NCBI GenBank assembly: GCA_963581225.1
Contig: CAUZMW010000002.1
Location: 1-45,600, forward strand
DNA length: 45,600 nucleotides
Reading direction: 5' to 3'
Source of the DNA: Gammaproteobacteria bacterium
GTDB taxonomy: Bacteria; Pseudomonadota; Gammaproteobacteria; Steroidobacterales; Rariloculaceae
Shown: positions 1-45,600 of the stretch, piece by piece
Position numbering within the stretch: the stretch's first letter is position 1
Layout of the letters: the number at the start of each line of letters is the position of its first letter
The notes under the pieces: generated by a model
Seen by the model: the letters and a program-made list of their open reading frames with translations, nothing else
Told to the model about the DNA's origin: nothing
Databases searched by the model: none
Translations under genes and position numbers: made by a program

Positions 1-285
1 ACTCTCATCGCGTAATCCCCTTGATGTGTTCTTTGATTATCGAACTCCAGCGGAGTCCGCACGAATACCGGGGGATTCTAACCGCCAGCCCGATATAAAT
101 GAAAACTACTTTGAGTTTAGCGGCGTTGGCGGCGCAGGTCCTCAAGAGTAGATTTGTCAGATCAGAGGCCCAGGCAAGATCACTGCGATAGGCAAGCCAA
201 TCGCCAGCAGAGCAACAAACAAGCGCACGACCCATGTTGCTATCATGGCGCCTCTTTTTTGGTTGTCAGCCGAGCGAGGGTTCAT

Positions 286-546
286 TTGAATAGCTCCAGA
301 GCGTTTTGCCGGAACACCGGGCCATGCGTGGCGATCACGATGGTGTTGCTCCTTTCGAGTGCTCATGCCCATCACTCCGACGCACCGCACTTTCATATGG
401 ATCAGAACGATCGTCACGAAGGTGTGATTACAGAATTTAAGTTCGTGAGCCCACACGGCTACATCTATTTCGATGAAACGTCTGCGGACGGTTCAGTCGA
501 ATCCTGGCGTTGCGAATTACGGCCGGGCGATCTAGTCGAGCACTAG
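286..546 (+). CDS. Short exported protein; truncated copy of the 'HHS...NPH' periplasmic domain family (DUF6152-like)
   Basis: Inside ORF 154..546. A TTG at 286 follows GAGGG (276-280). It gives a signal-like MNSSRAFCRNTGPCVAITMVLLLSSAHA, then HHSDAPHF...FVSPHGYIYF. This is colinear with the N-termini of the 8485..9513 and 32782..34950 products but stops after ~58 mature residues. Start choice is uncertain. Confidence 0.35.
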   Translation: MNSSRAFCRNTGPCVAITMVLLLSSAHAHHSDAPHFHMDQNDRHEGVITEFKFVSPHGYIYFDETSADGSVESWRCELRPGDLVEH

Positions 547-561
547 AGTCTTCGTCGATGC

Positions 562-1824
562 TCATCCGCTACCGGCGCCCTTGTAGCGCCGCAGCCGGAT
601 ATCGGCCTGTTCCTTGTGGCCCATGAAGCCCTCGAGGTCGCAGAGACGCGAGCAATACTCACCCACTTGAACGGACGCGGCTTCGGTAATCCTCTGGTAG
701 GTGCAGGTCTTGATGAACTTGCCGACCCAAAGCCCGCCGGTGTAACGAGCGGCCTTCCGTGTCGGTAGCGTGTGGTTGGTCCCGATTACTTTGTCTCCGT
801 ACGAGACGTTGGTTTCGGGGCCGAGAAACAGCGCGCCGTAGTTACTCATGTTCTGCAGGAAGTAATCGGGGTCCCGAGTCATCACCTGCACGTGCTCCGA
901 TGCGATCTCGTCGGCTATGCGAACCATTTCCTCGGCGTCGTCGCAGACGATGACCTGGCCGTAATCTGACCAGGCCTTGCCGGCGATATCCGCGGTGGGC
1001 AGGACCTGCAACTGACGATCGATCTCCGTCATCGTGTCTCGGGCCAGTTGTTCGGAGTCGGTCAGCAGGATGGCCGGAGACGTCGGTCCGTGCTCCGCCT
1101 GGCCCAGGAGGTCCGCAGCACACAGCTCGCCGTCGACACTGTCGTCCGCGATAACGAGTGTCTCAGTCGGGCCTGCCAGCAAGTCGATGCCCACTCTGCC
1201 GAACAGTTGCCGCTTGGCTTCGGCCACGTAGGCGTTTCCTGGGCCCACGATCATATCGACTGCAGCAATGCTATCCGTGCCGAGCGCCATGGCTGCAACG
1301 GCCTGCACACCGCCCAGGCAGTACATCTCGTCGGCACCGGCCAGGTCCATGGCGACGACGATGGCGGCGCTCACCCGGCCGTCATAAGGCGGCGCCGACG
1401 CGATGATTCTTTTGACGCCTGCCACTTTCGCCGTCACGACGCTCATGTGCGCGGAGGCGACCATCGGATATTTTCCTCCGGGCACGTAGCAACCGACGCT
1501 GTTGACGGGCAAGTTCTTGTGACCGAGCGTGACACCCGGCAGGGTCTCGATTTCTACGTCCAGCAACGCGTCTTTCTGGGCGCGAGCGAAGTTTCGAATC
1601 TGTTCCTGCGCAAATTTAATGTCACCGATAACCTGGTCGGACAGTTCTTCGTAGCAGCTGGCGATGTCGTCTGCGCTGAGTCGGAAGGAATCCGGAGACC
1701 ACTGGTCGAAACGCTCCGAGTAGTCTCGCAATGCGGCATCGCCGCGTGTGTCGACGTCGCTCAGTATCTGCTCGACTGTTTGGCGCACCTGATCGTCCCG
1801 ATCGGCAATCTCATCGGGAGGCAT
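562..1824 (-). CDS. Histidinol dehydrogenase-family NAD-dependent dehydrogenase (HisD/HpsN-like)
   Basis: ORF 562..1962 carries HisD hallmarks: [54 protein letters not shown]. Only two in-frame starts exist. ATG 1962 overlaps the upstream gene by 62 nt and gives an Arg/Cys-rich junk-like N-terminus. ATG 1824 (used here) has an SD-like GAGAGGA that sits too close to the start. No his-operon neighbours. Confidence 0.85.
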
Positions 1825-1900
1825 TCCTCTCTTTAAGAAACGGGCGATATCAGTTAACTCCGGGCCGTCGTATGCTGCGTTCGAGAGTCGGGCGTGGCAT

Positions 1901-2767
1901 TCAGTTGGCCGGCATCGGCGGCAGCGACCGAAGATAGACGATGATCGCGTCCAAGTCCTCATCGCTGATACTCGCGTAGTACGGATACGCCATGCCCGGC
2001 AGGTGCTCGCGCCCGTCGCGGCTGATTCCCTGAGTGATGGCGCGCTTGATCTCAGCGTCCGTCCACGTCCCGATGCCGAGATCCGGATGGGGTGTCACAT
2101 TCCGCGAGATCACCGTGTGTCCGAGGCCGAACAGATCGGCGAACACGCGACCGCCTTCGTTGGTCCGTGTGAAGTCGTGCATGCCTTCGACCATCGGCGT
2201 GTGACATTCGATGCAGTGGCCAAGTGTGACCGCCACATAGGTGCCGTAGGCAAGCGGGTCGTCGCGCGATACATCTGCCACTTCGCCGACGGGCGGCCCG
2301 TAGGCGGGCGGCAGCGGGATGTTGTATTCGGATGCCGGGACCACATTAGAGACGGGTGCCAGGCTGCGCATATAAGCGACAACGGCGCGCATATCGCTGT
2401 CTGAGATGTCGCGGTAGAACGGGCTCGGCATCGGTGGGCCGATCAGCGTGCCGTCCGGTCGAAGCCCGTCGCGTACTGCACGGATAATCTCCGCGTCGCT
2501 CCAGGCGCCAATGCCCGTTTCTTCATCCATTGAGATATTCGACGCGTAGGCGACGATACCCGGCTCCTCGATGACGTAGCCGCCGGCGAATTTCAGTTTC
2601 TCGATCGCTACCGCGTCGGCCGATTTCGGCGTGTGGCAATTGCCGCAAGCGAGTATGCCCTCGACGAGATAGGTCCCACGGGCGAGAAGCGCGTCCTGAT
2701 CCTGGGCCGAGGAGATTGAACTAAGGCCGATCAGTAACGGTACGAATAGTGTGAGTGAGCAGCGCAT
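1901..2767 (-). CDS. Exported dihaem c-type cytochrome
   Basis: Signal peptide [23 protein letters not shown] and two CXXCH motifs (CGNCH, CIECH). The two halves are repeated, as in the cytochrome subunits of periplasmic dehydrogenases. Confidence 0.85.
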
Positions 2768-2849
2768 GGGGCCCCCCCCGTCTGACTTTGATCAATACTA
2801 ACGAGGGCCGGGCGCCGAGGCCACCACCCGGCAGGGCCGAGACGACAGG

Positions 2850-2885
2850 CAAAGAAAAACCGGCTCACGCTAGATGCGAGCCGGT
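2850..2885 (-). terminator. Rho-independent terminator after the ASST-like lipoprotein gene
   Basis: On the minus strand: AACCGGCTC - 11-nt loop - GAGCCGGTT, followed by TTTCTTT. The 9-bp perfect stem lies at 2857-2865 and 2877-2885, 29 nt past the stop at 2914. Confidence 0.6.
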
Positions 2886-2913
2886 TGATCCGTAATGCGG
2901 ATACCGCGGGTGA

Positions 2914-4590
2914 CTACGGGTAGATGCTCGGGAGCCGGTCCGCGCGATAGATCGACCAGTTCGAGTCATCGGCCTGGAGACGCATCTCCCAAACCTTCTG
3001 CGCCGGCTGATCGTGCGTTACTTCGATCAGACTGGCCCAACGCTGCGTGCCCATTCCCGGCGGGGCGTTCTGACCGTCGGCATTAGTCTCCCGGCCGCCA
3101 ACATTGATCAGGATATTGTCGGTTTGTGGCTGCCAGTCGACATCGCCCAGATACCGTCCATAGAAAGGTTCGTCATCCGGGCCGTAGACCCAGAGCTGCG
3201 ACACTTCCATCGTCTCTTCGTTGACCGAGTACTCGACGGCGCGACTATAGCTGTCCTCGAGCGACATCCTGGCGTCAGGCGGACTGGAGCGCGCGCCGCC
3301 GTTGTCGAACAACAGGTAGGTGCCGTTCTCGGTGTGCGAGATCGCGTGATGCTTATAAGACCATTCGACATCGCCTACGGGTGTCAGAAGTTTGTCGCTC
3401 CAAGGCGCGTCCCAGTTGTCCGGGTTGCCCAGAATCCAAACGAGTTCGCCCGTGTCCATGCTGATCTTGACCACGGCGTCCTGATAGGGTATCGATATTA
3501 CGAAAGAGTTGTCTTCTTCGTAGATAATCGCATTGCCGTGGGTCCAGTCGTAGACGGCGCCATCGATGACGCCGTCGTAGTGGTTCGCCCAGAAGTCCTC
3601 CCGCCGGGAGTTGTAGCCCAAACGGTACGGATCGATGATGTCGTGAAGTTTCCATTCGCGCAGTACGTCGCCGGCGCGTGTCATTTCAATGATGACGTCG
3701 CCGATGACATTCGCCTGCTGAGTTTGCCCGTCGAGTTCATAATTCGCGGGCCAGTCGTCGATCACGCGACTCTCCGTACTCATCAGCAGGAAATTGCCGT
3801 TCGGTAGTTCGACGTAATCATGATGGAAGGTGTCGGTCGCGACCGGAATGCTGCCGTCGTGAACCTCTTTCACGGTGCCGGAGAACTGCCATTGGTTGAT
3901 GACGTTCCCAAGCATATCGATTTCGAGCATGCCGTCTGTGCCGGGCCACACTTCGTAGGCGAAATTGCCGTTCGAAAGCCGGCGGATGTCGTGAACACGA
4001 TGCACGCCGGACAGGTAGTACCAGATGATCTCGCCAGCATCGTCGACGATGATCGCCGGCGAGAAGTTAGCGGGTTCCGACGCGCCGGTTGGTCCCCAAC
4101 GACCGTTGACGTTAAACACCGTGACGCCGGGCTCCATCGCGTCGGGGTTGTGGACGGTAACTACCGGTGTTGGAAATGCGTCCGGCAGCGGTGGTGTCTC
4201 GAACGTCAGTCCCTCTGAGAGCGTTTCGTTACCGTCGGCATCCTGTAGAGAGGCGGTTATCGTATGCACGCGGCCCGCGCGCAGCCCGATCACCGGCACC
4301 TCATGTTGTGTCGCCATCTCATCATTAGGCGTCACGCTCCAGCTCCGATCGCCGTCGTTAATATTGAGGGTCAGCTCCGAAGGCTCATCGGTCGTCAGAC
4401 TCAAGATGGCCGCGAGAGGTACCGTCGGATTCGGGTTCCCGATCAGACTGACATTGCTGAGCACCGGACCGGCCATGTCAGCAACGGGTGCCGTCGCATC
4501 GCCGCCACTGTCGGGCGCGGTATCGCAGCCGACGAGCAGTAAGGACGAGATCGCTGCTGCGGAGAAGAGAGAATAAGCTTTGCGTGTCAT
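2914..4590 (-). CDS. Arylsulfotransferase (ASST)-family beta-propeller lipoprotein
   Basis: ORF 2914..4611. ATG 4590 is preferred because AGGAG lies 7 nt upstream. Lipobox LLLVGC. N-terminal Ig-like region, then ASST-like motifs TFHHDYVELPNGNFLL, WTHGNAI, LLFDNGG. Confidence 0.65.
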   Translation of the reverse strand: MTRKAYSLFSAAAISSLLLVGCDTAPDSGGDATAPVADMAGPVLSNVSLIGNPNPTVPLAAILSLTTDEPSELTLNINDGDRSWSVTPNDEMATQHEVPVIGLRAGRVHTITASLQDADGNETLSEGLTFETPPLPDAFPTPVVTVHNPDAMEPGVTVFNVNGRWGPTGASEPANFSPAIIVDDAGEIIWYYLSGVHRVHDIRRLSNGNFAYEVWPGTDGMLEIDMLGNVINQWQFSGTVKEVHDGSIPVATDTFHHDYVELPNGNFLLMSTESRVIDDWPANYELDGQTQQANVIGDVIIEMTRAGDVLREWKLHDIIDPYRLGYNSRREDFWANHYDGVIDGAVYDWTHGNAIIYEEDNSFVISIPYQDAVVKISMDTGELVWILGNPDNWDAPWSDKLLTPVGDVEWSYKHHAISHTENGTYLLFDNGGARSSPPDARMSLEDSYSRAVEYSVNEETMEVSQLWVYGPDDEPFYGRYLGDVDWQPQTDNILINVGGRETNADGQNAPPGMGTQRWASLIEVTHDQPAQKVWEMRLQADDSNWSIYRADRLPSIYP

Positions 4591-4723
4591 GATCGAACTC
4601 CTGAGAGGCAAGATTGAAGTGAAGCGGTGCTCTCTTTACTGGGTCTGACAGGCGCCCGCGACGGAGGCTGCGGCCGGTGGGCCGGGCGCCCGGCGACTAC
4701 CCTGTGGGTCGCGCGAGAGACTC

Positions 4724-4775
4724 TTGCTAGTATATTCTTTGCTTAGAATTATCGTTATTTCTTTATTCTAGGCTT
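4724..4775 (+). promoter_or_regulatory. AT-rich block with a sigma70-like promoter candidate between the divergent ASST-like genes
   Basis: TTGCTA (4724-4729), 17-nt spacer, AATTAT (4747-4752). Repeated ATTCTTT/ATTTCTTTATTCT and inverted ATTCT..AGAAT lie within an otherwise GC-rich 333-bp divergent region. Sequence-only guess. Confidence 0.25.
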
Positions 4776-4923
4776 CGTTTCGTCCTCGGCATGGTAGGCT
4801 TTGGCTCCGGTTCCAAGCGCTGAGTTAACTAACTTAGAAGACGCGTCGGCCGGTTTCTTGTTGCAGTCAGTCTATCATGGCGAGCCTGCGTTACGGCCGA
4901 TACGAAAGAGTAAGGGGTCATCC

Positions 4924-6516
4924 ATGTTTGTTTCTAGATGCGCTAGCTTGTTCGCGATTATCCTCATCGTCGGAGCCGGTTTTGGCGCACGCGCTTACGA
5001 AGTCTTTCAGGGTCCGACCGAGCTGATCCAGTACGATCCGGCGAAAGCGGCATCAGGTTATACGATCTTCAGCCCGTTCCGCGGCCAGAATACCTATCTG
5101 ATCGACATGCACGGCGAAGTCGTGCACTACTGGCCGTACCCGGAAGGCTGGAGTATCTCCGGGTCCGAAGCAATCGAAAAGCATGCCCGCATGCTCGAAG
5201 ACGGAACGCTGTTGCGCGGTGTGGTCGACAAAGCCAACCGTGGCGGTATGAGCGGAGCGAGATATCAACTAGTGGACTGGGACGGCGGAGTGATCTGGGA
5301 GCAGGGTGATGAGCGCCCCGACGTCTCACCGCACCACGACTTTCGCATGATCTGGAATCCAGAACTCGAAGAGCGAACATTGTTGTACGCCGCGACGATG
5401 TCGATTACGCATGACGAAGCCATCGCCGCGGGCGTCAACCCGAAAGGCTCGGACGATATCTCCTCGAATCCGGATGGTATGGTCGAAATCGATATGGACG
5501 GCAACGTCATCTGGGAGTGGAACATCAGCGATCATACGATTCAGGATGTCGCTCCACAGCTAGGTAACTATGGCGTCGTCGCCGACAATCCGGGCAAAAT
5601 GGATCCCAACTTCGGTGGTGGGGTCAGCGGTGATTGGATTCATATCAACAGTTTCGATTACAACGCCGTACTCGACCAGATCATCATCAACAATTCCGCG
5701 TTCAGCGAGTCCTATGTCGTCGATCATGGTGCGACGTTCGTGCCAGACGATCCGGAGGAGAGTATCGCTCTGGCCGCGAGCGACGCAGGCGACTTCATCT
5801 TTCGCTGGGGTAACCCTTGTGTGTACGATTCCGGGGACTGTCCTTCCTCGACTAATGAGGGCCAAGCCAGTACCAACGGCCATCAGCAAGTTTTCTTCTC
5901 CCACGACATTCAATGGATTCGCGATCGCGAAGTCGGGCCGGAGATCGGCGATCTGCCGGGCGCCGGGAACTTCCTGATTTTCGATAACGGTGCACGCCGC
6001 TTAGGGCAGACGTTCTCCTCGATCATTGAGTTCAACCCGTACGATGGACCGATGGAAGATGGCCGTTATATCTCGGAGGTAGATGGCGGCTTTAACGTTC
6101 CTAGCGGCGGTATGGGAATGGGCATGGCTCCCGGCGCGGCCGATATCACCTCTAAACAGATCGTCTGGAGCTACCGACCGCCGGTACCCGCCGCGCTCTA
6201 CAGCAGTTACATCTCGGGTGCGCAGCGGCTTTCCAACGGTAATACGCTTGTTTGTTCCGGCGGCCACGGCCATTTCTTCGAGGTCACGCCCGACGGCGAG
6301 GTCGTTTGGGAATACGTCAACCCGGTAGGCGATCGTACCGGTGGCGATTACGCGATCTACACGACGATGACGCAGGACGCCGCAGAGCGCGTGAACTCCA
6401 CCTTCAAGTGCGCTCGCTATGAACTAGACTATCCTGGTCTTCAGGGTAAGGATCTGACGCCGATGGGGCAGGTCACGGAGATTCACAGAACCGAGGTGGA
6501 CAGGCCGCCACGGTAG
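4924..6516 (+). CDS. Exported arylsulfotransferase-like beta-propeller protein
   Basis: ORF 4801..6516. ATG 4924 follows AAGGGG and yields the signal/anchor MFVSRCASLFAIILIVGAGFGARA. Motifs HHDFRMIWNPE, DWIHINSFDYN, FLIFDNGARR, NGNTLVCSG are typical of ASST-type propellers. Confidence 0.6.
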   Translation: MFVSRCASLFAIILIVGAGFGARAYEVFQGPTELIQYDPAKAASGYTIFSPFRGQNTYLIDMHGEVVHYWPYPEGWSISGSEAIEKHARMLEDGTLLRGVVDKANRGGMSGARYQLVDWDGGVIWEQGDERPDVSPHHDFRMIWNPELEERTLLYAATMSITHDEAIAAGVNPKGSDDISSNPDGMVEIDMDGNVIWEWNISDHTIQDVAPQLGNYGVVADNPGKMDPNFGGGVSGDWIHINSFDYNAVLDQIIINNSAFSESYVVDHGATFVPDDPEESIALAASDAGDFIFRWGNPCVYDSGDCPSSTNEGQASTNGHQQVFFSHDIQWIRDREVGPEIGDLPGAGNFLIFDNGARRLGQTFSSIIEFNPYDGPMEDGRYISEVDGGFNVPSGGMGMGMAPGAADITSKQIVWSYRPPVPAALYSSYISGAQRLSNGNTLVCSGGHGHFFEVTPDGEVVWEYVNPVGDRTGGDYAIYTTMTQDAAERVNSTFKCARYELDYPGLQGKDLTPMGQVTEIHRTEVDRPPR

Positions 6517-6537
6517 CTCACCAGCAGGCAATCGATA

Positions 6538-7485
6538 ATGAACCGCATAACAATGATGACCTTGCTGACGCTTTCCGGCATTGTATCGACAGCGAACGCA
6601 CAATCCTGGCAGCCACCATCCGAAGAGGACCGCTGCCCGTCTAAGTGGGGAGTCGGTGACGAGCGCGGTTCGGGTAACCATATGGGGCCCGCTTCCGTGT
6701 TACGGGCGACGCAATTGATACGCCGCGGCGAAGTCATCGAACTCGGACACGTGTTGCACGCGGAGATACCGCTTGGTACCCGCCATTTCGATCTCTACCC
6801 CAAGCCGACGGCGATGAACTCTCAAAGCAATCGCAGGGGTTCGAACGAGGAACTCGTCGTTACGGAACTCGGCCAGGTGGGTACGCAGATCGATGGCTTC
6901 AGTCACCAGTCGATCGGTAACTCGCTCTACAACTGTTTTCACGTCGACGAGACGCAGACGCGAGCGGGATTCACGCGGCTCGGCATAGAGAATGTGGGCA
7001 CGCTCATGACGCGCGGTGTGCTGCTCGATATCGCCAAGCTCAAGGGCGTGGATATGCTGCCCGAGGATTATGAAATTACGACGGAAGATCTCCAGCAGGC
7101 ATTAAGCCGCGAAGAGTTGACATTGGAGCCCGGCGACGCCGTGATCATCAATACCGGTTGGGGGCGACTCTGGGAACGCGATGTCCCGCGGTTCCTCGGT
7201 CCGGCTCCAGGTATCGGAGTAGCCGCCGCGCAATGGCTCGTCACGCAAGACCCGATGATTGTGGGTGCCGACAATCAGCCTGTCGAGATTCAACCGAATC
7301 CCGACCCGGCGCTGTCGCTGCCAGTTCATCAAATCATGCTCGTGGTCAACGGGATCCATATATTGGAAAGAATGAGGCTCGAAGAGCTTGCTGCACAGGA
7401 AGTGTACGAATTCGCTTTGATCATCCAGCCGTTGAAGATTCAGGGGGCGACGGGAGCGTCGGTTGCGCCCGTGGCAATGTTCTGA
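6538..7485 (+). CDS. Exported cyclase-family protein (kynurenine formamidase-like fold)
   Basis: Signal peptide MNRITMMTLLTLSGIVSTANA. Cyclase-family core QVGTQIDGFSH (nt 6874-6906) aligns to the HxGTHxDxxxH motif. N-terminal WGxxDxxGxxN region is present. Confidence 0.75.
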   Translation: MNRITMMTLLTLSGIVSTANAQSWQPPSEEDRCPSKWGVGDERGSGNHMGPASVLRATQLIRRGEVIELGHVLHAEIPLGTRHFDLYPKPTAMNSQSNRRGSNEELVVTELGQVGTQIDGFSHQSIGNSLYNCFHVDETQTRAGFTRLGIENVGTLMTRGVLLDIAKLKGVDMLPEDYEITTEDLQQALSREELTLEPGDAVIINTGWGRLWERDVPRFLGPAPGIGVAAAQWLVTQDPMIVGADNQPVEIQPNPDPALSLPVHQIMLVVNGIHILERMRLEELAAQEVYEFALIIQPLKIQGATGASVAPVAMF

Positions 7486-7492
7486 TCGCCGA

Positions 7493-8476
7493 CTACGGAC
7501 TGAACGGTACGACCTTCACCGTGTCGCCGATCTCGAAACGCATCAGATCGTCGCCGGTCTGTAGCGGGCCCGAGTAAGTGGTCCGTGTGCGTTCCACTAC
7601 CCTTTCGATTGTGACTTCCGGCGCCCGGGGCGCGCTCAATAAGACGTAGTGCGTGTACACCGCGAGCTTGGGCGCGGCGCGCGTGAAAACGATTCCGGCT
7701 TCCTCGGGCGTCGTATGATGGTCGAGAATAAACTGCATGCGCTGATCGAAATTCAGAATCTCTTCGTTCGCGGCGGCGACTTCGTGGATCAAGACGTCGA
7801 CACCTTCGGAGATTTCGATCAGGTTCTCATCGAACTTCGTGTCTCCAGAAATCACGACCGAACGCCCGGCGTAGTCAATGCGATAATCGAATGACGGCTT
7901 GATGTACTCACCGTGATCGACGGAAAAAGCCGTGACGACAATGCCGTCTTCGTCGAAAACGACGCCGTCGTCCGAGAACTCATGCACTTCGAATTCGGCG
8001 CCGGCAGGAGGGAGTTGCTCATCGATAATGCGGGTCTGGATATTAGGGTCCATCGCCTGCCGGAGTCCGTCGAGAATGCCTTCTATTCCGGTCGGCCCCC
8101 AGACCCGCCACGGCGCGCTTCTGCGGCCGAACGGATTCGGCAGCCAACCCGTCATCCAGACGTCCGTCAAACCGTTTAGATGGTCATGGTGGAAATGCGT
8201 GATGAAAAGTTCGTCGATATCGCCCAAGGCGATGCCAAGTTGCCCGAGGCGTTGAGCAGCGCCGCGGCCGGCGTCGAACAGCATGCGATGCTCGCCGGCC
8301 TCTACGAGCGTCGCCGGACCGAACCGGTCTAGACGCGGGATCGGGTCGCCGGTGCCGAGTAGCGTCACGTTAAGCGTTTGGCTTTGAGCGGTCGGCAGCC
8401 ACAAGAAAATCGCGAGCAATGCGCTCACCGCCAATCTCGGTGCGCGGCAAGCCCGCGGGTCGTATAAGCTAATCAT
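7493..8476 (-). CDS. Exported MBL-fold metallohydrolase (RNase Z/AtsA-like size class)
   Basis: Signal-like N-terminus ...LAVSALLAIFLWLPTAQSQ. HxHxDH motif in ITHFHHDHL. 327 aa. AGGA lies before the ATG, which is 8 nt after the upstream gene's stop, so the two are probably co-transcribed. Confidence 0.8.
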   Translation of the reverse strand: MISLYDPRACRAPRLAVSALLAIFLWLPTAQSQTLNVTLLGTGDPIPRLDRFGPATLVEAGEHRMLFDAGRGAAQRLGQLGIALGDIDELFITHFHHDHLNGLTDVWMTGWLPNPFGRRSAPWRVWGPTGIEGILDGLRQAMDPNIQTRIIDEQLPPAGAEFEVHEFSDDGVVFDEDGIVVTAFSVDHGEYIKPSFDYRIDYAGRSVVISGDTKFDENLIEISEGVDVLIHEVAAANEEILNFDQRMQFILDHHTTPEEAGIVFTRAAPKLAVYTHYVLLSAPRAPEVTIERVVERTRTTYSGPLQTGDDLMRFEIGDTVKVVPFSP

Positions 8477-8484
8477 GGATATCC

Positions 8485-9513
8485 TTATCTCTCTACGTAG
8501 CGTTCTACGTTACATTCATATGGTCGGATGACGTCGCCGCGGTCCGAGGCGAAGTAGGTGTTCCAGCTCACGGGTTCGGTCAGTGTCGCCGGGTCCGTTA
8601 TCGTCAATTCGTAATCCAGGCGTCGCCCGCCGTCGGTGACCGTGAAGCGCTCGAATGTCTCGACTCCTTCACTTTGAGCAACTCCGACGCGGTTAAAGTA
8701 TGGATAGTCGATGTCCGTCGTCTCGACGATCAGTGCGCCGTCCTCCCAGCGGCCGACGGAGTAGCCTAACGGTGATGGCACGCGCTCAGCGTTATCGGGA
8801 GTGAGATGAATCGTCCGAACGTTGTCGAACTCCTCCAACCGAAGAATGATCACGTCGTCCTGCTCGCTGAACTGCATCGGATACGGGTTGCCCATCGTCG
8901 GGGGCATGCCGGGAGGTATGCATTGCAGCAACGGATCTTCCGTCTGTGGATCCCAGACAGCGAAGGCGTCACGAGCCGAGTCGGTTAACGGCAGCTCGCG
9001 GTCGAGCGGTACGCGACGACCACCGGCGATCGACCAGGTCTGAAAAAGACCGCCGGTGCCTTCCGATAGATCCGGGGCCGGCGTAGATTCGGCCGGCCGT
9101 GCGGCGCCACCATAGTAGTCGTTCGCCCAGTGTGGCTGACCGTTGCCCGGGCTGACAATGACTTCGGTGCCATTGTCGAGGAGCACGTTCGTCACGCTGA
9201 GTTGCCGCGGCCGCTTCGTCGATCGATTCACGGCGACGGTAACCCGAGCGCCCGCTTGAAAGACATCCCGCGGCACGCCCTTGCGCGCCAGCGTGTTCCA
9301 CGATGCAGCCTCCATCTCCCAGAGTTGCTCGGTACCGTTATCATCGACGGTTTTGAGCGTGAAATTCACGTGCGGGTTGCGCCAGTAAGCGGCGACGATC
9401 TCGCCGTCCATCTCAACTACGTCATCGTCGAATTCTGCTTGCGAATGATGCCCGAGCGCCGGAAACGCCAAGATCAACGTACCGATAAGTGTGGCCAGGC
9501 GAGTTCTCAGCAT
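8485..9513 (-). CDS. Exported two-domain protein: N-terminal 'HHS...WRNPH' (DUF6152-like) domain plus a conserved Cys-bracketed C-terminal domain; function unknown
   Basis: AAGGGA RBS. Signal MLRTRLATLIGTLILAFPALG followed by HHSQAEFD...YWRNPHVNF. The C-terminal region QCIPPGMP..PYPMQF..SVGRWEDG..ERFTVTDGGRRLDYELTITDPATLTEP..PYEC is colinear with residues ~200-345 of the 32782..34950 product. Confidence 0.7.
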   Translation of the reverse strand: MLRTRLATLIGTLILAFPALGHHSQAEFDDDVVEMDGEIVAAYWRNPHVNFTLKTVDDNGTEQLWEMEAASWNTLARKGVPRDVFQAGARVTVAVNRSTKRPRQLSVTNVLLDNGTEVIVSPGNGQPHWANDYYGGAARPAESTPAPDLSEGTGGLFQTWSIAGGRRVPLDRELPLTDSARDAFAVWDPQTEDPLLQCIPPGMPPTMGNPYPMQFSEQDDVIILRLEEFDNVRTIHLTPDNAERVPSPLGYSVGRWEDGALIVETTDIDYPYFNRVGVAQSEGVETFERFTVTDGGRRLDYELTITDPATLTEPVSWNTYFASDRGDVIRPYECNVERYVER

Positions 9514-9539
9514 GTGTGTCCCTTGGTGTTCCGGTGACG

Positions 9540-9600
9540 ACGAAGGGGCGTCCCCGTATCTGTAGGCGTCGCGATTCTTCTCCTTGTCTAGACTCGGGCA
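9540..9600. repeat. Degenerate or partial copy of the palindromic element seen at 32644 and 36614
   Basis: GGGGCGTCCCCGTAT (9545-9559) looks like the two element arms collapsed together. CGTCGCGATTCTTC (9567-9580) is identical to 32764-32777. TGTCTAGAC resembles the element loop ATCTAGACAG. Confidence 0.3.
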
Positions 9601-9672
9601 CGTTTAGGCACGATCATATCGGCGGCCCATACCGAATCGCGAATAGTTATAAGAATCCCGGGAGGAGACGTG

Positions 9673-11220
9673 ATGTCCAAAGAATCATTGCTGAATCGAC
9701 GATCCATCAGAATCTGCTGTATTTTACCCGCGTTGTTCATCGTCGGTTGCGATACTCAGCCAGAGACTCCGGCGGCACCCGCTTCGAGCGCCACCGCCGC
9801 TATGCCGGCTGAGGTCGAGGCTGAATACGCCAACGCCCGAAATATGCAGCTCGTCGGCTATCACGATCTTCAGGCGCGTTCCGCTTATCAACCGATAGTT
9901 CACGCCTATGGCGATCGCCGCATTCTCTTCGTCGGCCAGCACGCCGGAGAGCAGTTAAATCCTCAAACCGGCCAGGTCGAGGTGAACGGCATGTCGATCC
10001 TCGACGTGACCGATCCGAGTGCGCCCGTCATGCTGCGTCATGTGCCGCCGACGGGCGATGAAGCGAGCGGTACTCAACACGTGCAGATCTGCAACGGATC
10101 GGATCTGCCGAACGGCGACCTCAATCGAGTCTACGCCATGCGTACCAACGGACTTCTGGGCTACGAATTGTTCGACGTCACCGATCCCGCCGAGCCACAT
10201 CTTCTGCGCACTATCGCGGAGACGGCCGACTCGTCGCGCCCCGAATCCAGCCGCGGCAACCGCGAGACTCATAAGGGCCAATGGCACTGTGAGACGGGAC
10301 TTGGATTCTTTAACGGTACGCCGGCCGGCTGGCGCGTAACGCGGGTGCTGCAGACCTACGATCTCAGTAATCCGGAAGAGCCGCGGCACATCCGTGACTT
10401 CGGACTTGTCGGTTGGGAGCCGAATGCTGAGGGGCCGTTCCCCGACTATCAGATCTCAGGCCTGCATCAGCCGTATGTCACCGGTAACCGTATGTATCTG
10501 GGTTACGGCAGCGGCAACAATGGCACGCTGCAGATTCTCGATCTGGATAAGTTCCTGAGCGGCGACCCGGAGGCCGAGGATCCGTACGCGCCGACGCCGG
10601 AAAATTTGCTCTACCCACAAATCGCACGTTTAGACATGCCGGCGTACTGGGGCGTGCACACGGCGAAACCTGTGTACGGCGTGCCGATTAGCGGCTATGA
10701 GGACGACCTAGAAAATGGCACTCGCGATATTTTGCTGGTGCCGTCGGAGGCTGGAGGCGGGGCCCGCCGCTGCCAGGGCACACGGGATGTCATGTTTATC
10801 CTCGACATCACGCAAGAGGACAAGCCGTTCCCGATATCGACTTATCAGGCTGCCGAGGAACCCGGAGACTTCTGCCATCGGGGCGGACGCTTCGGCCCGC
10901 ATTCGATTAACGATGCCGATCATCCAGGTTTCGACGGCAGACTCGTCGTGTTGTCGTACTTCAATGCCGGGGTCAGAGCTGTCGATATCCGAGATCCGTT
11001 CGACCCTGTTGAGGTCGGCTACTTTGTGCCCGAGACCACCGAGAACACGACTGAGCTCTGCGTTGAGGTAGACGGAACGGAAATCTGTGACGCGGCGATT
11101 CAGACGAACAACGTCAACATCGATGACCGCGGTTATATCTATGCCGTCGATCGTTCATCCACGGGGCTGCACATCCTTGAACTAACGGGTGACGCAAGAG
11201 ATATTGTCGGGCTTGAGTGA
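9673..11220 (+). CDS. LVIVD-repeat beta-propeller lipoprotein
   Basis: GGAGGAG precedes GTG 9670 / ATG 9673. Lipobox LFIVGC. Recurrent LVIVD-type repeats: MSILDVTDPSAP, YELFDVTDPAEP, LQTYDLSNPEEP, VRAVDIRDPFDP, GLHILELTG. Confidence 0.6.
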   Translation: MSKESLLNRRSIRICCILPALFIVGCDTQPETPAAPASSATAAMPAEVEAEYANARNMQLVGYHDLQARSAYQPIVHAYGDRRILFVGQHAGEQLNPQTGQVEVNGMSILDVTDPSAPVMLRHVPPTGDEASGTQHVQICNGSDLPNGDLNRVYAMRTNGLLGYELFDVTDPAEPHLLRTIAETADSSRPESSRGNRETHKGQWHCETGLGFFNGTPAGWRVTRVLQTYDLSNPEEPRHIRDFGLVGWEPNAEGPFPDYQISGLHQPYVTGNRMYLGYGSGNNGTLQILDLDKFLSGDPEAEDPYAPTPENLLYPQIARLDMPAYWGVHTAKPVYGVPISGYEDDLENGTRDILLVPSEAGGGARRCQGTRDVMFILDITQEDKPFPISTYQAAEEPGDFCHRGGRFGPHSINDADHPGFDGRLVVLSYFNAGVRAVDIRDPFDPVEVGYFVPETTENTTELCVEVDGTEICDAAIQTNNVNIDDRGYIYAVDRSSTGLHILELTGDARDIVGLE

Positions 11221-12284
11221 TGACGATGGCCGCGCGAGTCGCGCTGATTTTCATCTTCGCTCTGCCTGCTCAGGTGTCGGCGGAGCGCTTTACGTTACGC
11301 GTCGGAACGGGCCACCCTGCGGGTCCTTCAGTCTATGCGACGGTCATGCGCGATTACCTCGTGCCGGAACTCAAGCGGCGAGTCGCGGAGGAGACCGATC
11401 ACGAGTTTCGCATCGTCGAGGGCTATGGCGGCTCGATCGCGTCCGTTGCGGAAACTCTCGAAGCCGTACAGATCGGGATTCTCGATATTGGTGCGTTTTG
11501 CACCTGCTTCGAGCCGGCGAAATTATTCCTGCATAATTTTCAGTATTTCGTGCCGTTCGGGCCCCAGGACTCGGAGAAAAGTATTCGGCTGGGTCGCGAG
11601 ATCTACGACAGAAATCCCTGGCTCTCTGAGCAACTCACGGAGCGCTACGGTCAGCGCTTGTTGGCCATCAATGGATGGGATAACTATCATCTCGGTTCCA
11701 GCGTTCCGTGGGACAGCGTCAAAGACCTGCGCGGCGTAAAGGTTGCAGGCGCCGGGCCGAACCTTCCCTGGCTGGCGTCAGCCGGCGTCGTACCGGTCCA
11801 GTCGGCTTTGCCTGACGGCTATATGGCTCTGCAGACAGGGGTTTACCACGGCTGGCTGATGTTTCCGTCGGCGTACTTCGCCTACAAATTTCACGAGCCC
11901 GCACCGTATTACACCTTGATCGGCTTCGGCGCGATGGGTGGCGCCATCATCATGACGATGAACGAAAGGACATTCGACCGATTACCGGCGGACGTGCGCC
12001 AGATCGTCGAGGCCGTCGGCCGGGCGTATGAGGTCGAGGCGGCGCGAGTCTTGCAGGAGCGGCAGATCTCCGGGCTGGCGAGCCTTCGTGCCGGAGGTGC
12101 GACGGTTCGCGAGCTTTCGGACGCCGCGCGCCGGGAGTGGGCGCAGTCTTTACGCGGTTTTCCGAATCGTATGGCGAAGGAAGCCGATTCGCGCGGCATG
12201 CCGGGATCGGAAATTATTCGCTCGTATATCGAGCTGATCACGCAAAGTGGTTACGAGTGGCTCGTCGATTACACCATCGACTAA
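11217..12284 (+). CDS. dctP: TRAP transporter substrate-binding protein (DctP family)
   Basis: Signal MTMAARVALIFIFALPAQVSA. DctP-like length and composition, with dctQ/dctM downstream. The start (GTG 11217, ATG 11220 or ATG 11226) overlaps the LVIVD gene stop. Confidence 0.75.
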   Translation: MMTMAARVALIFIFALPAQVSAERFTLRVGTGHPAGPSVYATVMRDYLVPELKRRVAEETDHEFRIVEGYGGSIASVAETLEAVQIGILDIGAFCTCFEPAKLFLHNFQYFVPFGPQDSEKSIRLGREIYDRNPWLSEQLTERYGQRLLAINGWDNYHLGSSVPWDSVKDLRGVKVAGAGPNLPWLASAGVVPVQSALPDGYMALQTGVYHGWLMFPSAYFAYKFHEPAPYYTLIGFGAMGGAIIMTMNERTFDRLPADVRQIVEAVGRAYEVEAARVLQERQISGLASLRAGGATVRELSDAARREWAQSLRGFPNRMAKEADSRGMPGSEIIRSYIELITQSGYEWLVDYTID

Positions 12285-12345
12285 CCAACCGGCAAAGAAG
12301 AATGCGGATTGGCCGCAGACGCTAGACAGGGAACATGGAGGAACG

Positions 12346-13338
12346 ATGATCAAAACGGCGATGATTGGGCTCGGCTGGTGGGGTCGGCACATGGTGAATT
12401 CCGTCAAGGGCAGCGACAAGCTCGAGATCGTCCGAATGGCGGCGCGCCGTCCGGATCGTCACAGAGATTTCTCGGCCGAGACCGGCATTCCGCTGCTCGA
12501 CAACTATCAGAAGGTGCTCGAGGATCTCGAGGTCGACGCCGTCATTCTTTGCACACCCCACTCCCAGCACGAAGACCAGCTACACGCTGCGATCGCACAC
12601 GACAAACAGATTTTCTGCGAGAAGCCGCTGTCTCTAACGAAGGAGAGTGCCGAGCGGATGGTCGAGGCGGCGTTGGACGCAGGCTTGATTCTAGGTGTCG
12701 GGCACGAGCGCCGCTTCGAGTCGACGATGGAAGAGATATCAAGAATCGTGGCGTCGGGAGAGATGGGCACGCAAATGCATGTAGAAGCCAACTTCTCGCA
12801 CGACATCTTCGCCAGCGTAGACGCCGACAACTGGCGCGGTTCGACCGAAGAAGCGCCGGCCGCTGGGATGACCGGCATGGGAGTTCACCTGACCGACCTG
12901 TTTATCTCCATGCTCGGCCCGGTGGAAGCCGTTGCGGCGCAGACGGCCAAGCGCGTGCTCGACTTGCCGACCGGTGACGTCGTGACGGTGCAGTTTAAGT
13001 TTCAGAGCGGTTCGACAGGCTTCATCGGCGCGATCTCCTCGACGCCGTACTACGGACGGTTCACGGTCTTCGGCGACCAGATATGGGTCGAGGCGCGCGA
13101 TGACTCCCATCCTCAACACGGTGGTAAGACGCACCTCATCACTTGTCGTAAGGACGGCGTTCAGCACTCGCAGAGCTTCCCTGCAAAAGATCCGGTTAGA
13201 GCCAATCTGGAGGAATGGGCGGATGCGGTTACGAACGGCACGCCTTACCGTTTCCAGGATGAACAACGTATCGGTAACGTTGCCGTACTTGAGGCCATTG
13301 CGAAGTCGGTGCAAAGCGGTGCCTGGGAGACGGTCTGA
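12346..13338 (+). CDS. Gfo/Idh/MocA-family NAD(P)-dependent oxidoreductase
   Basis: ORF 12247..13338. ATG 12346 follows GGAGG. Rossmann N-terminus MIKTAMIGLGWWGRH and EKPL motif (FCEKPLSL). Confidence 0.85.
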   Translation: MIKTAMIGLGWWGRHMVNSVKGSDKLEIVRMAARRPDRHRDFSAETGIPLLDNYQKVLEDLEVDAVILCTPHSQHEDQLHAAIAHDKQIFCEKPLSLTKESAERMVEAALDAGLILGVGHERRFESTMEEISRIVASGEMGTQMHVEANFSHDIFASVDADNWRGSTEEAPAAGMTGMGVHLTDLFISMLGPVEAVAAQTAKRVLDLPTGDVVTVQFKFQSGSTGFIGAISSTPYYGRFTVFGDQIWVEARDDSHPQHGGKTHLITCRKDGVQHSQSFPAKDPVRANLEEWADAVTNGTPYRFQDEQRIGNVAVLEAIAKSVQSGAWETV

Positions 13339-13393
13339 GTAGGCCGCTCCGGAACTGAGAGAAGAATCGGATGCGAGACGCAGAGTTAGACAC

Positions 13394-13888
13394 GTGATCG
13401 AACGAATCGCACGAGCGACGCATATCGTCTCCGCGTTCTGGGTCATCGTGCTCGCGCTCATCATTTTCGTCGATGTGACAGGGCGCTATCTCTTCAGCCA
13501 GCCGCTCCTTGGTGCAACGGAAATTATCAAGAACTCGGTCGTCTCGATAACCTTTCTACAGATCCCGCTCGCGATCTATCGCGGTGGCATGATTCGGACG
13601 ACGCTTATCTACGGCGCAGTCGGCGCGGATTGGAAGAGAATTCTCCGCTCCTTCGCCGGTCTCTGCGGAGTGCTGTTTTTCCTCGGGACTGCGTTCAGTG
13701 CCTGGGGGCCGGCTTTGGAGGCGCTGGGTGTCAGCGAATACGAAGGTGAAGGTGCGCTGCGCGTACCGACCTATCCGGTACGCTTTCTGGTCGTCGTTAC
13801 TTCTCTGTTTGCCGCCTACGTCTATTTTCATCTGCTCTATCTCGACTGGACCGGGCAGTTAGGGGATGAGGAGCTGGCGAATGTCTGA
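13394..13888 (+). CDS. dctQ: TRAP transporter small permease (DctQ)
   Basis: 164 aa with four hydrophobic segments, DctQ-like N-terminus, immediately upstream of dctM. Confidence 0.8.
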   Translation: MIERIARATHIVSAFWVIVLALIIFVDVTGRYLFSQPLLGATEIIKNSVVSITFLQIPLAIYRGGMIRTTLIYGAVGADWKRILRSFAGLCGVLFFLGTAFSAWGPALEALGVSEYEGEGALRVPTYPVRFLVVVTSLFAAYVYFHLLYLDWTGQLGDEELANV

Positions 13889-13924
13889 GGGTAGGCCGGC
13901 GGACGAGACTCGGTAGGGGACGCT

Positions 13925-15241
13925 ATGGGCCCGGAAGTCATCTTTTATTCCCTGGCGATCCTGCTCGTGTTCGTGTTGGCGGGCGTACACATTGGCGTCG
14001 CCCTCGGTCTTGCGAGCGTCATCGGCGTCTACTTGAGCTACGGCGATATGACTATCGCACTGTCGATTCTCGGCTCGACGGCGTACGACGCTATTCGTAG
14101 TCACGCGCTGGCCGTTATTCCGCTATTCATGTTAATGGGTGAGATTATCAGCCGGTCGGGGGCCGCAAAGGATCTTTATCTTCTCTGCGACCGTGCGCTG
14201 AAGCGACTCCCCGGCCGCCTGGCTGCCGCCACGGTTGTCGGTAATGCCGCGTTCGCCGCAGTGTCCGGTGTTTCCATCGCAGCGGCAGCGACTTTCAGCC
14301 GGATCGCCTATCCCGAAATGCGTCGAGCGGGGTACGACAAATCGTATGCGTTGGGCGCCGTCACCGGTTGCGCCTGTCTCGGCATGTTGATACCGCCCAG
14401 CGTACTGTTGATCGTCTGGGCGATATTGACCGAGGGCTCGGTTGGCGCCCTCTTTATTGCCGGCGTAGTGCCCGGTCTGCTACTTGGCCTCACGTTTATC
14501 GCCTACTGCGTTATCGTGGCGGTACGTAACCCATCGGTCGCGCCCGCAGTCGATAGGCCGGTTGGTGACACAAGCGTTGCCGAGCGCCGTGCTGAGTTAA
14601 TCAGCGGTCTCGGTATCATCGCTCTGGTCTTCATCGTGTTGGGCGGCATTTGGCTGGGAGTCTTCACGCCCACCGAGGCTGCAGGCTTCGGTGCGTTGGG
14701 CAGCATAGTCCTCGGTTGGGTGAGAGGAATGCGGCGCAAGGAGTTCACTGAAGCGATAGTTAATGCCGGCCGGTCGACGGCACCCATCATGTTTCTACTG
14801 ATCGCCGGGTCGATGTACGCGCGACTGCTGGCTGTTAGCGGCGGCATCAACCTGATTCAGGATCTATTTCTCGGCACCGGGCTTTCGGTTGTCGGGATGA
14901 TTCTGGTCATGACGGTGATCTGGCTATTGCTCGGTGCGCTCATCGATTCGATCTCGATTATTCTGCTGACGGTGCCGATCTTCGTGCCGATCGCCATCAA
15001 CGCTGGCTTCAACGAAATCGCGTTCGCAATCTACGGTATCCTGATCATTGAGGCCGGCTTGCTGACACCGCCGATGGGCCTATTGGTCTTCACGGTTAAA
15101 GCCGCCGTACCGGACTCGTCGGTCACGTTGGGGGACATTTTCCGTGGCTCCATCCCTTACTGGATTATGATGCTTGGAGTTGCGGCATTGCTGCTGCTGG
15201 TCCCCAGACTCGCGACCTGGCTGCCGGAGTTAATGTTTTAA
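13925..15241 (+). CDS. dctM: TRAP transporter large permease (DctM)
   Basis: 438-aa polytopic membrane protein with typical DctM sequence (IPLFMLMGEI..., AAATFSRIAYPEM). AGGGGA RBS. Confidence 0.9.
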   Translation: MGPEVIFYSLAILLVFVLAGVHIGVALGLASVIGVYLSYGDMTIALSILGSTAYDAIRSHALAVIPLFMLMGEIISRSGAAKDLYLLCDRALKRLPGRLAAATVVGNAAFAAVSGVSIAAAATFSRIAYPEMRRAGYDKSYALGAVTGCACLGMLIPPSVLLIVWAILTEGSVGALFIAGVVPGLLLGLTFIAYCVIVAVRNPSVAPAVDRPVGDTSVAERRAELISGLGIIALVFIVLGGIWLGVFTPTEAAGFGALGSIVLGWVRGMRRKEFTEAIVNAGRSTAPIMFLLIAGSMYARLLAVSGGINLIQDLFLGTGLSVVGMILVMTVIWLLLGALIDSISIILLTVPIFVPIAINAGFNEIAFAIYGILIIEAGLLTPPMGLLVFTVKAAVPDSSVTLGDIFRGSIPYWIMMLGVAALLLLVPRLATWLPELMF

Positions 15242-15363
15242 GTACTGATTTATTAAATAATAATGGCAAAATGGCGGGCCATTGGCGGCTCTACAGCGAA
15301 GCCCGTACAATTCTGTGGAGAGGATTTTCCTCGCCGCAACTAAAGCTTGAGAGAGAATAGAGA

Positions 15364-16425
15364 ATGGAAAGAATCAACGTAGGACTGATCGGGGCCGGAT
15401 GGTGTGGAGGCATTCGTGCGAATACGTGTGCCGGCAGCCCGATCGTCGATGAATTACACCTTGCGGAGATCGATGAAGATCGCCTCAAGGAGGTTTCCGA
15501 GCAGACCAATGCGACTTCCTCTACAATGGACTATCGCGAAGTCATTGCCAGAGACAACCTGGATACGATCATCATCTCGGCGACGCCCGAGACGACGCAC
15601 TATCCGATGGCGAAGGAATCTCTGCTGGCCGGCAAGCATGTCTTCCTTGAAAAGCCGCTGGCGCTGACACTCGACGAGGCTGATGAGCTCATTCAGCTCG
15701 GTAAGGATAAGGAACTTAAATTCGCGATCGGTTATTCGCAACGCTTTAACCCGAAGTTTGCGTACGTCAAGAAGTGTCTGACGGAGAGATCGATCGGCGA
15801 CCCGGTGTCCGCACTCGTCAGCCGCCATGTTAGTCGCGGCCTCGGTAAGAAAATCAGCGGTCGAATTAAGCTTTCACCCGCGGCAATGGAAGCGACGCAC
15901 GACATCGATTTCGTGCTCTGGTGTCTGGAGCCCGCACGACCGGTTCGGGTGTATTCGCAGACCATGTATGGCGCGCTCGAGGATTTCTCGGGTTCTCCGG
16001 ACGGGCAGTGGATCATGGTGACGATGGATAACGGCGTCGTCTTTACGATCGGCGCAGGCTGGACTATGCCGCCGGGATACAAGAATTACGCAAGCACGTG
16101 GATCGAAGTGACCGGCACCGAGGGCATGCTCGTCGTAGACGACACTCACCGCGACGTCATCTTCAATACGATGGAGAACGGAATACAGTTGCCCATGTCT
16201 TCGATGCCCGGCGAGTCCGTGAACCATGTTTTCGCGGGCCCGATGCACAACGAGACGGTCCATTATCTGGAGTCGATCGCGTTCGACCGCCCCGTGATGG
16301 CCACGGCGGAGAGTGCACGGCGCGTCATGGAGGTCTATATGGCCGCTGACCTTTCGGATGAGCGTAATGAAGCGGTAAGACTACCGCTCAGTGGAGCAAT
16401 GCTCTCCGCCGTCGCAGCCGCATAA
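15364..16425 (+). CDS. Gfo/Idh/MocA-family oxidoreductase
   Basis: INVGLIGAGWCG Rossmann motif, LEKPLAL, GYSQRFNPKF. By eye it is a paralogue of the 26843..27964 product. Confidence 0.85.
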   Translation: MERINVGLIGAGWCGGIRANTCAGSPIVDELHLAEIDEDRLKEVSEQTNATSSTMDYREVIARDNLDTIIISATPETTHYPMAKESLLAGKHVFLEKPLALTLDEADELIQLGKDKELKFAIGYSQRFNPKFAYVKKCLTERSIGDPVSALVSRHVSRGLGKKISGRIKLSPAAMEATHDIDFVLWCLEPARPVRVYSQTMYGALEDFSGSPDGQWIMVTMDNGVVFTIGAGWTMPPGYKNYASTWIEVTGTEGMLVVDDTHRDVIFNTMENGIQLPMSSMPGESVNHVFAGPMHNETVHYLESIAFDRPVMATAESARRVMEVYMAADLSDERNEAVRLPLSGAMLSAVAAA

Positions 16426-16456
16426 GTCGCCTTGATTCTGGGTCACTGGGGGCGCT

Positions 16457-16990
16457 GTGTCTCATCTTGAGGCTGACGTAAAGTTCACGGCGGTCGTTCT
16501 GGTGTTGGCGGTGCTGGCGCTCGTGTTTGGTGGATGGCTGATTGCCGAGCCACCGATTCCTCTGGGTCCCGATATCCTGGCGATGAGCCCTAAGGTATTC
16601 CCGACCTTGATACTCGCCGGTACCGCTTTGGTCGCGTCAATTTTTCTGATCACGAAATGCAGGAACGGTACGCTCTTCGTAGCAGGCTCTGTTGGCGAAG
16701 GCGAGAGAGTCGGCGGGACGATGTACCGACAGATTCTGTTCGTGTTCATCACCGTGACTTGCGCGCTCCTGCTGACGACGCTCGGCTTTCTAACGACGAT
16801 GTTCTTGCTGATGGCCAGTACTTCCCTTTTGGTCGGCAATCGCGGCGTATTCCAGATTATTGCTATCAGTCTCATTCTGCCGCTGAGTTTCTACGTCATT
16901 GTTACGCATGTCTTGAGAACCGCTCTCCCGGAGATCGACTTCATAGAGCGGGCGCTGGTTCCGATCCTGCGGCTGCTACCCTCGGTCTAG
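16457..16990 (+). CDS. tctB: Tripartite tricarboxylate transporter small membrane subunit (TctB family)
   Basis: 177-aa protein with four TM segments directly upstream of tctA. GTG start after a G-rich RBS. Confidence 0.65.
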   Translation: MSHLEADVKFTAVVLVLAVLALVFGGWLIAEPPIPLGPDILAMSPKVFPTLILAGTALVASIFLITKCRNGTLFVAGSVGEGERVGGTMYRQILFVFITVTCALLLTTLGFLTTMFLLMASTSLLVGNRGVFQIIAISLILPLSFYVIVTHVLRTALPEIDFIERALVPILRLLPSV

Positions 16991-17054
16991 GGTCGATCGT
17001 GTGTACGGCGGAGCGACATGAGCAGCAGGACATCGAGCCGGGGACCGCGATCTC

Positions 17055-18572
17055 ATGATTGAGTCCTTACTGGCGGGTGTGGACCTCGCGCTACGGGTCG
17101 ATACGTTTATCTGGATCAGCGGCGGATTGCTTCTCGGCATGCTGATGGGTGCGCTTCCGGGATTCACGACATCCATGGGCATGTCGGTACTCGTGCCAAT
17201 CTCTTTCCTGGTGGGTGATCCGTTGATCGGTATCCCATTCCTGATCGGCGTCTACAAAGGTGGGATCTACGGCGGCAGCGTGCCGGCGATCTTGATCTCA
17301 ATGCCCGGCACCGGTGCCTCGATCGCCACGGTGTTCGACGGTCACGCGCTGACCAAGAAGGGCAAGTCGAGAAAGGCACTCGAGATGAGCCTGTTCGCAT
17401 CCGCAATCTCGGACTTTCTAAGCGATATTTTCACGCTCGTCATGATCATCCCGGTCGCCGCGATCGTGCTCGGCTTCGGGCCGCCAGAGATCGCCGCCGT
17501 CATGTTTCTGAGCCTGGTGATTATTGCCGTGACCGCGACCGGGCCCGTCATCAAGGGCTTGATCATGCTGTGTCTTGGCGTGTGGGTAGGTTTCGTGGGC
17601 GCCGATCCGTTCTCGGCGATGGCCCGGTATTCCTTCGGCACATCGGAACTCTACGACGGCTTTCATTTGATACCGATCTTGATCGGGTTGTTCGCGTTAC
17701 CGGAGATTTTCAATGCCGTGAAGGAGGGTGACATGCCCGGCTCTAGCGTCGCGAGTTTCGTGGGCGAGCGGTTGCGTCTCGACGAATTGAAAAATAGCCT
17801 TCGTACTATCTTTAGATCGACGCTGATCGGTACCGGAATAGGGGTCATTCCGGGGCTGGGTCAACCGATCGCCGCGATGATGGGTTATATCGCGGCGAAG
17901 AATTCATCCAAGCATCCCGAAACCTACGGCAAGGGGGAACTGGATGGTGTGGCCGGAGCAGAAGCAGCAAATAATGCGGTCAATGGTCCGACCTTGGTGC
18001 CGCTGCTAACGCTTGGCATTCCGGGTGACGCCGTGACGGCTCTACTACTCGGCGCTTTCATGATGCAGGGGTTGCGGCCTGGCCCGACGTTACTGACGTC
18101 CAGCGGCGATATCGTATTCGGGATTTTGATTGCTATGGTCCTGGCGAACGTCTTGTTTGTCGCGATTGGATACGTGACGATTCCATTCTTTGCGCGAGTC
18201 GTCACGATCAAGAAATCGCTGCTGATCCCGGTCACGATCATGCTGGCCTTCGCCGGCACCTATCTGGCCCGCGGAAACCCGTTCGACATCGTGACATTAA
18301 TCGGCTTCGGTCTGATCGGAATCGCAGCTCGGCAGGCGAAGTTCGACGTCGCGCCGATGGTGATGGGGTTCATATTGGGCCGCGAACTGGAATATACTTT
18401 CGGGCAGACGCTGGCGTTAGCCGGCGACAATTGGATTCGATTCGCGTTGACCGAACGGATTGGTATGACGGCGGTTGTGCTCGCCACGCCGGTCATCGGT
18501 CTGCTGTTGGGACGCCGCATGGCGTACTTCCGAAAACGCGCCCTCGAAAGAGAAAATGGGGATGTGCTGTGA
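17055..18572 (+). CDS. tctA: Tripartite tricarboxylate transporter large permease (TctA family)
   Basis: 505-aa polytopic protein with TctA-type motifs (GALPGFTTSMG, ISMPGTGASIAT, LGIPGDAVTALLLGA). Confidence 0.9.
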   Translation: MIESLLAGVDLALRVDTFIWISGGLLLGMLMGALPGFTTSMGMSVLVPISFLVGDPLIGIPFLIGVYKGGIYGGSVPAILISMPGTGASIATVFDGHALTKKGKSRKALEMSLFASAISDFLSDIFTLVMIIPVAAIVLGFGPPEIAAVMFLSLVIIAVTATGPVIKGLIMLCLGVWVGFVGADPFSAMARYSFGTSELYDGFHLIPILIGLFALPEIFNAVKEGDMPGSSVASFVGERLRLDELKNSLRTIFRSTLIGTGIGVIPGLGQPIAAMMGYIAAKNSSKHPETYGKGELDGVAGAEAANNAVNGPTLVPLLTLGIPGDAVTALLLGAFMMQGLRPGPTLLTSSGDIVFGILIAMVLANVLFVAIGYVTIPFFARVVTIKKSLLIPVTIMLAFAGTYLARGNPFDIVTLIGFGLIGIAARQAKFDVAPMVMGFILGRELEYTFGQTLALAGDNWIRFALTERIGMTAVVLATPVIGLLLGRRMAYFRKRALERENGDVL

Positions 18573-19573
18573 AAGCATGGGCCTCGAAATTAGCTGCGAC
18601 GATTAAGGCTGCCTGCCCAGCACTACTGTTCACGCTGGTCTGGTTTGGGCTGCTGGCGTCCGATTCGGCAGCCCAATATCCTGATAAACCGATCACCTTG
18701 ATTACTCCGTTTGCTGCGGGCGGTTCGAGCGACTTGACCGCGCGCGTATTCACAACCTATCTGAGTCAGTACCTTGGTCAGCCGATGTTGATCAAGCTCG
18801 TTCCCGGCCAGGCGGGGCAGAAGGGCACTCTAGAAGCTACGCAGGCTACGCCGGACGGATACACGCTAATATTCAACGACAACTTTCGAGATCAACTGCA
18901 TCAGTACACGTTTCTCAACGATTACTATGACACCCTAGAGGATCTCGTTGCGGTAGCGCGCATTAACTACGGGCAAATTGCAATCATTGTACGTAGCGAC
19001 GGGCTCTATCAGACCTGGGCCGATCTTGAGGCAGACGCGAGGGCGCGCCCCGGTCAGGTCCTGTTCTCGCACAGTGGTCTCTGGGCCGCGCTGTTCGTGC
19101 CGGCGCAGCAAATAATGCGGGCGCTAGATCTACGTTTCCGTATGGTGCCGTATAGAGGTGGTGGACCTGCGAAGGCAGCTCTTATGGCAGGCGATGTCTC
19201 ATTCTCGATGGCGTTCCCCGCGACGATTGCTGCAGATATCGAGGCGAATACAGTCAGGGTACTCGCGACCGCAGGAACCGAGCGCACGCTAGAAGGAGTA
19301 CCGTCGTTCGTCGAAATCGGCTTGCCGCCAAACGCCGGCTATATTCATCGTATCGTCCTTGCGCCTCGCGGTATTCCTGAAGATCGACTCGCTGTTCTTC
19401 GCAATGCATTCGCAGATTTGCAGGCGAACGAGGACTATCAGGCGGCCATGCGACAGCTAGGGGAGAATACTGCGTATCTGGATGGTGCGGAGTACGAAGC
19501 CGATCGTATCGAGCACTCGCTGGAATTCCGCGATCTCGTGGAGGCGATTGCGGGGACGTTGAGACTCCAGTGA
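18569..19573 (+). CDS. tctC: Tripartite tricarboxylate transporter substrate-binding protein (TctC/Bug family)
   Basis: ORF 18431..19573. GTG 18569 overlaps the tctA stop (GTGA) and gives a signal peptide, then the Bug signature QYPDKPITLITPFAAGGSSDLTAR. Confidence 0.85.
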   Translation: MKAWASKLAATIKAACPALLFTLVWFGLLASDSAAQYPDKPITLITPFAAGGSSDLTARVFTTYLSQYLGQPMLIKLVPGQAGQKGTLEATQATPDGYTLIFNDNFRDQLHQYTFLNDYYDTLEDLVAVARINYGQIAIIVRSDGLYQTWADLEADARARPGQVLFSHSGLWAALFVPAQQIMRALDLRFRMVPYRGGGPAKAALMAGDVSFSMAFPATIAADIEANTVRVLATAGTERTLEGVPSFVEIGLPPNAGYIHRIVLAPRGIPEDRLAVLRNAFADLQANEDYQAAMRQLGENTAYLDGAEYEADRIEHSLEFRDLVEAIAGTLRLQ

Positions 19574-19604
19574 AGGACACAAACTACCGACCGACGGAGC
19601 GACG

Positions 19605-19620
19605 GCCCTTTAAGAAGGGC
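19605..19620 (+). terminator. Weak hairpin after tctC
   Basis: GCCCTT-TAAG-AAGGGC (6-bp stem), followed at a short distance by CTTTATT. Poor U-tract. Confidence 0.3.
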
Positions 19621-19665
19621 TCGCCCCCTTTATTCCTCGAAGGCCAGAGTAGAGTTTATAGAGTT

Positions 19666-20655
19666 CTATAAACCGGCGCGGTTGTTGTTTTTGACGGCCT
19701 TGTTGATGGCGTTCTTGGGCCACTTACCTTGTAGTACGAGTTTAACCTCGTTCGGTGCGCCGGCCTGCAGGCCGGCCATGGCCTTCTCGCTGTACCACGC
19801 GACATGCGGATTGATGATGACGTTATCGCGGTTTCGCAGCGAGTGGTTTTCGGTCAACGGTTCCGGATCAGTCGTGTCTAGCGCGCAGCCGGCAATCGTA
19901 TTGTTGTCGAGCGCGTCGACCAACGCGTCGGTGTCAATGATCGGTCCGCGTGAACAATTTACAATGACGGCCGTATCTTTCATTTTGGTGAATTGGTCGG
20001 CGCCGATCATGCCGCGTGTCTGTGGCAGCAGCGGGGCGTGAATGCAGACGAAATCGGATTCTGTCAGTAGTTGATCGAATTCGACTTTCTCTCCCGGCGC
20101 GTCGAACTGACCTGGTTCAACGAACGGGTCGAAGTAGAGTACGCGCATGTCGAGGCCCGCAGCCGCTTTCGCAACGCGCCGGGCGATGTTACCGAAGCCG
20201 ATGAGCCCGCAGGTACTTCCTGATATACGGAACATGGGTTTCCCAGGTGGGACTTCCCATCGGCCTGCACGCACGAGGCGATCATAGAATGCGATTTTTC
20301 GCGATGATGCTAGTAGCATCGCGATTGTGTGCTCCGCGACTTCCTCGACGCAGTAGGTCGGGTTGTTCGTGACGATGATGCCCGCCTCGGTCGCGGCATC
20401 AAGATCGATCGTGTCCACACCGATTCCGTAGCGCGCGATGATCTTACAGTTCGGCATCCGCGCCATGATTTCGCTGGTGATCGGTCCGGCGTAGGTGTTC
20501 AGCAACGCGTCGCAGTCCGCGGCCTCCGGGAAAAACCCGTCCGAGTCAGACACTTGTATCGGGACGATCTCGGCGAGCTCGCCGAGAATCTCGTGCTCGA
20601 CATCCAGCTTTTCCCATACATAATCGGTAAGAACGACTTTGGCTTTATCAGTCAT
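19666..20655 (-). CDS. D-isomer-specific 2-hydroxyacid dehydrogenase (CtBP/PGDH-like)
   Basis: ORF 19666..20706. ATG 20655 gives MTDKAKVVLTDY. NAD motif GLIGFGNIARRV, and the catalytic-region pattern R..(E)..H is typical of the family. Confidence 0.85.
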   Translation of the reverse strand: MTDKAKVVLTDYVWEKLDVEHEILGELAEIVPIQVSDSDGFFPEAADCDALLNTYAGPITSEIMARMPNCKIIARYGIGVDTIDLDAATEAGIIVTNNPTYCVEEVAEHTIAMLLASSRKIAFYDRLVRAGRWEVPPGKPMFRISGSTCGLIGFGNIARRVAKAAAGLDMRVLYFDPFVEPGQFDAPGEKVEFDQLLTESDFVCIHAPLLPQTRGMIGADQFTKMKDTAVIVNCSRGPIIDTDALVDALDNNTIAGCALDTTDPEPLTENHSLRNRDNVIINPHVAWYSEKAMAGLQAGAPNEVKLVLQGKWPKNAINKAVKNNNRAGL

Positions 20656-20671
20656 GCAGTAGAGAACTCCG

Positions 20672-21946
20672 TTATTCCATCCAGCGGACGATGCCGGCGA
20701 CGCCATCGACGGCGACTGTGGATCCGTCCGGGATCAAGGTTGTAGCGTCGAGCACGCCGAGGACCATCGGGATGCCGCGTTCGCGTGCCAATGAGGCGAG
20801 ATGCGATGTGCTGCCGCCGAGTTCTGCGACGACGGCGGAGACCTGCGATAGCATCTGGCTCAGCGCCGGTCCCGCGACTTTCGTGACGAGCACGTCTCCC
20901 GGTCCGATCCGGGAAATCTCGCACTCGCAGTTCACGATGCAGGCGCGCCCGGAACCCCAACCGATGCCGGCCGGGTGTCCTCTAAGGCGCGGCTTCTGCG
21001 CCCAGACTTCATCGACGTCAGCGGTCTCTTCTTCGACGTGCAGCGGCCGTGCTTGCAGCATCTTGAAGCCTGTATCGTCGAGCGACCATTCGATCTCCGC
21101 CGGTCCATCGATTACGTCCTCGGCCTTCAGCAGTAGACGACCGAGTTCGATGACTTGTGCCGCGTCGAGGCATGGATCTTCGGCGCGCGCACGCTCGACC
21201 GACTGCGTGCCGTGTACGCAGCCAACGCTATGCGTCTTGCGTCCGCCGACCATCTCGATGATTTCGCAATCGCGGCTGAGTACGTAACGATCCGGGACGA
21301 CCTCGCCCTGGGCGATTGCCGAGCCGAGACCCAATGTCGCACTGATCAACATGTCGCCCTCGGCCGTCCGGCTCAGCCCGCCGCCGGAAGCGCGCGCATG
21401 AACGAGTGGCTGAATAATCAGTGCCATCGCGGTATCGGCCGGGTCGGCGCCGTGCGTCGCCATATAACGCAGCGCGCGAGTCGACCATAGCGCACACCAG
21501 CAAGACCGGACCGCCGTCAGAAACTCGGTCTCGTTTTCCAGCCCCAGAAAGCTCTCGAATTGGCCCGCGAAACTCGAGTCGAAGCGATCTTCGACGAGCG
21601 CCGATGAGCGTACGACACCCAGCGTGCCGTTTGTCGCCATGAGTTCACGCCACGTTTCGAGCAGCGGCAAGAGCAAGGACTCCACGATCGGTTGGTCGAG
21701 CAAGCCGAGCTTCATGTCGAGCGCGTTGCGGCGAGCCTCGAAGCCCTCGGTTGAGAAAACCGCGCGCGCGGTCTCCTCCAGGCCGAGCGCCCTGAGCTGG
21801 CTCCGGTACGCTTCCGCGTCGAGGCAATAGCCGCCCGGAGTAGGCAGGCCAGCCTGCCCAAGAGCCGCTTGATTGGCGGCCTTGGGCCCGAAGCGATCCA
21901 CATCGGTCGCTTCGGGGGCGCTTAGCGGGATGACGAAGTTGTGCAT
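20672..21946 (-). CDS. Compact PEP-utilising enzyme: PPDK-N-type ATP-grasp plus phosphohistidine swivel domain, with no PEP/pyruvate TIM-barrel
   Basis: N-terminus FGPKAANQAALGQAGLPTPGGYCL...VRSSALVEDRFDSSFAGQFESFL (PPDK_N-like). C-terminus GGSTSHLASLARERGIPMVLGV (mobile His domain). Only 424 aa. Confidence 0.8.
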   Translation of the reverse strand: MHNFVIPLSAPEATDVDRFGPKAANQAALGQAGLPTPGGYCLDAEAYRSQLRALGLEETARAVFSTEGFEARRNALDMKLGLLDQPIVESLLLPLLETWRELMATNGTLGVVRSSALVEDRFDSSFAGQFESFLGLENETEFLTAVRSCWCALWSTRALRYMATHGADPADTAMALIIQPLVHARASGGGLSRTAEGDMLISATLGLGSAIAQGEVVPDRYVLSRDCEIIEMVGGRKTHSVGCVHGTQSVERARAEDPCLDAAQVIELGRLLLKAEDVIDGPAEIEWSLDDTGFKMLQARPLHVEEETADVDEVWAQKPRLRGHPAGIGWGSGRACIVNCECEISRIGPGDVLVTKVAGPALSQMLSQVSAVVAELGGSTSHLASLARERGIPMVLGVLDATTLIPDGSTVAVDGVAGIVRWME

Positions 21947-21964
21947 CTCCCGTGATCTCCTTTG

Positions 21965-23248
21965 CTAGACCAGTTTGCGGTCTCGCGAATCAGCCGCGGC
22001 GTAACCCGGAATCGGATCGACAACCGTGATCTGCTCCACGGGGAAGTTCGAGACGATCTCGGTATGGTCGGAATGCACAATCAGCATTTCTTCGATGCGT
22101 ACGCCCCACTTGAACGGAATACCGTGCTGAGTCTCGAGCGCGAAGGTCATGCCCTCCTGAATGTCGATCGGATGATCCAGCGACCAGATTCGCGAGATAA
22201 CGGGAGGGTCGTACTGCGCGAGGCCGAGCCCGTGTCCCCACAGGTTGGCCGCGGCCTGATCTTCCTCTTCGTAGCCCCAGGCTTCCTTCGCCGACGGCCA
22301 TACGGAAGCGATATCGCGGGTTGTCGCGCCAGGCTTAACTTCGTTGATCGCTGCGTAGAGCCAGTCCTTCGCAGTCGCATAGATTTCCTTCTGCTTCTCC
22401 GACGGTTCTGCACCAACGCAATAGGTTCGGTAGTAGCAAGATTTGTAGCCGTTCCAAGTGAGAGCGGCGAGATCCATGAAGACGATATCGCCGGGTTTGA
22501 TAATACGGTCTGAGAAATTGCGCCAGTTAGGCCAGGTGTTCGGCCCCGACGAGACGATGACGTCCTCGACGTCTTCGATACCTGGAATGTCGTAGAGGAA
22601 CTTCATGATATGGGCCGTGACTTGATTCTCCGTCAAGCCGGGGCGCAGGAACTTCATCGTCTCCCAGTGAGCGGCGTCACCGATGGCGCCGACGATACGG
22701 AAACATTCCTGTTCGTCCACATTCTTGACGGCACGCGCTTCCATCATCGGAGACATACCGTCGGTCCAATCGATGCCTTCGTCTTTGAACGCTTGGATGA
22801 TATTGATATCGACGAAGTCGATGCCGACTTTCTCGCCTGCGACATTGCTCTTTTTCATTTCCTGCTTCACGGCCTTCGCAAACTTGCCGACTTGCTGGGC
22901 CGAAGCGGGTCCGGCTGCACCTTTGATCCAGGAGTAGGAGTAACGAACGTTTTCTTTCGGGATCCAGGGGCAGTGGCGCTGGATCTGTGCGCCGATGTCG
23001 CCTTGCTCGAAGATGACCGGTGGATCGTCACCGCAGAGCATCGCATAACGTAATCCGGGTTTGAGTCGGCACCAGCCGGGTGTCAGCGTGGCCGTAACAT
23101 AGCGAATGTTCTCGTCGTACATCAGGACCAACGCGCTGAGTCCGGCAGCCTTCATACGCTTCCGGGCCCTTTCAAGGCGGTACGTGCGCAGCCGCTCCCA
23201 GTTAATGCGTTGCTGCCAGTCCAATCCCACGGTACCAAAATTCGCCAT
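21965..23248 (-). CDS. M24-family (creatinase/prolidase-fold) hydrolase
   Basis: Creatinase_N-like N-terminal half plus pita-bread C-terminal half: GDIVFMDLAA..GYKSCYYRTY, WGHGLGL, FALETQ, VRIEEM. GAGGGAGA RBS. Confidence 0.8.
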   Translation of the reverse strand: MANFGTVGLDWQQRINWERLRTYRLERARKRMKAAGLSALVLMYDENIRYVTATLTPGWCRLKPGLRYAMLCGDDPPVIFEQGDIGAQIQRHCPWIPKENVRYSYSWIKGAAGPASAQQVGKFAKAVKQEMKKSNVAGEKVGIDFVDINIIQAFKDEGIDWTDGMSPMMEARAVKNVDEQECFRIVGAIGDAAHWETMKFLRPGLTENQVTAHIMKFLYDIPGIEDVEDVIVSSGPNTWPNWRNFSDRIIKPGDIVFMDLAALTWNGYKSCYYRTYCVGAEPSEKQKEIYATAKDWLYAAINEVKPGATTRDIASVWPSAKEAWGYEEEDQAAANLWGHGLGLAQYDPPVISRIWSLDHPIDIQEGMTFALETQHGIPFKWGVRIEEMLIVHSDHTEIVSNFPVEQITVVDPIPGYAAADSRDRKLV

Positions 23249-23577
23249 GCCCGATCTCCCTCGGTTAAGTCGTTCGCAAATTCACAATAAATATCAGAGC
23301 GCGAGGCCTAGATCCTCGCAACCCCAGATTCGATGTCCGTGATGTGGCAGCCCCGTCGATTGGTTGTTGTCTGTCCGCCGAGGGCAAGCTCAAGACGGCG
23401 GTTATTCTACGTCACGGCCGGTAGGGAGGGAATACCTGCACGGTGTCAGCCGTTAGTGTCACGAGCTTTTCGCGTGCCGCCAGTCGCTTGCGCTCCCGGG
23501 ACACTCTTGCAAGAATACCAGCGGTCGAATCCACCCTAGAAGAGCGATTTCCGACGGAATCAGTTCCAGATCGATTT

Positions 23578-24654
23578 GTGCGAAAAAAATACGTCAATCT
23601 GCCCATTTGCACGGCTCTGTTAGCGCTCGTCATCGCCCCTGGTATCGCCTGCGCCCAGTGGCCGGAGCGGCCGATCAACCTGGTCGTGATGTATGCCGCC
23701 GGTGGTGGAACCGATACCGTACTGCGAGCGCTCGCCGCCGAGATGTCCGCGGCGACGGGCTGGCGTATCAACGTCCAGAACCGGCCGGGTGCCGCTGGGG
23801 CGCTGGCGACTCGCTATGCGCTGAACAGGCCGAATGACGGTTACACGCTTCTGGGCGCATCGAGTTTTAATAAATATGCTCGAATCGGCGGCGGCGGTGA
23901 CTCCCGCTCGTGGACGGATTGGTACTATCTGCAGGCGGCGGCCGCGCTCGGTAGTTGGGCTGTACGGCCCGATTCGCTGTTCAAGACGTTCGCGGACGTT
24001 GTTGCAGCGGCCAAGTCGAACCCGGGGCAGCTCACCATTTCCACATCGGGGGCCGGTGGTCAGTGGCATGAGCTGGCAGCGGTCGTCGCTCAGTCTGCCG
24101 GTATCGATCTCAAATATGTGCCTTACGGCAGCGGGCAGCAGGCGACGCTGGCGGGTCTCAACGGTGAGGTCGATATTGCCGGCGGCGGCGTGCATGAGCA
24201 CATCCAACTCGTTGATACCGGCCAGCTCATTTCGTTGCAGCAGTCCGGCCTGACGGAGATAAGGACTGCTAGCGGCAAGGTCATGCCGACACTGGGGAGC
24301 GTGTTGCCGGGCGTGGGCGAGCAATTGCCGCCAAACGGTACCTACAATCTCGGCATCCGGCGAGATACGCCGTATGAAATTATCCGTCAGGTCGAAGCTG
24401 CGTTCAGCGCCGCTGTGCGCTCGGATGCTTTTCGGGAGATGGTGGAGCGACGGCACTTCGTGGCCGATCTGATGGTTGGTGACGCGGCGGACCGGCGTGC
24501 CGCCGAACTGGAGACGATCTCCGCGGCGACCTTCTCGCGATTGAACATTCCCGGCGCGAGATCTGCCGCGGAATTGGGCTTGCCAGATCCTGAGAATTTC
24601 AATCAGTGGTGGCCGCCGCCGGACTATCAGCCGCTGCCGGCTTCCGAGTTTTAA
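23578..24654 (+). CDS. tctC: TctC/Bug-family substrate-binding protein
   Basis: ORF 23443..24654. GTG 23578 yields the signal VRKKYVNLPICTALLALVIAPGIACA, then QWPERPINLVVMYAAGGGTDTVLR. Confidence 0.85.
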   Translation: MRKKYVNLPICTALLALVIAPGIACAQWPERPINLVVMYAAGGGTDTVLRALAAEMSAATGWRINVQNRPGAAGALATRYALNRPNDGYTLLGASSFNKYARIGGGGDSRSWTDWYYLQAAAALGSWAVRPDSLFKTFADVVAAAKSNPGQLTISTSGAGGQWHELAAVVAQSAGIDLKYVPYGSGQQATLAGLNGEVDIAGGGVHEHIQLVDTGQLISLQQSGLTEIRTASGKVMPTLGSVLPGVGEQLPPNGTYNLGIRRDTPYEIIRQVEAAFSAAVRSDAFREMVERRHFVADLMVGDAADRRAAELETISAATFSRLNIPGARSAAELGLPDPENFNQWWPPPDYQPLPASEF

Positions 24655-24723
24655 GTAGAATAACGATCGATAAGATCGGAGCCGCAGGCGCTAGCCGGCT
24701 CTCCACCGAGTTGAACCTACACC

Positions 24724-25335
24724 ATGACCAATGACGAGACAGCCCGCCACGATCCGGACGGTGTTCCGCCCGGAGACATGGAGTTCGCCGGTGAGGAAGA
24801 TACGGGTGGGCAGGCGACTCCGGGCAAGGATCTCGGTAGCGCTTGTGTAATTGCTGGGTTGGCGATCGCCGCAATGGTCATGTCGCTTCGCCTAGACGTT
24901 CCCGGAGAAATTTTTACTGCGCCGGGGCTGTTGCCGTTTGCCACGAGCCTCACGCTGCTCCTGATGGCGATCATCCTCGGCGTCATTTCGATACGAGCAG
25001 GCGGTGCCGATGACTTTACGCGTGCTGCTCGGCAGGCGGCCGGGACGTTCTTCGCTAACGAAGACGACCGTCGCGCCTTGTTGCTGGTCGGCATCGTCAT
25101 CGCTTACGTCGTGCTCGTCGGGATCATCAATTTTGACCTGCGGCTGCTGACGTCCGTGTTTGTGTTTCGGCTCAGCAGTTATGAGGTCATTTCCGTTGCC
25201 GTGATCACGTCGATCATGAGGCTCTACTGGAAAGCACCTCTCTTACGTTGTTTTCTTGTGTCGCTGGTAACGATCGAGACTCTGGCGGTTATTTTCCGCT
25301 ATGGATTCGGCATCATCATGCCGGAATCTTTCTAA
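24724..25335 (+). CDS. TctB-like small membrane subunit with an acidic N-terminal extension
   Basis: Hydrophobic four-TM pattern, positioned between tctC and tctA. The ~35-aa acidic N-terminus is atypical, so the start is uncertain. Confidence 0.5.
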   Translation: MTNDETARHDPDGVPPGDMEFAGEEDTGGQATPGKDLGSACVIAGLAIAAMVMSLRLDVPGEIFTAPGLLPFATSLTLLLMAIILGVISIRAGGADDFTRAARQAAGTFFANEDDRRALLLVGIVIAYVVLVGIINFDLRLLTSVFVFRLSSYEVISVAVITSIMRLYWKAPLLRCFLVSLVTIETLAVIFRYGFGIIMPESF

Positions 25336-25344
25336 GGCGCCGGC

Positions 25345-26842
25345 GTGGAAGTCTGGTCGCAGGTTCTAGAACAGCTGCTCTTTATTGCGCAGACCCCGAT
25401 GCTCTGGGTCGCCTGTCTAAGCGGTGTGACACTCGGGATACTCTGGGGGGCGATGCCGGGCCTGTCTACGACAATGGCGATGACGCTGCTCATCGGCCTG
25501 ACCGTGGGTATGTCCCAATCCGTCGCCATCATATTTATGATCGGGGTCTACACCGGTAGTGTGTTCGGCGGCGCGATCTCAGCCGTACTCATCAATATCC
25601 CCGGCACGCCCGACGCCGTGCCGACGATGATCGAGGGCTACGCGCTCGCGAAGCGAGGGCGGACTGGCGCTCGGCACGGCGATCTCAGCTTCGTTTATCG
25701 GCAACTGGGTTGGCATCCTTCTACTCATCGCACTGATACCGGCCGTACTGTTCTTCGCGTTGCAGTTCAGATCCTGGGAGATGTTTCTACTCTCGCTGTG
25801 GGGGATCGCCATCTGTGGTTCGATGTCTTCTATGGAGATGCCGTTAAAGGGATGGATCTCAGGATGGCTCGGTCTCATGGTGTCGTTCGTCGGTCTGGAT
25901 GCCATTCACGGCGTTTCTCGGTTCAGTTTCGGCTCGTACAACCTGGATGACGGAGTAAGTTTTATTCCGGTTCTGATCGGCTTGTTCGGCTTGACCGAGA
26001 TACTTCGAGTACTGCTGCAGAAATCTCCGCCGTCGATCCCGTCGGATGTCGGTCGGGTGCTTCCGTCGCTACGATCTCTGGTCAAGTACATCCGGCCGAG
26101 TTTTAGGTCCGGGATTATCGGTACGGTGATTGGCGCCATCCCGGGTGCCGGAGCAAACGTTGCGTCTTTCTTTTCTTACGATGTCGGCCGGCGGCGCGCC
26201 AGTGCGGAGGAGAAGAAGAAGTGGGGCAAGGGTAGCTACGAGGCGATCGTTTGCGCGGAAGTTGCCAACAATGCCAACGTTGGAGGGTCGATGTTACCGA
26301 CATTGGCATTGGGTATACCGGGCAACGCGGCGGCGGCAGCCATACTGGCCGCGTTAGAGCTGAAGAACGTTGTCGTGGGGCCGTTGATCCAGACAGAGAA
26401 CCCGGGTCTGATTTTCTATATCTATATCGGGCTGATCGTCGCCAATTTCTTCATGTACGCCATGGCCATCGCGTTGATTAAACCGTGTGTAAAATTGTTC
26501 AGCCTCCCCAAGACGCTCCTGATGCCGCTGATTCTGCCGATCTGTGTGATCGGCGCGTTCGCCGTCAATCTGAATTACTTCGACGTCTACGTGATGCTGA
26601 TTTCCGGGTTGATCGGCTACGTACTTCACCGGTTCGGGTTTCCTCTGGCACCGATCGTGCTGGCCGTCATTCTTGGGCCGCTGGCGGACGAGAACCTTCG
26701 GCGTGCACTGCTGGTATTCGAGGATGTCGCTGTGTTGACGATCCTGTGGGAGCGCAAGCTCGGTACGGTACTACTGCTGGTCGTGCTGTACACTTTTTAT
26801 GATGGAATCTTTAAGCGTGGAAAATCGAGAGCTGAAAACTAA
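25345..26842 (+). pseudogene. tctA: tctA interrupted by a +1 frameshift near 25657-25667
   Basis: Frame of 25345 reads a normal TctA N-terminus up to ...MIEGYALAKRG, then turns to junk. The frame of 25760 is open back to the TGA at 25628-25630 and reads GGLALGTGISASFIGNWVGILLLIALIPAVLFFALQF..., colinear with KALEMSLFASAISDFLSDIF... of the intact TctA at 17055. The switch falls at the GGGCGG run. Confidence 0.8.
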
Positions 26843-27964
26843 ATGACGGTAGAAAAACTGGATAAGATCGGCCTGGCGGTCGTTGGCTGCGGCACGATCG
26901 GCCGTATTCGGGCGGGATTTGCGCGGCAGTATCCGGGCGTTGAGTGGCTGGGTCTCTGTGACGTGAAGGAGGATCTTGGCAGGAAGCTTGCCGAGGATAC
27001 AGAGGCCGACTTCTTTACGACCGACGTCCGCGAGCTTCTGGGTCGGCCGGAGGTCAACGCCGTCATGATTCTGACGGAGGAGAGCCAGCATACCGGGCCG
27101 ACACTCCTGGCTGCGGAACGTGGTTTCAAACTGTTTATCGAAAAGCCGTTGGCGACCGATCCTCGCGAGTCAGCGCAGATTCTCAAGGCGATCACGGATG
27201 GTGGCTTGGACGCCTGCGTTGGTTATACGCAGCGATTTCGCCGACGCTTCCTGGCAGTCAAGGAGCGCTTGACGAATGGGCAGATAGGCGACGTCCATTC
27301 AGTGATTACCCGAGCTTTCATGAATCGAATGGTCCCGATTGCAACGATCTCGAAAACAAAACACCGCAAGAATTTAACGCCAATGGTCGTATCTGGAACG
27401 CATAGCCTCGATATTTCGATGTGGCTGATGGAGGGGAAGACGCCGGTCTCCGTATACGCACGTTCAACTGAGAAGGTGCTAGCGTATCTGGGAACCAAGG
27501 ATTCCACTTTCGGTTTGTTTGTCATGGATGACGGCACGATCTTCTCGATGAATATTAGCTGGGGTTTACCGGTGGTCTGGCCTGGGTCCGTCTACGGCCT
27601 GGAGATCGGAATCGTGGGGACGAAAGGTGTCATCGACATCGAAGATACTCATCGCGATCTTGTGCTCGCGACTGAAGAACCACTGCCGGCTGGTTACACG
27701 ACGGAGAACTTCCAGCCGCCGATGGAGCGGCATGTGGACTTTCTGACGAGCTATCCGCCTGGGGATGTCTGGAACAGTCAGTTCTGGGGGCCGATGAAGG
27801 AGGAGACGATCTCTTGGTTCACACGCATTATGATGGGTATCGATACTCCGCATGCATCGGCGGCGGACGGTCATCGCAATCTGTTGTTGACGATGGCCAT
27901 GGATCGATCTGCGCACCTCGGTAAAGAGATTGCGTTGCCGGTCGAGCTGGAGGACTTCTACTAA
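26843..27964 (+). CDS. Gfo/Idh/MocA-family oxidoreductase
   Basis: ATG directly abuts the tctA stop. IGLAVVGCGTIG Rossmann motif, IEKPLAT, GYTQRFRRRF. Confidence 0.85.
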   Translation: MTVEKLDKIGLAVVGCGTIGRIRAGFARQYPGVEWLGLCDVKEDLGRKLAEDTEADFFTTDVRELLGRPEVNAVMILTEESQHTGPTLLAAERGFKLFIEKPLATDPRESAQILKAITDGGLDACVGYTQRFRRRFLAVKERLTNGQIGDVHSVITRAFMNRMVPIATISKTKHRKNLTPMVVSGTHSLDISMWLMEGKTPVSVYARSTEKVLAYLGTKDSTFGLFVMDDGTIFSMNISWGLPVVWPGSVYGLEIGIVGTKGVIDIEDTHRDLVLATEEPLPAGYTTENFQPPMERHVDFLTSYPPGDVWNSQFWGPMKEETISWFTRIMMGIDTPHASAADGHRNLLLTMAMDRSAHLGKEIALPVELEDFY

Positions 27965-28306
27965 CACTTGTAGTGGAGGCAACCGACGACGCGGGAGCTA
28001 TCGTTGCACGGTGATGCGAGATGCAGTCGGCGCCGCCGTCGTACCGATTGAATCGGCTACGAGTCTCCCGTTCTAGAAATGACTTTAACTTTCTCTTGTA
28101 CGCAGGTGAGGGCCGGTTATGGCCGAAGCGGACGCAGAGGCTGCCGAAAAACGAGGTTTCTTAACGGCTACTATCCGGGAAAAGAGCGGACATCAAGCCG
28201 TCAGCCTCAGCTTGATTGAGGAGAATTTCATCAGATTTGCAGGCATAGATGCGCCTGACCCAGGTAGAATCGGCTTTTTGAGCGATACCCGATCCAAGGG
28301 GGATCA

Positions 28307-28894
28307 ATGGCTTCGGTCTGGGGAGAGTTAAAGCGACGTAGCGTCGTTAAGGTTGCGGTGGCGTACGCCATTGTCGCCTGGTTGTTGATCCAGATTATCG
28401 TCTCGGTCGAAGGGCCACTAAATCTTCCCGACTGGATCGACACCTTCGTTATCGTGCTGTTGGCGGTCGGCTTTGTCGTCTCATTGATTTCCGCTTGGGC
28501 GTACGAGTTGACTCCAGACGGTGTGAAGCAAGCAAAGTTGCTGCCAGGAAGCGTTACGAGTATGGTCGGGCAGCTTGCGGAGTTCGATCCCGACCAACCG
28601 ATTCAGCTTCGTGGCACGCTGACGAAGATCGAGCTCATCAATTCGCATTCGTGGTTTCACATCGATGTCGTCACGGAAAACGGTGCCATTGAGGCTTGGG
28701 CGATCGAAGCAGGAACACCCAATACGCTGTTCCGTAAGGGCATCAACAAGAACACGCTACCGCTGGGTATAGAGATCATTGTCGACGGTTATCGGGCCAA
28801 GAACGGCACGACCACCGCCAGTGGCCGTGACATCACGTTCTCGGACGGACGGCAGTTGTACTTGGAAGGATCGGCGCCGCCCGCTCCCGAGTAA
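28307..28894 (+). CDS. N-terminally membrane-anchored protein with a C-terminal DUF6152-like domain lacking the His-His start
   Basis: AAGGGGG RBS. N-terminus ELKRRSVVKVAVAYAIVAWLLIQ...LPDWIDTFVIVLLAVGFVVSLISAWAYELTPDG is a two-TM module I recall from many TPR/cyclase proteins. C-terminus LAEFDPDQPIQLRGTLTKIELINSHSWFHIDV...NTLFRKG aligns with the HHS-family domain. Confidence 0.6.
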   Translation: MASVWGELKRRSVVKVAVAYAIVAWLLIQIIVSVEGPLNLPDWIDTFVIVLLAVGFVVSLISAWAYELTPDGVKQAKLLPGSVTSMVGQLAEFDPDQPIQLRGTLTKIELINSHSWFHIDVVTENGAIEAWAIEAGTPNTLFRKGINKNTLPLGIEIIVDGYRAKNGTTTASGRDITFSDGRQLYLEGSAPPAPE

Positions 28895-28941
28895 GCCTCG
28901 AAGAAAATGAGCTAGTGGAAGCGGAAAAAACGGAGGATTAA

Positions 28942-30021
28942 ATGCTGCAAGCAAGAACAATACGGCTTTTCATCATGGCTGTTATAGCCGCTACCTGGTC
29001 GGTGGGACTACTCGCGCAGAACAGAAACGCGCCTATGGCACGGTGGTGGGAGCCCACCAACGACCTCCAGAATCCATGGGTTGGGCAGGTGCTGCCCCTC
29101 CCTGACGGCAGAGACTGGGGGTCCACGGCCGGCGTAGATGTCGACCCGACGAACGGCACTGTCTGGATTATCGATCGATGTGGTTCCAATACCTGCGTCG
29201 GTTCGGATCTCGATCCGATCCTCCATTACGATGCGAATGGCGCGTTTCTGAACAGCTTCGGCAGTGAGATGTTTGCTTTCCCCCACGGCATACACGTCGA
29301 TATGAACGGGAACGTTTGGGTGACTGATCCGTTGCCTGCGGATGGGAGAGGAGCTGGTGGGAATGTTGGTCAACAGGTCACGAAGTTTAATCCGAACGGC
29401 GAAGTTCTCATGGAGTTAGGAACTAGGATGGTGACAGGGAGGGGCACGAACACGTTCAGTTCGCCTTCCGATGTCGTTGTTGGCAGAAACGGTGACATCT
29501 TCGTGGCGGACGGACATGCAGAGGGCACGAACGAGCGCATCGTGAAGTTCGACCGAAACGGAAAGTACATTAAGGAGTGGGGAGTCCCTGGCTTTGGACC
29601 TTGCGGGAGCAACCAGTTCTCGAGCCTTCACGCGCTGGAGCTTGACTCTCAAGGCAGGCTTTTCGTCGGGGATCGCGACAACAACCGCATTCAGATTTTC
29701 GACCAGGAGGGAAATTTCCTGGAATGCTGGTTCCAGTTCGGCCGCCCGAGCGGAATTCATATCGATGCCAACGACATCATCTATGTCGCTGACTCCGAAT
29801 CGAGGACCGATGCTCCTGACTATGGCGGTCCGCCGAGCCCATTCGCGCGCGGGATCCGAGTGGGAAGCGCAAAGGACGGTTCCGTGAGCTATTTCATCCC
29901 GGACCCAGAACAACTCAGAGGAGGCAGCAGCGCAGCGGAGGGCGTTGCTGCAACTGACGACGGCATCATATTTGGTGCGGAAGTGGGTCCCCGGCAGGTG
30001 TTACGTTACGAGCGACAATAG
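28942..30021 (+). CDS. Exported NHL-repeat six-bladed beta-propeller protein
   Basis: GGAGG RBS and a signal peptide. NHL-type repeats: NGNVWVTD, NGDIFVADGH..ERIVKFDRNGKY, GRLFVGDRDNNRIQIFDQEGNF, IIYVADSES. Confidence 0.7.
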   Translation: MLQARTIRLFIMAVIAATWSVGLLAQNRNAPMARWWEPTNDLQNPWVGQVLPLPDGRDWGSTAGVDVDPTNGTVWIIDRCGSNTCVGSDLDPILHYDANGAFLNSFGSEMFAFPHGIHVDMNGNVWVTDPLPADGRGAGGNVGQQVTKFNPNGEVLMELGTRMVTGRGTNTFSSPSDVVVGRNGDIFVADGHAEGTNERIVKFDRNGKYIKEWGVPGFGPCGSNQFSSLHALELDSQGRLFVGDRDNNRIQIFDQEGNFLECWFQFGRPSGIHIDANDIIYVADSESRTDAPDYGGPPSPFARGIRVGSAKDGSVSYFIPDPEQLRGGSSAAEGVAATDDGIIFGAEVGPRQVLRYERQ

Positions 30022-30036
30022 AACGGAAGAGAGGTA

Positions 30037-30060
30037 CGCGAGCGCTTATTAGCGCTCGCG
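30037..30060. terminator. Perfect 10-bp GC-rich hairpin between convergent genes (candidate bidirectional terminator)
   Basis: CGCGAGCGCT-TATT-AGCGCTCGCG, located between the stops at 30021 (+) and 30080 (-). No clear U-tract. Confidence 0.5.
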
Positions 30061-30079
30061 CTCAACGATTACCGGACTA

Positions 30080-30646
30080 CTAACGTCGCTGTACCGCTTC
30101 GAGTGACTTCAAGACATTCTCCGCCGGCGTAATCCCGCTGATCGTCTCGGCGATCTTGCCATCCGGGCTCACGATGAACGTCGTGCGCTCGGCGAAGCCG
30201 TGATCGATCTCGACACCACGCGTGTCCTCTGCACCCTCGCGGCGATCGCGAACGACGAGGTTGTACGACCTGGCGATATCGCCGGAAGCGTCGGAGGCTA
30301 CGGCAAGCTTGCCGGCGCAATACTCCGGATCGGCCGAAAAGTCATTGAGTCGCTCGATGCTGTCGAGAGAGACCCCGATCACGCTCGCGCCCGCGGCCGT
30401 GAACTGATCCATGTTCTCGGCGAACTCGTGCGCCTGAATGTTGCACCCTCGCGTAAAAGCCGACGGGTAGAAGTAGACCACGACCGGGCCCGCATCGAGC
30501 GCCTCACGGAGCGAGAAATCGAACGGCTCGCCGTTCAACGACGCTCTCGCCTCGAAGATCGGAGCGTTATCGCCTACTTCCAGCGCTGCGAAGGCGGGCA
30601 GAGCGGCGATAGTAACGCCCAGAATACCGAATAGAATCTTTTTCAT
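30080..30646 (-). CDS. Exported peroxiredoxin (AhpC/TSA, BCP-like)
   Basis: ORF 30080..30727. ATG 30646 gives the signal MKKILFGILGVTIAALPAFA. Redoxin motif VVYFYPSAFTRGC. Confidence 0.8.
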   Translation of the reverse strand: MKKILFGILGVTIAALPAFAALEVGDNAPIFEARASLNGEPFDFSLREALDAGPVVVYFYPSAFTRGCNIQAHEFAENMDQFTAAGASVIGVSLDSIERLNDFSADPEYCAGKLAVASDASGDIARSYNLVVRDRREGAEDTRGVEIDHGFAERTTFIVSPDGKIAETISGITPAENVLKSLEAVQRR

Positions 30647-30760
30647 GATATCCCCATTCTTGGTTGGTCCGATTTTAGTGCCTGGCGGCCAATGCTCTAT
30701 CCTGACGACTGCGAAGGCGACACGCAAGCCCTGGAATAGGCGTTACGGCCGAAGGGAGTA

Positions 30761-31729
30761 CTACTTGATCGCCATCGGATTCAACGGCGAGCCGACGCCG
30801 CCCGTCACCGGCAGCGGTGGCGCGCAGAAAAAGAACTCGTAGACGCCGTCCTCCGCGCAGTCCTCGGCCAGGTGATCGACGACGAAGATCTCGCCCATCG
30901 TAATGCCGATCATCGGGATTACGACCCAATGCCACGGCTGTTGTGCATCGGTGGTTTCGTTGGGGCGCACTTCGCAGCCCCAGGTGTCGCAACAGATCGC
31001 CGCGATTTCTTTCTCGTAGATCCACTCGGCTGTTTCGAAGGCTAACCCGGGCGCATCGCCGCCGGCGTAGCTGCCCCAGTCTCCGGCGCGCTGACGTTGC
31101 CCGAGCATTCCGGTGCGGACGATGACGAAGTCGCCGCGACGCACTTCGACTCCCTGTGCTTCGGCGGTCTCGTCGAGGTCCGCTCTCGTGATCGCCATTC
31201 CCTCGTCGAGCGACTCGACACCGGCGTGCTTCGCGACGTCCAGAAGGATGCCTCGTCCTGCCATCCTGTCTTTAACTTTTTCGATACCGTTTTTTTGTGC
31301 GCCGTTGGAATCGACGAGGCGGGCGTCATAGCCGTTCCACATCTTGTCGTCGAAGAAAATATGCCCGAGCGCGTCCCACTGCGTACCGCACTGTAACGGC
31401 AATGAGACCATATCGTCGGCATAACGAAATTTTCCTGCATCTTGGTTGCCGGCGACCGCATCGGTACCAGTCGCGAGCATCGTATGGATCGGATTGAAGC
31501 GGTTGCCCCAGAGCGCTTTCTGCGGGCCGTCCTTGTCGAAGTTCAGGCCCAGAGAGAAGGTCTTTCCCTTTCGAACGAGCGCAGCGGCTGCGATGATGTC
31601 TTCGGGCGTAATGAAATTCAGCGTGCCGGCCTCGTCATCGGGGCCCCACCGACCCCAGTTCTTACACTTCTCCGCCGTTTCGCGGAGAATGTCCATGTTG
31701 AGTTTGCCCTCGCTATAGTGTCGCGGCAT
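30761..31729 (-). CDS. Cytoplasmic cyclase-family protein (kynurenine formamidase-like fold)
   Basis: ORF 30761..32014. ATG 31729 follows AAGGAAGGTGG. N-terminus ...WGRWGPDDEAGTLNFITPEDI. Core motif QCGTQWDALGH. The longer ORF would overlap the divergent SDR gene. Confidence 0.75.
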   Translation of the reverse strand: MPRHYSEGKLNMDILRETAEKCKNWGRWGPDDEAGTLNFITPEDIIAAAALVRKGKTFSLGLNFDKDGPQKALWGNRFNPIHTMLATGTDAVAGNQDAGKFRYADDMVSLPLQCGTQWDALGHIFFDDKMWNGYDARLVDSNGAQKNGIEKVKDRMAGRGILLDVAKHAGVESLDEGMAITRADLDETAEAQGVEVRRGDFVIVRTGMLGQRQRAGDWGSYAGGDAPGLAFETAEWIYEKEIAAICCDTWGCEVRPNETTDAQQPWHWVVIPMIGITMGEIFVVDHLAEDCAEDGVYEFFFCAPPLPVTGGVGSPLNPMAIK

Positions 31730-31846
31730 AGTGCCCACCTTCCTTCTGTTTTCAGGACTCAGAATGTCGTTTGCCCGCATTACGGTGGATGCCTCCTTGG
31801 ATGTCAACCGCCGCGCGGATGCTTCGCTCGCACGGAGGTCAGACTG

Positions 31847-32626
31847 ATGGGTGCCTCCAACGAGGAACACTTCAAGACGCCGACCATGCGCCTGGACGGC
31901 CTTGTGGCCGTTGTCACCGGCGCCGGACGCGGTCTCGGTCGCGCGTGTGCGCTTGCGCTTGCAGAGGCGGGCGCGAGCCCCGTGCTGGTCAGCCGTACCG
32001 AGAGCGAACTTCAAGCCGTCGCCGCGATTATCGCCGCGGACGGAGGCACGGCCTCGACGTTAGTCTGCGATGTCACCGATGTCCGCCAGGTTGAGAGCGC
32101 CATTGGCGGGCTCGAGCGGATCGATATTCTTGTCAATGCCGCCGGCTTCAATATTCCTGAGCCGCTCGACGACGTGACTGAGGAACATTTCGATAAGGTC
32201 ATAACGGTTAACGTCAAGGGCACGTTCATGGTGTCTCAGGCTGCTGTTCGCCGCATGCGGGCTGGTGGCAGTGGCGGGGCGATCATTAACATCTCCTCGC
32301 AGATGGGCCATGTCGGCGCGCCGAATCGAACGGTGTACTGTGCGTCGAAACACGCCGTGGAGGGCATGACGAAAGCCATGGCCGTCGAACTTGCGCCAGA
32401 GAAGATTCGCGTCAACTCGATCGGGCCGACGTTTATCCTCACGCCGCTGACCGAGCCCTTCTTCGAAGATCAGGCGTTCAGAGAGGATACGTTGCGGCGA
32501 ATACCGCGCGGCGAGGTCGGTCAGCCGACGGACGTGATGGGCGCCGTGGTTTTTCTTGCGTCACCGGCGGCGGCCCTGATCACGGGCGCCGCGTTGGTGA
32601 TCGATGGCGGGTGGACCGCCTGGTAA
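31847..32626 (+). CDS. Short-chain dehydrogenase/reductase (SDR)
   Basis: ORF 31442..32626. ATG 31847 lies 8 nt after GGAGG. TGAGRGLG, NAAG and YCASKHAV motifs. Confidence 0.9.
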   Translation: MGASNEEHFKTPTMRLDGLVAVVTGAGRGLGRACALALAEAGASPVLVSRTESELQAVAAIIAADGGTASTLVCDVTDVRQVESAIGGLERIDILVNAAGFNIPEPLDDVTEEHFDKVITVNVKGTFMVSQAAVRRMRAGGSGGAIINISSQMGHVGAPNRTVYCASKHAVEGMTKAMAVELAPEKIRVNSIGPTFILTPLTEPFFEDQAFREDTLRRIPRGEVGQPTDVMGAVVFLASPAAALITGAALVIDGGWTAW

Positions 32627-32643
32627 AGCTCGGATCGCGTCCT

Positions 32644-32762
32644 GGCGGCCGCTCCCACAAATACGGGGACGGTCTACCAAAATATCTATCTAGACAGTTC
32701 AACAGAGTTGGTGAGTTAGGTAGACCGTCCCCGTATTTGTCGTATTTTTGGGAGCGACGGCC
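32644..32762. repeat. Palindromic intergenic element, copy A (REP/MITE-like)
   Basis: Perfect 21-bp arms: CAAATACGGGGACGGTCTACC (32658-32678) and GGTAGACCGTCCCCGTATTTG (32719-32739). The 40-nt loop contains ATCTAGACAGTTC. Outer arms GGCGGCCGCTCCCA (32644-32657) and TGGGAGCGACGGCC (32749-32762) pair at 12/14. Confidence 0.85.
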
Positions 32763-32781
32763 TCGTCGCGATTCTTCGTTT

Positions 32782-34950
32782 CTACGGCGAGTAGTGATCC
32801 ATGGTCGCGCAATCGGTGCAGCGGACGTCTTCGATCGGCCGCCCGTCTACCATGTCGGCGATCCAGTCCCGATACCGCCGTCCGTCGACCTGGTAGCTGT
32901 AAAAGCGGTCGTAGATATAGGGTAGACCCCGATTGCGGTTACCGGTCTGCGGAATGGAGTCGAAATAGCCGAGGCTGATGACGTGTTTGTTGCCGCCGGC
33001 CACGTAAGTACGGTAGTTGTCGACCTGGCTTTTAACATGCTCGTGGCCCGCCTCGACAACATCGAGGATCGGACCGTCCACGCCCAAGTACTCGAGCATC
33101 TCCGAGAACACCATGTCGTGAGCCGTGATCATCTGCGTGAACACGATCTCCGGGTGACGCCGGGCGGCGGCGATCGTGATGTCTTCGAAGCTGAAGTTGT
33201 CCGGGTCGAGTCCCGCGAAGCCTGTGTGTTCGTTCAATAAGTCCACCGTGCCCCAGGCTTCCCGGATCGGTTGTAGGAGTTCGCCGATGAAGAGCGCGCC
33301 GTTACCGTCACCGAGGTGGCGTACGGCGGCATCGGGGTAGTGATCCGCGACGACCGACGCATAGAAGGGCGTACCGTAGCTCCCCGATGTGTGGCCACTG
33401 ATGACGACGGTTTCGGGCGATTCAAAGTTATCGAAAACCCAGTCGAGGACGGTCATTGCATTGCGATAACCGTTGAAATGCAGCGTGTCGCTGATCCGGG
33501 TCTCACCGTTCTCGAGCGGACCGTCGTTCGGACGCACGGCGTCACCGATATGCATGTCGCCTGTGCAGTAACCGACGAGCACCTTGGTGAAATCCTGAAA
33601 CGGGTTCTCGGAATTATCTTCCGCCATAATTCCGGTCGATCCGGCTGGATTGTCTTCGGCTCGTACGGTCTTTGGATTGTCGTCCATGCGGCCGACGGGT
33701 TCGTCGGTACAGGTCAACCCGGACCAACACGCGCCGCCACCGGGGAAACTGATCAGCACCTTGCTCGGGTCGGCCGGACGGGCGAAGAACCCGTATTCCG
33801 TCCCATAGAGACACATCGTATCTTCGCCGGGGCGAATCGTGTTCCAGTCGTCCGAGAGGTCGGCGAAGGCGGGTCGTCCCACGTGATTCGTAGCCGCGGC
33901 TGTCAGCGTGCCGGCCGTCTGCTCGCATTCGTAAGGCGCGACTGTCTCGCCGGGAACCCAGAACCAGTACTTGCTGAAGGTGGTTGGTTCCGTAAACACG
34001 GCGGGATTCGTCATCGTCATCGTGTAGTCGAGGCGCTTGCCGTCTGCGGTCGGCGTAAATCGCTCAACGATTTCGGCACTGGCGGAGTTCGGGACGCCGG
34101 TCATATCGACATACGGCCAGCTGCTGCCCGTTGTTGTCACCACCAGCGTGTCGCCTTCCCAGCGGCCGACGGAGTGGCCCATCAGAGTCGGTTCGCGACC
34201 TGCCGCTGTTGCACCCGGCGTCATGTCGATTTCCCGTACTGCGTCGCCTTCCTCCATTCGCAGCAGGATCGTGTCCCCGTCTTGAACGAGTTCCATCGGA
34301 TAAGGCTGTTCCATGATCGTCGGCATGCCTTTGTGCACGCAGCCTGCCGCCAGGATCGGGTTGCTGTACATGTCATAGCCGGCACGGGTGGTGGTGGCCG
34401 TAGCGGTTAGCGGAAAGTCGTAGCGCTCGAACAGCATCACTTCCGCGGGCCCGAGGCCGAGGCTCGTGCTCCAGACACGAAAGATAGTCGCCTCCTCGCC
34501 GGACGATCCTTCCAGATCGTCCTCTGTCACCAGCCACGCCGAAGCGTCGCCGGCGACATTCTCGCTCCACCGAGGCGGGAGTCCCGGCATGAAGACGATT
34601 TCCTGGCCGTCCTGCATGAGCATGTTGGTTACGAACATCTCATTGCCGCCGCGTTGCGCCGGCCAGCCGGCCACGCTCACGTGATCACCAGGTGATACGG
34701 CGTCCCGCGTCAGGTTCATTCGCCTGAGGATGCTGACCGAGTTCGCTTCGATGTGCCATACGGCCCCGTCGCCGCTACTGGATTCGATCGTAAAAATGAC
34801 ATGAGGGTTTCGCCATTGAACCTCGATAACCTCGCCTTCCGCTTCGACAGTCGTCTCCGGATCGAAGAACAGGAAAGGTGAGTGATGCCCGGCCGCCGTC
34901 AGGCTATAGAGCATCGATGCCGTGATAACAGCAGGTTTCAGCAATGACAC
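32782..34950 (-). CDS. Exported three-part fusion: HHS/WRNPH (DUF6152-like) domain, conserved Cys-bracketed domain, and pectin-acetylesterase-like alpha/beta-hydrolase domain
   Basis: GTG 34950 lies 9 nt after GGGAG. Signal ...SLTAAG, then HHSPFLFFD..VQWRNPHVIF. Residues ~200-345 are paralogous to the 8485..9513 product. Residues ~355-722 carry PAE/Notum-like landmarks: FPGGGACWSGLTC, VGYCTGDMHIGD, LHFNGYRN, VISGHTSGSYG. Confidence 0.7.
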   Translation of the reverse strand: MSLLKPAVITASMLYSLTAAGHHSPFLFFDPETTVEAEGEVIEVQWRNPHVIFTIESSSGDGAVWHIEANSVSILRRMNLTRDAVSPGDHVSVAGWPAQRGGNEMFVTNMLMQDGQEIVFMPGLPPRWSENVAGDASAWLVTEDDLEGSSGEEATIFRVWSTSLGLGPAEVMLFERYDFPLTATATTTRAGYDMYSNPILAAGCVHKGMPTIMEQPYPMELVQDGDTILLRMEEGDAVREIDMTPGATAAGREPTLMGHSVGRWEGDTLVVTTTGSSWPYVDMTGVPNSASAEIVERFTPTADGKRLDYTMTMTNPAVFTEPTTFSKYWFWVPGETVAPYECEQTAGTLTAAATNHVGRPAFADLSDDWNTIRPGEDTMCLYGTEYGFFARPADPSKVLISFPGGGACWSGLTCTDEPVGRMDDNPKTVRAEDNPAGSTGIMAEDNSENPFQDFTKVLVGYCTGDMHIGDAVRPNDGPLENGETRISDTLHFNGYRNAMTVLDWVFDNFESPETVVISGHTSGSYGTPFYASVVADHYPDAAVRHLGDGNGALFIGELLQPIREAWGTVDLLNEHTGFAGLDPDNFSFEDITIAAARRHPEIVFTQMITAHDMVFSEMLEYLGVDGPILDVVEAGHEHVKSQVDNYRTYVAGGNKHVISLGYFDSIPQTGNRNRGLPYIYDRFYSYQVDGRRYRDWIADMVDGRPIEDVRCTDCATMDHYSP

Positions 34951-34971
34951 GTCAATGAACTCCCGATCTGA

Positions 34972-36447
34972 CTATTGTGCCGCCATCTTTAGGCCGGTGA
35001 GCGAGCGCTCACGACCGACCGAACCCTTTAGAGCGAGCTCATAGTTCTGCAGCGCCAGCTCGTTCTTGCCCATCGACAGATAGGTATCTGCTAGCAGTTC
35101 CGCCGTCGGCTGCACAGGCTGAGCGGGGCCGTACTCCGGCGGCACGCTGGCCTCGAGTTGTGCGGCTTCCTCTATCAGAGTGAGCGCGCGGTCGGAATTT
35201 CCTGCCGCCAACTCGATCTGACCTTCGAGTGCCAGGTGCAACAGCCGCGGTACCATCGCGCGACGACTAGCCGTCTGAATGGGTTCGGCGCCGCCGATCG
35301 CCGCCAGCGCTGAGTTGGCGCTATCGGAATCGCCCGCTTTGAGTGCCAGTACTCCCTGAATGTACTGATCCGTCGCGATCGCGTATGGACTCAAGCCGTC
35401 GTAATCGACTTGCACGCTGGCTAATGGGCTGTCCCAGTTACCTGTATCGACGAGATAAGATGCTCGACCTGCGATGAAGTTCTGCCGGTGCGATGCGGCC
35501 GGGTGACGGGTCATCTGGTCCTGAATCAGCGCGACATGCTCGGCTGCTTCCGCGTCCCGGTTCATCTGATTGAGAGCGTAGATCACCCAGGTCAACGCGT
35601 GATAAGCCTGATTCCCATATGGGTCGTTCTTGCTGGGTCGGCGCCCAATGTCCTCTTCGAACGAACGCGCGTTGCGTTCGTATCCGAGCTCCCACATGCC
35701 GAGTGCGAAATAGATATGCGAGCCCATGTGCAGCGCGTGCACGGCCGACGGCGCGACTTCGGCGTACACCTTCGCGGCGCGTAAACCCAACGGCGCGTGG
35801 ATCGGGTCGTCGTAGCTGTGAATGGCGTAATGGAGGGCGCCGGGATGTGTCGGATTGATCGCTAGGACGTCCTCCGCGATCGCGCCGGCGCGCATATAGC
35901 GCGCATAGTCTCGACCGCCATGACTGGTCGTAATCAGGGATAGCGCGTAGAACGCCGCGGCGTCGAGATCGTCCGGATAGGATTCGCGGATCTCCCCGAG
36001 TGCTGCCGAATACAGAAGCTCTCGCTCCTCCTGGCTCCCTTCGCCGAACAGAAGCTCAACCGAGTGTAGGTAGGCTTTCTCGCGATCGGTTGCGAATTTC
36101 GTCGCTCGCTCCTCCGGTGTGTCACCGAGTCTTGCAAGCGCGGCTCTGGAGGCATCGAGACTGTGTTGGCTCCACAGCGAATGTTCATGGGTCAGCGCCT
36201 CGCCCCAGTACGCCATCGCGAAGTCCGGGTCGAGATCCTGTGCTTGAAGAAAGCTGACGCGAGCGTCGTCGTACTCGAAATTATGTAACTGGAGCAATCC
36301 CAGAATGAATACGTCGTACGCTTCCGGGGTTCCGGATGCGGCGAAATCGGTGCTGCCGTAAATCTCCGCATCGCGGCCATCGGCGGCCGAAGCGGTACCG
36401 GTCAGCGATACGCTCAGTATCAGACTCAAGAATAATGCGTTCTTCAT
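34972..36447 (-). CDS. Exported helical-repeat (TPR-like) protein with a conserved His cluster; function unknown
   Basis: Signal MKNALFLSLILSVSLTGTASA. TPR-like helices throughout (e.g. C-terminal AELLADTYLSMGKNELALQNYELALK). His-rich block HPGALHYAIHSYDDPIHA...AVHALHMGSHIYF. Lies 21 nt upstream of the fusion gene. Confidence 0.55.
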   Translation of the reverse strand: MKNALFLSLILSVSLTGTASAADGRDAEIYGSTDFAASGTPEAYDVFILGLLQLHNFEYDDARVSFLQAQDLDPDFAMAYWGEALTHEHSLWSQHSLDASRAALARLGDTPEERATKFATDREKAYLHSVELLFGEGSQEERELLYSAALGEIRESYPDDLDAAAFYALSLITTSHGGRDYARYMRAGAIAEDVLAINPTHPGALHYAIHSYDDPIHAPLGLRAAKVYAEVAPSAVHALHMGSHIYFALGMWELGYERNARSFEEDIGRRPSKNDPYGNQAYHALTWVIYALNQMNRDAEAAEHVALIQDQMTRHPAASHRQNFIAGRASYLVDTGNWDSPLASVQVDYDGLSPYAIATDQYIQGVLALKAGDSDSANSALAAIGGAEPIQTASRRAMVPRLLHLALEGQIELAAGNSDRALTLIEEAAQLEASVPPEYGPAQPVQPTAELLADTYLSMGKNELALQNYELALKGSVGRERSLTGLKMAAQ

Positions 36448-36613
36448 GCTCGATCTCCCAAGAGGCTTGGTTCCTGAATTCCAGTCTGCGGCAACTCGCG
36501 TAAATTTCTGGACCCGCTTACCGGTATTGACCTCGGCCGCATTCAGATTCTGGCCGCTCTGTCGTCGGCGGCTTCGCCTTAATTTACGAGCGATTATACG
36601 CTGGATTCCTACG

Positions 36614-36729
36614 GATACGGGGACGGAATACGGGGGCGGTCTACCTAACTATCTAGACAGTTCCACCGTGAGTTAGGTAGACCGTCCCCGTATTCGAGAA
36701 TATCTGCCACCAATGTTGGAGCGGCCGCC
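36614..36729. repeat. Palindromic intergenic element, copy B (same orientation as copy A)
   Basis: 25-bp arms: GAATACGGGGGCGGTCTACCTAACT (36626-36650) and AGTTAGGTAGACCGTCCCCGTATTC (36671-36695), with one mismatch. The loop ATCTAGACAGTTCCACCGTG is shared with copy A. An extra half-arm ATACGGGGACGG lies at 36614-36625. The flank TTGGAGCGGCCGCC (36716-36729) matches the copy A outer arm. Confidence 0.85.
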
Positions 36730-36738
36730 CTGCCGCGG

Positions 36739-37953
36739 TCAGTTGCCGCGGATGACGACGCTGTCGGCAACCAGCTTGTCGATGTCTGAATCGGCGTAAC
36801 CTAACTCGCGCAGGACCTCCGTCGTGTGTTGTCCTAACGTCGGGGCACCGCGTTCGATGGCCGCGGGAGTTTCGCTGAACTTCACCGGAAAACCGATCGT
36901 CGGCACCGGACCGAGGCGTTGGTGCTCCGTCTCGACCAGCATCTCTCGCGCTTTGGTCTGCGGATCGGCGAGCATCTCGCCGACGCTCAACACCGGGCCG
37001 GCCGGCACGCCTGCCGCGTCGAGTCGCTCCAGCCAATCGTTCGTGCTGCGTTTCTTGAATGCAGGCGCCAGTGCGTCGGCGAGTTCGGCTCGATGTGCCA
37101 TCCGGTCCTCGTTCTGCAGGAATCGGCTATCGGTCAACAGCTCCGGCAGGCCGAGAACATCCGGCAACCGTTGCCAGACGACCTGGCTGGCCGCGCCGAG
37201 AGTCAGCCAGCCGTTCGCGGTCTGAAACGCTTCGTAGGGTGCGTTTAACGGATGGGCCGATCCCATCGGGGTAGGCGATACGCCGGTGGCGAGCGCGATC
37301 GCCGACTGCCAGAAGGTCTGCGTGATACCGGCTTCGAATAGCGAGGTATCGACTCGCTGTCCTCTACCCGTCTTATTGCGTTCGATCGTGGCAGCGAGTA
37401 CCCCCATCGTCGCGAGAAGTCCGGCCGTAATGTCGGTGACCGGCGTGCCGCACTTGACGGGCGGCCGGTCCGGCCCCTCGCCCGTGATACTCATCAGGCC
37501 GCTCATACCCTGCGCGACGAGATCGAAGCCGCCACGATCGGCGTAGGGTCCGGTGCGGCCGAAACCGGAGATCTCGCAGTAGATGAGTCCGGGGTTGCTT
37601 TTACTCAACTCGTCGTAGCCCAGGCCCAGCCGCTCCATCGTGCCCTTGCGGTAGTTTTCGATGACGACGTCGGCTGTCTTCAATAGCCGCTGCACTATCT
37701 CTTTGCCGGCCGGTGCTTTGAGATCGACGGCGATGCCGCGCTTATTGCGATTCAGCATCATGAATGCCGCGGGCTCGCCGTCGACATCGGGCGGGAGAAA
37801 TCCTCGCGCGGCGTCGCCACCCGGGACGCGCTCCACCTTAATCACATCGGCGCCCATGTCGGCGAGCATCCGGCCGCACACGGGGCCGGCCATGATGTGG
37901 GCGAGCTCGACGACGGTCACACCCTTGAGTGGGCCGGGTTGCGTGGTGCTCAT
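36739..37953 (-). CDS. Family III CoA-transferase (CaiB/BaiF)
   Basis: VVELAHIMAGPVCGRMLADMGADVIKVE N-terminal signature. 404 aa. Confidence 0.9.
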   Translation of the reverse strand: MSTTQPGPLKGVTVVELAHIMAGPVCGRMLADMGADVIKVERVPGGDAARGFLPPDVDGEPAAFMMLNRNKRGIAVDLKAPAGKEIVQRLLKTADVVIENYRKGTMERLGLGYDELSKSNPGLIYCEISGFGRTGPYADRGGFDLVAQGMSGLMSITGEGPDRPPVKCGTPVTDITAGLLATMGVLAATIERNKTGRGQRVDTSLFEAGITQTFWQSAIALATGVSPTPMGSAHPLNAPYEAFQTANGWLTLGAASQVVWQRLPDVLGLPELLTDSRFLQNEDRMAHRAELADALAPAFKKRSTNDWLERLDAAGVPAGPVLSVGEMLADPQTKAREMLVETEHQRLGPVPTIGFPVKFSETPAAIERGAPTLGQHTTEVLRELGYADSDIDKLVADSVVIRGN

Positions 37954-37956
37954 CTG

Positions 37957-38736
37957 TCAGCGCCCTTTGAACTCCGGCTTCTTCTTGTCGAGAAACGCTT
38001 CGTAGCCGATTCGATAGTCCTCCGTGTCGTACGCCGCAAAACCTTCGTCGATTTCTTCAGGGGTAAGCGGTGCCGGGTCCGCCAAACGCCGGATGAATTT
38101 CTTATGCCAACGATTGACGAGCGGGGCGCGTTCGGCAATGCGGCGAGCGAGCGAGTAAGCGGTCTCGAGAAGGTCCTCATCCGCAGTCACCTGGCTCACG
38201 AGGCCGAGTTTGAAGGCTCGCTTGGCGTCGAATACGTCACCGCCGAGTAAGATTTCCAATGCGCCCGCCGTGCCTGCAATGTCTTTCAAAGTAGCGGCTT
38301 CGGCGTAGGACATCGTGAGTCCGAGCCTATTGATCGGCACCCCGAAGCGGCTCGACGCGCCGCAGAGCCGGATATCGCAGGCGCTCGAGAGCTCGAGCCC
38401 GCCGCCGACGCACACGCCCTGAATCGCGGCGATAACGGGATGCCGGCAATTTCGGATGGCCGTCAGGCTTGTGTCGATGACTTTGCCGTAGGCGCGGACC
38501 TGCGCCTCCGTGTTGCGGTGCTTCTCGAAGCCGGCGATGTCGGCGCCGGCCGAGAAAGCCCGCTCGTCCGCACCGCGTACGACTACGCAGCGAATCGCGT
38601 CTTCATCATGCAGTTCCGCCATCAGCTCGCCGACGCGTATCCACTGCGGCAGACCCAGCGCGTTGAGTTTCTCCGGGCGATTCAGTACCACCGTCGCGAC
38701 GGTAGCGTCGATCTCTACGTAGATTGCGTCAGGCAT
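37957..38736 (-). CDS. Enoyl-CoA hydratase/isomerase (crotonase family)
   Basis: VVLNRPEKLNAL, FSAGADI, and AAIQGVCVGGGLELSSACDIRL oxyanion-hole motifs. Confidence 0.9.
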   Translation of the reverse strand: MPDAIYVEIDATVATVVLNRPEKLNALGLPQWIRVGELMAELHDEDAIRCVVVRGADERAFSAGADIAGFEKHRNTEAQVRAYGKVIDTSLTAIRNCRHPVIAAIQGVCVGGGLELSSACDIRLCGASSRFGVPINRLGLTMSYAEAATLKDIAGTAGALEILLGGDVFDAKRAFKLGLVSQVTADEDLLETAYSLARRIAERAPLVNRWHKKFIRRLADPAPLTPEEIDEGFAAYDTEDYRIGYEAFLDKKKPEFKGR

Positions 38737-38757
38737 CCTGTAGTTCCGCTAGCAGAT

Positions 38758-40041
38758 TCAGCGATAAAACAAATTCACGAGGCTCATCGGAATCGCCGGG
38801 ATATAGGTCACGAGCATAAGCACGGCGAACAATACGGAAACAAAGTAGATATTAACTCTGCTGACCTCCCAGATGTCCGCTTTGGCTACCGAGCAGGCCG
38901 TCACAAGGACGCTCGCGACGGGCGGCGTCTGCTGCCCGATGCCGAGATTCAACGTCACGACGAGACCGAAATGGACGGGATCTATGCCCACCGCGTTGAC
39001 TAATGGCATCACGATAGGCACGACGAGGATGATCGCAGCAGCTGAGTGCAGGAACAGCCCGATGGCGAGGAAGAAGACATTGAGCAGCGCCAGTACGGCC
39101 CAGCGGTTATCGGTGAATTCGACGATTGCCTGGGCGACGCGCTGCGGGACTTGTTGTTCGGTGAGGAACTCGCCCAAGAGAGCGGAGGCGGCCACCAGCA
39201 ACATCACGACCGCGGTCTGTACTGCGCCCTCGATGATCGCCTGGCGGAGTCGTTGCCAGTTCAGTTCCCGGTAGATTACGCCGCCGATGAAGATCGCCGC
39301 GACGACAGCCAGGCCGGCGCCTTCCGTTGCGGTTACCCAACCCGTGAAAATTCCGCCGAGGATGATCACCGGAAGAGACAACGCCCAGATTGCGTCTTTG
39401 AATGTCTCGGCGACGCGTCGTAGTTGAAACGCGGCTTCTACGGGAAAGTCGTGACGAATGGCAATAACGTACGAGGTTCCCATCATCAGCACGCCGCCGA
39501 TGATGCCCGGGATAATTCCGGCGACGAACAATTCAACAACGGAGCTTCCCGACATGACGCCGTACAGAATCATCGGAATCGACGGCGGAATGATGACTGC
39601 GAGCGTGGCGGACGATGAGGTCACGGCTGCCGCGAATGGAGCCGGATATCCTTTGGCCTTCATCTGCGGTATCAAAATCGATCCTAGCGATGCGACATCC
39701 GCGACGGCGGAGCCCGAGATCTCCGCAAAGAACATTGACGCGGCGGTCGTGACCATTGCCAGCCCGCCGCGAACGAATCCGACGAGGGCCGAAGCGAACG
39801 CGATGAGCCGCTGCGAGATACCCGACGAGTTCATGATGGCGCCGGCGAGAATGAACAGTGGGATCGCGATCAACGAGAATTTCGTCGCGCCGGTGAATAG
39901 CACCAGGGCTATATTGGGCAGCGCGTCGATACCGGAGGTCATCAACACGGCGATCACGGTGACGGCCCCCAGCGCGATCGCTATCGGCACGTCGATCGCG
40001 ACCAATAGGATCAGCCCGACGAAGAGCAGCAGCAGAATCAC
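38758..40041 (-). CDS. dctM: TRAP transporter large permease (DctM)
   Basis: 427-aa polytopic protein, DctM-like throughout. Overlaps dctQ by 4 nt. Confidence 0.9.
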   Translation of the reverse strand: MILLLLFVGLILLVAIDVPIAIALGAVTVIAVLMTSGIDALPNIALVLFTGATKFSLIAIPLFILAGAIMNSSGISQRLIAFASALVGFVRGGLAMVTTAASMFFAEISGSAVADVASLGSILIPQMKAKGYPAPFAAAVTSSSATLAVIIPPSIPMILYGVMSGSSVVELFVAGIIPGIIGGVLMMGTSYVIAIRHDFPVEAAFQLRRVAETFKDAIWALSLPVIILGGIFTGWVTATEGAGLAVVAAIFIGGVIYRELNWQRLRQAIIEGAVQTAVVMLLVAASALLGEFLTEQQVPQRVAQAIVEFTDNRWAVLALLNVFFLAIGLFLHSAAAIILVVPIVMPLVNAVGIDPVHFGLVVTLNLGIGQQTPPVASVLVTACSVAKADIWEVSRVNIYFVSVLFAVLMLVTYIPAIPMSLVNLFYR

Positions 40042-40544
40042 TCGAGTTGTCTCCGTGTCGCCTTTTTCAACGCGGGCCAGATCTCAGCGAAGCTCAGAAG
40101 CTCGGCGATGATGAACAGTGCAGCCCCGATCGGAATCACGGACTGGGTGAAACGCACCGAGACGCTGGGCAGGCTGGCCAGGTAGAGACCGTTCAGAACC
40201 AGAAGCACCTGCCAGCCGGCCCAGGCGACCAGGACGAAGAAGCCGACAACGATGATCTCCCGGCAAAGCACGAGGTAGAGCCGCAGCTGAGGTGCCGCGG
40301 AATCGACGAGTTTCGGGAAGCCGATGTGTGCCCGTTTCAACGCCGCAAGTGAAGCGCCATAGTAAGTCAGCCAGGCTAGCAGGATAGACGCGACCTCGTC
40401 GTACCAGACTAGGGCTGCACCGGCTTTACGGAATCCAACGCCTACGATCACGACGACCGCGAGTGACGTCATCAAGAACAGCATGATAATTTCGAGCGAC
40501 TGCTCGAGGCCGTTTCGGTATTTGCCGGTTGCGGGGACGGTCAC
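40038..40544 (-). CDS. dctQ: TRAP transporter small permease (DctQ)
   Basis: 168 aa, four TM segments, lying between dctP and dctM. Confidence 0.8.
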   Translation of the reverse strand: MTVPATGKYRNGLEQSLEIIMLFLMTSLAVVVIVGVGFRKAGAALVWYDEVASILLAWLTYYGASLAALKRAHIGFPKLVDSAAPQLRLYLVLCREIIVVGFFVLVAWAGWQVLLVLNGLYLASLPSVSVRFTQSVIPIGAALFIIAELLSFAEIWPALKKATRRQLE

Positions 40545-40595
40545 GGAACAGCTCGAGAGCAGCCCGCGGCGAATCGAAGATGAGAATTACCCCGT

Positions 40596-41588
40596 TCAGT
40601 CACTGGTCAGACTGAATGCATGTTCCAGAAGCGCCCGCCCGCCCGTTACGGACTTGCCGAATTCGTCGTAGACCGCCTGGCTCACCGCGACAAAGCTCTC
40701 GAGATCAGGCTCGTTCACGACCACATTCGCGTCGACCATCTCCTGAAGAAACTCCGTCTCCATGCGCTCCGCCGTGTCGTAGACGAAGCGTTGTGTCTCA
40801 CGTGCGGTTTCCTCGAGGATTAGTCGGACGTCCTCCGGCAGCCGGCCCCAGCGATCTGCGTTAACCGTCACATAGGCAGGCGAGTAGACGTGACCGGTCA
40901 GCGACAGGTAGGGCTGAATCTCATGAAACCTCGAGCTCACAATCTGCGCCAGCGGATTCTCCTGACCATCCATTACGCCGGTCTGCAATGCGACGAATAC
41001 CTCCGATAACGGCATTGGCGTTGGATTGGCGCCGAACGTCTGAAACATCTTTACGCGCCAGATGCCGCGGGGCGTCCTGAGTTTCACGCCCGCCAGGTCT
41101 TCCGGTGTATCGATCGGACGAATACTATTTGTGACGTGGCGAAAGCCATTTTCCCAGACCGCGATGATGTCATAGCCTTGCTCGGTCACGATCGGTCGCA
41201 ACGTAGGCCACAGGATTTCCTCCTCGATCCTGCCCATGTGTTCACGATCCTCGACGAGATAGGGCATCTCGAACAGGCCGAACTCCGCGAACGTCGATGA
41301 CATGATGGTTGAAGGCAACGCGAAGTCGACGGTGCCGAGCCGCAGCTTCTGCAGAAGCACCTCGTCGCTGCCCAGTTGGCTCGCGCCGAATACGACCACC
41401 GTGGCGCGTTCGCCAAGCCGCTCATTCGCCAGCCGCGCGAATTCCTCGGCGGAGGCCGCGTACAGGGAACCAGGGGCGCCGACATGCCCGAACTTCAGCT
41501 CCAGCGGTCTGCCGGACTCGTCGGCACAGCCCGCGATTGCCGCGAGGGCGACCAATAAACTCAACGACGACCGAGTGTTGCGTGTCAT
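40596..41588 (-). CDS. dctP: TRAP transporter substrate-binding lipoprotein (DctP family)
   Basis: Lipobox LAAIAGC. The DctP pattern LKFGHVGAPGSLY...VKLRTP...QTGVMDGQENPL is typical. Confidence 0.85.
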   Translation of the reverse strand: MTRNTRSSLSLLVALAAIAGCADESGRPLELKFGHVGAPGSLYAASAEEFARLANERLGERATVVVFGASQLGSDEVLLQKLRLGTVDFALPSTIMSSTFAEFGLFEMPYLVEDREHMGRIEEEILWPTLRPIVTEQGYDIIAVWENGFRHVTNSIRPIDTPEDLAGVKLRTPRGIWRVKMFQTFGANPTPMPLSEVFVALQTGVMDGQENPLAQIVSSRFHEIQPYLSLTGHVYSPAYVTVNADRWGRLPEDVRLILEETARETQRFVYDTAERMETEFLQEMVDANVVVNEPDLESFVAVSQAVYDEFGKSVTGGRALLEHAFSLTSD

Positions 41589-41601
41589 ACCGGCTACTTC
41601 C

Positions 41602-42789
41602 TTACGAAGCCTTCAGATAATCTAATGCCGCCGTCACGCCACCCGTGGCATGCGGAATTCCCGCGGCGTCCAGGCCCATCTCGACGCCCGAGAGCGTCCC
41701 AGCCAACATCAGCTCGTTAAAGCTGCCGAGGTGACCGATCCGGAAGACTTTATCCGCCAGGACGCCGAGCCCGGCTCCGAGCGACATGTCATAGCGTTGC
41801 AGGATGGCGGCACGTAGCGCATCCGCGCTTTGATCCTCGGGCACCAATACCGCCGTCACCGTATTGCTGCTCTTTTCCGGCATGGCGCAATAGTTTTCGA
41901 GGCCCCAGGCGGCGACAGCCCGTCGCGTCGCCTCCGCGAGTCGCGCATGACGGGCATAGATATTCGGCCAGCCCTCAGCCTCCAGCATCGACAACGCTTC
42001 GCGCAGCCCGAAGAAGAGGTTGCTCGCCGGCGTGTACGGAAAGAACCCGGTTTCATTCGACGGCAGGAGGTCTTCCCAGCTCCAGTAGGACTTCGGCAGT
42101 TGTGACGATTGACTTGCCGCGATCGCTCTTTCGCTGATGACGTTGAACGACAGTCCAGGCGGAAGCATCAGCCCTTTCTGCGATCCGGCGATCGTGACGT
42201 CGACGCCCCAGTCATCCTGCAGGTATTCGATGGAACCCGCCGAGGACACGGCATCGACGAACAATAACGCGGGGTGACCGGCGCTGTTCATGGCTTCGCG
42301 GACGGCGGCAATCGAGTTGGTAATACCTGACGAAGTCTCGTTGTGGACGACCATCACGGCTTTGATGCTGTGGGCCGCGTCGTTCTTGAGCTGGTCCTCG
42401 ATTACGTTGGAGTCAACGCCCTGCCGCCAGTCGCAGGGCACGAAGTCGATATCCAGCCCGAAACGCTCAGCCGAGATCTTCCAGTTGAGCGCGAAGACGC
42501 CGCTGTCGAACATCAGGATCTTGTCGCCGGCAGAGAGCGTGTTAGTGAACGAGGCTTCCCAGCCACCGGTGGCCGAGCCGGGATAAATCATGACCGCGTC
42601 GTTCGTGTTAAACACTCGGCGCAGTTTTGGGATGATCTCCAGCGTCAGTGCGGCGAATGTCGGGCCGCGATGATCGATCGTCGGCTGCGCCATGGCACCC
42701 AGAATTTGATCCGGAACGTTGGTCGGTCCAGGTACTTGTAGAAAATGCCGGCCGCTTCGCGGGGCGCCGGACCCGTTAGTTTTATTCAT
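41602..42789 (-). CDS. Class V pyridoxal-phosphate aminotransferase (serine/alanine-glyoxylate type)
   Basis: N-terminus HFLQVPGPTNVPDQIL. PLP-lysine context IAGSQKGLMLPPGLSF. 395 aa. Confidence 0.85.
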   Translation of the reverse strand: MNKTNGSGAPRSGRHFLQVPGPTNVPDQILGAMAQPTIDHRGPTFAALTLEIIPKLRRVFNTNDAVMIYPGSATGGWEASFTNTLSAGDKILMFDSGVFALNWKISAERFGLDIDFVPCDWRQGVDSNVIEDQLKNDAAHSIKAVMVVHNETSSGITNSIAAVREAMNSAGHPALLFVDAVSSAGSIEYLQDDWGVDVTIAGSQKGLMLPPGLSFNVISERAIAASQSSQLPKSYWSWEDLLPSNETGFFPYTPASNLFFGLREALSMLEAEGWPNIYARHARLAEATRRAVAAWGLENYCAMPEKSSNTVTAVLVPEDQSADALRAAILQRYDMSLGAGLGVLADKVFRIGHLGSFNELMLAGTLSGVEMGLDAAGIPHATGGVTAALDYLKAS

Positions 42790-42824
42790 TCTTAGTAGGT
42801 GCTCGATTGCCAGACGGGTAGAAT

Positions 42825-42847
42825 ATTACGGGTAGATCGCCTCGAAC
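42825..42847. promoter_or_regulatory. Direct 9-mer repeat in a divergent promoter region (candidate regulator site)
   Basis: ACGGGTAGA at 42825-42833 and 42839-42847 with a 5-nt AT spacer. It lies in the 98-bp gap between the aminotransferase operon (-) and the FAD/Fe-S oxidoreductase (+). Confidence 0.25.
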
Positions 42848-42887
42848 CCAACTATCAGTGAGCTTTTCACCCTTGTCTATGCGCCGT

Positions 42888-45600
42888 CAATCCACCAACG
42901 CCGGCAATTCACCGCTCGCCGCGCAACTCAGCCGAGAGCTGGAGGGCGAGGTTCTCTTCGACGCGTTTAGCCGCGGCCGTTATAGCACGGACGCCTCGAT
43001 GTATCAGATCCAGCCTATCGGGGTGGTGGTGCCGCGCCACAAGGATGATGTGCTCTGCGCAATCCAGATCGCGGCTCAGCACGGCGTGCCGGTACTGCCG
43101 CGGGGCGCGGGGACCTCCCAGGCCGGCCAGACTGTCGGTGAGGCGCTCGTCATCGATGCGAGCAAATATCTGACGGGAGTCAATGAGTTCAGGCCAGGTG
43201 ATCGAACGGTAGCAGTGGAACCCGGCATCGTCCTCGACACGCTCAACGAGTTTCTGAAGCCTCACGGGCTGTTTTTCCCCGTGGATGTCTCGACCTCCAG
43301 CAGAGCGACGATCGGTGGGATGGCCGGAAATAACAGCGTCGGCGCCCGCTCGCTCCACTACGGTCATATGGTCGATAACGTCCGTGGAATCCATGCGGTC
43401 CTGGGCGACGGCGAGCAAATACGCCTCGGCGCAAGTGGTCGCCGATCGGCTGATGCCGGCAACGGCCACGCTGCCGAGAACGGAACGCTCAGCCGCATCG
43501 CGGACCAGATGCAGAGTCTCTACGCACGCAATGCCGATGAGATTGCGCGGCGTTATCCGCAAGTCGCTCGCAATGTTGCGGGCTACAACATCAATCGCCT
43601 GGGTCGCGCCGATCCGAATCTCGCCGATCTGCTGGTCGGCTCCGAGGGAACGCTGGCGTGGTTTCAGGAACTGGAACTCGCGCTGCAACCGATACCGGCC
43701 AATAAAGTACTCGGTGTCTGCCACTTCCCGACGTTTTTGGCGGCGATGGAGTCGGTACAGCACATCGTCACGCTTGATCCCGCGGCGACCGAGCTGATTG
43801 ACCGGACCGTGCTCGACCTCGCTGCTGATATTCCGGCTTTCGGCTCGTCCATGAGCAGTTTTATCAACGGGAGCCCGGCGGCCGTGTTGCTCGTCGAATT
43901 CGCCGGCGACGATCGCGATGAGCAACTGCGGAAACTCGATCAGCTCGAAGAAATCATGGGAGAGCTGGGTCTGCCCGACTCCGTGCTGCGGGCGGATGGC
44001 GCCGCATTACAGCAGTCAATCTGGTCGCTGCGAAAGGCCGCGCTCAATATCGTCATGTCGATAAAGGGCGACGGTAAGCCGATCTCGTTCGTCGAGGACT
44101 GCGCGGTGCCGCTGGAGAAACTCGGCGAGTACACGCGGCGGCTAACCGAGGTCTTCGACCGCCACGGCACGACGGGGACTTGGTACGCCCACGCCGGCGT
44201 GGGCTGTCTGCATGTGCGCCCGATATTGAATCTCAAGGAAGATACCGAGGTCGCCAAGCTGCGTACGATCGCGGCCGAAGCGCACGCGCTCGTGCAGGAG
44301 TACAAAGGCTCTCATTCCGGGGAGCACGGCGACGGGCTCGCCCGATCGGAGTTTCTCGAGCCGATACTCGGCTCGCAGATCGTCGCCGCGTTCAAGGAAG
44401 TGAAACAGAGTTTCGACCCCGGCGGGCTATTCAATCCCGGGAAGATTGTCGATCCGCCGCGGATGGACGATCGCGCCTTAATGCGCTTCCCGGCGAACTA
44501 CCAGCCACAGCAACAGACCGAGGCATTGGACTGGTCGGCCTGGGGTGGATTTCATCGTGCGACCGAGATGTGCAACAACAACGGCGCCTGTCGAAAGATC
44601 GATGCCGGTGTGATGTGTCCATCTTATCGCGTCACTCGCGACGAGCAGCACGTCACACGGGGACGGGCGAACTCACTGCGTTTGGCGTTGACGGGCCAAC
44701 TGGACGCGGATGCGCTGACGTCGAAAGAGCTCTACGCGGCGATGGATCTCTGCATCGGTTGCAAGGCGTGCAAACGCGAATGCCCAACCGGCGTCGACAT
44801 GTATCGGATGAAGATCGAATTCCTCAGCGCCTACAAGGAACGCTGGGGGCTTACATGGCGCGACCGGCTGATTGCCTATCTACCGCGTTATGCGCCTTGG
44901 GCCGCGCGTCTTTCGTTCCTCGCCAATGCCGCCAATCACAGTGGCGTGTTGCGGCGTTTGCGCGAGCGACTGCTTGGACTAACGGCACAGAGACGACTGC
45001 CGGCGTGGCGGCGAGATATTTTTCGAGGTGCCGGTGAAACGGCCGCGCGCGGCCGCGAGGTCGTCCTGCTAGTGGATACCTTTAATACTTACTTCGAGCC
45101 GGAGACGGCGACGGCAGCCATCAATGTGCTGAAGGCCGCCGGCTACCGCGTCGTGACGCCGGCGCCGGTCGATCGAGGCCGGCCGTTGTGCTGTGGTCGA
45201 ACCTTCCTCAATTCTGGGCTGACGGAAGAAGCGAAGTCCGAGGCACGCCGGGTTCTCGCCACGCTGGCGCCTTACGTCGAGCGAGGAGTACCTATCGTCG
45301 GCCTCGAGCCGTCTTGCCTACTGACGCTGCGCGACGAATTCGCCGCCCTGCTGCCGGGCGACGCAACGAACGCATTGGCGAGGAAAGCGATGTTATTTGA
45401 AGAGTTCTTGTCGGCAGAGCGAGCGAGCGGGAGGCTCGATCTGCCGCTCGGCGAGATCGATCAGCCGCGCGCATTACTGCATGGGCACTGCCATCAGAAG
45501 GCCTTTGGAGTCATGTCGAGCGTGGAAGAGGTCTTAAACTGGATCCCAGAGCTGGAAGTCGAAGTCATTGAGTCCGGCTGTTGCGGGATGGCGGGGTCGT
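42888..45600 (+). CDS. FAD-linked oxidase fused to Fe-S/CCG domains (YdiJ-like, glycolate/D-lactate oxidase superfamily); 3' end outside the window
   Basis: Not in the ORF track because no stop falls in the window. My translation from ATG 42888 gives MRRQSTNAGNSPLAAQLSRELEGEVLFDAFSRGRYSTDASMYQIQPIGVVVPRHKDDV...PRGAGTSQAGQ...FPVDVSTSSRATIGGMAGNNSVG (FAD_binding_4). It continues to GSHSGEHGDG, then the Fe-S motifs CNNNGACRK...MCPS and CIGCKACKRECP, and the CCG motifs PLCCGR and ESGCCGMAGS. I spot-checked the frame as continuous at 44580 and 45540. Confidence 0.9.

Follow-up and report, generated by a model that had tools for sequence, protein, structure and literature searches.

The DUF6152 family places two histidines at the predicted mature N-terminus of an exported OB-fold domain, a candidate metal site paired with a lipocalin-like partner

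The 45,600-nucleotide stretch of DNA analyzed here (the window) carries, at 8485..9513 on its minus strand, a gene whose open reading frame, Pfam match, homologues and AlphaFold model together indicate a 342-amino acid precursor composed of a signal peptide, a DUF6152 domain with an OB fold (D) and a lipocalin/FABP-like domain (C). The DUF6152 match has an E value of 2.3e-15 in Pfam, the majority of the 317 homologues recovered by a homologue search are ~340 amino acids long with an identical architecture, and the model of the whole precursor has a pLDDT of 85.5 and a pTM of 0.81. The N-terminal segment, MLRTRLATLIGTLILAFPALG (9451..9513, minus strand, read from 9513 to 9451), is a predicted Sec-type signal peptide with two arginines in its n-region, a hydrophobic core of 12 residues and a c-region, P-A-L-G, that satisfies the -3/-1 rule; inspection of its sequence revealed neither a lipobox nor a twin-arginine motif. 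Cleavage at the predicted site (shown here by an arrow) would give a mature protein that starts as MLRTRLATLIGTLILAFPALG↓HHSQAEF...YWRNPH. Based on the family alignment, His-His-Ser (His1, His2 and Ser3; 9442..9450, minus strand) is the predicted mature N-terminus, and the WRNPH motif (mature residues 23-27, including the invariant His27; 9370..9384, minus strand) sits at the turn between β1 and β2 of the OB barrel (loop L12, between model strands 7-23 and 28-35). The open reading frames and motifs given in a preliminary description of this DNA are all present in the window sequence.

Eight nucleotides downstream, at 7493..8476 on the minus strand, is a gene encoding an exported MBL-fold metallohydrolase that contains an HFHHDH motif and matches the Pfam models Lactamase_B_2 and Lactamase_B. 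The junction between the two genes, TAAggatatccATG, includes an AAGGA Shine-Dalgarno sequence, and the MBL gene is probably co-translated with 8485..9513. A promoter scan of 7300..9800 returned no sigma-70-like site, an absence that is uninformative. The two genes had been described as an operon, and the 8-nt gap is real, but the arrangement is kept only among close orthologues (the orthologous locus L001 has it) and in a minority of the family: MBL proteins account for 8 of 112 immediately flanking genes, a protein with the MBL-type HxHxDH motif is encoded within 6 kb in 13 of 80 loci, and a homologue of the window's own MBL is found in only 2 of 80. We therefore rejected the MBL protein as a defining partner of DUF6152. 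Neighbors vary across the family and include exported hydrolases, esterases, amidohydrolases, a cyclase and sulfatases, as well as proteins that are not metalloenzymes (pectin acetylesterase-like (PAE) and other α/β-hydrolases, arylsulfotransferases, and GFO/IDH/MocA oxidoreductases). Genes for copper trafficking or copper enzymes were found neither in the window nor in any of the 25 most frequent neighbor families.

A six-frame HMM scan of the window detected exactly four DUF6152 copies, all of which score above the Pfam (PF19649) gathering threshold of 27 bits (56.9, 58.5, 39.3 and 84.8 bits), confirming the family to which they had been assigned from the outset; no NCBIfam model matches any of the four. 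The second intact copy (32782..34950, minus strand) encodes a 722-amino acid protein in which Pfam (DUF6152 and PAE) and our D and C HMMs delineate a signal peptide ending in AAG↓HHS, D, C and a pectin-acetylesterase-like hydrolase (motif string ...SLTAAG↓HHSPF...QWRNPH). Its nearest PAE homologues are stand-alone proteins of ~410 amino acids with the same synteny, and at locus L087 a PAE gene is followed by a DUF6152 gene; judging from these comparisons, the D-C-PAE fusion is specific to the lineage of 32782..34950. The preliminary description counted four paralogues, and although that number is correct, the copy at 286..546 (plus strand) is a truncated remnant. It has a signal peptide, AHA↓HHS and FVSPH (...LLLSSAHA↓HHSDAP...KFVSPH) and stops after ~58 mature residues, matching HMM profile positions 1-49 only (Pfam covers 7-60 of 98), and the HMM scan found no continuation of the domain in any frame. 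The fourth copy (28307..28894, plus strand) was originally presented as a membrane-anchored paralogue lacking HH, as expected if a free N-terminus matters. HH is indeed absent, and LINSH stands where NPH is expected, but the DUF6152 part is 92% identical to 132-amino acid proteins that start with a signal peptide and A↓HHSFLAEFD...LINPH. Comparison with these relatives indicates that a two-helix membrane module has replaced the signal peptide and HHSF, and no remnant of the lost part was found in other frames. By this comparison, the gene is a chimera of the 132-amino acid single-domain type and not an ancestral anchored form, which weakens the original argument, and the gene now counts for less as a natural test of whether the N-terminus must be free.

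Across 491 non-redundant homologous DUF6152 domains, the most conserved residues are His1 (484/484), His2 (485/485) and His27 (488/491), the last accompanied by P26 (488/491) and N25 (484/491). Conservation of the three histidines is common to two-domain proteins and single-domain members. Ser3 is present in 447 of 485 domains, with Ala or Gly in the remainder, Glu47 is kept in 464 of 491, and Trp23, Trp44 and Arg56 are also conserved; the 491-domain alignment contains no conserved Met or Cys within D. Invariance of His1, His2 and the NPH histidine had been named beforehand as a point on which the proposal of a metal site could fail, and these counts uphold it. The two histidines follow the signal peptide directly in all of the 120 full-length homologues listed, where position -3 is A, V, T, G or S in every case (120/120) and position -1 is A, G or S in 118. 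When 1.84 billion proteins were searched, A, G or S stood at position -1 in 144 of the 147 best representatives and HH[S/A/G] was present in 144 of them; profile position 1 lies between residues 15 and 30 in ~85% of the top representatives. Placement of HH immediately after the signal peptide is far beyond chance, and HH pairs that look internal reflect mis-called starts, because a signal peptide directly precedes them. That cleavage exposes His1, likewise named beforehand as a point of failure, is supported as a prediction, the -3/-1 rule fitting in ~99% of homologues. Mean-field DCA of 491 and 406 domains (Meff ~240) was dominated by gap artefacts in the first run and by subfamily signal in the second and is uninformative; position 4 and the WRNPH Arg form the sixth-ranked coupled pair, which is not to be trusted. 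The family comprises 11,178 representative clusters at 50% identity, some abundant uncultured bacteria from sediment, sponges and soil have genomes with at least seven copies, and eight-copy tandem arrays occur.

The AlphaFold domain model and Foldseek searches indicate that D (9139..9450, minus strand) is an OB fold. The model (pLDDT 93.3) contains strands 7-23, 28-35 and 41-47, a helix at 51-56 and strands 69-77 and 83-90, which form a closed five-stranded barrel with the helix between strands 3 and 4. Mature residues 1-10 are confidently placed (pLDDT 84), and strand 1 runs straight into the NPH turn. The closest structural matches are nucleic acid-binding OB folds, namely the LysRS anticodon-binding domain, SSB/Rim1, PriB, Stn1/Ten1 and RPA (probability 1.0, TM 0.45-0.61), but these are cytoplasmic proteins with 10-22% identity to D, so the likeness is at the level of the fold only; DUF6152, unlike them, is exported and has a His/Trp/Glu signature of its own. 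No real match was returned by PDB sequence searches, whether the query was the full protein, the D profile or C domains. CusF, a small chaperone for Cu(I)/Ag(I) in the periplasm, has an OB-like barrel and a site composed of an internal His and two Met with a Trp nearby. D is likewise a small periplasmic OB-type barrel with His and Trp, but it lacks the Met ligands of CusF. A CusF-like or cupredoxin-like fold was considered and rejected, as CusF is outside the Foldseek top 50, D has no conserved Met, and no cus genes are nearby.

The C domain (residues ~150-342; 8488..9063, minus strand) was delineated from Foldseek matches, invariant columns and the existence of stand-alone genes. Its model resembles CRABP2 and SAHS proteins (SAHS4; probability 1.0, TM 0.5-0.58 normalized to the target), indicating a β-barrel of the calycin (FABP/lipocalin-like) type at the fold level only, and C gave no match to Pfam up to an E value of 10. 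It contains the motifs GxFxxW, PPGMP...NPYP and LGYSVGRWE and an invariant pair of cysteines (mature C177 and C313) that probably form a disulfide. C is fused to DUF6152 in more than 100 proteins; of 16 D-only cases, at least 9 have a stand-alone C gene directly adjoining the single-domain D gene; and a C gene is adjacent in every examined locus of the 132-amino acid single-domain D, with three such genes beside it in the L082 operon. Because the two domains are either fused or encoded by adjacent genes, D and C appear to be an obligate pair, a conserved partnership that was absent from the preliminary description.

Together, these data are best accounted for by a mononuclear metal center whose ligands would be the free N-terminus, His1/His2 and His27, a reading to which we assign a probability of roughly 45%. 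The center would exist only after signal peptidase I has cut between A-x-G/A and H-H, whereupon a single metal ion would be bound by the freed α-amino group, the His1 imidazole and His2 and/or His27, the latter in the N-P-H turn. Glu47, Trp23 and Trp44 would lie in the shell around the metal, and the site would be on the loop L12/L45 face, the usual ligand face of OB folds. Several observations support this reading: the invariance of the three histidines and the position of HH at the cleavage site, the ordered N-terminus in the model, the size and constraint of the family, and the loss of the triad where there is no free N-terminus (in 28307..28894 and in the internal repeats described below). 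Copper would be the likeliest metal, because two classic copper-binding arrangements depend on a free amine, namely an N-terminal His (the histidine brace) and a His in the second position (GHK-type NH2-X-His). Copper is a plausible identity for the metal, but three His plus Glu would serve equally well for zinc, iron or nickel.

In histidine-brace proteins as defined previously (PMC10952591), the first histidine is residue 1 of the mature protein, and in DUF6152 that position is predicted from the -3/-1 rule; a second histidine contributes its τ-N to a T-shaped N3 coordination, a role for which the invariant His2 and His27 would be candidates. As in LPMOs (AA9-AA17), PmoB/AmoB, CopC, PmoF1, YcnI and X325/Bim1, DUF6152 proteins are exported, with His1 following the (here predicted) site of signal cleavage and a second invariant His, and like LPMOs they have many paralogues and are encoded beside, or fused to, hydrolases. 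However, LPMO, CopC, PmoB and YcnI are Ig-like or cupredoxin-like β-sandwiches whereas D is an OB fold, the second His of DUF6152 directly follows His1, and copper genes are lacking nearby; no known histidine-brace protein has an OB fold (PMC10952591). No match in sequence or fold to any of these brace families was found, with Pfam at E ≤ 0.01 returning only DUF6152 (apart from PAE in 32782..34950). The fold, the lack of nearby copper genes and the retention of HHS in some internal repeats (see below) argue against the proposed metal center. The searchable literature contains no paper that mentions DUF6152 or PF19649 and none that pairs "histidine brace" with "OB-fold" or describes such a new bacterial brace family; Pfam lists PF19649 as an entry without function and NCBI calls its relatives "DUF6152 family protein". 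Neither the OB fold nor the N-terminal His triad nor the lipocalin-like partner is described in that literature.

Among the alternatives, the one with the most in its favor, although we consider it unlikely, is that the three His, with or without Glu47, bind zinc, nickel or iron and that D is a ZinT-like periplasmic scavenger or chaperone that loads neighboring Sec-exported metallohydrolases. ZinT/YodA provides a precedent as a periplasmic protein with a calycin-like barrel and a conserved, His-rich HxHHxH zinc site at its mature N-terminus (PMC9175090). The many metal-dependent hydrolases among the neighbors (the MBL and HxHxDH proteins counted above, amidohydrolases, the cyclase and sulfatases), the absence of copper genes and the conservation of Glu47, which fits a 3-His-1-carboxylate site, all point the same way. 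However, the main zinc site of ZinT is composed of three His on the barrel, with a flexible N-terminal tract, whereas the DUF6152 histidines are in a separate, ordered OB domain and occupy exactly positions 1 and 2, instead of forming a variable His-rich tract. ZinT and DUF6152 also differ in gene context and in copy number: genomes with at least seven copies, and arrays of eight, do not resemble the pattern of metal-homeostasis proteins. Numerous partners are not metalloenzymes, and neither is the one constant partner, the lipocalin-like C domain. Moreover, Pfam searches returned no ZinT (PF09223) match at E ≤ 0.01, nor did one appear for C by itself when the limit was raised to E ≤ 10.

Proteins with tandem D domains bear on whether a metal is involved at all. 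In the four D-D proteins, no internal repeat retains both HH and the NPH His, so that the full triad is lost where no free N-terminus is available, as a requirement for the amine would predict. HHS nevertheless survives in three of these four repeats, where its amine is not free, and may therefore have a structural role as well. An alternative is that no metal is bound and that the histidines, Trp23, Trp44, Glu47 and Arg56 make up a site on the OB face for an organic ligand or for acid/base catalysis, perhaps where D meets C, the N-terminal position being incidental because strand 1 starts right after the signal peptide. OB folds commonly bind oligomers or small ligands on that face, conserved aromatic and charged residues surround the histidines, and the tight coupling of D and C suggests a common ligand site. 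We nonetheless find this explanation improbable, since one would hardly expect more than 480 sequences to have HH exactly at +1/+2 of the cleavage site if the α-amine played no role, the full triad is never retained in an internal repeat, and three invariant His with no invariant nucleophile are more typical of a metal site.

Two further explanations have little to recommend them. The first is that the histidines ligate heme or another tetrapyrrole (bis-His), possibly held in the FABP/nitrobindin-like C barrel. Some FABP-type barrels bind heme, C has an FABP-like fold and invariant His are available as axial ligands, but the histidines are in D and not in the barrel, no known heme motif is present, heme-uptake and biosynthesis genes are absent from the neighborhood, and single-domain D proteins carry the entire triad without C, making this very improbable. 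No more credible is the idea that HHS is a post-export sorting or processing tag, outside any active site, that is read by another machine, as its fixed position immediately after the signal peptide might suggest, because HHS lies inside a folded-domain model of good confidence, is conserved together with that domain's His27, Trp44 and Glu47, and has no dedicated sorting genes as recurrent neighbors.

In the mechanism proposed here, D would work together with the C barrel, which probably contains a disulfide and is presumed to carry a small organic ligand of hydrophobic or amphipathic character. The units formed by D and C adjoin or are fused to exported hydrolases, a link that is based on the PAE fusion, the adjacency of PAE at L087 and the MBL and esterase neighbors, and because of this they probably take part in the processing of organic substrates in the periplasm (in this window beside the MBL protein and the PAE-like esterase). 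A more specific proposal, which we regard as a long shot, is that D-C pairs are periplasmic copper enzymes in which an OB-fold histidine brace stands beside a lipocalin-like substrate pocket and uses O2 or H2O2 on small hydrophobic or aromatic molecules, alongside exported esterases and MBL hydrolases. Were this true, they would constitute a non-polysaccharide counterpart of LPMOs, of which uncultured Gammaproteobacteria and Acidobacteriota from the sea and from soil carry many copies.

DUF6152 comprises more than 11,000 clusters at 50% identity, yet the searchable literature assigns it no function. If a metal is bound, a His1/His2/His27 center would add the OB scaffold to the short list of folds that use a free N-terminal His, a list dominated so far by LPMOs, pMMO and copper chaperones. 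The linkage of D and C amounts to a two-part system, in which a small, conserved His-His protein is combined with variable lipocalin-like partners beside hydrolases, and through it a family without an assigned function and a domain without a Pfam entry become directly testable together. The system also points to a periplasmic chemistry of organic-matter turnover that is still unexplored.

The ORF at 8485..9513(-) encodes a 342-aa protein whose N-terminus reads MLRTRLATLIGTLILAFPALG|HHSQAEFDDDVVEMDGEIVAAYWRNPH, the bar marking the predicted cleavage. In its leader, a basic n-region precedes a hydrophobic core of 12 residues and the c-region P-A-L-G; neither a lipobox nor a twin-arginine motif was found there, so that the sole site obeying the -3/-1 rule would yield His as residue 1. 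The 722-aa ORF at 32782..34950(-) (...SLTAAG|HHSPF...QWRNPH) and the short ORF at 286..546(+) (...SSAHA|HHSDAP...FVSPH) are built the same way, and these sequences confirm the claim of the preliminary description that three copies carry HHS after a signal peptide and (W/F)x(N/S)PH downstream. Its family suggestion also held, as Pfam assigned DUF6152 (PF19649) to all four window copies, the fourth being 28307..28894(+), with scores well over the cut-off; a six-frame scan of the window with the family HMM found exactly the same four. An exported metallo-beta-lactamase-fold (MBL) hydrolase with an HFHHDH motif is encoded 8 nt 3' of the 8485..9513 gene (7493..8476(-)), and the junction sequence, TAAggatatccATG, bears out the gap reported earlier.

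In all 120 full-length homologues listed, HH comes right after a signal peptide, with Ser next in 115; the residue at -1 is A/G/S in 118, that at -3 is A/V/T/G/S in all 120, and W-x-N-P-H lies 22-24 residues past HHS in 118. Searching 1.84 billion clustered proteins with a profile of the DUF6152 (D) domain (E <= 1e-3) gave 11,178 representatives; among the best 147 of these, HH[S/A/G] is present in 144, and in ~85% the first profile position corresponds to residue 15-30. Where HH seems internal, a signal peptide sits immediately before it, so such cases are mis-called start codons. In 491 non-redundant domains (mature-protein numbering), His1 is conserved in 484/484, His2 in 485/485 and His27 in 488/491, while Asn25, Pro26, Trp44, Glu47, Arg56, Gly16 and Gly67 each exceed 94%; single-domain members of ~130-150 aa have the same signature. 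The metal site suggested in the preliminary description depended on an exposed His and on conserved HH and NPH residues: the predicted cleavage agrees with the -3/-1 rule, and both motifs persist in the homologue alignments.

The paralogue at 28307..28894(+) had been offered as support for a role of the free N-terminus, being membrane-anchored and without HH. The absence of HH is real. The proteins closest to it consist of a single D domain, are 132 aa long and carry a signal peptide and A|HHSFLAEFD...LINPH; in the window gene a two-helix membrane module stands in place of the signal peptide and HHSF, NPH has become NSH, and no remnant of the lost segment was found in other frames around the gene. 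A 96%-identical database protein is the same chimera with NPH still present. The gene is thus a chimera and a degenerate derivative, and only weak evidence on what the N-terminus does. A better natural experiment is provided by four tandem D-D proteins (P0121, P0182, P0232 and P0259), whose second domain is internal and lacks either HH or the histidine of NPH: this repeat retains HHS in three of four but keeps HH and His27 together in none. Copy 286..546, which covers only profile positions 1-49, is a remnant. For the pectin-acetylesterase-like (PAE) part of the 722-aa protein, the nearest homologues share 65-85% identity and stand alone, at ~410 aa, with synteny conserved (TPR-like 491 aa, PAE, SDR, cyclase; L085-L087); the one that was examined closely has a lipoprotein-type signal at its N-terminus. 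Directly after the PAE gene of L087 comes a DUF6152 gene for 474 aa with a C-terminal membrane region. The 722-aa protein is a recent, lineage-specific fusion.

AlphaFold modelled the mature 8485..9513 protein with pLDDT 85.5 and pTM 0.81, and the D domain alone with pLDDT 93.3. In the model, the first 100 residues fold into a barrel of five strands, the third and fourth being linked by a helix, and Foldseek matched the domain to OB folds with probability 1.0 (LysRS anticodon-binding domain, SSB/Rim1, PriB, Stn1/Ten1 and RPA); neither known histidine-brace scaffolds nor CusF were among its matches. Strand 1 (residues 7-23) passes directly into the R-N-P-H turn, loop L12. If the domain follows standard OB topology, strand 4 pairs with the first half of strand 1, which would place residues 1-6 near loop L45, on the usual ligand-binding face of OB folds.

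The second domain (C, residues ~135-315) matches FABP/CRABP and tardigrade SAHS barrels (Foldseek probability 1.0, TM 0.5-0.58). Two Cys residues are invariant in it, as are its motifs GxFxxW, PPGMP...NPYP and LGYSVGRWE to be noted, with no match in Pfam or PDB sequence searches. At every 132-aa D locus with DNA available, 42-48 nt separate the D gene from the 3' end of a gene for a ~333-aa exported protein, and this protein and one to four more upstream genes contain the C domain. The order is Amidohydro_2 - MBL - C - C - C - D at L082-L084 and C C C D C C D at L089, with L090 and L091 of the same type. Of 16 D-only genes in the 80 top-scoring genome loci, at least 9 have a C-only gene next to them. 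D-C fusions number ~100 proteins. That the two are fused in some genomes and neighbours in others is strong evidence that D and C work together; the preliminary description lacked this pairing, which its author could not have seen. C is a large family without a Pfam model (L082:2840-5952; L089:225-5958; P0427-P0507): it is found alone, in proteins of ~290-370 aa that have a PDLQGIW motif, as well as in runs of two to five genes and, in Acidobacteriota, as C-C tandem proteins of ~520 aa.

DUF6152 was found exclusively in metagenome-assembled genomes, at 589 loci or more in the genome scan, from Candidatus Rariloculaceae (six to seven loci per genome in the top 80 alone), Arenicellaceae, Porticoccaceae, Terriglobia/Vicinamibacterales, Gemmatimonadaceae and Rhodospirillaceae; L042, a Rhodospirillaceae MAG locus with eight or more contiguous D-C genes on 13 kb, is an extreme local expansion. 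Commonest among the 112 immediately flanking genes are another DUF6152 (13), MBL (8), GFO/IDH/MocA (4), arylsulfotransferase (4, a high count given how rare the family is), NHL and other six-bladed propellers (3 + 3) and several alpha/beta-hydrolase esterases (2-3 each); PQQ dehydrogenases, sulfatases and TonB-dependent receptors are present too. No copper-handling family occurs in the window or among the commonest flanking families. The MBL pairing is retained in an orthologous locus (L001, 75% identical); a homologue of the window's MBL is present at only 2 of the 80 loci, and any HxHxDH protein at 13.

Near the D-C/MBL pair lie two divergent arylsulfotransferase-like genes (2914..4611(-) and 4801..6516(+)). 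Divergent from the D-C gene is 9670..11220(+), for a 516-aa exported protein with faint beta-propeller/LVIVD similarity; L001 has a 515-aa gene at that position (compared by position and length). An NHL-repeat propeller gene (28942..30021(+)) begins 48 nt past the chimeric paralogue, near which is also an AhpC/TSA peroxiredoxin with a signal-peptide-like N-terminus (30080..30727(-)); a second lies two genes past a D gene (L089:8598-9185), and two cases may be coincidence. A TctA transporter gene is split into overlapping ORFs (25345..25950 and 25760..26842 (+); Pfam profile positions 3-88 and 121-423), which suggests a frameshift, pseudogene or sequencing error. The ORF at 42858..45599(+), with FAD-linked oxidase, 4Fe-4S and CCG domains, continues beyond the window end and agrees with L086 synteny.

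Beyond sequence, fold and gene linkage, all that we propose is inference. A requirement for the free alpha-amine is the one feature that would tie the invariant HH to exactly the first two mature positions, as in the histidine brace; NH2-X-His copper sites follow the same logic. In the brace, the NH2 and pi-N of His1 act with the tau-N of a further His (PMC10952591). We therefore tentatively favour a mononuclear metal centre whose ligands would be the N-terminus, His1, His2 and/or His27, a reading to which we give a probability of roughly 0.45, and copper specifically would be less probable. Glu47, Trp23 and Trp44 would surround the centre, which would act in the periplasm next to hydrolases, together with the lipocalin-like C partner that would hold a ligand.

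The main rival, which is less likely, has the site bind zinc, nickel or iron and the protein serve as a chaperone in the manner of ZinT; it draws on the many metallohydrolase neighbours and on ZinT, which is likewise calycin-like and begins with a His-rich HxHHxH tract (PMC9175090), but high copy number, non-metalloenzyme partners and the constant C partner argue against it. A non-metal ligand or catalytic site is less likely again, and haem binding or a sorting tag highly improbable. Membership in a known histidine-brace, ZinT or CusF family was rejected, as fold and HMM tests fail, although the protein could still function as they do.

The searchable literature holds nothing on DUF6152. With the mononuclear centre, the gene would belong to a known, if here putative, kind, metal sites that use an N-terminal histidine. 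What is new is that the domain has an OB scaffold, that a His-His-...-His signature is invariant at its processed N-terminus, that a lipocalin-like partner domain lacking a Pfam model is obligatory, and that coupling to exported hydrolases recurs.

Follow-up and report, generated by a model that had tools for sequence, protein, structure and literature searches.

The two copies of a palindromic element that lie on either side of a gene pair in the window (the whole stretch of DNA that was analysed, 45,600 nucleotides) are quite probably BIME-like mosaics, made of two unrelated kinds of palindromic repeat that have gathered behind genes in this lineage. The first kind would be a classical REP unit, and the second a long-stem hairpin. 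The latter is a new repeat family, distinct from the classical REP units beside it, with no match in Rfam, in plasmid or phage collections, or in the searchable literature.

Structure of the mosaics at the two sites

The preliminary description had reported two similar copies in the same orientation. Indeed, both contain a hairpin with 25-bp arms and the core AATACGGGG[A/G]CGGTCTACC, and each also has the loop ATCTAGACAGTTC...GTGAGTTA and, on the right, the T(G/T)GGAGCG motif. A stretch of 27 nt (GTGAGTTAGGTAGACCGTCCCCGTATT) is identical between copies A and B. The 18-mer GGTAGACCGTCCCCGTAT, searched with at most 3 mismatches, occurs five times in the window, always at these two sites, and 0 times in shuffled sequence. 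The right arm had been placed 43 nt (A) or 44 nt (B) from a minus-strand stop codon; the 19-nt right arms extend to 32737 and 36694 and the stop codons are at 32782 and 36739, so that the distance is 44 nt in both cases. Only the 491-aa TPR-like gene and the 722-aa fusion gene lie between the copies, and a Pfam scan of the large ORFs across the window finds no transposase or integrase near them, as had been noted.

Mosaic A extends from 32634 to 32772 in the order REP(-), hairpin, REP(+), and folds as a single 139-nt hairpin (-78 kcal/mol, z about -10) in which the left REP base-pairs with the right-hand one. The left REP, which the preliminary description had not set apart from the shared motif, is a separate unit (nhmmer with the REP profile, E=1e-4). 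The two arms of hairpin A (25 nt each, 96% complementary) match the arm HMM with E=2.5e-10 and 1.7e-8; the loop is 34 nt long, of the class 'CTAGACAGTTCAACAG..GTGAG', and the single-stranded DNA fold reaches -27.3 kcal/mol (z -8.2). In the right REP, a GC stem of 6 bp (GCGACG/CGTCGC) precedes GATTCTTCGT; this REP folds as a unit at -7.7 kcal/mol, and it is terminator-like on the + strand in a terminator scan. The SDR gene, whose 259-aa call was taken from the sister contig L022, has its stop codon at 32624-32626, and mosaic A starts 7 nt beyond; the SDR gene and the TPR/esterase pair, which are convergent, both end at this mosaic.

Mosaic B spans 36615-36738, or starts at 36608 if a CCTAC head is counted. 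The extra left arm is a partial match to the arm HMM (36609-36626, E=0.047), and the same half-arm arrangement is found in L008, L032, L054 and L057. Hairpin B has arms of 25 nt, also 96% complementary, and a 20-nt loop that agrees with that of hairpin A in class and orientation; its single-stranded fold is -25.7 kcal/mol (z -8.6). In sister strains the REP of B reads TGTAGGAGCGG, which has the canonical GTAG head (strain variant T36717A in L022, L023 and L024). Mosaic B follows the 3' end of the CoA-transferase III gene, the last of a TRAP/ECH/CoA-transferase unit, and closes that unit.

Table. Repeat elements and neighbouring genes in the window
Feature	Positions	Strand	Remarks
Probable relic: half arm, GTAG head and REP tail GGGGCGTCCCCGTATCTGTAGGCGTCGCGATTCTTC	9549..9583	-	Divergent intergenic region; degenerate and weak (arm HMM, E=0.071)
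SDR gene	31847..32626	+	Pfam adh_short_C2, E=1.8e-62; convergent with the 722-aa gene
REP unit, Y-like variant	32634..32659	-	Minus-strand reading TGTGGGAGCGGCCGCCAGGACGCGAT; head adjoins hairpin A
Long-stem hairpin A	32657..32740	.	Arms 32657-32681 and 32716-32740; core AATACGGGGACGGTCTACC
REP unit, Z-like variant	32747..32772	+	TTTGGGAGCGACGGCCTCGTCGCGAT; REP profile, E=1.5e-5
DUF6152 + pectin-acetylesterase (PAE)-like fusion, 722 aa	32782..34950	-	3' end faces mosaic A
TPR-like protein, 491 aa	34972..36447	-	Signal-peptide-like N-terminus; first gene of the bracketed pair
Truncated extra left arm CCTACGGATACGGGGACGG	36608..36626	+	Directly 5' of hairpin B
Long-stem hairpin B	36626..36695	.	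Arms 36626-36650 and 36671-36695
REP unit TGTTGGAGCGGCCGCCCTGCCGCGG	36714..36738	+	E=0.0047; ends at the CoA-transferase stop codon
CoA-transferase III gene	36739..37953	-	Pfam PF02515, E=4.5e-134

Two kinds of repeat and their distribution

The outer motif, GT(G/A)GGAGCG...CGCGAT, is a classical REP unit in two sequence variants. It consists of a GT(G/A)G head, a 6-bp GC palindrome, which folds as a 6-bp stem, and a CGCGAT tail; head and tail match those of the Pseudomonas REP classes PF8/PF13 (PMC3686654). REP units also occur without the hairpin, for instance as a head-to-head doublet (L053:2096-2164). Ten of the 17 REP matches lie at most 20 nt from a hairpin arm, and approximately three quarters of the hairpins have no adjoining REP.

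The exact-arm scan of metagenome contigs gave 46 loci, three of which are chance matches in coding or AT-rich DNA; all the genuine ones are intergenic, and most loci carry both arms, 9-47 nt apart. There are 35 distinct flank/loop sequences and 34 distinct rows in alignment A1. These 34 loci may derive from several related genomes, so the copy number, about 1 per 30-100 kb per genome, is an estimate. The contigs concerned have a G+C content of 0.57-0.61, compared to 0.59 in the window. The host is a deep-sea gammaproteobacterium.

The 19-bp core arm, with the consensus CCTACA-AATACGGGGACGGTCTACC-TAACT, is almost invariant (its columns are identical in 68-70 of 70 arms), while the centre of the hairpin is hypervariable in length (9-89 nt over the family) and in sequence. 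At least three sub-families can be distinguished, and the same loop is found at unrelated loci, at least 16 for the 36-nt loop class and at least six for the AT-rich class. The stem positions that flank the core vary but keep their base pairing: complementarity at outer positions 1-5 is found in 31, 27, 22, 20 and 18 of 35 loci, against 16.6, 14, 12.6, 10.7 and 12.6 with shuffled partners, and the covariation score is 0.182, a value that 0 of 500 shuffles reach, compared to 0.085 when shuffled and 0.04-0.06 when slid. The complementary outer flanks could instead result from insertion into pre-existing palindromes. Nested or truncated arms are seen in B, L008, L027, L032, L054, L057 and L063, and several copies (L033, L040) form a perfect palindrome around TCTAGA, as if two terminal repeats had been joined end to end. 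In an orthologous pair (L046/L050, 92-95% identity) the arms are kept and the palindromic centre is rebuilt. MAGs of Acidobacteriota contain one decaying copy at orthologous sites and a solo arm at another locus, which hints at horizontal spread of the hairpin.

The hairpins sit at the 3' ends of genes, almost exclusively where transcription units end. Based on crude gene calls for the metagenome loci (longest ORF weighted by GC3), the convergent, tandem and divergent junctions number 19, 10 and 1, compared to 30, 140 and 35 in the background; the enrichment at convergent junctions has a Fisher odds ratio of 10 (p=5e-8). The gap between hairpin and stop codon is typically 4-40 nt, and some genes even obtain their stop codon from the element. 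The canonical REP outer motif and these dispersed intergenic hairpins support the reading as a REP/BIME-like 3' element, one of those considered initially.

The gene pair between the mosaics

Another of the initial readings took the two copies as recombination or insertion boundaries of a mobile cassette made of the TPR and esterase genes, and it is true that copies in the same orientation exactly flank two genes for exported proteins. This reading is refuted, and we give it practically no chance. The nucleotide identity of syntenic relatives is about 75-82%; in L072 (approximately 75%) synteny extends over about 23 kb. The order of the window is conserved for CoA-transferase, TPR and PAE in L072 and L075, and for TPR, PAE and SDR in L072 and L078. 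Around the genes the neighbours are the same, and neither the arm HMM nor the REP profile detects an arm or a REP at these junctions in L072, L075 and L078. The relatives also have much less sequence between the genes: where the window has 155 nt at site A, L072 has 5 nt and L078 has 57 nt, and at site B the 291 nt of the window compare with 105 nt in L072. There is no G+C step at the boundaries, and the Pfam scan of the large ORFs of the window shows no integrase or recombinase. Copy B lies 179 nt from the TPR start and 3' of the upstream operon, therefore it belongs to the 3' end of the neighbour. Elsewhere the family is dispersed at single sites, mostly one per contig.

The preliminary description had named two findings that would weigh against its readings. 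The element is not unique to the two sites, since dispersed copies exist, and relatives do have the cassette without the elements; together this argues for a repeat family and not for a mobile boundary. The TPR/esterase pair is an ordinary, vertically inherited chromosome segment.

Origin and possible function of the hairpin

The hairpin would behave as REPINs and MITEs do, as a mobile palindrome that is not autonomous. This proposal is based on the many scattered loci, the lack of target duplication, the orthologous sites that are empty in relatives, the frequent nesting in or beside REPs and its own truncated copies, and the survival almost solely at the ends of transcription units. Regarding target-site duplication, there is no direct-repeat signal at any offset beyond that of the palindromic dinucleotides themselves. 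It may be that a single-strand (HUH/RAYT-like) transposase, encoded elsewhere in the genome and acting in trans, recognises the invariant arms; the chances of this seem to us about even. The suggested search for RAYT/TnpA-REP genes was carried out by tblastn in about 670 kb: the E. coli RAYT, whose sequence was checked against PDB 4ER8, gave nothing, nor did an IS200 TnpA query. Since no transposase of any kind was found, the mobilising enzyme is something that we purely infer.

The mosaics resemble the REP/BIME of Gammaproteobacteria (E. coli Y/Z; Pseudomonas PF8/PF13, GTGGGAGCGAGCTTGCTCGCGAT) by the GT(G/A)G head, the GC-rich imperfect palindrome and the CGCGAT tail, by two REP variants in opposite orientation around another conserved motif, and by their extragenic position 3' of genes. 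They differ in that the palindromic core, GCGACG-GCCT-CGTCGC or GCGGCC-GCCTG-GCCGCG, is lineage-specific, the inter-REP motif is a 70-84-bp hairpin with a distribution of its own, and the tblastn of about 670 kb found no cognate RAYT. Like REPINs (Bertels & Rainey 2011, PMC3116915), the hairpin has two inverted arms that are highly conserved around a spacer that is less so, a long predicted fold, compensatory stem changes, extragenic dispersal, no target-site duplication, and solo arms that look like decayed remnants. On the other hand, its arm is not a REP and lacks a 5' GTAG guide where a REP would have one, and its spacer varies in length. A single arm folds at -0.8 kcal/mol (z +0.7) and thus has no internal palindrome; since the arms are not small palindromes, the hairpin is, strictly speaking, no REPIN-like doublet of REPs. 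The family also occurs in two phyla, unlike REPIN-RAYT systems, which are described as mostly vertically inherited (10.1101/2022.05.22.493013).

MITEs such as Correia/NEMIS, ERIC and pneumococcal SPRITE (PMC10969869) share with the hairpin a size below 500 bp, inverted terminal arms of about 25 bp, the absence of coding sequence, hairpins that are stable as RNA, a tendency to cluster with other repeat families and to insert into them, and a proposed role as terminator or RNase target. The hairpin differs by the absence of flanking direct repeats and of a known related IS, and by GC-rich arms in place of an AT-rich element. Correia elements lie mainly immediately upstream of genes, where their own promoters can act (PMC10969869), while the hairpins are found almost solely at 3' ends. 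The MITE reading, also considered initially, is supported in part: the element is short, non-coding and dispersed, with inverted arms, but no target duplication is detectable and no autonomous parent was found. An origin of the hairpin as a classical MITE derived from an IS, in particular, is unlikely; such an element would be mobilised by a cut-and-paste DDE transposase such as an IS630/Tc1-like enzyme, its true ends would be CGGGGACGG...CCGTCCCCG, and the flanking TA would be the duplicated target in a preferred AT-rich palindrome, ACAAA-TA-TTTGT. The inverted arms of 19-25 bp and the TCTAGA-centred palindromes would fit, and the occurrence in two phyla is more in keeping with IS families that move horizontally than with RAYT systems. 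TA stands directly outside CGGGG/CCCCG in every copy, so that its duplication is indistinguishable from a conserved arm; however, the AATA/TATT positions vary no more than the core does, and a mere target preference would not be so strict. Moreover, the direct-repeat signal is absent, no locus has an arm pair around a long coding insert, and neither the tblastn of about 670 kb nor the Pfam scan of the window revealed a transposase.

Less probable still are non-mobile sites selected by the host, either bidirectional terminators or paired protein-binding sites on DNA or RNA, whose identity would be held by selection and which would spread slowly by recombination. The extreme conservation of the 19-bp core next to a freely varying centre, the restriction to gene 3' ends, above all of convergent pairs, and the symmetry of the A-rich and U-rich flanks about the GC-rich stem are in line with such sites. 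However, a common loop at many unrelated loci means that whole elements were copied and did not evolve in place, relatives at 75-82% identity do without hairpins at the same junctions, and the nested or truncated copies and element-supplied stop codons resemble insertion events. Integron attC-like sites or pairs of DNA-uptake sequences are hardly credible. The attC core consensus is RYYYAAC / GTTRRRY, which the inner stem ACCTAAC...GTTAGGT fits, but these heptamers adjoin the loop and not the outer ends, and there is no array and, in the Pfam scan of the large ORFs of the window, no intI. Inverted pairs of uptake sequences behind genes have a precedent in Neisseria; uptake signals, however, also occur inside genes and are roughly 10-12 nt long, while the genuine metagenome matches are all intergenic and the conserved motif is at least 19 nt.

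The transcribed 25-30-bp stem may serve as a bidirectional terminator or a 3'-end stabiliser, a role that we would neither favour nor discount. Whichever direction is transcribed, the RNA has ACAAAUA 5' of the stem and UAUUUGU 3' of it. The stem is much longer and the loop larger than those of canonical intrinsic terminators, and the terminator scan did not flag the long-stem hairpin. The elements are ordinary selfish or regulatory hairpin repeats, and not the markers of a mobile cassette.

Hairpins and REP units at the two sites

The two palindromic sites of the window that bracket the genes of a TPR-like and of a 722-aa protein (copies A and B) are mosaics of two separate repeats: a REP variant that had not been listed before, and a long-stem hairpin that represents a new family of repeats. 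Both belong to an uncultured gammaproteobacterial lineage of the deep sea. Direct reading of 32560–32860 and 36400–36820 bears out the preliminary description as regards the presence of two near-perfect hairpins, the layout of the surrounding genes and the loops, which both carry ATCTAGACAGTTC...GTGAGTTA in the same orientation. The 19-nt right arm of either hairpin ends 44 nt ahead of a minus-strand stop codon. A 27-nt block common to the two copies is 100% identical, and the 18-mer GGTAGACCGTCCCCGTAT, when up to three mismatches are allowed, has five matches in the window, every one at these two sites, and none in shuffled sequence. The convergent SDR and esterase genes are 155 nt apart, a gap that copy A fills, and copy B lies 3′ of the CoA-transferase gene, 179 nt upstream of the start of the TPR-like gene.

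Coordinates of hairpin arms, REP units and neighboring genes at copies A and B (PAE, pectin-acetylesterase-like)
Feature	Position	Strand	Remark
SDR gene	ends 32626	plus
Left inverted REP relative, copy A	32634–32659		ATCGCGTCCTGGCGGCCGCTCCCACA
Hairpin A, arms	32657–32681 / 32716–32740		25 nt each, 96% complementary
Right REP, copy A	32750–32772		GGGAGCGACGGCCTCGTCGCGAT
DUF6152+PAE gene, 722 aa	32782–34950	minus	signal-peptide-like start
TPR-like gene, 491 aa	34972–36447	minus	signal-peptide-like start
Truncated extra left arm, copy B	36608–36626		CCTACGGATACGGGGACGG; followed by the hairpin, then by one REP
Hairpin B, arms	36626–36650 / 36671–36695		25 nt each, 96% complementary
REP, copy B	36714–36738		right unit only
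Family-III CoA-transferase gene	36739–37953	minus	ECH and TRAP transporter genes come next

The motif T(G/T)GGAGCG(A/G)C(G/C)GCC, which had been ascribed to the palindromic element, is indeed present at both copies; it belongs to a separate REP repeat and not to the hairpin. REPs are defined by a GTAG or GTGG tetranucleotide at the foot of a hairpin (PMC3479197; PMC3686654 Table 1). Such a 5′ head is found in TGTGGGAGCG and TGTAGGAGCG, which occur in the window and in four related contigs (L032, L038, L047 and L053); position 36717 is a T in the window (GTTG head) and an A in the sister strains, which gives GTAG. An imperfect GC-rich palindrome of ~20–40 nt is present as well: GCGACG-GCCT-CGTCGC folds at −7.7 kcal/mol and the stem is flagged in the scan. 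The Pseudomonas REP classes include PF8, GTGGGAGCGAGCTTGCTCGCGAT, and PF13, GTGGGAGCGGGCTTGCCCGCGAT (PMC3686654 Table 1). The outer motif of the window has the same GT(G/A)G head and CGCGAT tail as these classical REPs, with a 6-bp GC palindrome, and by these sequence-level tests it qualifies as a REP.

A REP profile finds 17 matches with E<0.01 across 446 kb (the window and related contigs), and none in the syntenic relatives L072, L075 and L078. REP units are found in related contigs (TGTAGGAGCGACGGCCTCGTCGCGAT at L032:1543 and TGTGGGAGCGACCGCCTGGTCGCGAT at L038:1021, for instance), at times far from any hairpin, and at L053:2096–2164 both variants are arranged head-to-head, 17 nt apart, without a hairpin. 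Of the 17 matches, ten are no farther than 20 nt from a hairpin arm, and a REP adjoins about one hairpin in four. When GTAG adjoins a hairpin arm, it is part of the flanking REP or of the outer flank.

BIMEs combine REP variants in alternating orientation with other conserved motifs between them. Copy A consists of REP (−) at 32634–32659, the hairpin, and REP (+) at 32747–32772; by this descriptive test it is a BIME-like arrangement. The RNA fold that had been suggested for this site yields, from either strand, a single 139-nt hairpin (about −78 kcal/mol, z about −10), and one arm by itself, CCTACAAATACGGGGACGGTCTACCTAACT, shows no folding (−0.8 kcal/mol, z +0.68). The hairpin is at times nested in its own truncated copies: the half-arm and full-arm layout of copy B recurs in L008, L032, L054 and L057, and arms are nested in L027, L054 and L063.

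Elsewhere in the window, the divergent intergenic/promoter region at 9549–9583 contains GGGGCGTCCCCGTATCTGTAGGCGTCGCGATTCTTC, which resembles half an arm, a GTAG head and a REP tail in succession and is probably a decayed mosaic. At the convergent junction between the genes of TctC and a 2-hydroxyacid dehydrogenase (19574–19665), GGAGCGACGGCCCTTTAAGAAGGGCTCGCC has a REP-like head and an enlarged hairpin, and is possibly a further REP variant.

Dispersal, conservation and position of the long hairpin

Searching for the core pattern beyond the window, in metagenomes, shows that the arms are dispersed and not unique to the two sites, in line with the repeat family proposed beforehand. The exact-arm scan with AATACGGGGNCGGTCTACC gives 46 loci, and most of the genuine ones have both arms, 9–47 nt apart; three of the 46 are chance matches in coding or AT-rich DNA. 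Merging the same locus from several samples leaves 35 distinct flank/loop sequences and 34 distinct rows in the alignment of the family. The G+C content of these contigs is 0.57–0.61 (0.59 for the window), several of them share the REP variants of the window and none overlaps with it; we take them to belong to the same or sister lineages. Among the GTDB representative genomes, 21 single hits are obtained, below the ~70 expected by chance (a rough estimate for 17 specified bases and ~1.2e12 positions), and only L008 and L009 are genuine members, so the expanded lineage is absent from the representatives.

The elements measure 47–85 bp (127 bp in L009), with arms of 19–25 bp. The arm consensus is CCTACA-AATACGGGGACGGTCTACC-TAACT, and the core columns are identical in 68–70 of 70 arms. 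The centers, between the arms, fall into at least three classes: a 36-nt center, TAACTATCTAGACAGTTCAACAGGGTTCGTGAGTTA, which includes both copies of the window; an AT-rich center that prolongs the stem, TAAATAAAAA-nnnnnn-TTTTTATTTA; and short centers, or perfect palindromes around TCTAGA. Within one class, the loops differ by 15–30% and the arms by ~1%, which indicates that the arms are under a sequence-specific constraint that goes beyond pairing alone. Around the solo arms, the only distant partner arm is a decayed one, in L053.

The stem extends both outside and inside the invariant core, with bases that vary and complementarity that is kept. Outer positions 1 to 5 are complementary in 31, 27, 22, 20 and 18 of 35 sequences (16.6, 14, 12.6, 10.7 and 12.6 with shuffled partners). 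The covariation score of the fixed-length alignment is 0.182, a value reached by none of 500 shuffles (mean 0.085); slid registers give 0.04–0.06. Double changes are seen at eight variable stem positions, in 4–14 sequences per pair. L046:9519–9578 and L050:3888–3959 are the same locus in two strains, with flanks 92–95% identical and the arms kept; their centers differ and yet both are palindromic (TAATAAAACGTACCTTTTATTA vs TAATAAAAGGTCCCTTTATTGGGACCTTTTATTA, respectively), which shows that the center was rebuilt while remaining self-complementary.

The hairpin is a non-coding palindrome that has been copied to dispersed loci and is limited to gene 3′ ends. Genes were called in a simple way, from long ORFs with GC3 weighting, and the calls of the window were curated; on this basis 30 elements could be classified, 19 at convergent, 10 at tandem and one at divergent junctions; the element-free junctions of the same loci are 30 convergent, 140 tandem and 35 divergent (Fisher odds ratio 10 for convergent enrichment, p=5e-8). 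The distance from element to stop codon is usually 4–40 nt, and the solo arms of L042, L053, L058, L061 and L069 are also directly behind stop codons. The element itself makes the upstream stop codon at L033:3134 and L048:1460 (TA|A at the junction), and at L063:4595 the upstream gene extends 26 nt into the hairpin arm; some genes have thus had their 3′ ends remodelled by insertions.

In either direction, the RNA of the element reads ACAAAUA, a GC-rich stem of 16–20 bp, the center, the stem again and UAUUUGU. This layout makes it plausible that the element terminates transcripts in both directions, or protects their 3′ ends, where genes converge. A canonical intrinsic terminator has a GC stem of 5–14 bp, a loop of 3–8 nt and a U-tract; the long hairpins exceed these dimensions by a wide margin, with stems of 25–30 bp and loops of 9–47 nt (34 nt in copy A, 20 nt in copy B), and their tail reads UAUUUGU. 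They were not called in a terminator scan, in which the sole element flagged was the right-hand REP of copy A. Terminator-like action of the long hairpin is possible.

The family also occurs outside Gammaproteobacteria, considering the loci L008, L009 and L079. L009:1895–2021 is a complete hairpin with an 89-nt center, between convergent genes; for the gene upstream of it, a 93% orthologue is present in MAGs of Acidobacteriota, in one case on a contig of 558,593 bp. At the orthologous site in GCA_964611105.1 (L079:7874–8007), the element is kept and decaying, two uncompensated substitutions having turned its left arm into AATAGGGGGACGGTTTACC. At another locus, on an Acidobacteriota MAG contig, L008:2043–2077 consists of a solo arm and a half-arm duplication. 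Wrong binning of the L009 contig (9.4 kb) would not by itself account for this, since the orthologue is also present on an NCBI contig of 63 kb that bears the label Acidobacteriota. The family is thus present in Acidobacteriota MAGs as rare relics and has expanded in the gammaproteobacterial lineage, which suggests that horizontal transfer took place at some point.

Gene order in relatives

That copies A and B are the boundaries of a mobile two-gene cassette, a reading considered in the preliminary description, is refuted by synteny: L072, L075 and L078 keep the gene order without any arm or REP. L072 aligns with ~22.5–45.6 kb of the window at 73–79% nucleotide identity, in the order aminotransferase, ECH, CoA-transferase, 491-aa TPR-like protein, PAE, SDR (−) and cyclase, and the gene order of L075 and L078 agrees over the genes covered. 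Since the genes are in the same place in the relatives, the TPR-like and esterase genes are ancestral at this position. The junction that corresponds to copy B is 105 nt long in L072, and that of copy A 5 nt in L072 and 57 nt in L078. The mosaics were gained in the lineage of the window or, less parsimoniously, lost in all three relatives. The G+C and skew profile of 28–41 kb has no step at either copy. In the four near-identical strain contigs (L022–L025), the elements are unchanged apart from 2–3 point changes around copy B, to which L023 adds a 1-nt deletion. A spacing of 4 kb between two copies is what would be expected of repeats that mark where transcription units end. The tempting annotation as a mobile cassette is thereby removed: in metagenome contigs, identical palindromes on either side of genes can be no more than two members of a 3′-end repeat family.

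The 722-aa protein (32782–34950) is a lineage-specific fusion whose N-terminal ~310 aa are the DUF6152 part. It has a 99% match labelled Gammaproteobacteria, and its matches at 65–85% are PAE-only proteins of ~410 aa, one of them labelled Candidatus Rariloculaceae; PAE-only proteins of ~410 aa are also found at this position in the relatives (L072:10001–11242; L075:10001–12742), L075 having a separate 474-aa DUF6152 gene after PAE. The window contains three DUF6152 genes in 45 kb (8485–9513, 28307–28894 and 32782–34950), together with several TRAP and Tct tripartite transporters and GFO/IDH/MocA oxidoreductases, and DUF6152 seems to have expanded and become linked to uptake systems in this lineage. 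The TRAP genes DctP, DctQ and DctM, between aminotransferase and ECH at 38758–41588, are missing at the corresponding place in L072 (5205–7184). TctA is split into two overlapping ORFs in the window (25345–25950 and 25760–26842, Pfam positions 3–88 and 121–423) and is an intact protein of 500 aa in the sister contig L023; the split stems from a frameshift, marks a pseudogene or is due to faulty assembly.

Relation to known elements and possible mode of spread

The long hairpin is an extragenic palindromic repeat, an element of a known kind, that has no match in Rfam (the whole window at gathering score, and 32400–36900 at E≤1), in plasmids (blastn of mosaic A), in viral contigs (exact-arm scan) or in the searchable literature (full-text search for the arm sequence). 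A tRNA/tmRNA scan was also negative. The hairpin works like a REPIN or a MITE, yet lacks one defining feature of each. Like a REPIN, it forms a hairpin, with arms more conserved than the spacer and compensatory changes; however, the arms of a REPIN are two inverted REPs, each a small palindrome with a GTAG head, and those of the long hairpin are not REPs. Like a MITE, it is shorter than 500 bp, has terminal inverted repeats in the range of ~4–30 bp and no ORF; however, young MITE copies have direct-repeat target duplications, for which no enrichment was found here at offsets −4 to +10 (k=2–5), except for palindromic dinucleotides. It may be that a TA duplication is hidden within the conserved AATA/TATT. 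Integron attC sites have R″/R′ core sites at their outer ends and form arrays beside intI/attI, whereas the RYYYAAC/GTTRRRY-like heptamers of the hairpin are loop-proximal and the hairpins are single and dispersed, with no integrase in the window. On geometry and context, attC sites, uptake signals, protelomerase sites and Tn3-type repeats (GGGG-ended inverted repeats with a 5-bp duplication) were rejected.

In agreement with the earlier remark that no transposase or integrase is nearby, the large ORFs scanned across the window are only metabolic and transport genes, and no Y1_Tnp Pfam match was found in it. REPs and REPINs go with a cognate RAYT (TnpA-REP) gene in the same genome, which the repeats flank; in ~670 kb, tblastn searches that used an IS200 TnpA sequence and the E. 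coli RAYT, a sequence identical to PDB 4ER8_A, returned noise only. MITEs, in turn, go with an autonomous IS that has the same terminal repeats; among the loci obtained by exact-arm matching, none has an arm pair separated by more than 200 nt. Whole elements of one loop class are found at many unrelated loci, which argues that the hairpin itself is the replicating unit. The invariant arm beside a free center would be recognized by a protein acting in trans, and single-strand HUH chemistry (IS200/RAYT-type) would fit better than DDE cut-and-paste, because there is no duplication, the hairpin is obligatory and GTAG heads are nearby.

A more speculative proposal, which we consider improbable, is that the family is a new class of horizontally transmissible single-stranded DNA hairpin, the invariant 19-bp arms of which would be read by a HUH-type, perhaps RAYT-related, enzyme. 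The hairpin would insert preferentially at GTAG heads, whether of single REPs or of REP doublets, and bring a ready-made symmetric terminator to convergent gene pairs. If this is true, the hairpin would be a parasite of the REP/BIME system, and the relics in Acidobacteriota and the expansion in a Rariloculales-like gammaproteobacterium would record a transfer across phyla followed by a burst. The conserved 19-bp arm is a precise handle for finding the cognate protein. REPIN-RAYT systems are reported to be mostly inherited vertically (10.1101/2022.05.22.493013), whereas the hairpin family is found in two phyla, so that its spread offers a test of always-vertical inheritance for such elements. 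Last, if the hairpins terminate or stabilize transcripts in both directions, they would shape the operon boundaries of this lineage.

Follow-up and report, generated by a model that had tools for sequence, protein, structure and literature searches.

The open reading frame at 32782..34950 on the minus strand of the window (the 45,600-nt stretch of DNA analyzed here) encodes a genuine exported three-domain protein of an uncultured gammaproteobacterium, in which a DUF6152-long module is followed by an alpha/beta-hydrolase of the PAE/Notum fold. The explanation that best accounts for the data overall, and which we favor with moderate confidence, is a recent fusion of a DUF6152-long protein with a Thr-type Notum-fold hydrolase that would act in extracytoplasmic ester hydrolysis or transfer. 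The anatomy and the recent origin of the fusion, assessed jointly, are regarded as highly probable.

The 722-aa reading frame was present and intact, as the sequence-only reading of this DNA had described. It begins with a GTG codon preceded by a GGGAG Shine-Dalgarno sequence 9 nt upstream, ends with a stop codon at 32782..32784, and starts 21 nt past the stop of the upstream gene for a 491-aa exported TPR protein (34972..36447, minus strand). A scan for promoters and terminators gave no signal that exceeded the shuffled background. A chimeric metagenome assembly or a frameshift joining two genes was considered, since the window is part of a MAG contig, a TctA gene elsewhere in it is split into two overlapping ORFs, and DUF-only and PAE-only populations exist. 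However, the fused ORF occurs without disabling changes in three independent assemblies, namely the contig itself, the JGI contig L092 (98.8% nucleotide identity), and contig L093 of the NCBI assembly GCA_046581815.1 (99.1%), with the same gap-free junction. In addition, all fusion alleles lie within dS ≤ 0.03, whereas the single-module alleles differ from them by dS 0.2–0.4 and have no long k-mer in common with them at the junction from which a chimera could arise. The gap-free junction in L092 and L093 rules out an assembly chimera or a frameshift, and this explanation is effectively refuted.

The N-terminal module starts with a Sec signal peptide (residues 1–21, MSLLKPAVITASMLYSLTAAG; 34888..34950, minus strand, as are all further features of the ORF) that was read by eye, with a predicted SPase I site before His22. 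The pair His22-His23 (34882..34887), 99% conserved among 115 representatives, would thus form the mature N-terminus. Across the family, position −1 is A, G, or S in 111 of the 113 representatives examined, and the HH pair follows a median of 23 residues. Residues 22–120 (34591..34887) form the DUF6152 domain (Pfam PF19649, E = 7e-16), whose match at residues 16–102 reached 58.5 bits (cut-off 27); the model shows a five-stranded OB-fold in which a helix separates strands 3 and 4. The motif W46-x-N48-P49-H50 (34801..34815), in which H50 is 99% conserved (n = 115), may form a metal site together with His22-His23; metal binding by this candidate cluster of His22, His23, and His50 is suggested by residue conservation. 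The known His-brace proteins (LPMO, CopC) have a fold different from the OB-fold of DUF6152. An inter-domain segment (residues 121–178; 34417..34590) with a conserved FRVW at 157–160, modeled partly with low confidence, leads to the middle domain (residues 179–345; 33916..34416), a calycin/FABP-like beta-barrel of eight strands with pLDDT mostly above 90. This domain is bracketed, as had been claimed, by a conserved pair of cysteines, Cys204 (34339..34341; 100%) and Cys342 (33925..33927; 99%; 115 sequences).

Structural matches of the N-terminal module were weak overall (E ~ 1e-3, target-normalized TM about 0.5). Foldseek retrieved the OB domains of LysRS, Stn1, and RPA2 for the module and CRABP2 as its best match outside the OB folds; the match of the middle domain to CRABP2 was likewise weak (E = 8e-4, target-normalized TM about 0.5), and at 14–16% identity there is no sequence similarity. 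The middle domain resembles calycins (lipocalins, FABP/CRABP) in that short helices lead into an antiparallel barrel of comparable size; its model contains eight strands, whereas FABP/CRABP barrels have ten. The same domain is present twice in acidobacterial proteins of ~520 aa. Searches of the PDB with the N-terminal module returned no match even at E ≤ 10, whether one sequence or a profile served as the query. Searches found no literature on DUF6152 or PF19649, nor on a histidine brace combined with an OB-fold.

On the basis of these features we define a DUF6152-long subfamily (~340 aa), characterized by a signal peptide, the HH pair, W-x-NPH, the barrel motifs (G.S.G.W and E-R-F), and the Cys pair, and we assign a protein to it when these motifs are colinear over its full length; residues 1–345 of the fusion are so arranged. 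A stand-alone paralog of 342 aa is encoded in the same window (8485..9513, minus strand), separated by 9 nt from an MBL-fold gene (7493..8476) whose product is exported. The proposed colinearity of residues 1–345 with this product held: residues 1–342 aligned with it end to end, with 129 of 349 positions identical (37%, E = 3e-63). All the shared blocks that had been listed were found (HHS, WRNPH, C..GMP..M..PYPM, SVGRWEG, ERFT..DG.RLDY..T.T.P...TEP, PYEC), most of them at least 90% conserved in the 115 representatives. Among the residues conserved in at least 90% of the 115 representatives, the fusion carries every one except D315, which is replaced by N. NCBIfam contains no model for either paralog, and the neighboring genes gave only sub-threshold matches. 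Long-form members such as the paralog and P0228 are 37–58% identical to the fusion N-terminal module and have the signal peptide, HH N-terminus, W-x-NPH, OB-fold, barrel, and Cys204/Cys342 in common with it; unlike the fusion, they end a few residues past the last Cys with no hydrolase attached, and they are usually encoded as single genes or in tandem arrays of paralogs.

Residues 359–722 (32785..33876) form a PAE/Notum-fold alpha/beta-hydrolase, as indicated by Pfam, a profile match to Notum, and the structural model. The Pfam PAE profile (PF03283) matched residues 377–548 with 50.1 bits (cut-off 26.6) over profile positions 21–184 of 355, so that domain searches recovered both DUF6152 and PAE above their cut-offs. 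A single-sequence search of the PDB with this domain reached just E = 0.065 to Notum, and a profile was needed: that of 69 homologs matched Notum chains with E = 3.7e-17. The AF2 model (pLDDT 90, pTM 0.91) has the predicted Notum-like fold, and the best 50 Foldseek matches in the PDB were all Notum (E from 3e-12, TM 0.52–0.67). The landmarks GGGACW (404–409), YCTGD (461–465), and FNGYRN, noticed earlier in the sequence, are present and conserved. The whole protein contains exactly eight cysteines, each at a conserved position (204 and 342 in the N-terminal module; 380, 408, 414, 462, 711, and 714 in the PAE domain), and four disulfides are likely to form.

The active site departs from that of the known relatives. 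Notum (PDB 4UYU, 7BO1, and others), a palmitoleoyl-protein carboxylesterase, and the plant pectin acetylesterases (CE13, PF03283) resemble the fusion hydrolase in the fold, the GGG-x-C-W and Y-C-[ST]-x-D motifs, the equivalent Asp and His, and an extracytoplasmic, disulfide-rich character. They differ in that the fusion is bacterial, carries the N-terminal DUF6152-long module, matches the Pfam profile by the first half of the domain only, and has an insertion of ~30 residues after the catalytic His. The canonical PAE motifs are GCSxG, N..D..Q, and HCQ (PMC5465549). The nucleophile elbow of the fusion is G519-H-T521-S-G523 (33382..33396), with the ACA codon of Thr521 at 33388..33390: this segment aligns with G-x-S-A-G of the family in the alignment of 69 sequences and with G-S-S232-A-G in the profile alignment to Notum, and it sits at the strand-to-helix turn of the model. 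Because these three lines agree, Thr521 is placed at the nucleophile position occupied by Ser in Notum (S232, GSSAG) and in plants (GCSxG). The sequence-only reading had correctly recognized SGHTSGSYG as a non-canonical elbow, but its register, S-G-S-Y-G, was wrong and is ruled out by the alignments and the model. The acid motif I608-T-A-H-D612-M-V-F615 (33106..33129) keeps the invariant Asp612, whereas the N and Q of the canonical N-x-x-x-D-x-x-Q are replaced by I608 and F615, residues specific to the Thr type. The triad histidine, His656 (32983..32985), is found in all 69 aligned sequences. Thus, with Thr521 at the elbow and N and Q replaced, ordinary Ser-esterase chemistry cannot be assumed. 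In alpha/beta-hydrolases, to our knowledge, threonine is either unknown as a nucleophile or a poor one; literature searches on a threonine nucleophile or GxTxG, and on "pectin acetylesterase-family hydrolase," found nothing.

The alignments showed that, by its sequence, the hydrolase belongs to a coherent clade with a G-x-T-S-G elbow and an altered N..D..Q motif. The pattern T/S/[IVA]/D/[FL]/H was present in 47 of 143 sequences, while almost all the rest had S/[AG]/x/D/Q/H. The coordinated replacement of three catalytic positions in all 47 clade members (Ser to Thr, N to I or V, Q to F or L) would be expected if the domain were a pseudo-enzyme, serving binding or scaffolding and no ester hydrolysis. 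Nevertheless, Asp612 and His656 are invariant in the PAE alignment, Thr521 and Ser522 are invariant across the clade down to 42% identity, GGGACW and YCTGD are kept, and dN/dS of the PAE module is 0.029. Since this invariance, the kept motifs, and the low dN/dS fit altered chemistry better than decay, we consider a pseudo-enzyme unlikely. The prediction that the hydrolase is catalytically active with Thr, made from the conserved residues, is given a roughly even chance.

The same evidence bears on the proposed identity of the domain as a pectin-acetylesterase/Notum-like hydrolase, of which the PAE/Notum fold stood, whereas nothing was found for pectin. A bona fide pectin or polysaccharide acetylesterase with a carbohydrate-binding-like OB plus barrel module would agree with the Pfam family name; OB folds can bind oligosaccharides, and esterases frequently carry fused binding modules. 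Against this, the domain lacks the N/Q motif and catalytic Ser of plant PAEs, its structure matches the lipid deacylase Notum best, and no CAZyme or polysaccharide-utilization genes lie nearby, in a context of organic-acid and aromatic metabolism. We therefore regard such an acetylesterase as highly improbable.

The closest relatives of the hydrolase are stand-alone Thr-type PAE lipoproteins such as P0002 and P0005 ("pectin acetylesterase-family hydrolase," Candidatus Rariloculaceae), which are 65–89% identical to it over residues ~355–722 and carry the same G-x-T-S-G elbow. Loci of the P0002/P0005 type have synteny in common with the fusion locus: ECH, CoA-transferase, TPR protein, PAE, convergent SDR, and cyclase. 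Where the fusion has the DUF6152-long module, the stand-alone proteins have a lipobox signal peptide and a linker of ~35 residues; the lipoboxes are LGC, SGC, AGC, or TAC in P0002, P0005, P0008, P0009, P0023, and the L178 PAE. The fusion has no lipobox (...SLTAAG|HHS), and its first Cys is residue 204. Other bacterial PAE fusions were also found, namely PAE with a metallo-beta-lactamase (P0258, P0305) and DUF6197 with PAE (P0237, P0242, P0031, P0032); they are of the canonical Ser type where the elbow was examined, and their partner domains are unlike DUF6152. As these examples demonstrate, PAE-fold domains of bacteria are modular units that can be recombined with other domains.

The junction is a Thr/Ala-rich linker (residues 346–358, AGTLTAAATNHVG; 33877..33915) with pLDDT below 50 at 346–350. 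Stand-alone DUF alleles end in ...EQTAD*, and the conserved part of stand-alone PAEs begins with H.GRP.FADL. The DUF module is flanked by a direct repeat encoding LTAA, one copy of which lies at the end of the signal peptide (CTGACGGCGGCCG; 34890..34902) and the second at the junction (CTGACAGCCG; 33897..33906). No protein with both halves in one match was seen among the best 150 of 10,527 matches (1.84 billion representatives searched), and among the matches listed the fusion was found only in its own cluster of at least 90% identity. The fusion is thus rare, in line with the earlier claim of a novel fusion; it is not obligatory, since sister lineages have the modules singly or as separate genes. 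In the same slot, the DUF module occurs alone in L007–L010 and the PAE module alone in L011 and L001. The locus L178 has, in order, the TPR gene, a DUF6152 remnant, a 39-nt gap, and a lipoprotein PAE gene; its remnant is 62% identical to residues 16–97 and is joined directly to the equivalent of residues ~278–344. In the PAE-only allele L011, whose signal peptide is the same as that of the fusion, the two repeats are merged into one copy, and the reading frame runs on through it. Similarity of the signal peptides did not distinguish whether L011 is the state before insertion or a deletion derivative; the latter is favored, because L178 shows an ancestor with adjacent genes and a lipoprotein PAE.

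The evidence indicates that the fusion is young and lineage-restricted and that two neighboring genes merged. The ancestor would have carried a DUF6152-long gene followed on the same strand by an adjacent gene for a lipoprotein-type PAE, as in L178. The fusing deletion would have removed the stop codon of the first gene, the spacer, and the lipobox signal peptide and linker of the PAE; by loss of the lipobox signal peptide, the hydrolase would have changed from lipid-anchored to tethered to the DUF module. Sister lineages would then have lost either module through in-frame deletions, which are recurrent at this locus and mediated by microhomology. The dN/dS values (0.075 for the DUF module against L009; for the PAE module, the value given above was obtained against L011) show that purifying selection on both modules is strong.

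This history would also suit a neutral accident in which a small deletion joined neighbors with independent jobs; the tether would then have no mechanistic role, and the two modules would not work together. Fusion alleles are restricted to the narrow dS range and the single identity cluster given above, either module alone is kept in sister slots under purifying selection, the DUF gene of L178 is decaying while its PAE gene is kept, in-frame deletions recur at the locus, and no PAE neighbor was found at any of 80 DUF6152-long loci. On the other hand, all three assemblies carry the fused ORF intact, and DUF6152 is strongly enriched beside Thr-type PAE genes, upstream or downstream and in short or long forms. 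In 7 of 10 Thr-type lineages, a DUF6152 gene was located within 5 kb of the PAE gene; among Ser-type loci, this held for 3 of 75 (p = 2.6e-6, Fisher test). The PAE gene is followed by a DUF6152-long gene in L004, L012, and L014, and three DUF6152 genes surround the TPR-PAE pair in L176; at the more distant loci L174 and L179, no DUF6152 gene was found near the Thr-type PAE. In every close relative (at least 73% identity) with enough upstream sequence, except L014, the TPR gene directly precedes either the Thr-type PAE gene or a DUF6152 gene located before it. We consider a purely neutral fusion somewhat unlikely.

The enrichment supports a functional link between DUF6152 and the hydrolase for the Thr-type PAE clade only. 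The 80 metagenomic DUF6152-long loci mostly consisted of tandem arrays of DUF6152-long copies, and clustering of their neighbors revealed no recurrent partner family besides these copies. Thus, the earlier proposal linking the HHS family to the hydrolase stood for this clade and did not extend to the family at large. A general triangle of DUF6152, MBL, and PAE, with an MBL gene at 1 of 80 loci, was accordingly reduced to a lead. That the two modules act on one pathway is considered slightly favored.

The window neighbors encode a CoA-transferase III, an enoyl-CoA hydratase, TRAP/TTT transporters, an SDR, and a cyclase, and LigAB/LigC-like genes adjoin the Thr-type PAE genes in L175 and L177; the context of the fusion gene is that of organic-acid and aromatic catabolism. 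The fusion protein would act in the periplasm or outside the cell, a location consistent with the four likely disulfides. As to substrate and chemistry, we infer that Thr521-His656-Asp612 would cleave or transfer an ester-linked acyl group of a hydrophobic or aromatic substrate, and that the barrel, possibly with a metal at the His-His/His50 cluster, would bind or present the substrate or product. The released acid would then pass to the neighboring TRAP/TTT transporters, CoA-transferase, and enoyl-CoA hydratase. Several points weigh against the extracytoplasmic ester hydrolysis or transfer that we favor: catalysis could have been lost together with N and Q of the acid motif, and the fusion is dispensable, as indicated by the single-module sisters and the decayed DUF gene of L178. 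The poor standing of threonine as a nucleophile, the 80 DUF6152-long loci that lack a PAE neighbor, the loci L174 and L179, and the weak structural matches of the N-terminal module count against it as well.

In a bolder reading, which we hold to be improbable, DUF6152-long proteins would be a large, so far unrecognized family of periplasmic His-brace-like metalloproteins that, together with dedicated Thr-type Notum-fold partners and the conserved TPR protein, constitute a new extracytoplasmic pathway for aromatic or lipid esters. If so, the pathway would de-esterify and modify these esters before uptake, with a metal site on the OB-fold, built from the mature N-terminal His-His and His50, adjoining a calycin barrel in which a hydrophobic or aromatic substrate is held; the triad would be Thr-His-Asp, with a nucleophile not known for alpha/beta-hydrolases, and the fusion would serve as its Rosetta stone.

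In conclusion, the fusion links two unstudied families; it is a rare variant and no new kind of system, and its architecture is young and dispensable. The locus represents a clean natural case of fusion, fission, and domain loss through short-repeat in-frame deletions in close relatives. The 47-member Thr clade, in which Asp and His are kept, represents either a new catalytic variant of the alpha/beta-hydrolases or a conserved pseudo-enzyme. For DUF6152, a family of thousands of members without literature or a solved relative, the fusion and the conserved adjacency provide the first contextual handle, and the link to one Notum-fold clade is directly testable.

The open reading frame at 32782..34950(-) was found to be as the sequence-only reading had described it. 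All 722 codons are open from a GTG start, which follows a GGGAG motif by 9 nt and the stop codon of the 491-aa gene upstream by 21 nt. Residues 1–342 of the product, hereafter the fusion, aligned end to end with the 342-aa paralogue encoded at 8485..9513(-) (BLASTP, 129/349 identical, E=3e-63), and Pfam placed PF19649 (DUF6152) at residues 16–102 of both proteins. In the fusion, this match (58.5 bits, curated cut-off 27) and that of PF03283 (PAE) at residues 377–548 (50.1 bits, curated cut-off 26.6) both exceeded the curated cut-offs, the latter spanning only profile positions 21–184 of 355; no NCBIfam model was found for the fusion or the paralogue. The exact protein is part of a 57-member cluster at 90% identity that holds a 710-aa JGI protein and MFP6827683.1 (NCBI), a 644-aa partial sequence. 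The whole gene aligned without gaps to the window in GCA_046581815.1 (L093; 99.1% nucleotide identity) and in the contig of the JGI protein (L092; 98.8%). Since one junction recurs in three independent assemblies, an assembly chimera or frameshift behind the fusion is excluded for practical purposes.

The architecture, which had been proposed as novel, was detected by a word-indexed search only in the fusion's own cluster. In an exhaustive HMMER scan of 1.84 billion cluster representatives, where a protein with both domains would be expected at the top of the ranking, none of the best 150 of 10,527 matches covered both halves. The closest relatives of the C-terminal half (65–89% identical) are stand-alone proteins of ~405–435 aa with lipoprotein signal peptides such as ...LGC, ...SGC, and ...TAC. 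PAE fusions with other partners, namely metallo-beta-lactamase (MBL) and DUF6197, do occur; the PAE-fold domain is joined to an MBL domain in proteins P0258 and P0305. The protein is a rare, young fusion of a DUF6152-long module and a PAE domain with Thr at the nucleophile position (Thr-type), its parts being known though uncharacterised, and one copy is already in NCBI as a “DUF6152 family protein.”

The PAE/Notum alpha/beta-hydrolase fold assigned to the C-terminal half from its motifs was supported by a structural model, by Foldseek, and by profile comparison. For the model of residues 351–722 (69 homologues, pLDDT 90, pTM 0.91), the best 50 PDB fold matches were all Notum (from E=3e-12, TM 0.52–0.67), and the profile of the 69 sequences matched Notum chains at E=3.7e-17. 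The fusion has exactly eight cysteines (204, 342, 380, 408, 414, 462, 711, and 714), each at a conserved position, which fits an extracytoplasmic, disulfide-bonded protein with putative pairing.

The register of the nucleophile elbow, previously read as S-G-S-Y-G, did not hold and was ruled out by the alignment of the 69 sequences, the Notum profile alignment, and the model. In the elbow columns the broad family has G-x-S-A-G, and the fusion and its 14 closest relatives have G-x-T-S-G-S, with G519 and G523 invariant; the Notum G-S-S-A-G falls on the G-x-T-S-G columns of the fusion, and the strand-to-helix turn of the model falls between residues 520 and 521. Because these three lines of evidence agree, the nucleophile position is Thr521, not a Ser of “SGSYG.” Asp612 and His656 are also invariant. 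The combination T521/S522/[I,V,A]608/D612/[F,L]615/H656 is common to 47 of the 143 sequences compared, comprising all relatives down to 42% identity, and nearly all the rest show S/A/[N,D,T]/D/Q/H. Set against the canonical PAE motifs GCSxG, N..D..Q, and HCQ, and D340 and Q343 of Notum (PMC5465549), this combination puts the domain in a coherent Thr-type clade, set apart by three coordinated changes in the active site. We found no literature on such a variant. The domain belongs to the PAE/Notum superfamily by fold and profile but has neither the Ser nucleophile nor the N..D..Q motif, two catalytic hallmarks of the family; it was therefore filed as a divergent Thr-type clade and not as a pectin acetylesterase. 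Its reading as a pseudo-enzyme is a live alternative to catalysis through Thr521.

In an AlphaFold2 model of residues 1–350 (50 homologues, pLDDT 84, pTM 0.83), residues 35–112 form an OB-fold, a barrel of five strands of which the third and fourth are connected by a helix, and residues 219–331 form an 8-stranded antiparallel barrel preceded by short helices. Foldseek returned weak PDB matches (E~5e-4 to 1e-3, target-normalised TM about 0.5) to OB domains of LysRS, Stn1-Ten1, and RPA2, and to cellular retinoic-acid-binding protein II; PDB sequence searches found no solved relative. The N-terminal half qualifies as a full member of DUF6152-long, a family of ~340-aa proteins on which we found no literature. 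Among 115 representatives, H22, H23, W46, N48, P49, H50, W160, C204, R239, G258, S260, G262, W264, E296, and C342 are 96–100% conserved, and W65 is conserved at 95%. The median distance of the His-His pair from the start is 23 residues, and A, G, or S precedes it at -1 in 111/113 sequences, from which the pair is predicted to form the mature N-terminus; its invariance on an OB-fold hints at a candidate metal site. Acidobacterial proteins of ~520 aa without Pfam annotation were found to carry two tandem copies of the barrel domain. In some genomes the two domains are separate adjoining ORFs, barrel first (L015 14229..15396(-), L177 9313..10534(-), and protein P0110). Since this order is opposite to that in DUF6152-long proteins, the domains themselves seem to be a pair that recombines.

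Synteny at the fusion locus is kept, with enoyl-CoA hydratase, CoA-transferase III, a ~491-aa exported TPR protein, a variable slot, a convergent SDR, and a cyclase. The slot is filled by the fusion in the window, L092, and L093; by a lipoprotein PAE only in L001–L003 (Ca. Rariloculaceae); by a 347-aa DUF6152-long gene only in L007–L010, ending in ...PYECEQTAD* 3 nt from the SDR stop; by a 388-aa PAE only in L011, with the signal peptide and junction of the fusion (MKSAVITASMLCCLTAAAATNHVGRP...); and in L178 by a 149-aa DUF6152 ORF and, after a 39-nt gap, a same-strand lipoprotein PAE (76% identical). The L178 ORF (4512..4961), upstream of the PAE gene, is an ortholog of the fusion N-module (62% identical over residues 16–97). 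Its 16–97 segment is joined directly to the counterpart of ~278–344, residues ~98–277 being missing, which marks it as an in-frame internal-deletion remnant of the orthologous DUF6152-long gene. A GWP motif and an SWP motif flank the joint, which represents a second microhomology-type in-frame deletion at the locus. In the window, the DUF module is flanked by a short direct repeat coding for LTAA (CTGACGGCGGCCG at 34890..34902 and CTGACAGCCG at 33897..33906), and L011 reads through a single merged copy.

Both modules, fused or alone, are under strong purifying selection: dN/dS was 0.029 (dS 0.20) between the fusion PAE module and L011, 0.075 (dS 0.38) between the fusion DUF module and L009, and 0.18–0.46 (dS 0.01–0.03, few substitutions) among fusion alleles. 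That the fusion was neutral is likewise a live explanation. As judged from sequence comparison, the most parsimonious scenario leads from adjacent genes to fusion and then to losses in related lineages. The ancestor would have carried a lipoprotein PAE gene directly behind a DUF6152-long gene, and one deletion would have removed the stop codon of the DUF6152-long gene, the spacer, and the PAE lipobox signal peptide and linker. Later, the PAE gene may have been lost (L009 type), the DUF module lost via the LTAA repeat (L011 type), or the DUF gene left to decay (L178).

The spacer between the fusion stop and the convergent SDR stop (32626..32781) contains a 155-nt insert absent from L007–L011, with a perfect 22-nt inverted repeat (GGTAGACCGTCCCCGTATTTGT; 32657–32678 and 32719–32740), which folds into a hairpin (-77.8 kcal/mol, z=-9). 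A third, diverged copy lies upstream of the TPR gene (36676..36697), so that this REP/MITE-like element flanks the TPR and fusion unit. In L092 the insert is a different one, of 195 nt (2683..2877); GGGAGCGACGGCCTCGTCGCGAT is common to both, in opposite orientation.

The fusion had been taken to link the family of DUF6152-long proteins, then called “HHS,” to deacylation or ester hydrolysis. Gene neighbourhoods upheld the link for Thr-type PAE but not family-wide. With DUF6152 neighbours scored by HMMs for the OB and barrel domains, a DUF6152 gene lay within 5 kb in 7/10 Thr-type PAE lineages (at least 66% identity) versus 3/75 Ser-type loci (Fisher p=2.6e-6), all three of the latter apparently Rariloculus-related. 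In L004/L005, L012, and L014 a DUF6152-long gene begins 68–120 nt downstream of the Thr-type PAE gene and shares its strand; in L176 the TPR gene is preceded by a short DUF6152 gene and the PAE gene is followed by two long ones; and in L013, L015, and L177 DUF6152 genes lie at most 5 kb away. None of 80 metagenomic DUF6152-long loci (L094–L173) had a PAE neighbour, and two more distant Thr-type loci (L174 and L179) had no DUF6152 gene nearby. Thus, the link is real but specific to one PAE sub-clade. ORF clustering around L094–L173 revealed no other recurrent neighbour family, and 29 of the 68 loci in which it recovered a copy carried 2–6 tandem DUF6152-long copies within ~13 kb; the window has two copies in 45.6 kb. 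The paralogue gene lies 9 nt from the gene of an exported MBL-fold hydrolase (best NCBIfam matches GntH and RNase Z, both below cut-offs) and is divergent from a 516-aa ORF without family (7493..11220); this trio recurs in L163 (5944..10485).

The 491-aa exported TPR protein (34972..36447(-)) is encoded directly upstream of the Thr-type PAE gene, or of the DUF6152 gene preceding it, also in L001–L006, L009, L012, L013, L093, L176, and L178, and may be the more constant partner of the hydrolase. Searches yielded no family beyond faint TPR matches and no PDB relative.

Export signals, folds, triad positions conserved with Thr, conserved cysteines, and gene adjacency were shown; from here we infer a function. 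The fusion would act in the periplasm or outside the cell, where the Notum-like domain may cleave or transfer an ester-linked acyl group via Thr521-His656-Asp612, in a pocket whose hydrophobicity I608 and F615 would raise. The calycin-like barrel could bind a hydrophobic or aromatic part of either the substrate or the product, and a metal may sit in the N-terminal His-His/His50 cluster; the tether to the DUF module would stand in for the lipid anchor positioning the stand-alone enzymes. Gene context points to an organic or aromatic acid as the product, with import and activation to follow: the window encodes TRAP and TTT transporters, CoA-transferase III, enoyl-CoA hydratase, an SDR, two “cyclases,” and two arylsulfotransferases; LigAB/LigC-like genes adjoin Thr-type PAE genes in L175 and L177; and L174 carries Amidohydro_2. 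A trio of an M24/creatinase-like peptidase, a protein with PPDK_N and PEP-utilizer mobile domains, and a D-2-hydroxyacid dehydrogenase occurs about 10 kb from the fusion (19666..23248(-)) and in L174 (3059..6631), where it directly adjoins a distant Thr-type PAE gene; the PPDK_N protein is without the C-terminal catalytic domain. The two divergent arylsulfotransferase (ASST) genes (2914..4611(-) and 4801..6516(+)) adjoin a cyclase (PF04199) gene, a second cyclase gene lying at ~30761..31729, and may reflect phenolic or aryl conjugate metabolism in the region. A TctA (tripartite tricarboxylate transporter) gene is split into two overlapping ORFs (25345..25950 and 25760..26842 (+)) matching profile positions 3–88 and 121–423; either a frameshift has made it a pseudogene or the MAG is misassembled here.

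Overall, the sequence-only reading was partly supported: the three-part fusion with a PAE/Notum fold stood, and the elbow register and the HHS-wide link did not. The value of the fusion lies less in itself than in three things it exposes, namely a testable pairing of DUF6152 proteins with a Thr-type Notum-fold clade, an unusual Thr at the nucleophile elbow, and an invariant N-terminal His-His on an OB-fold.
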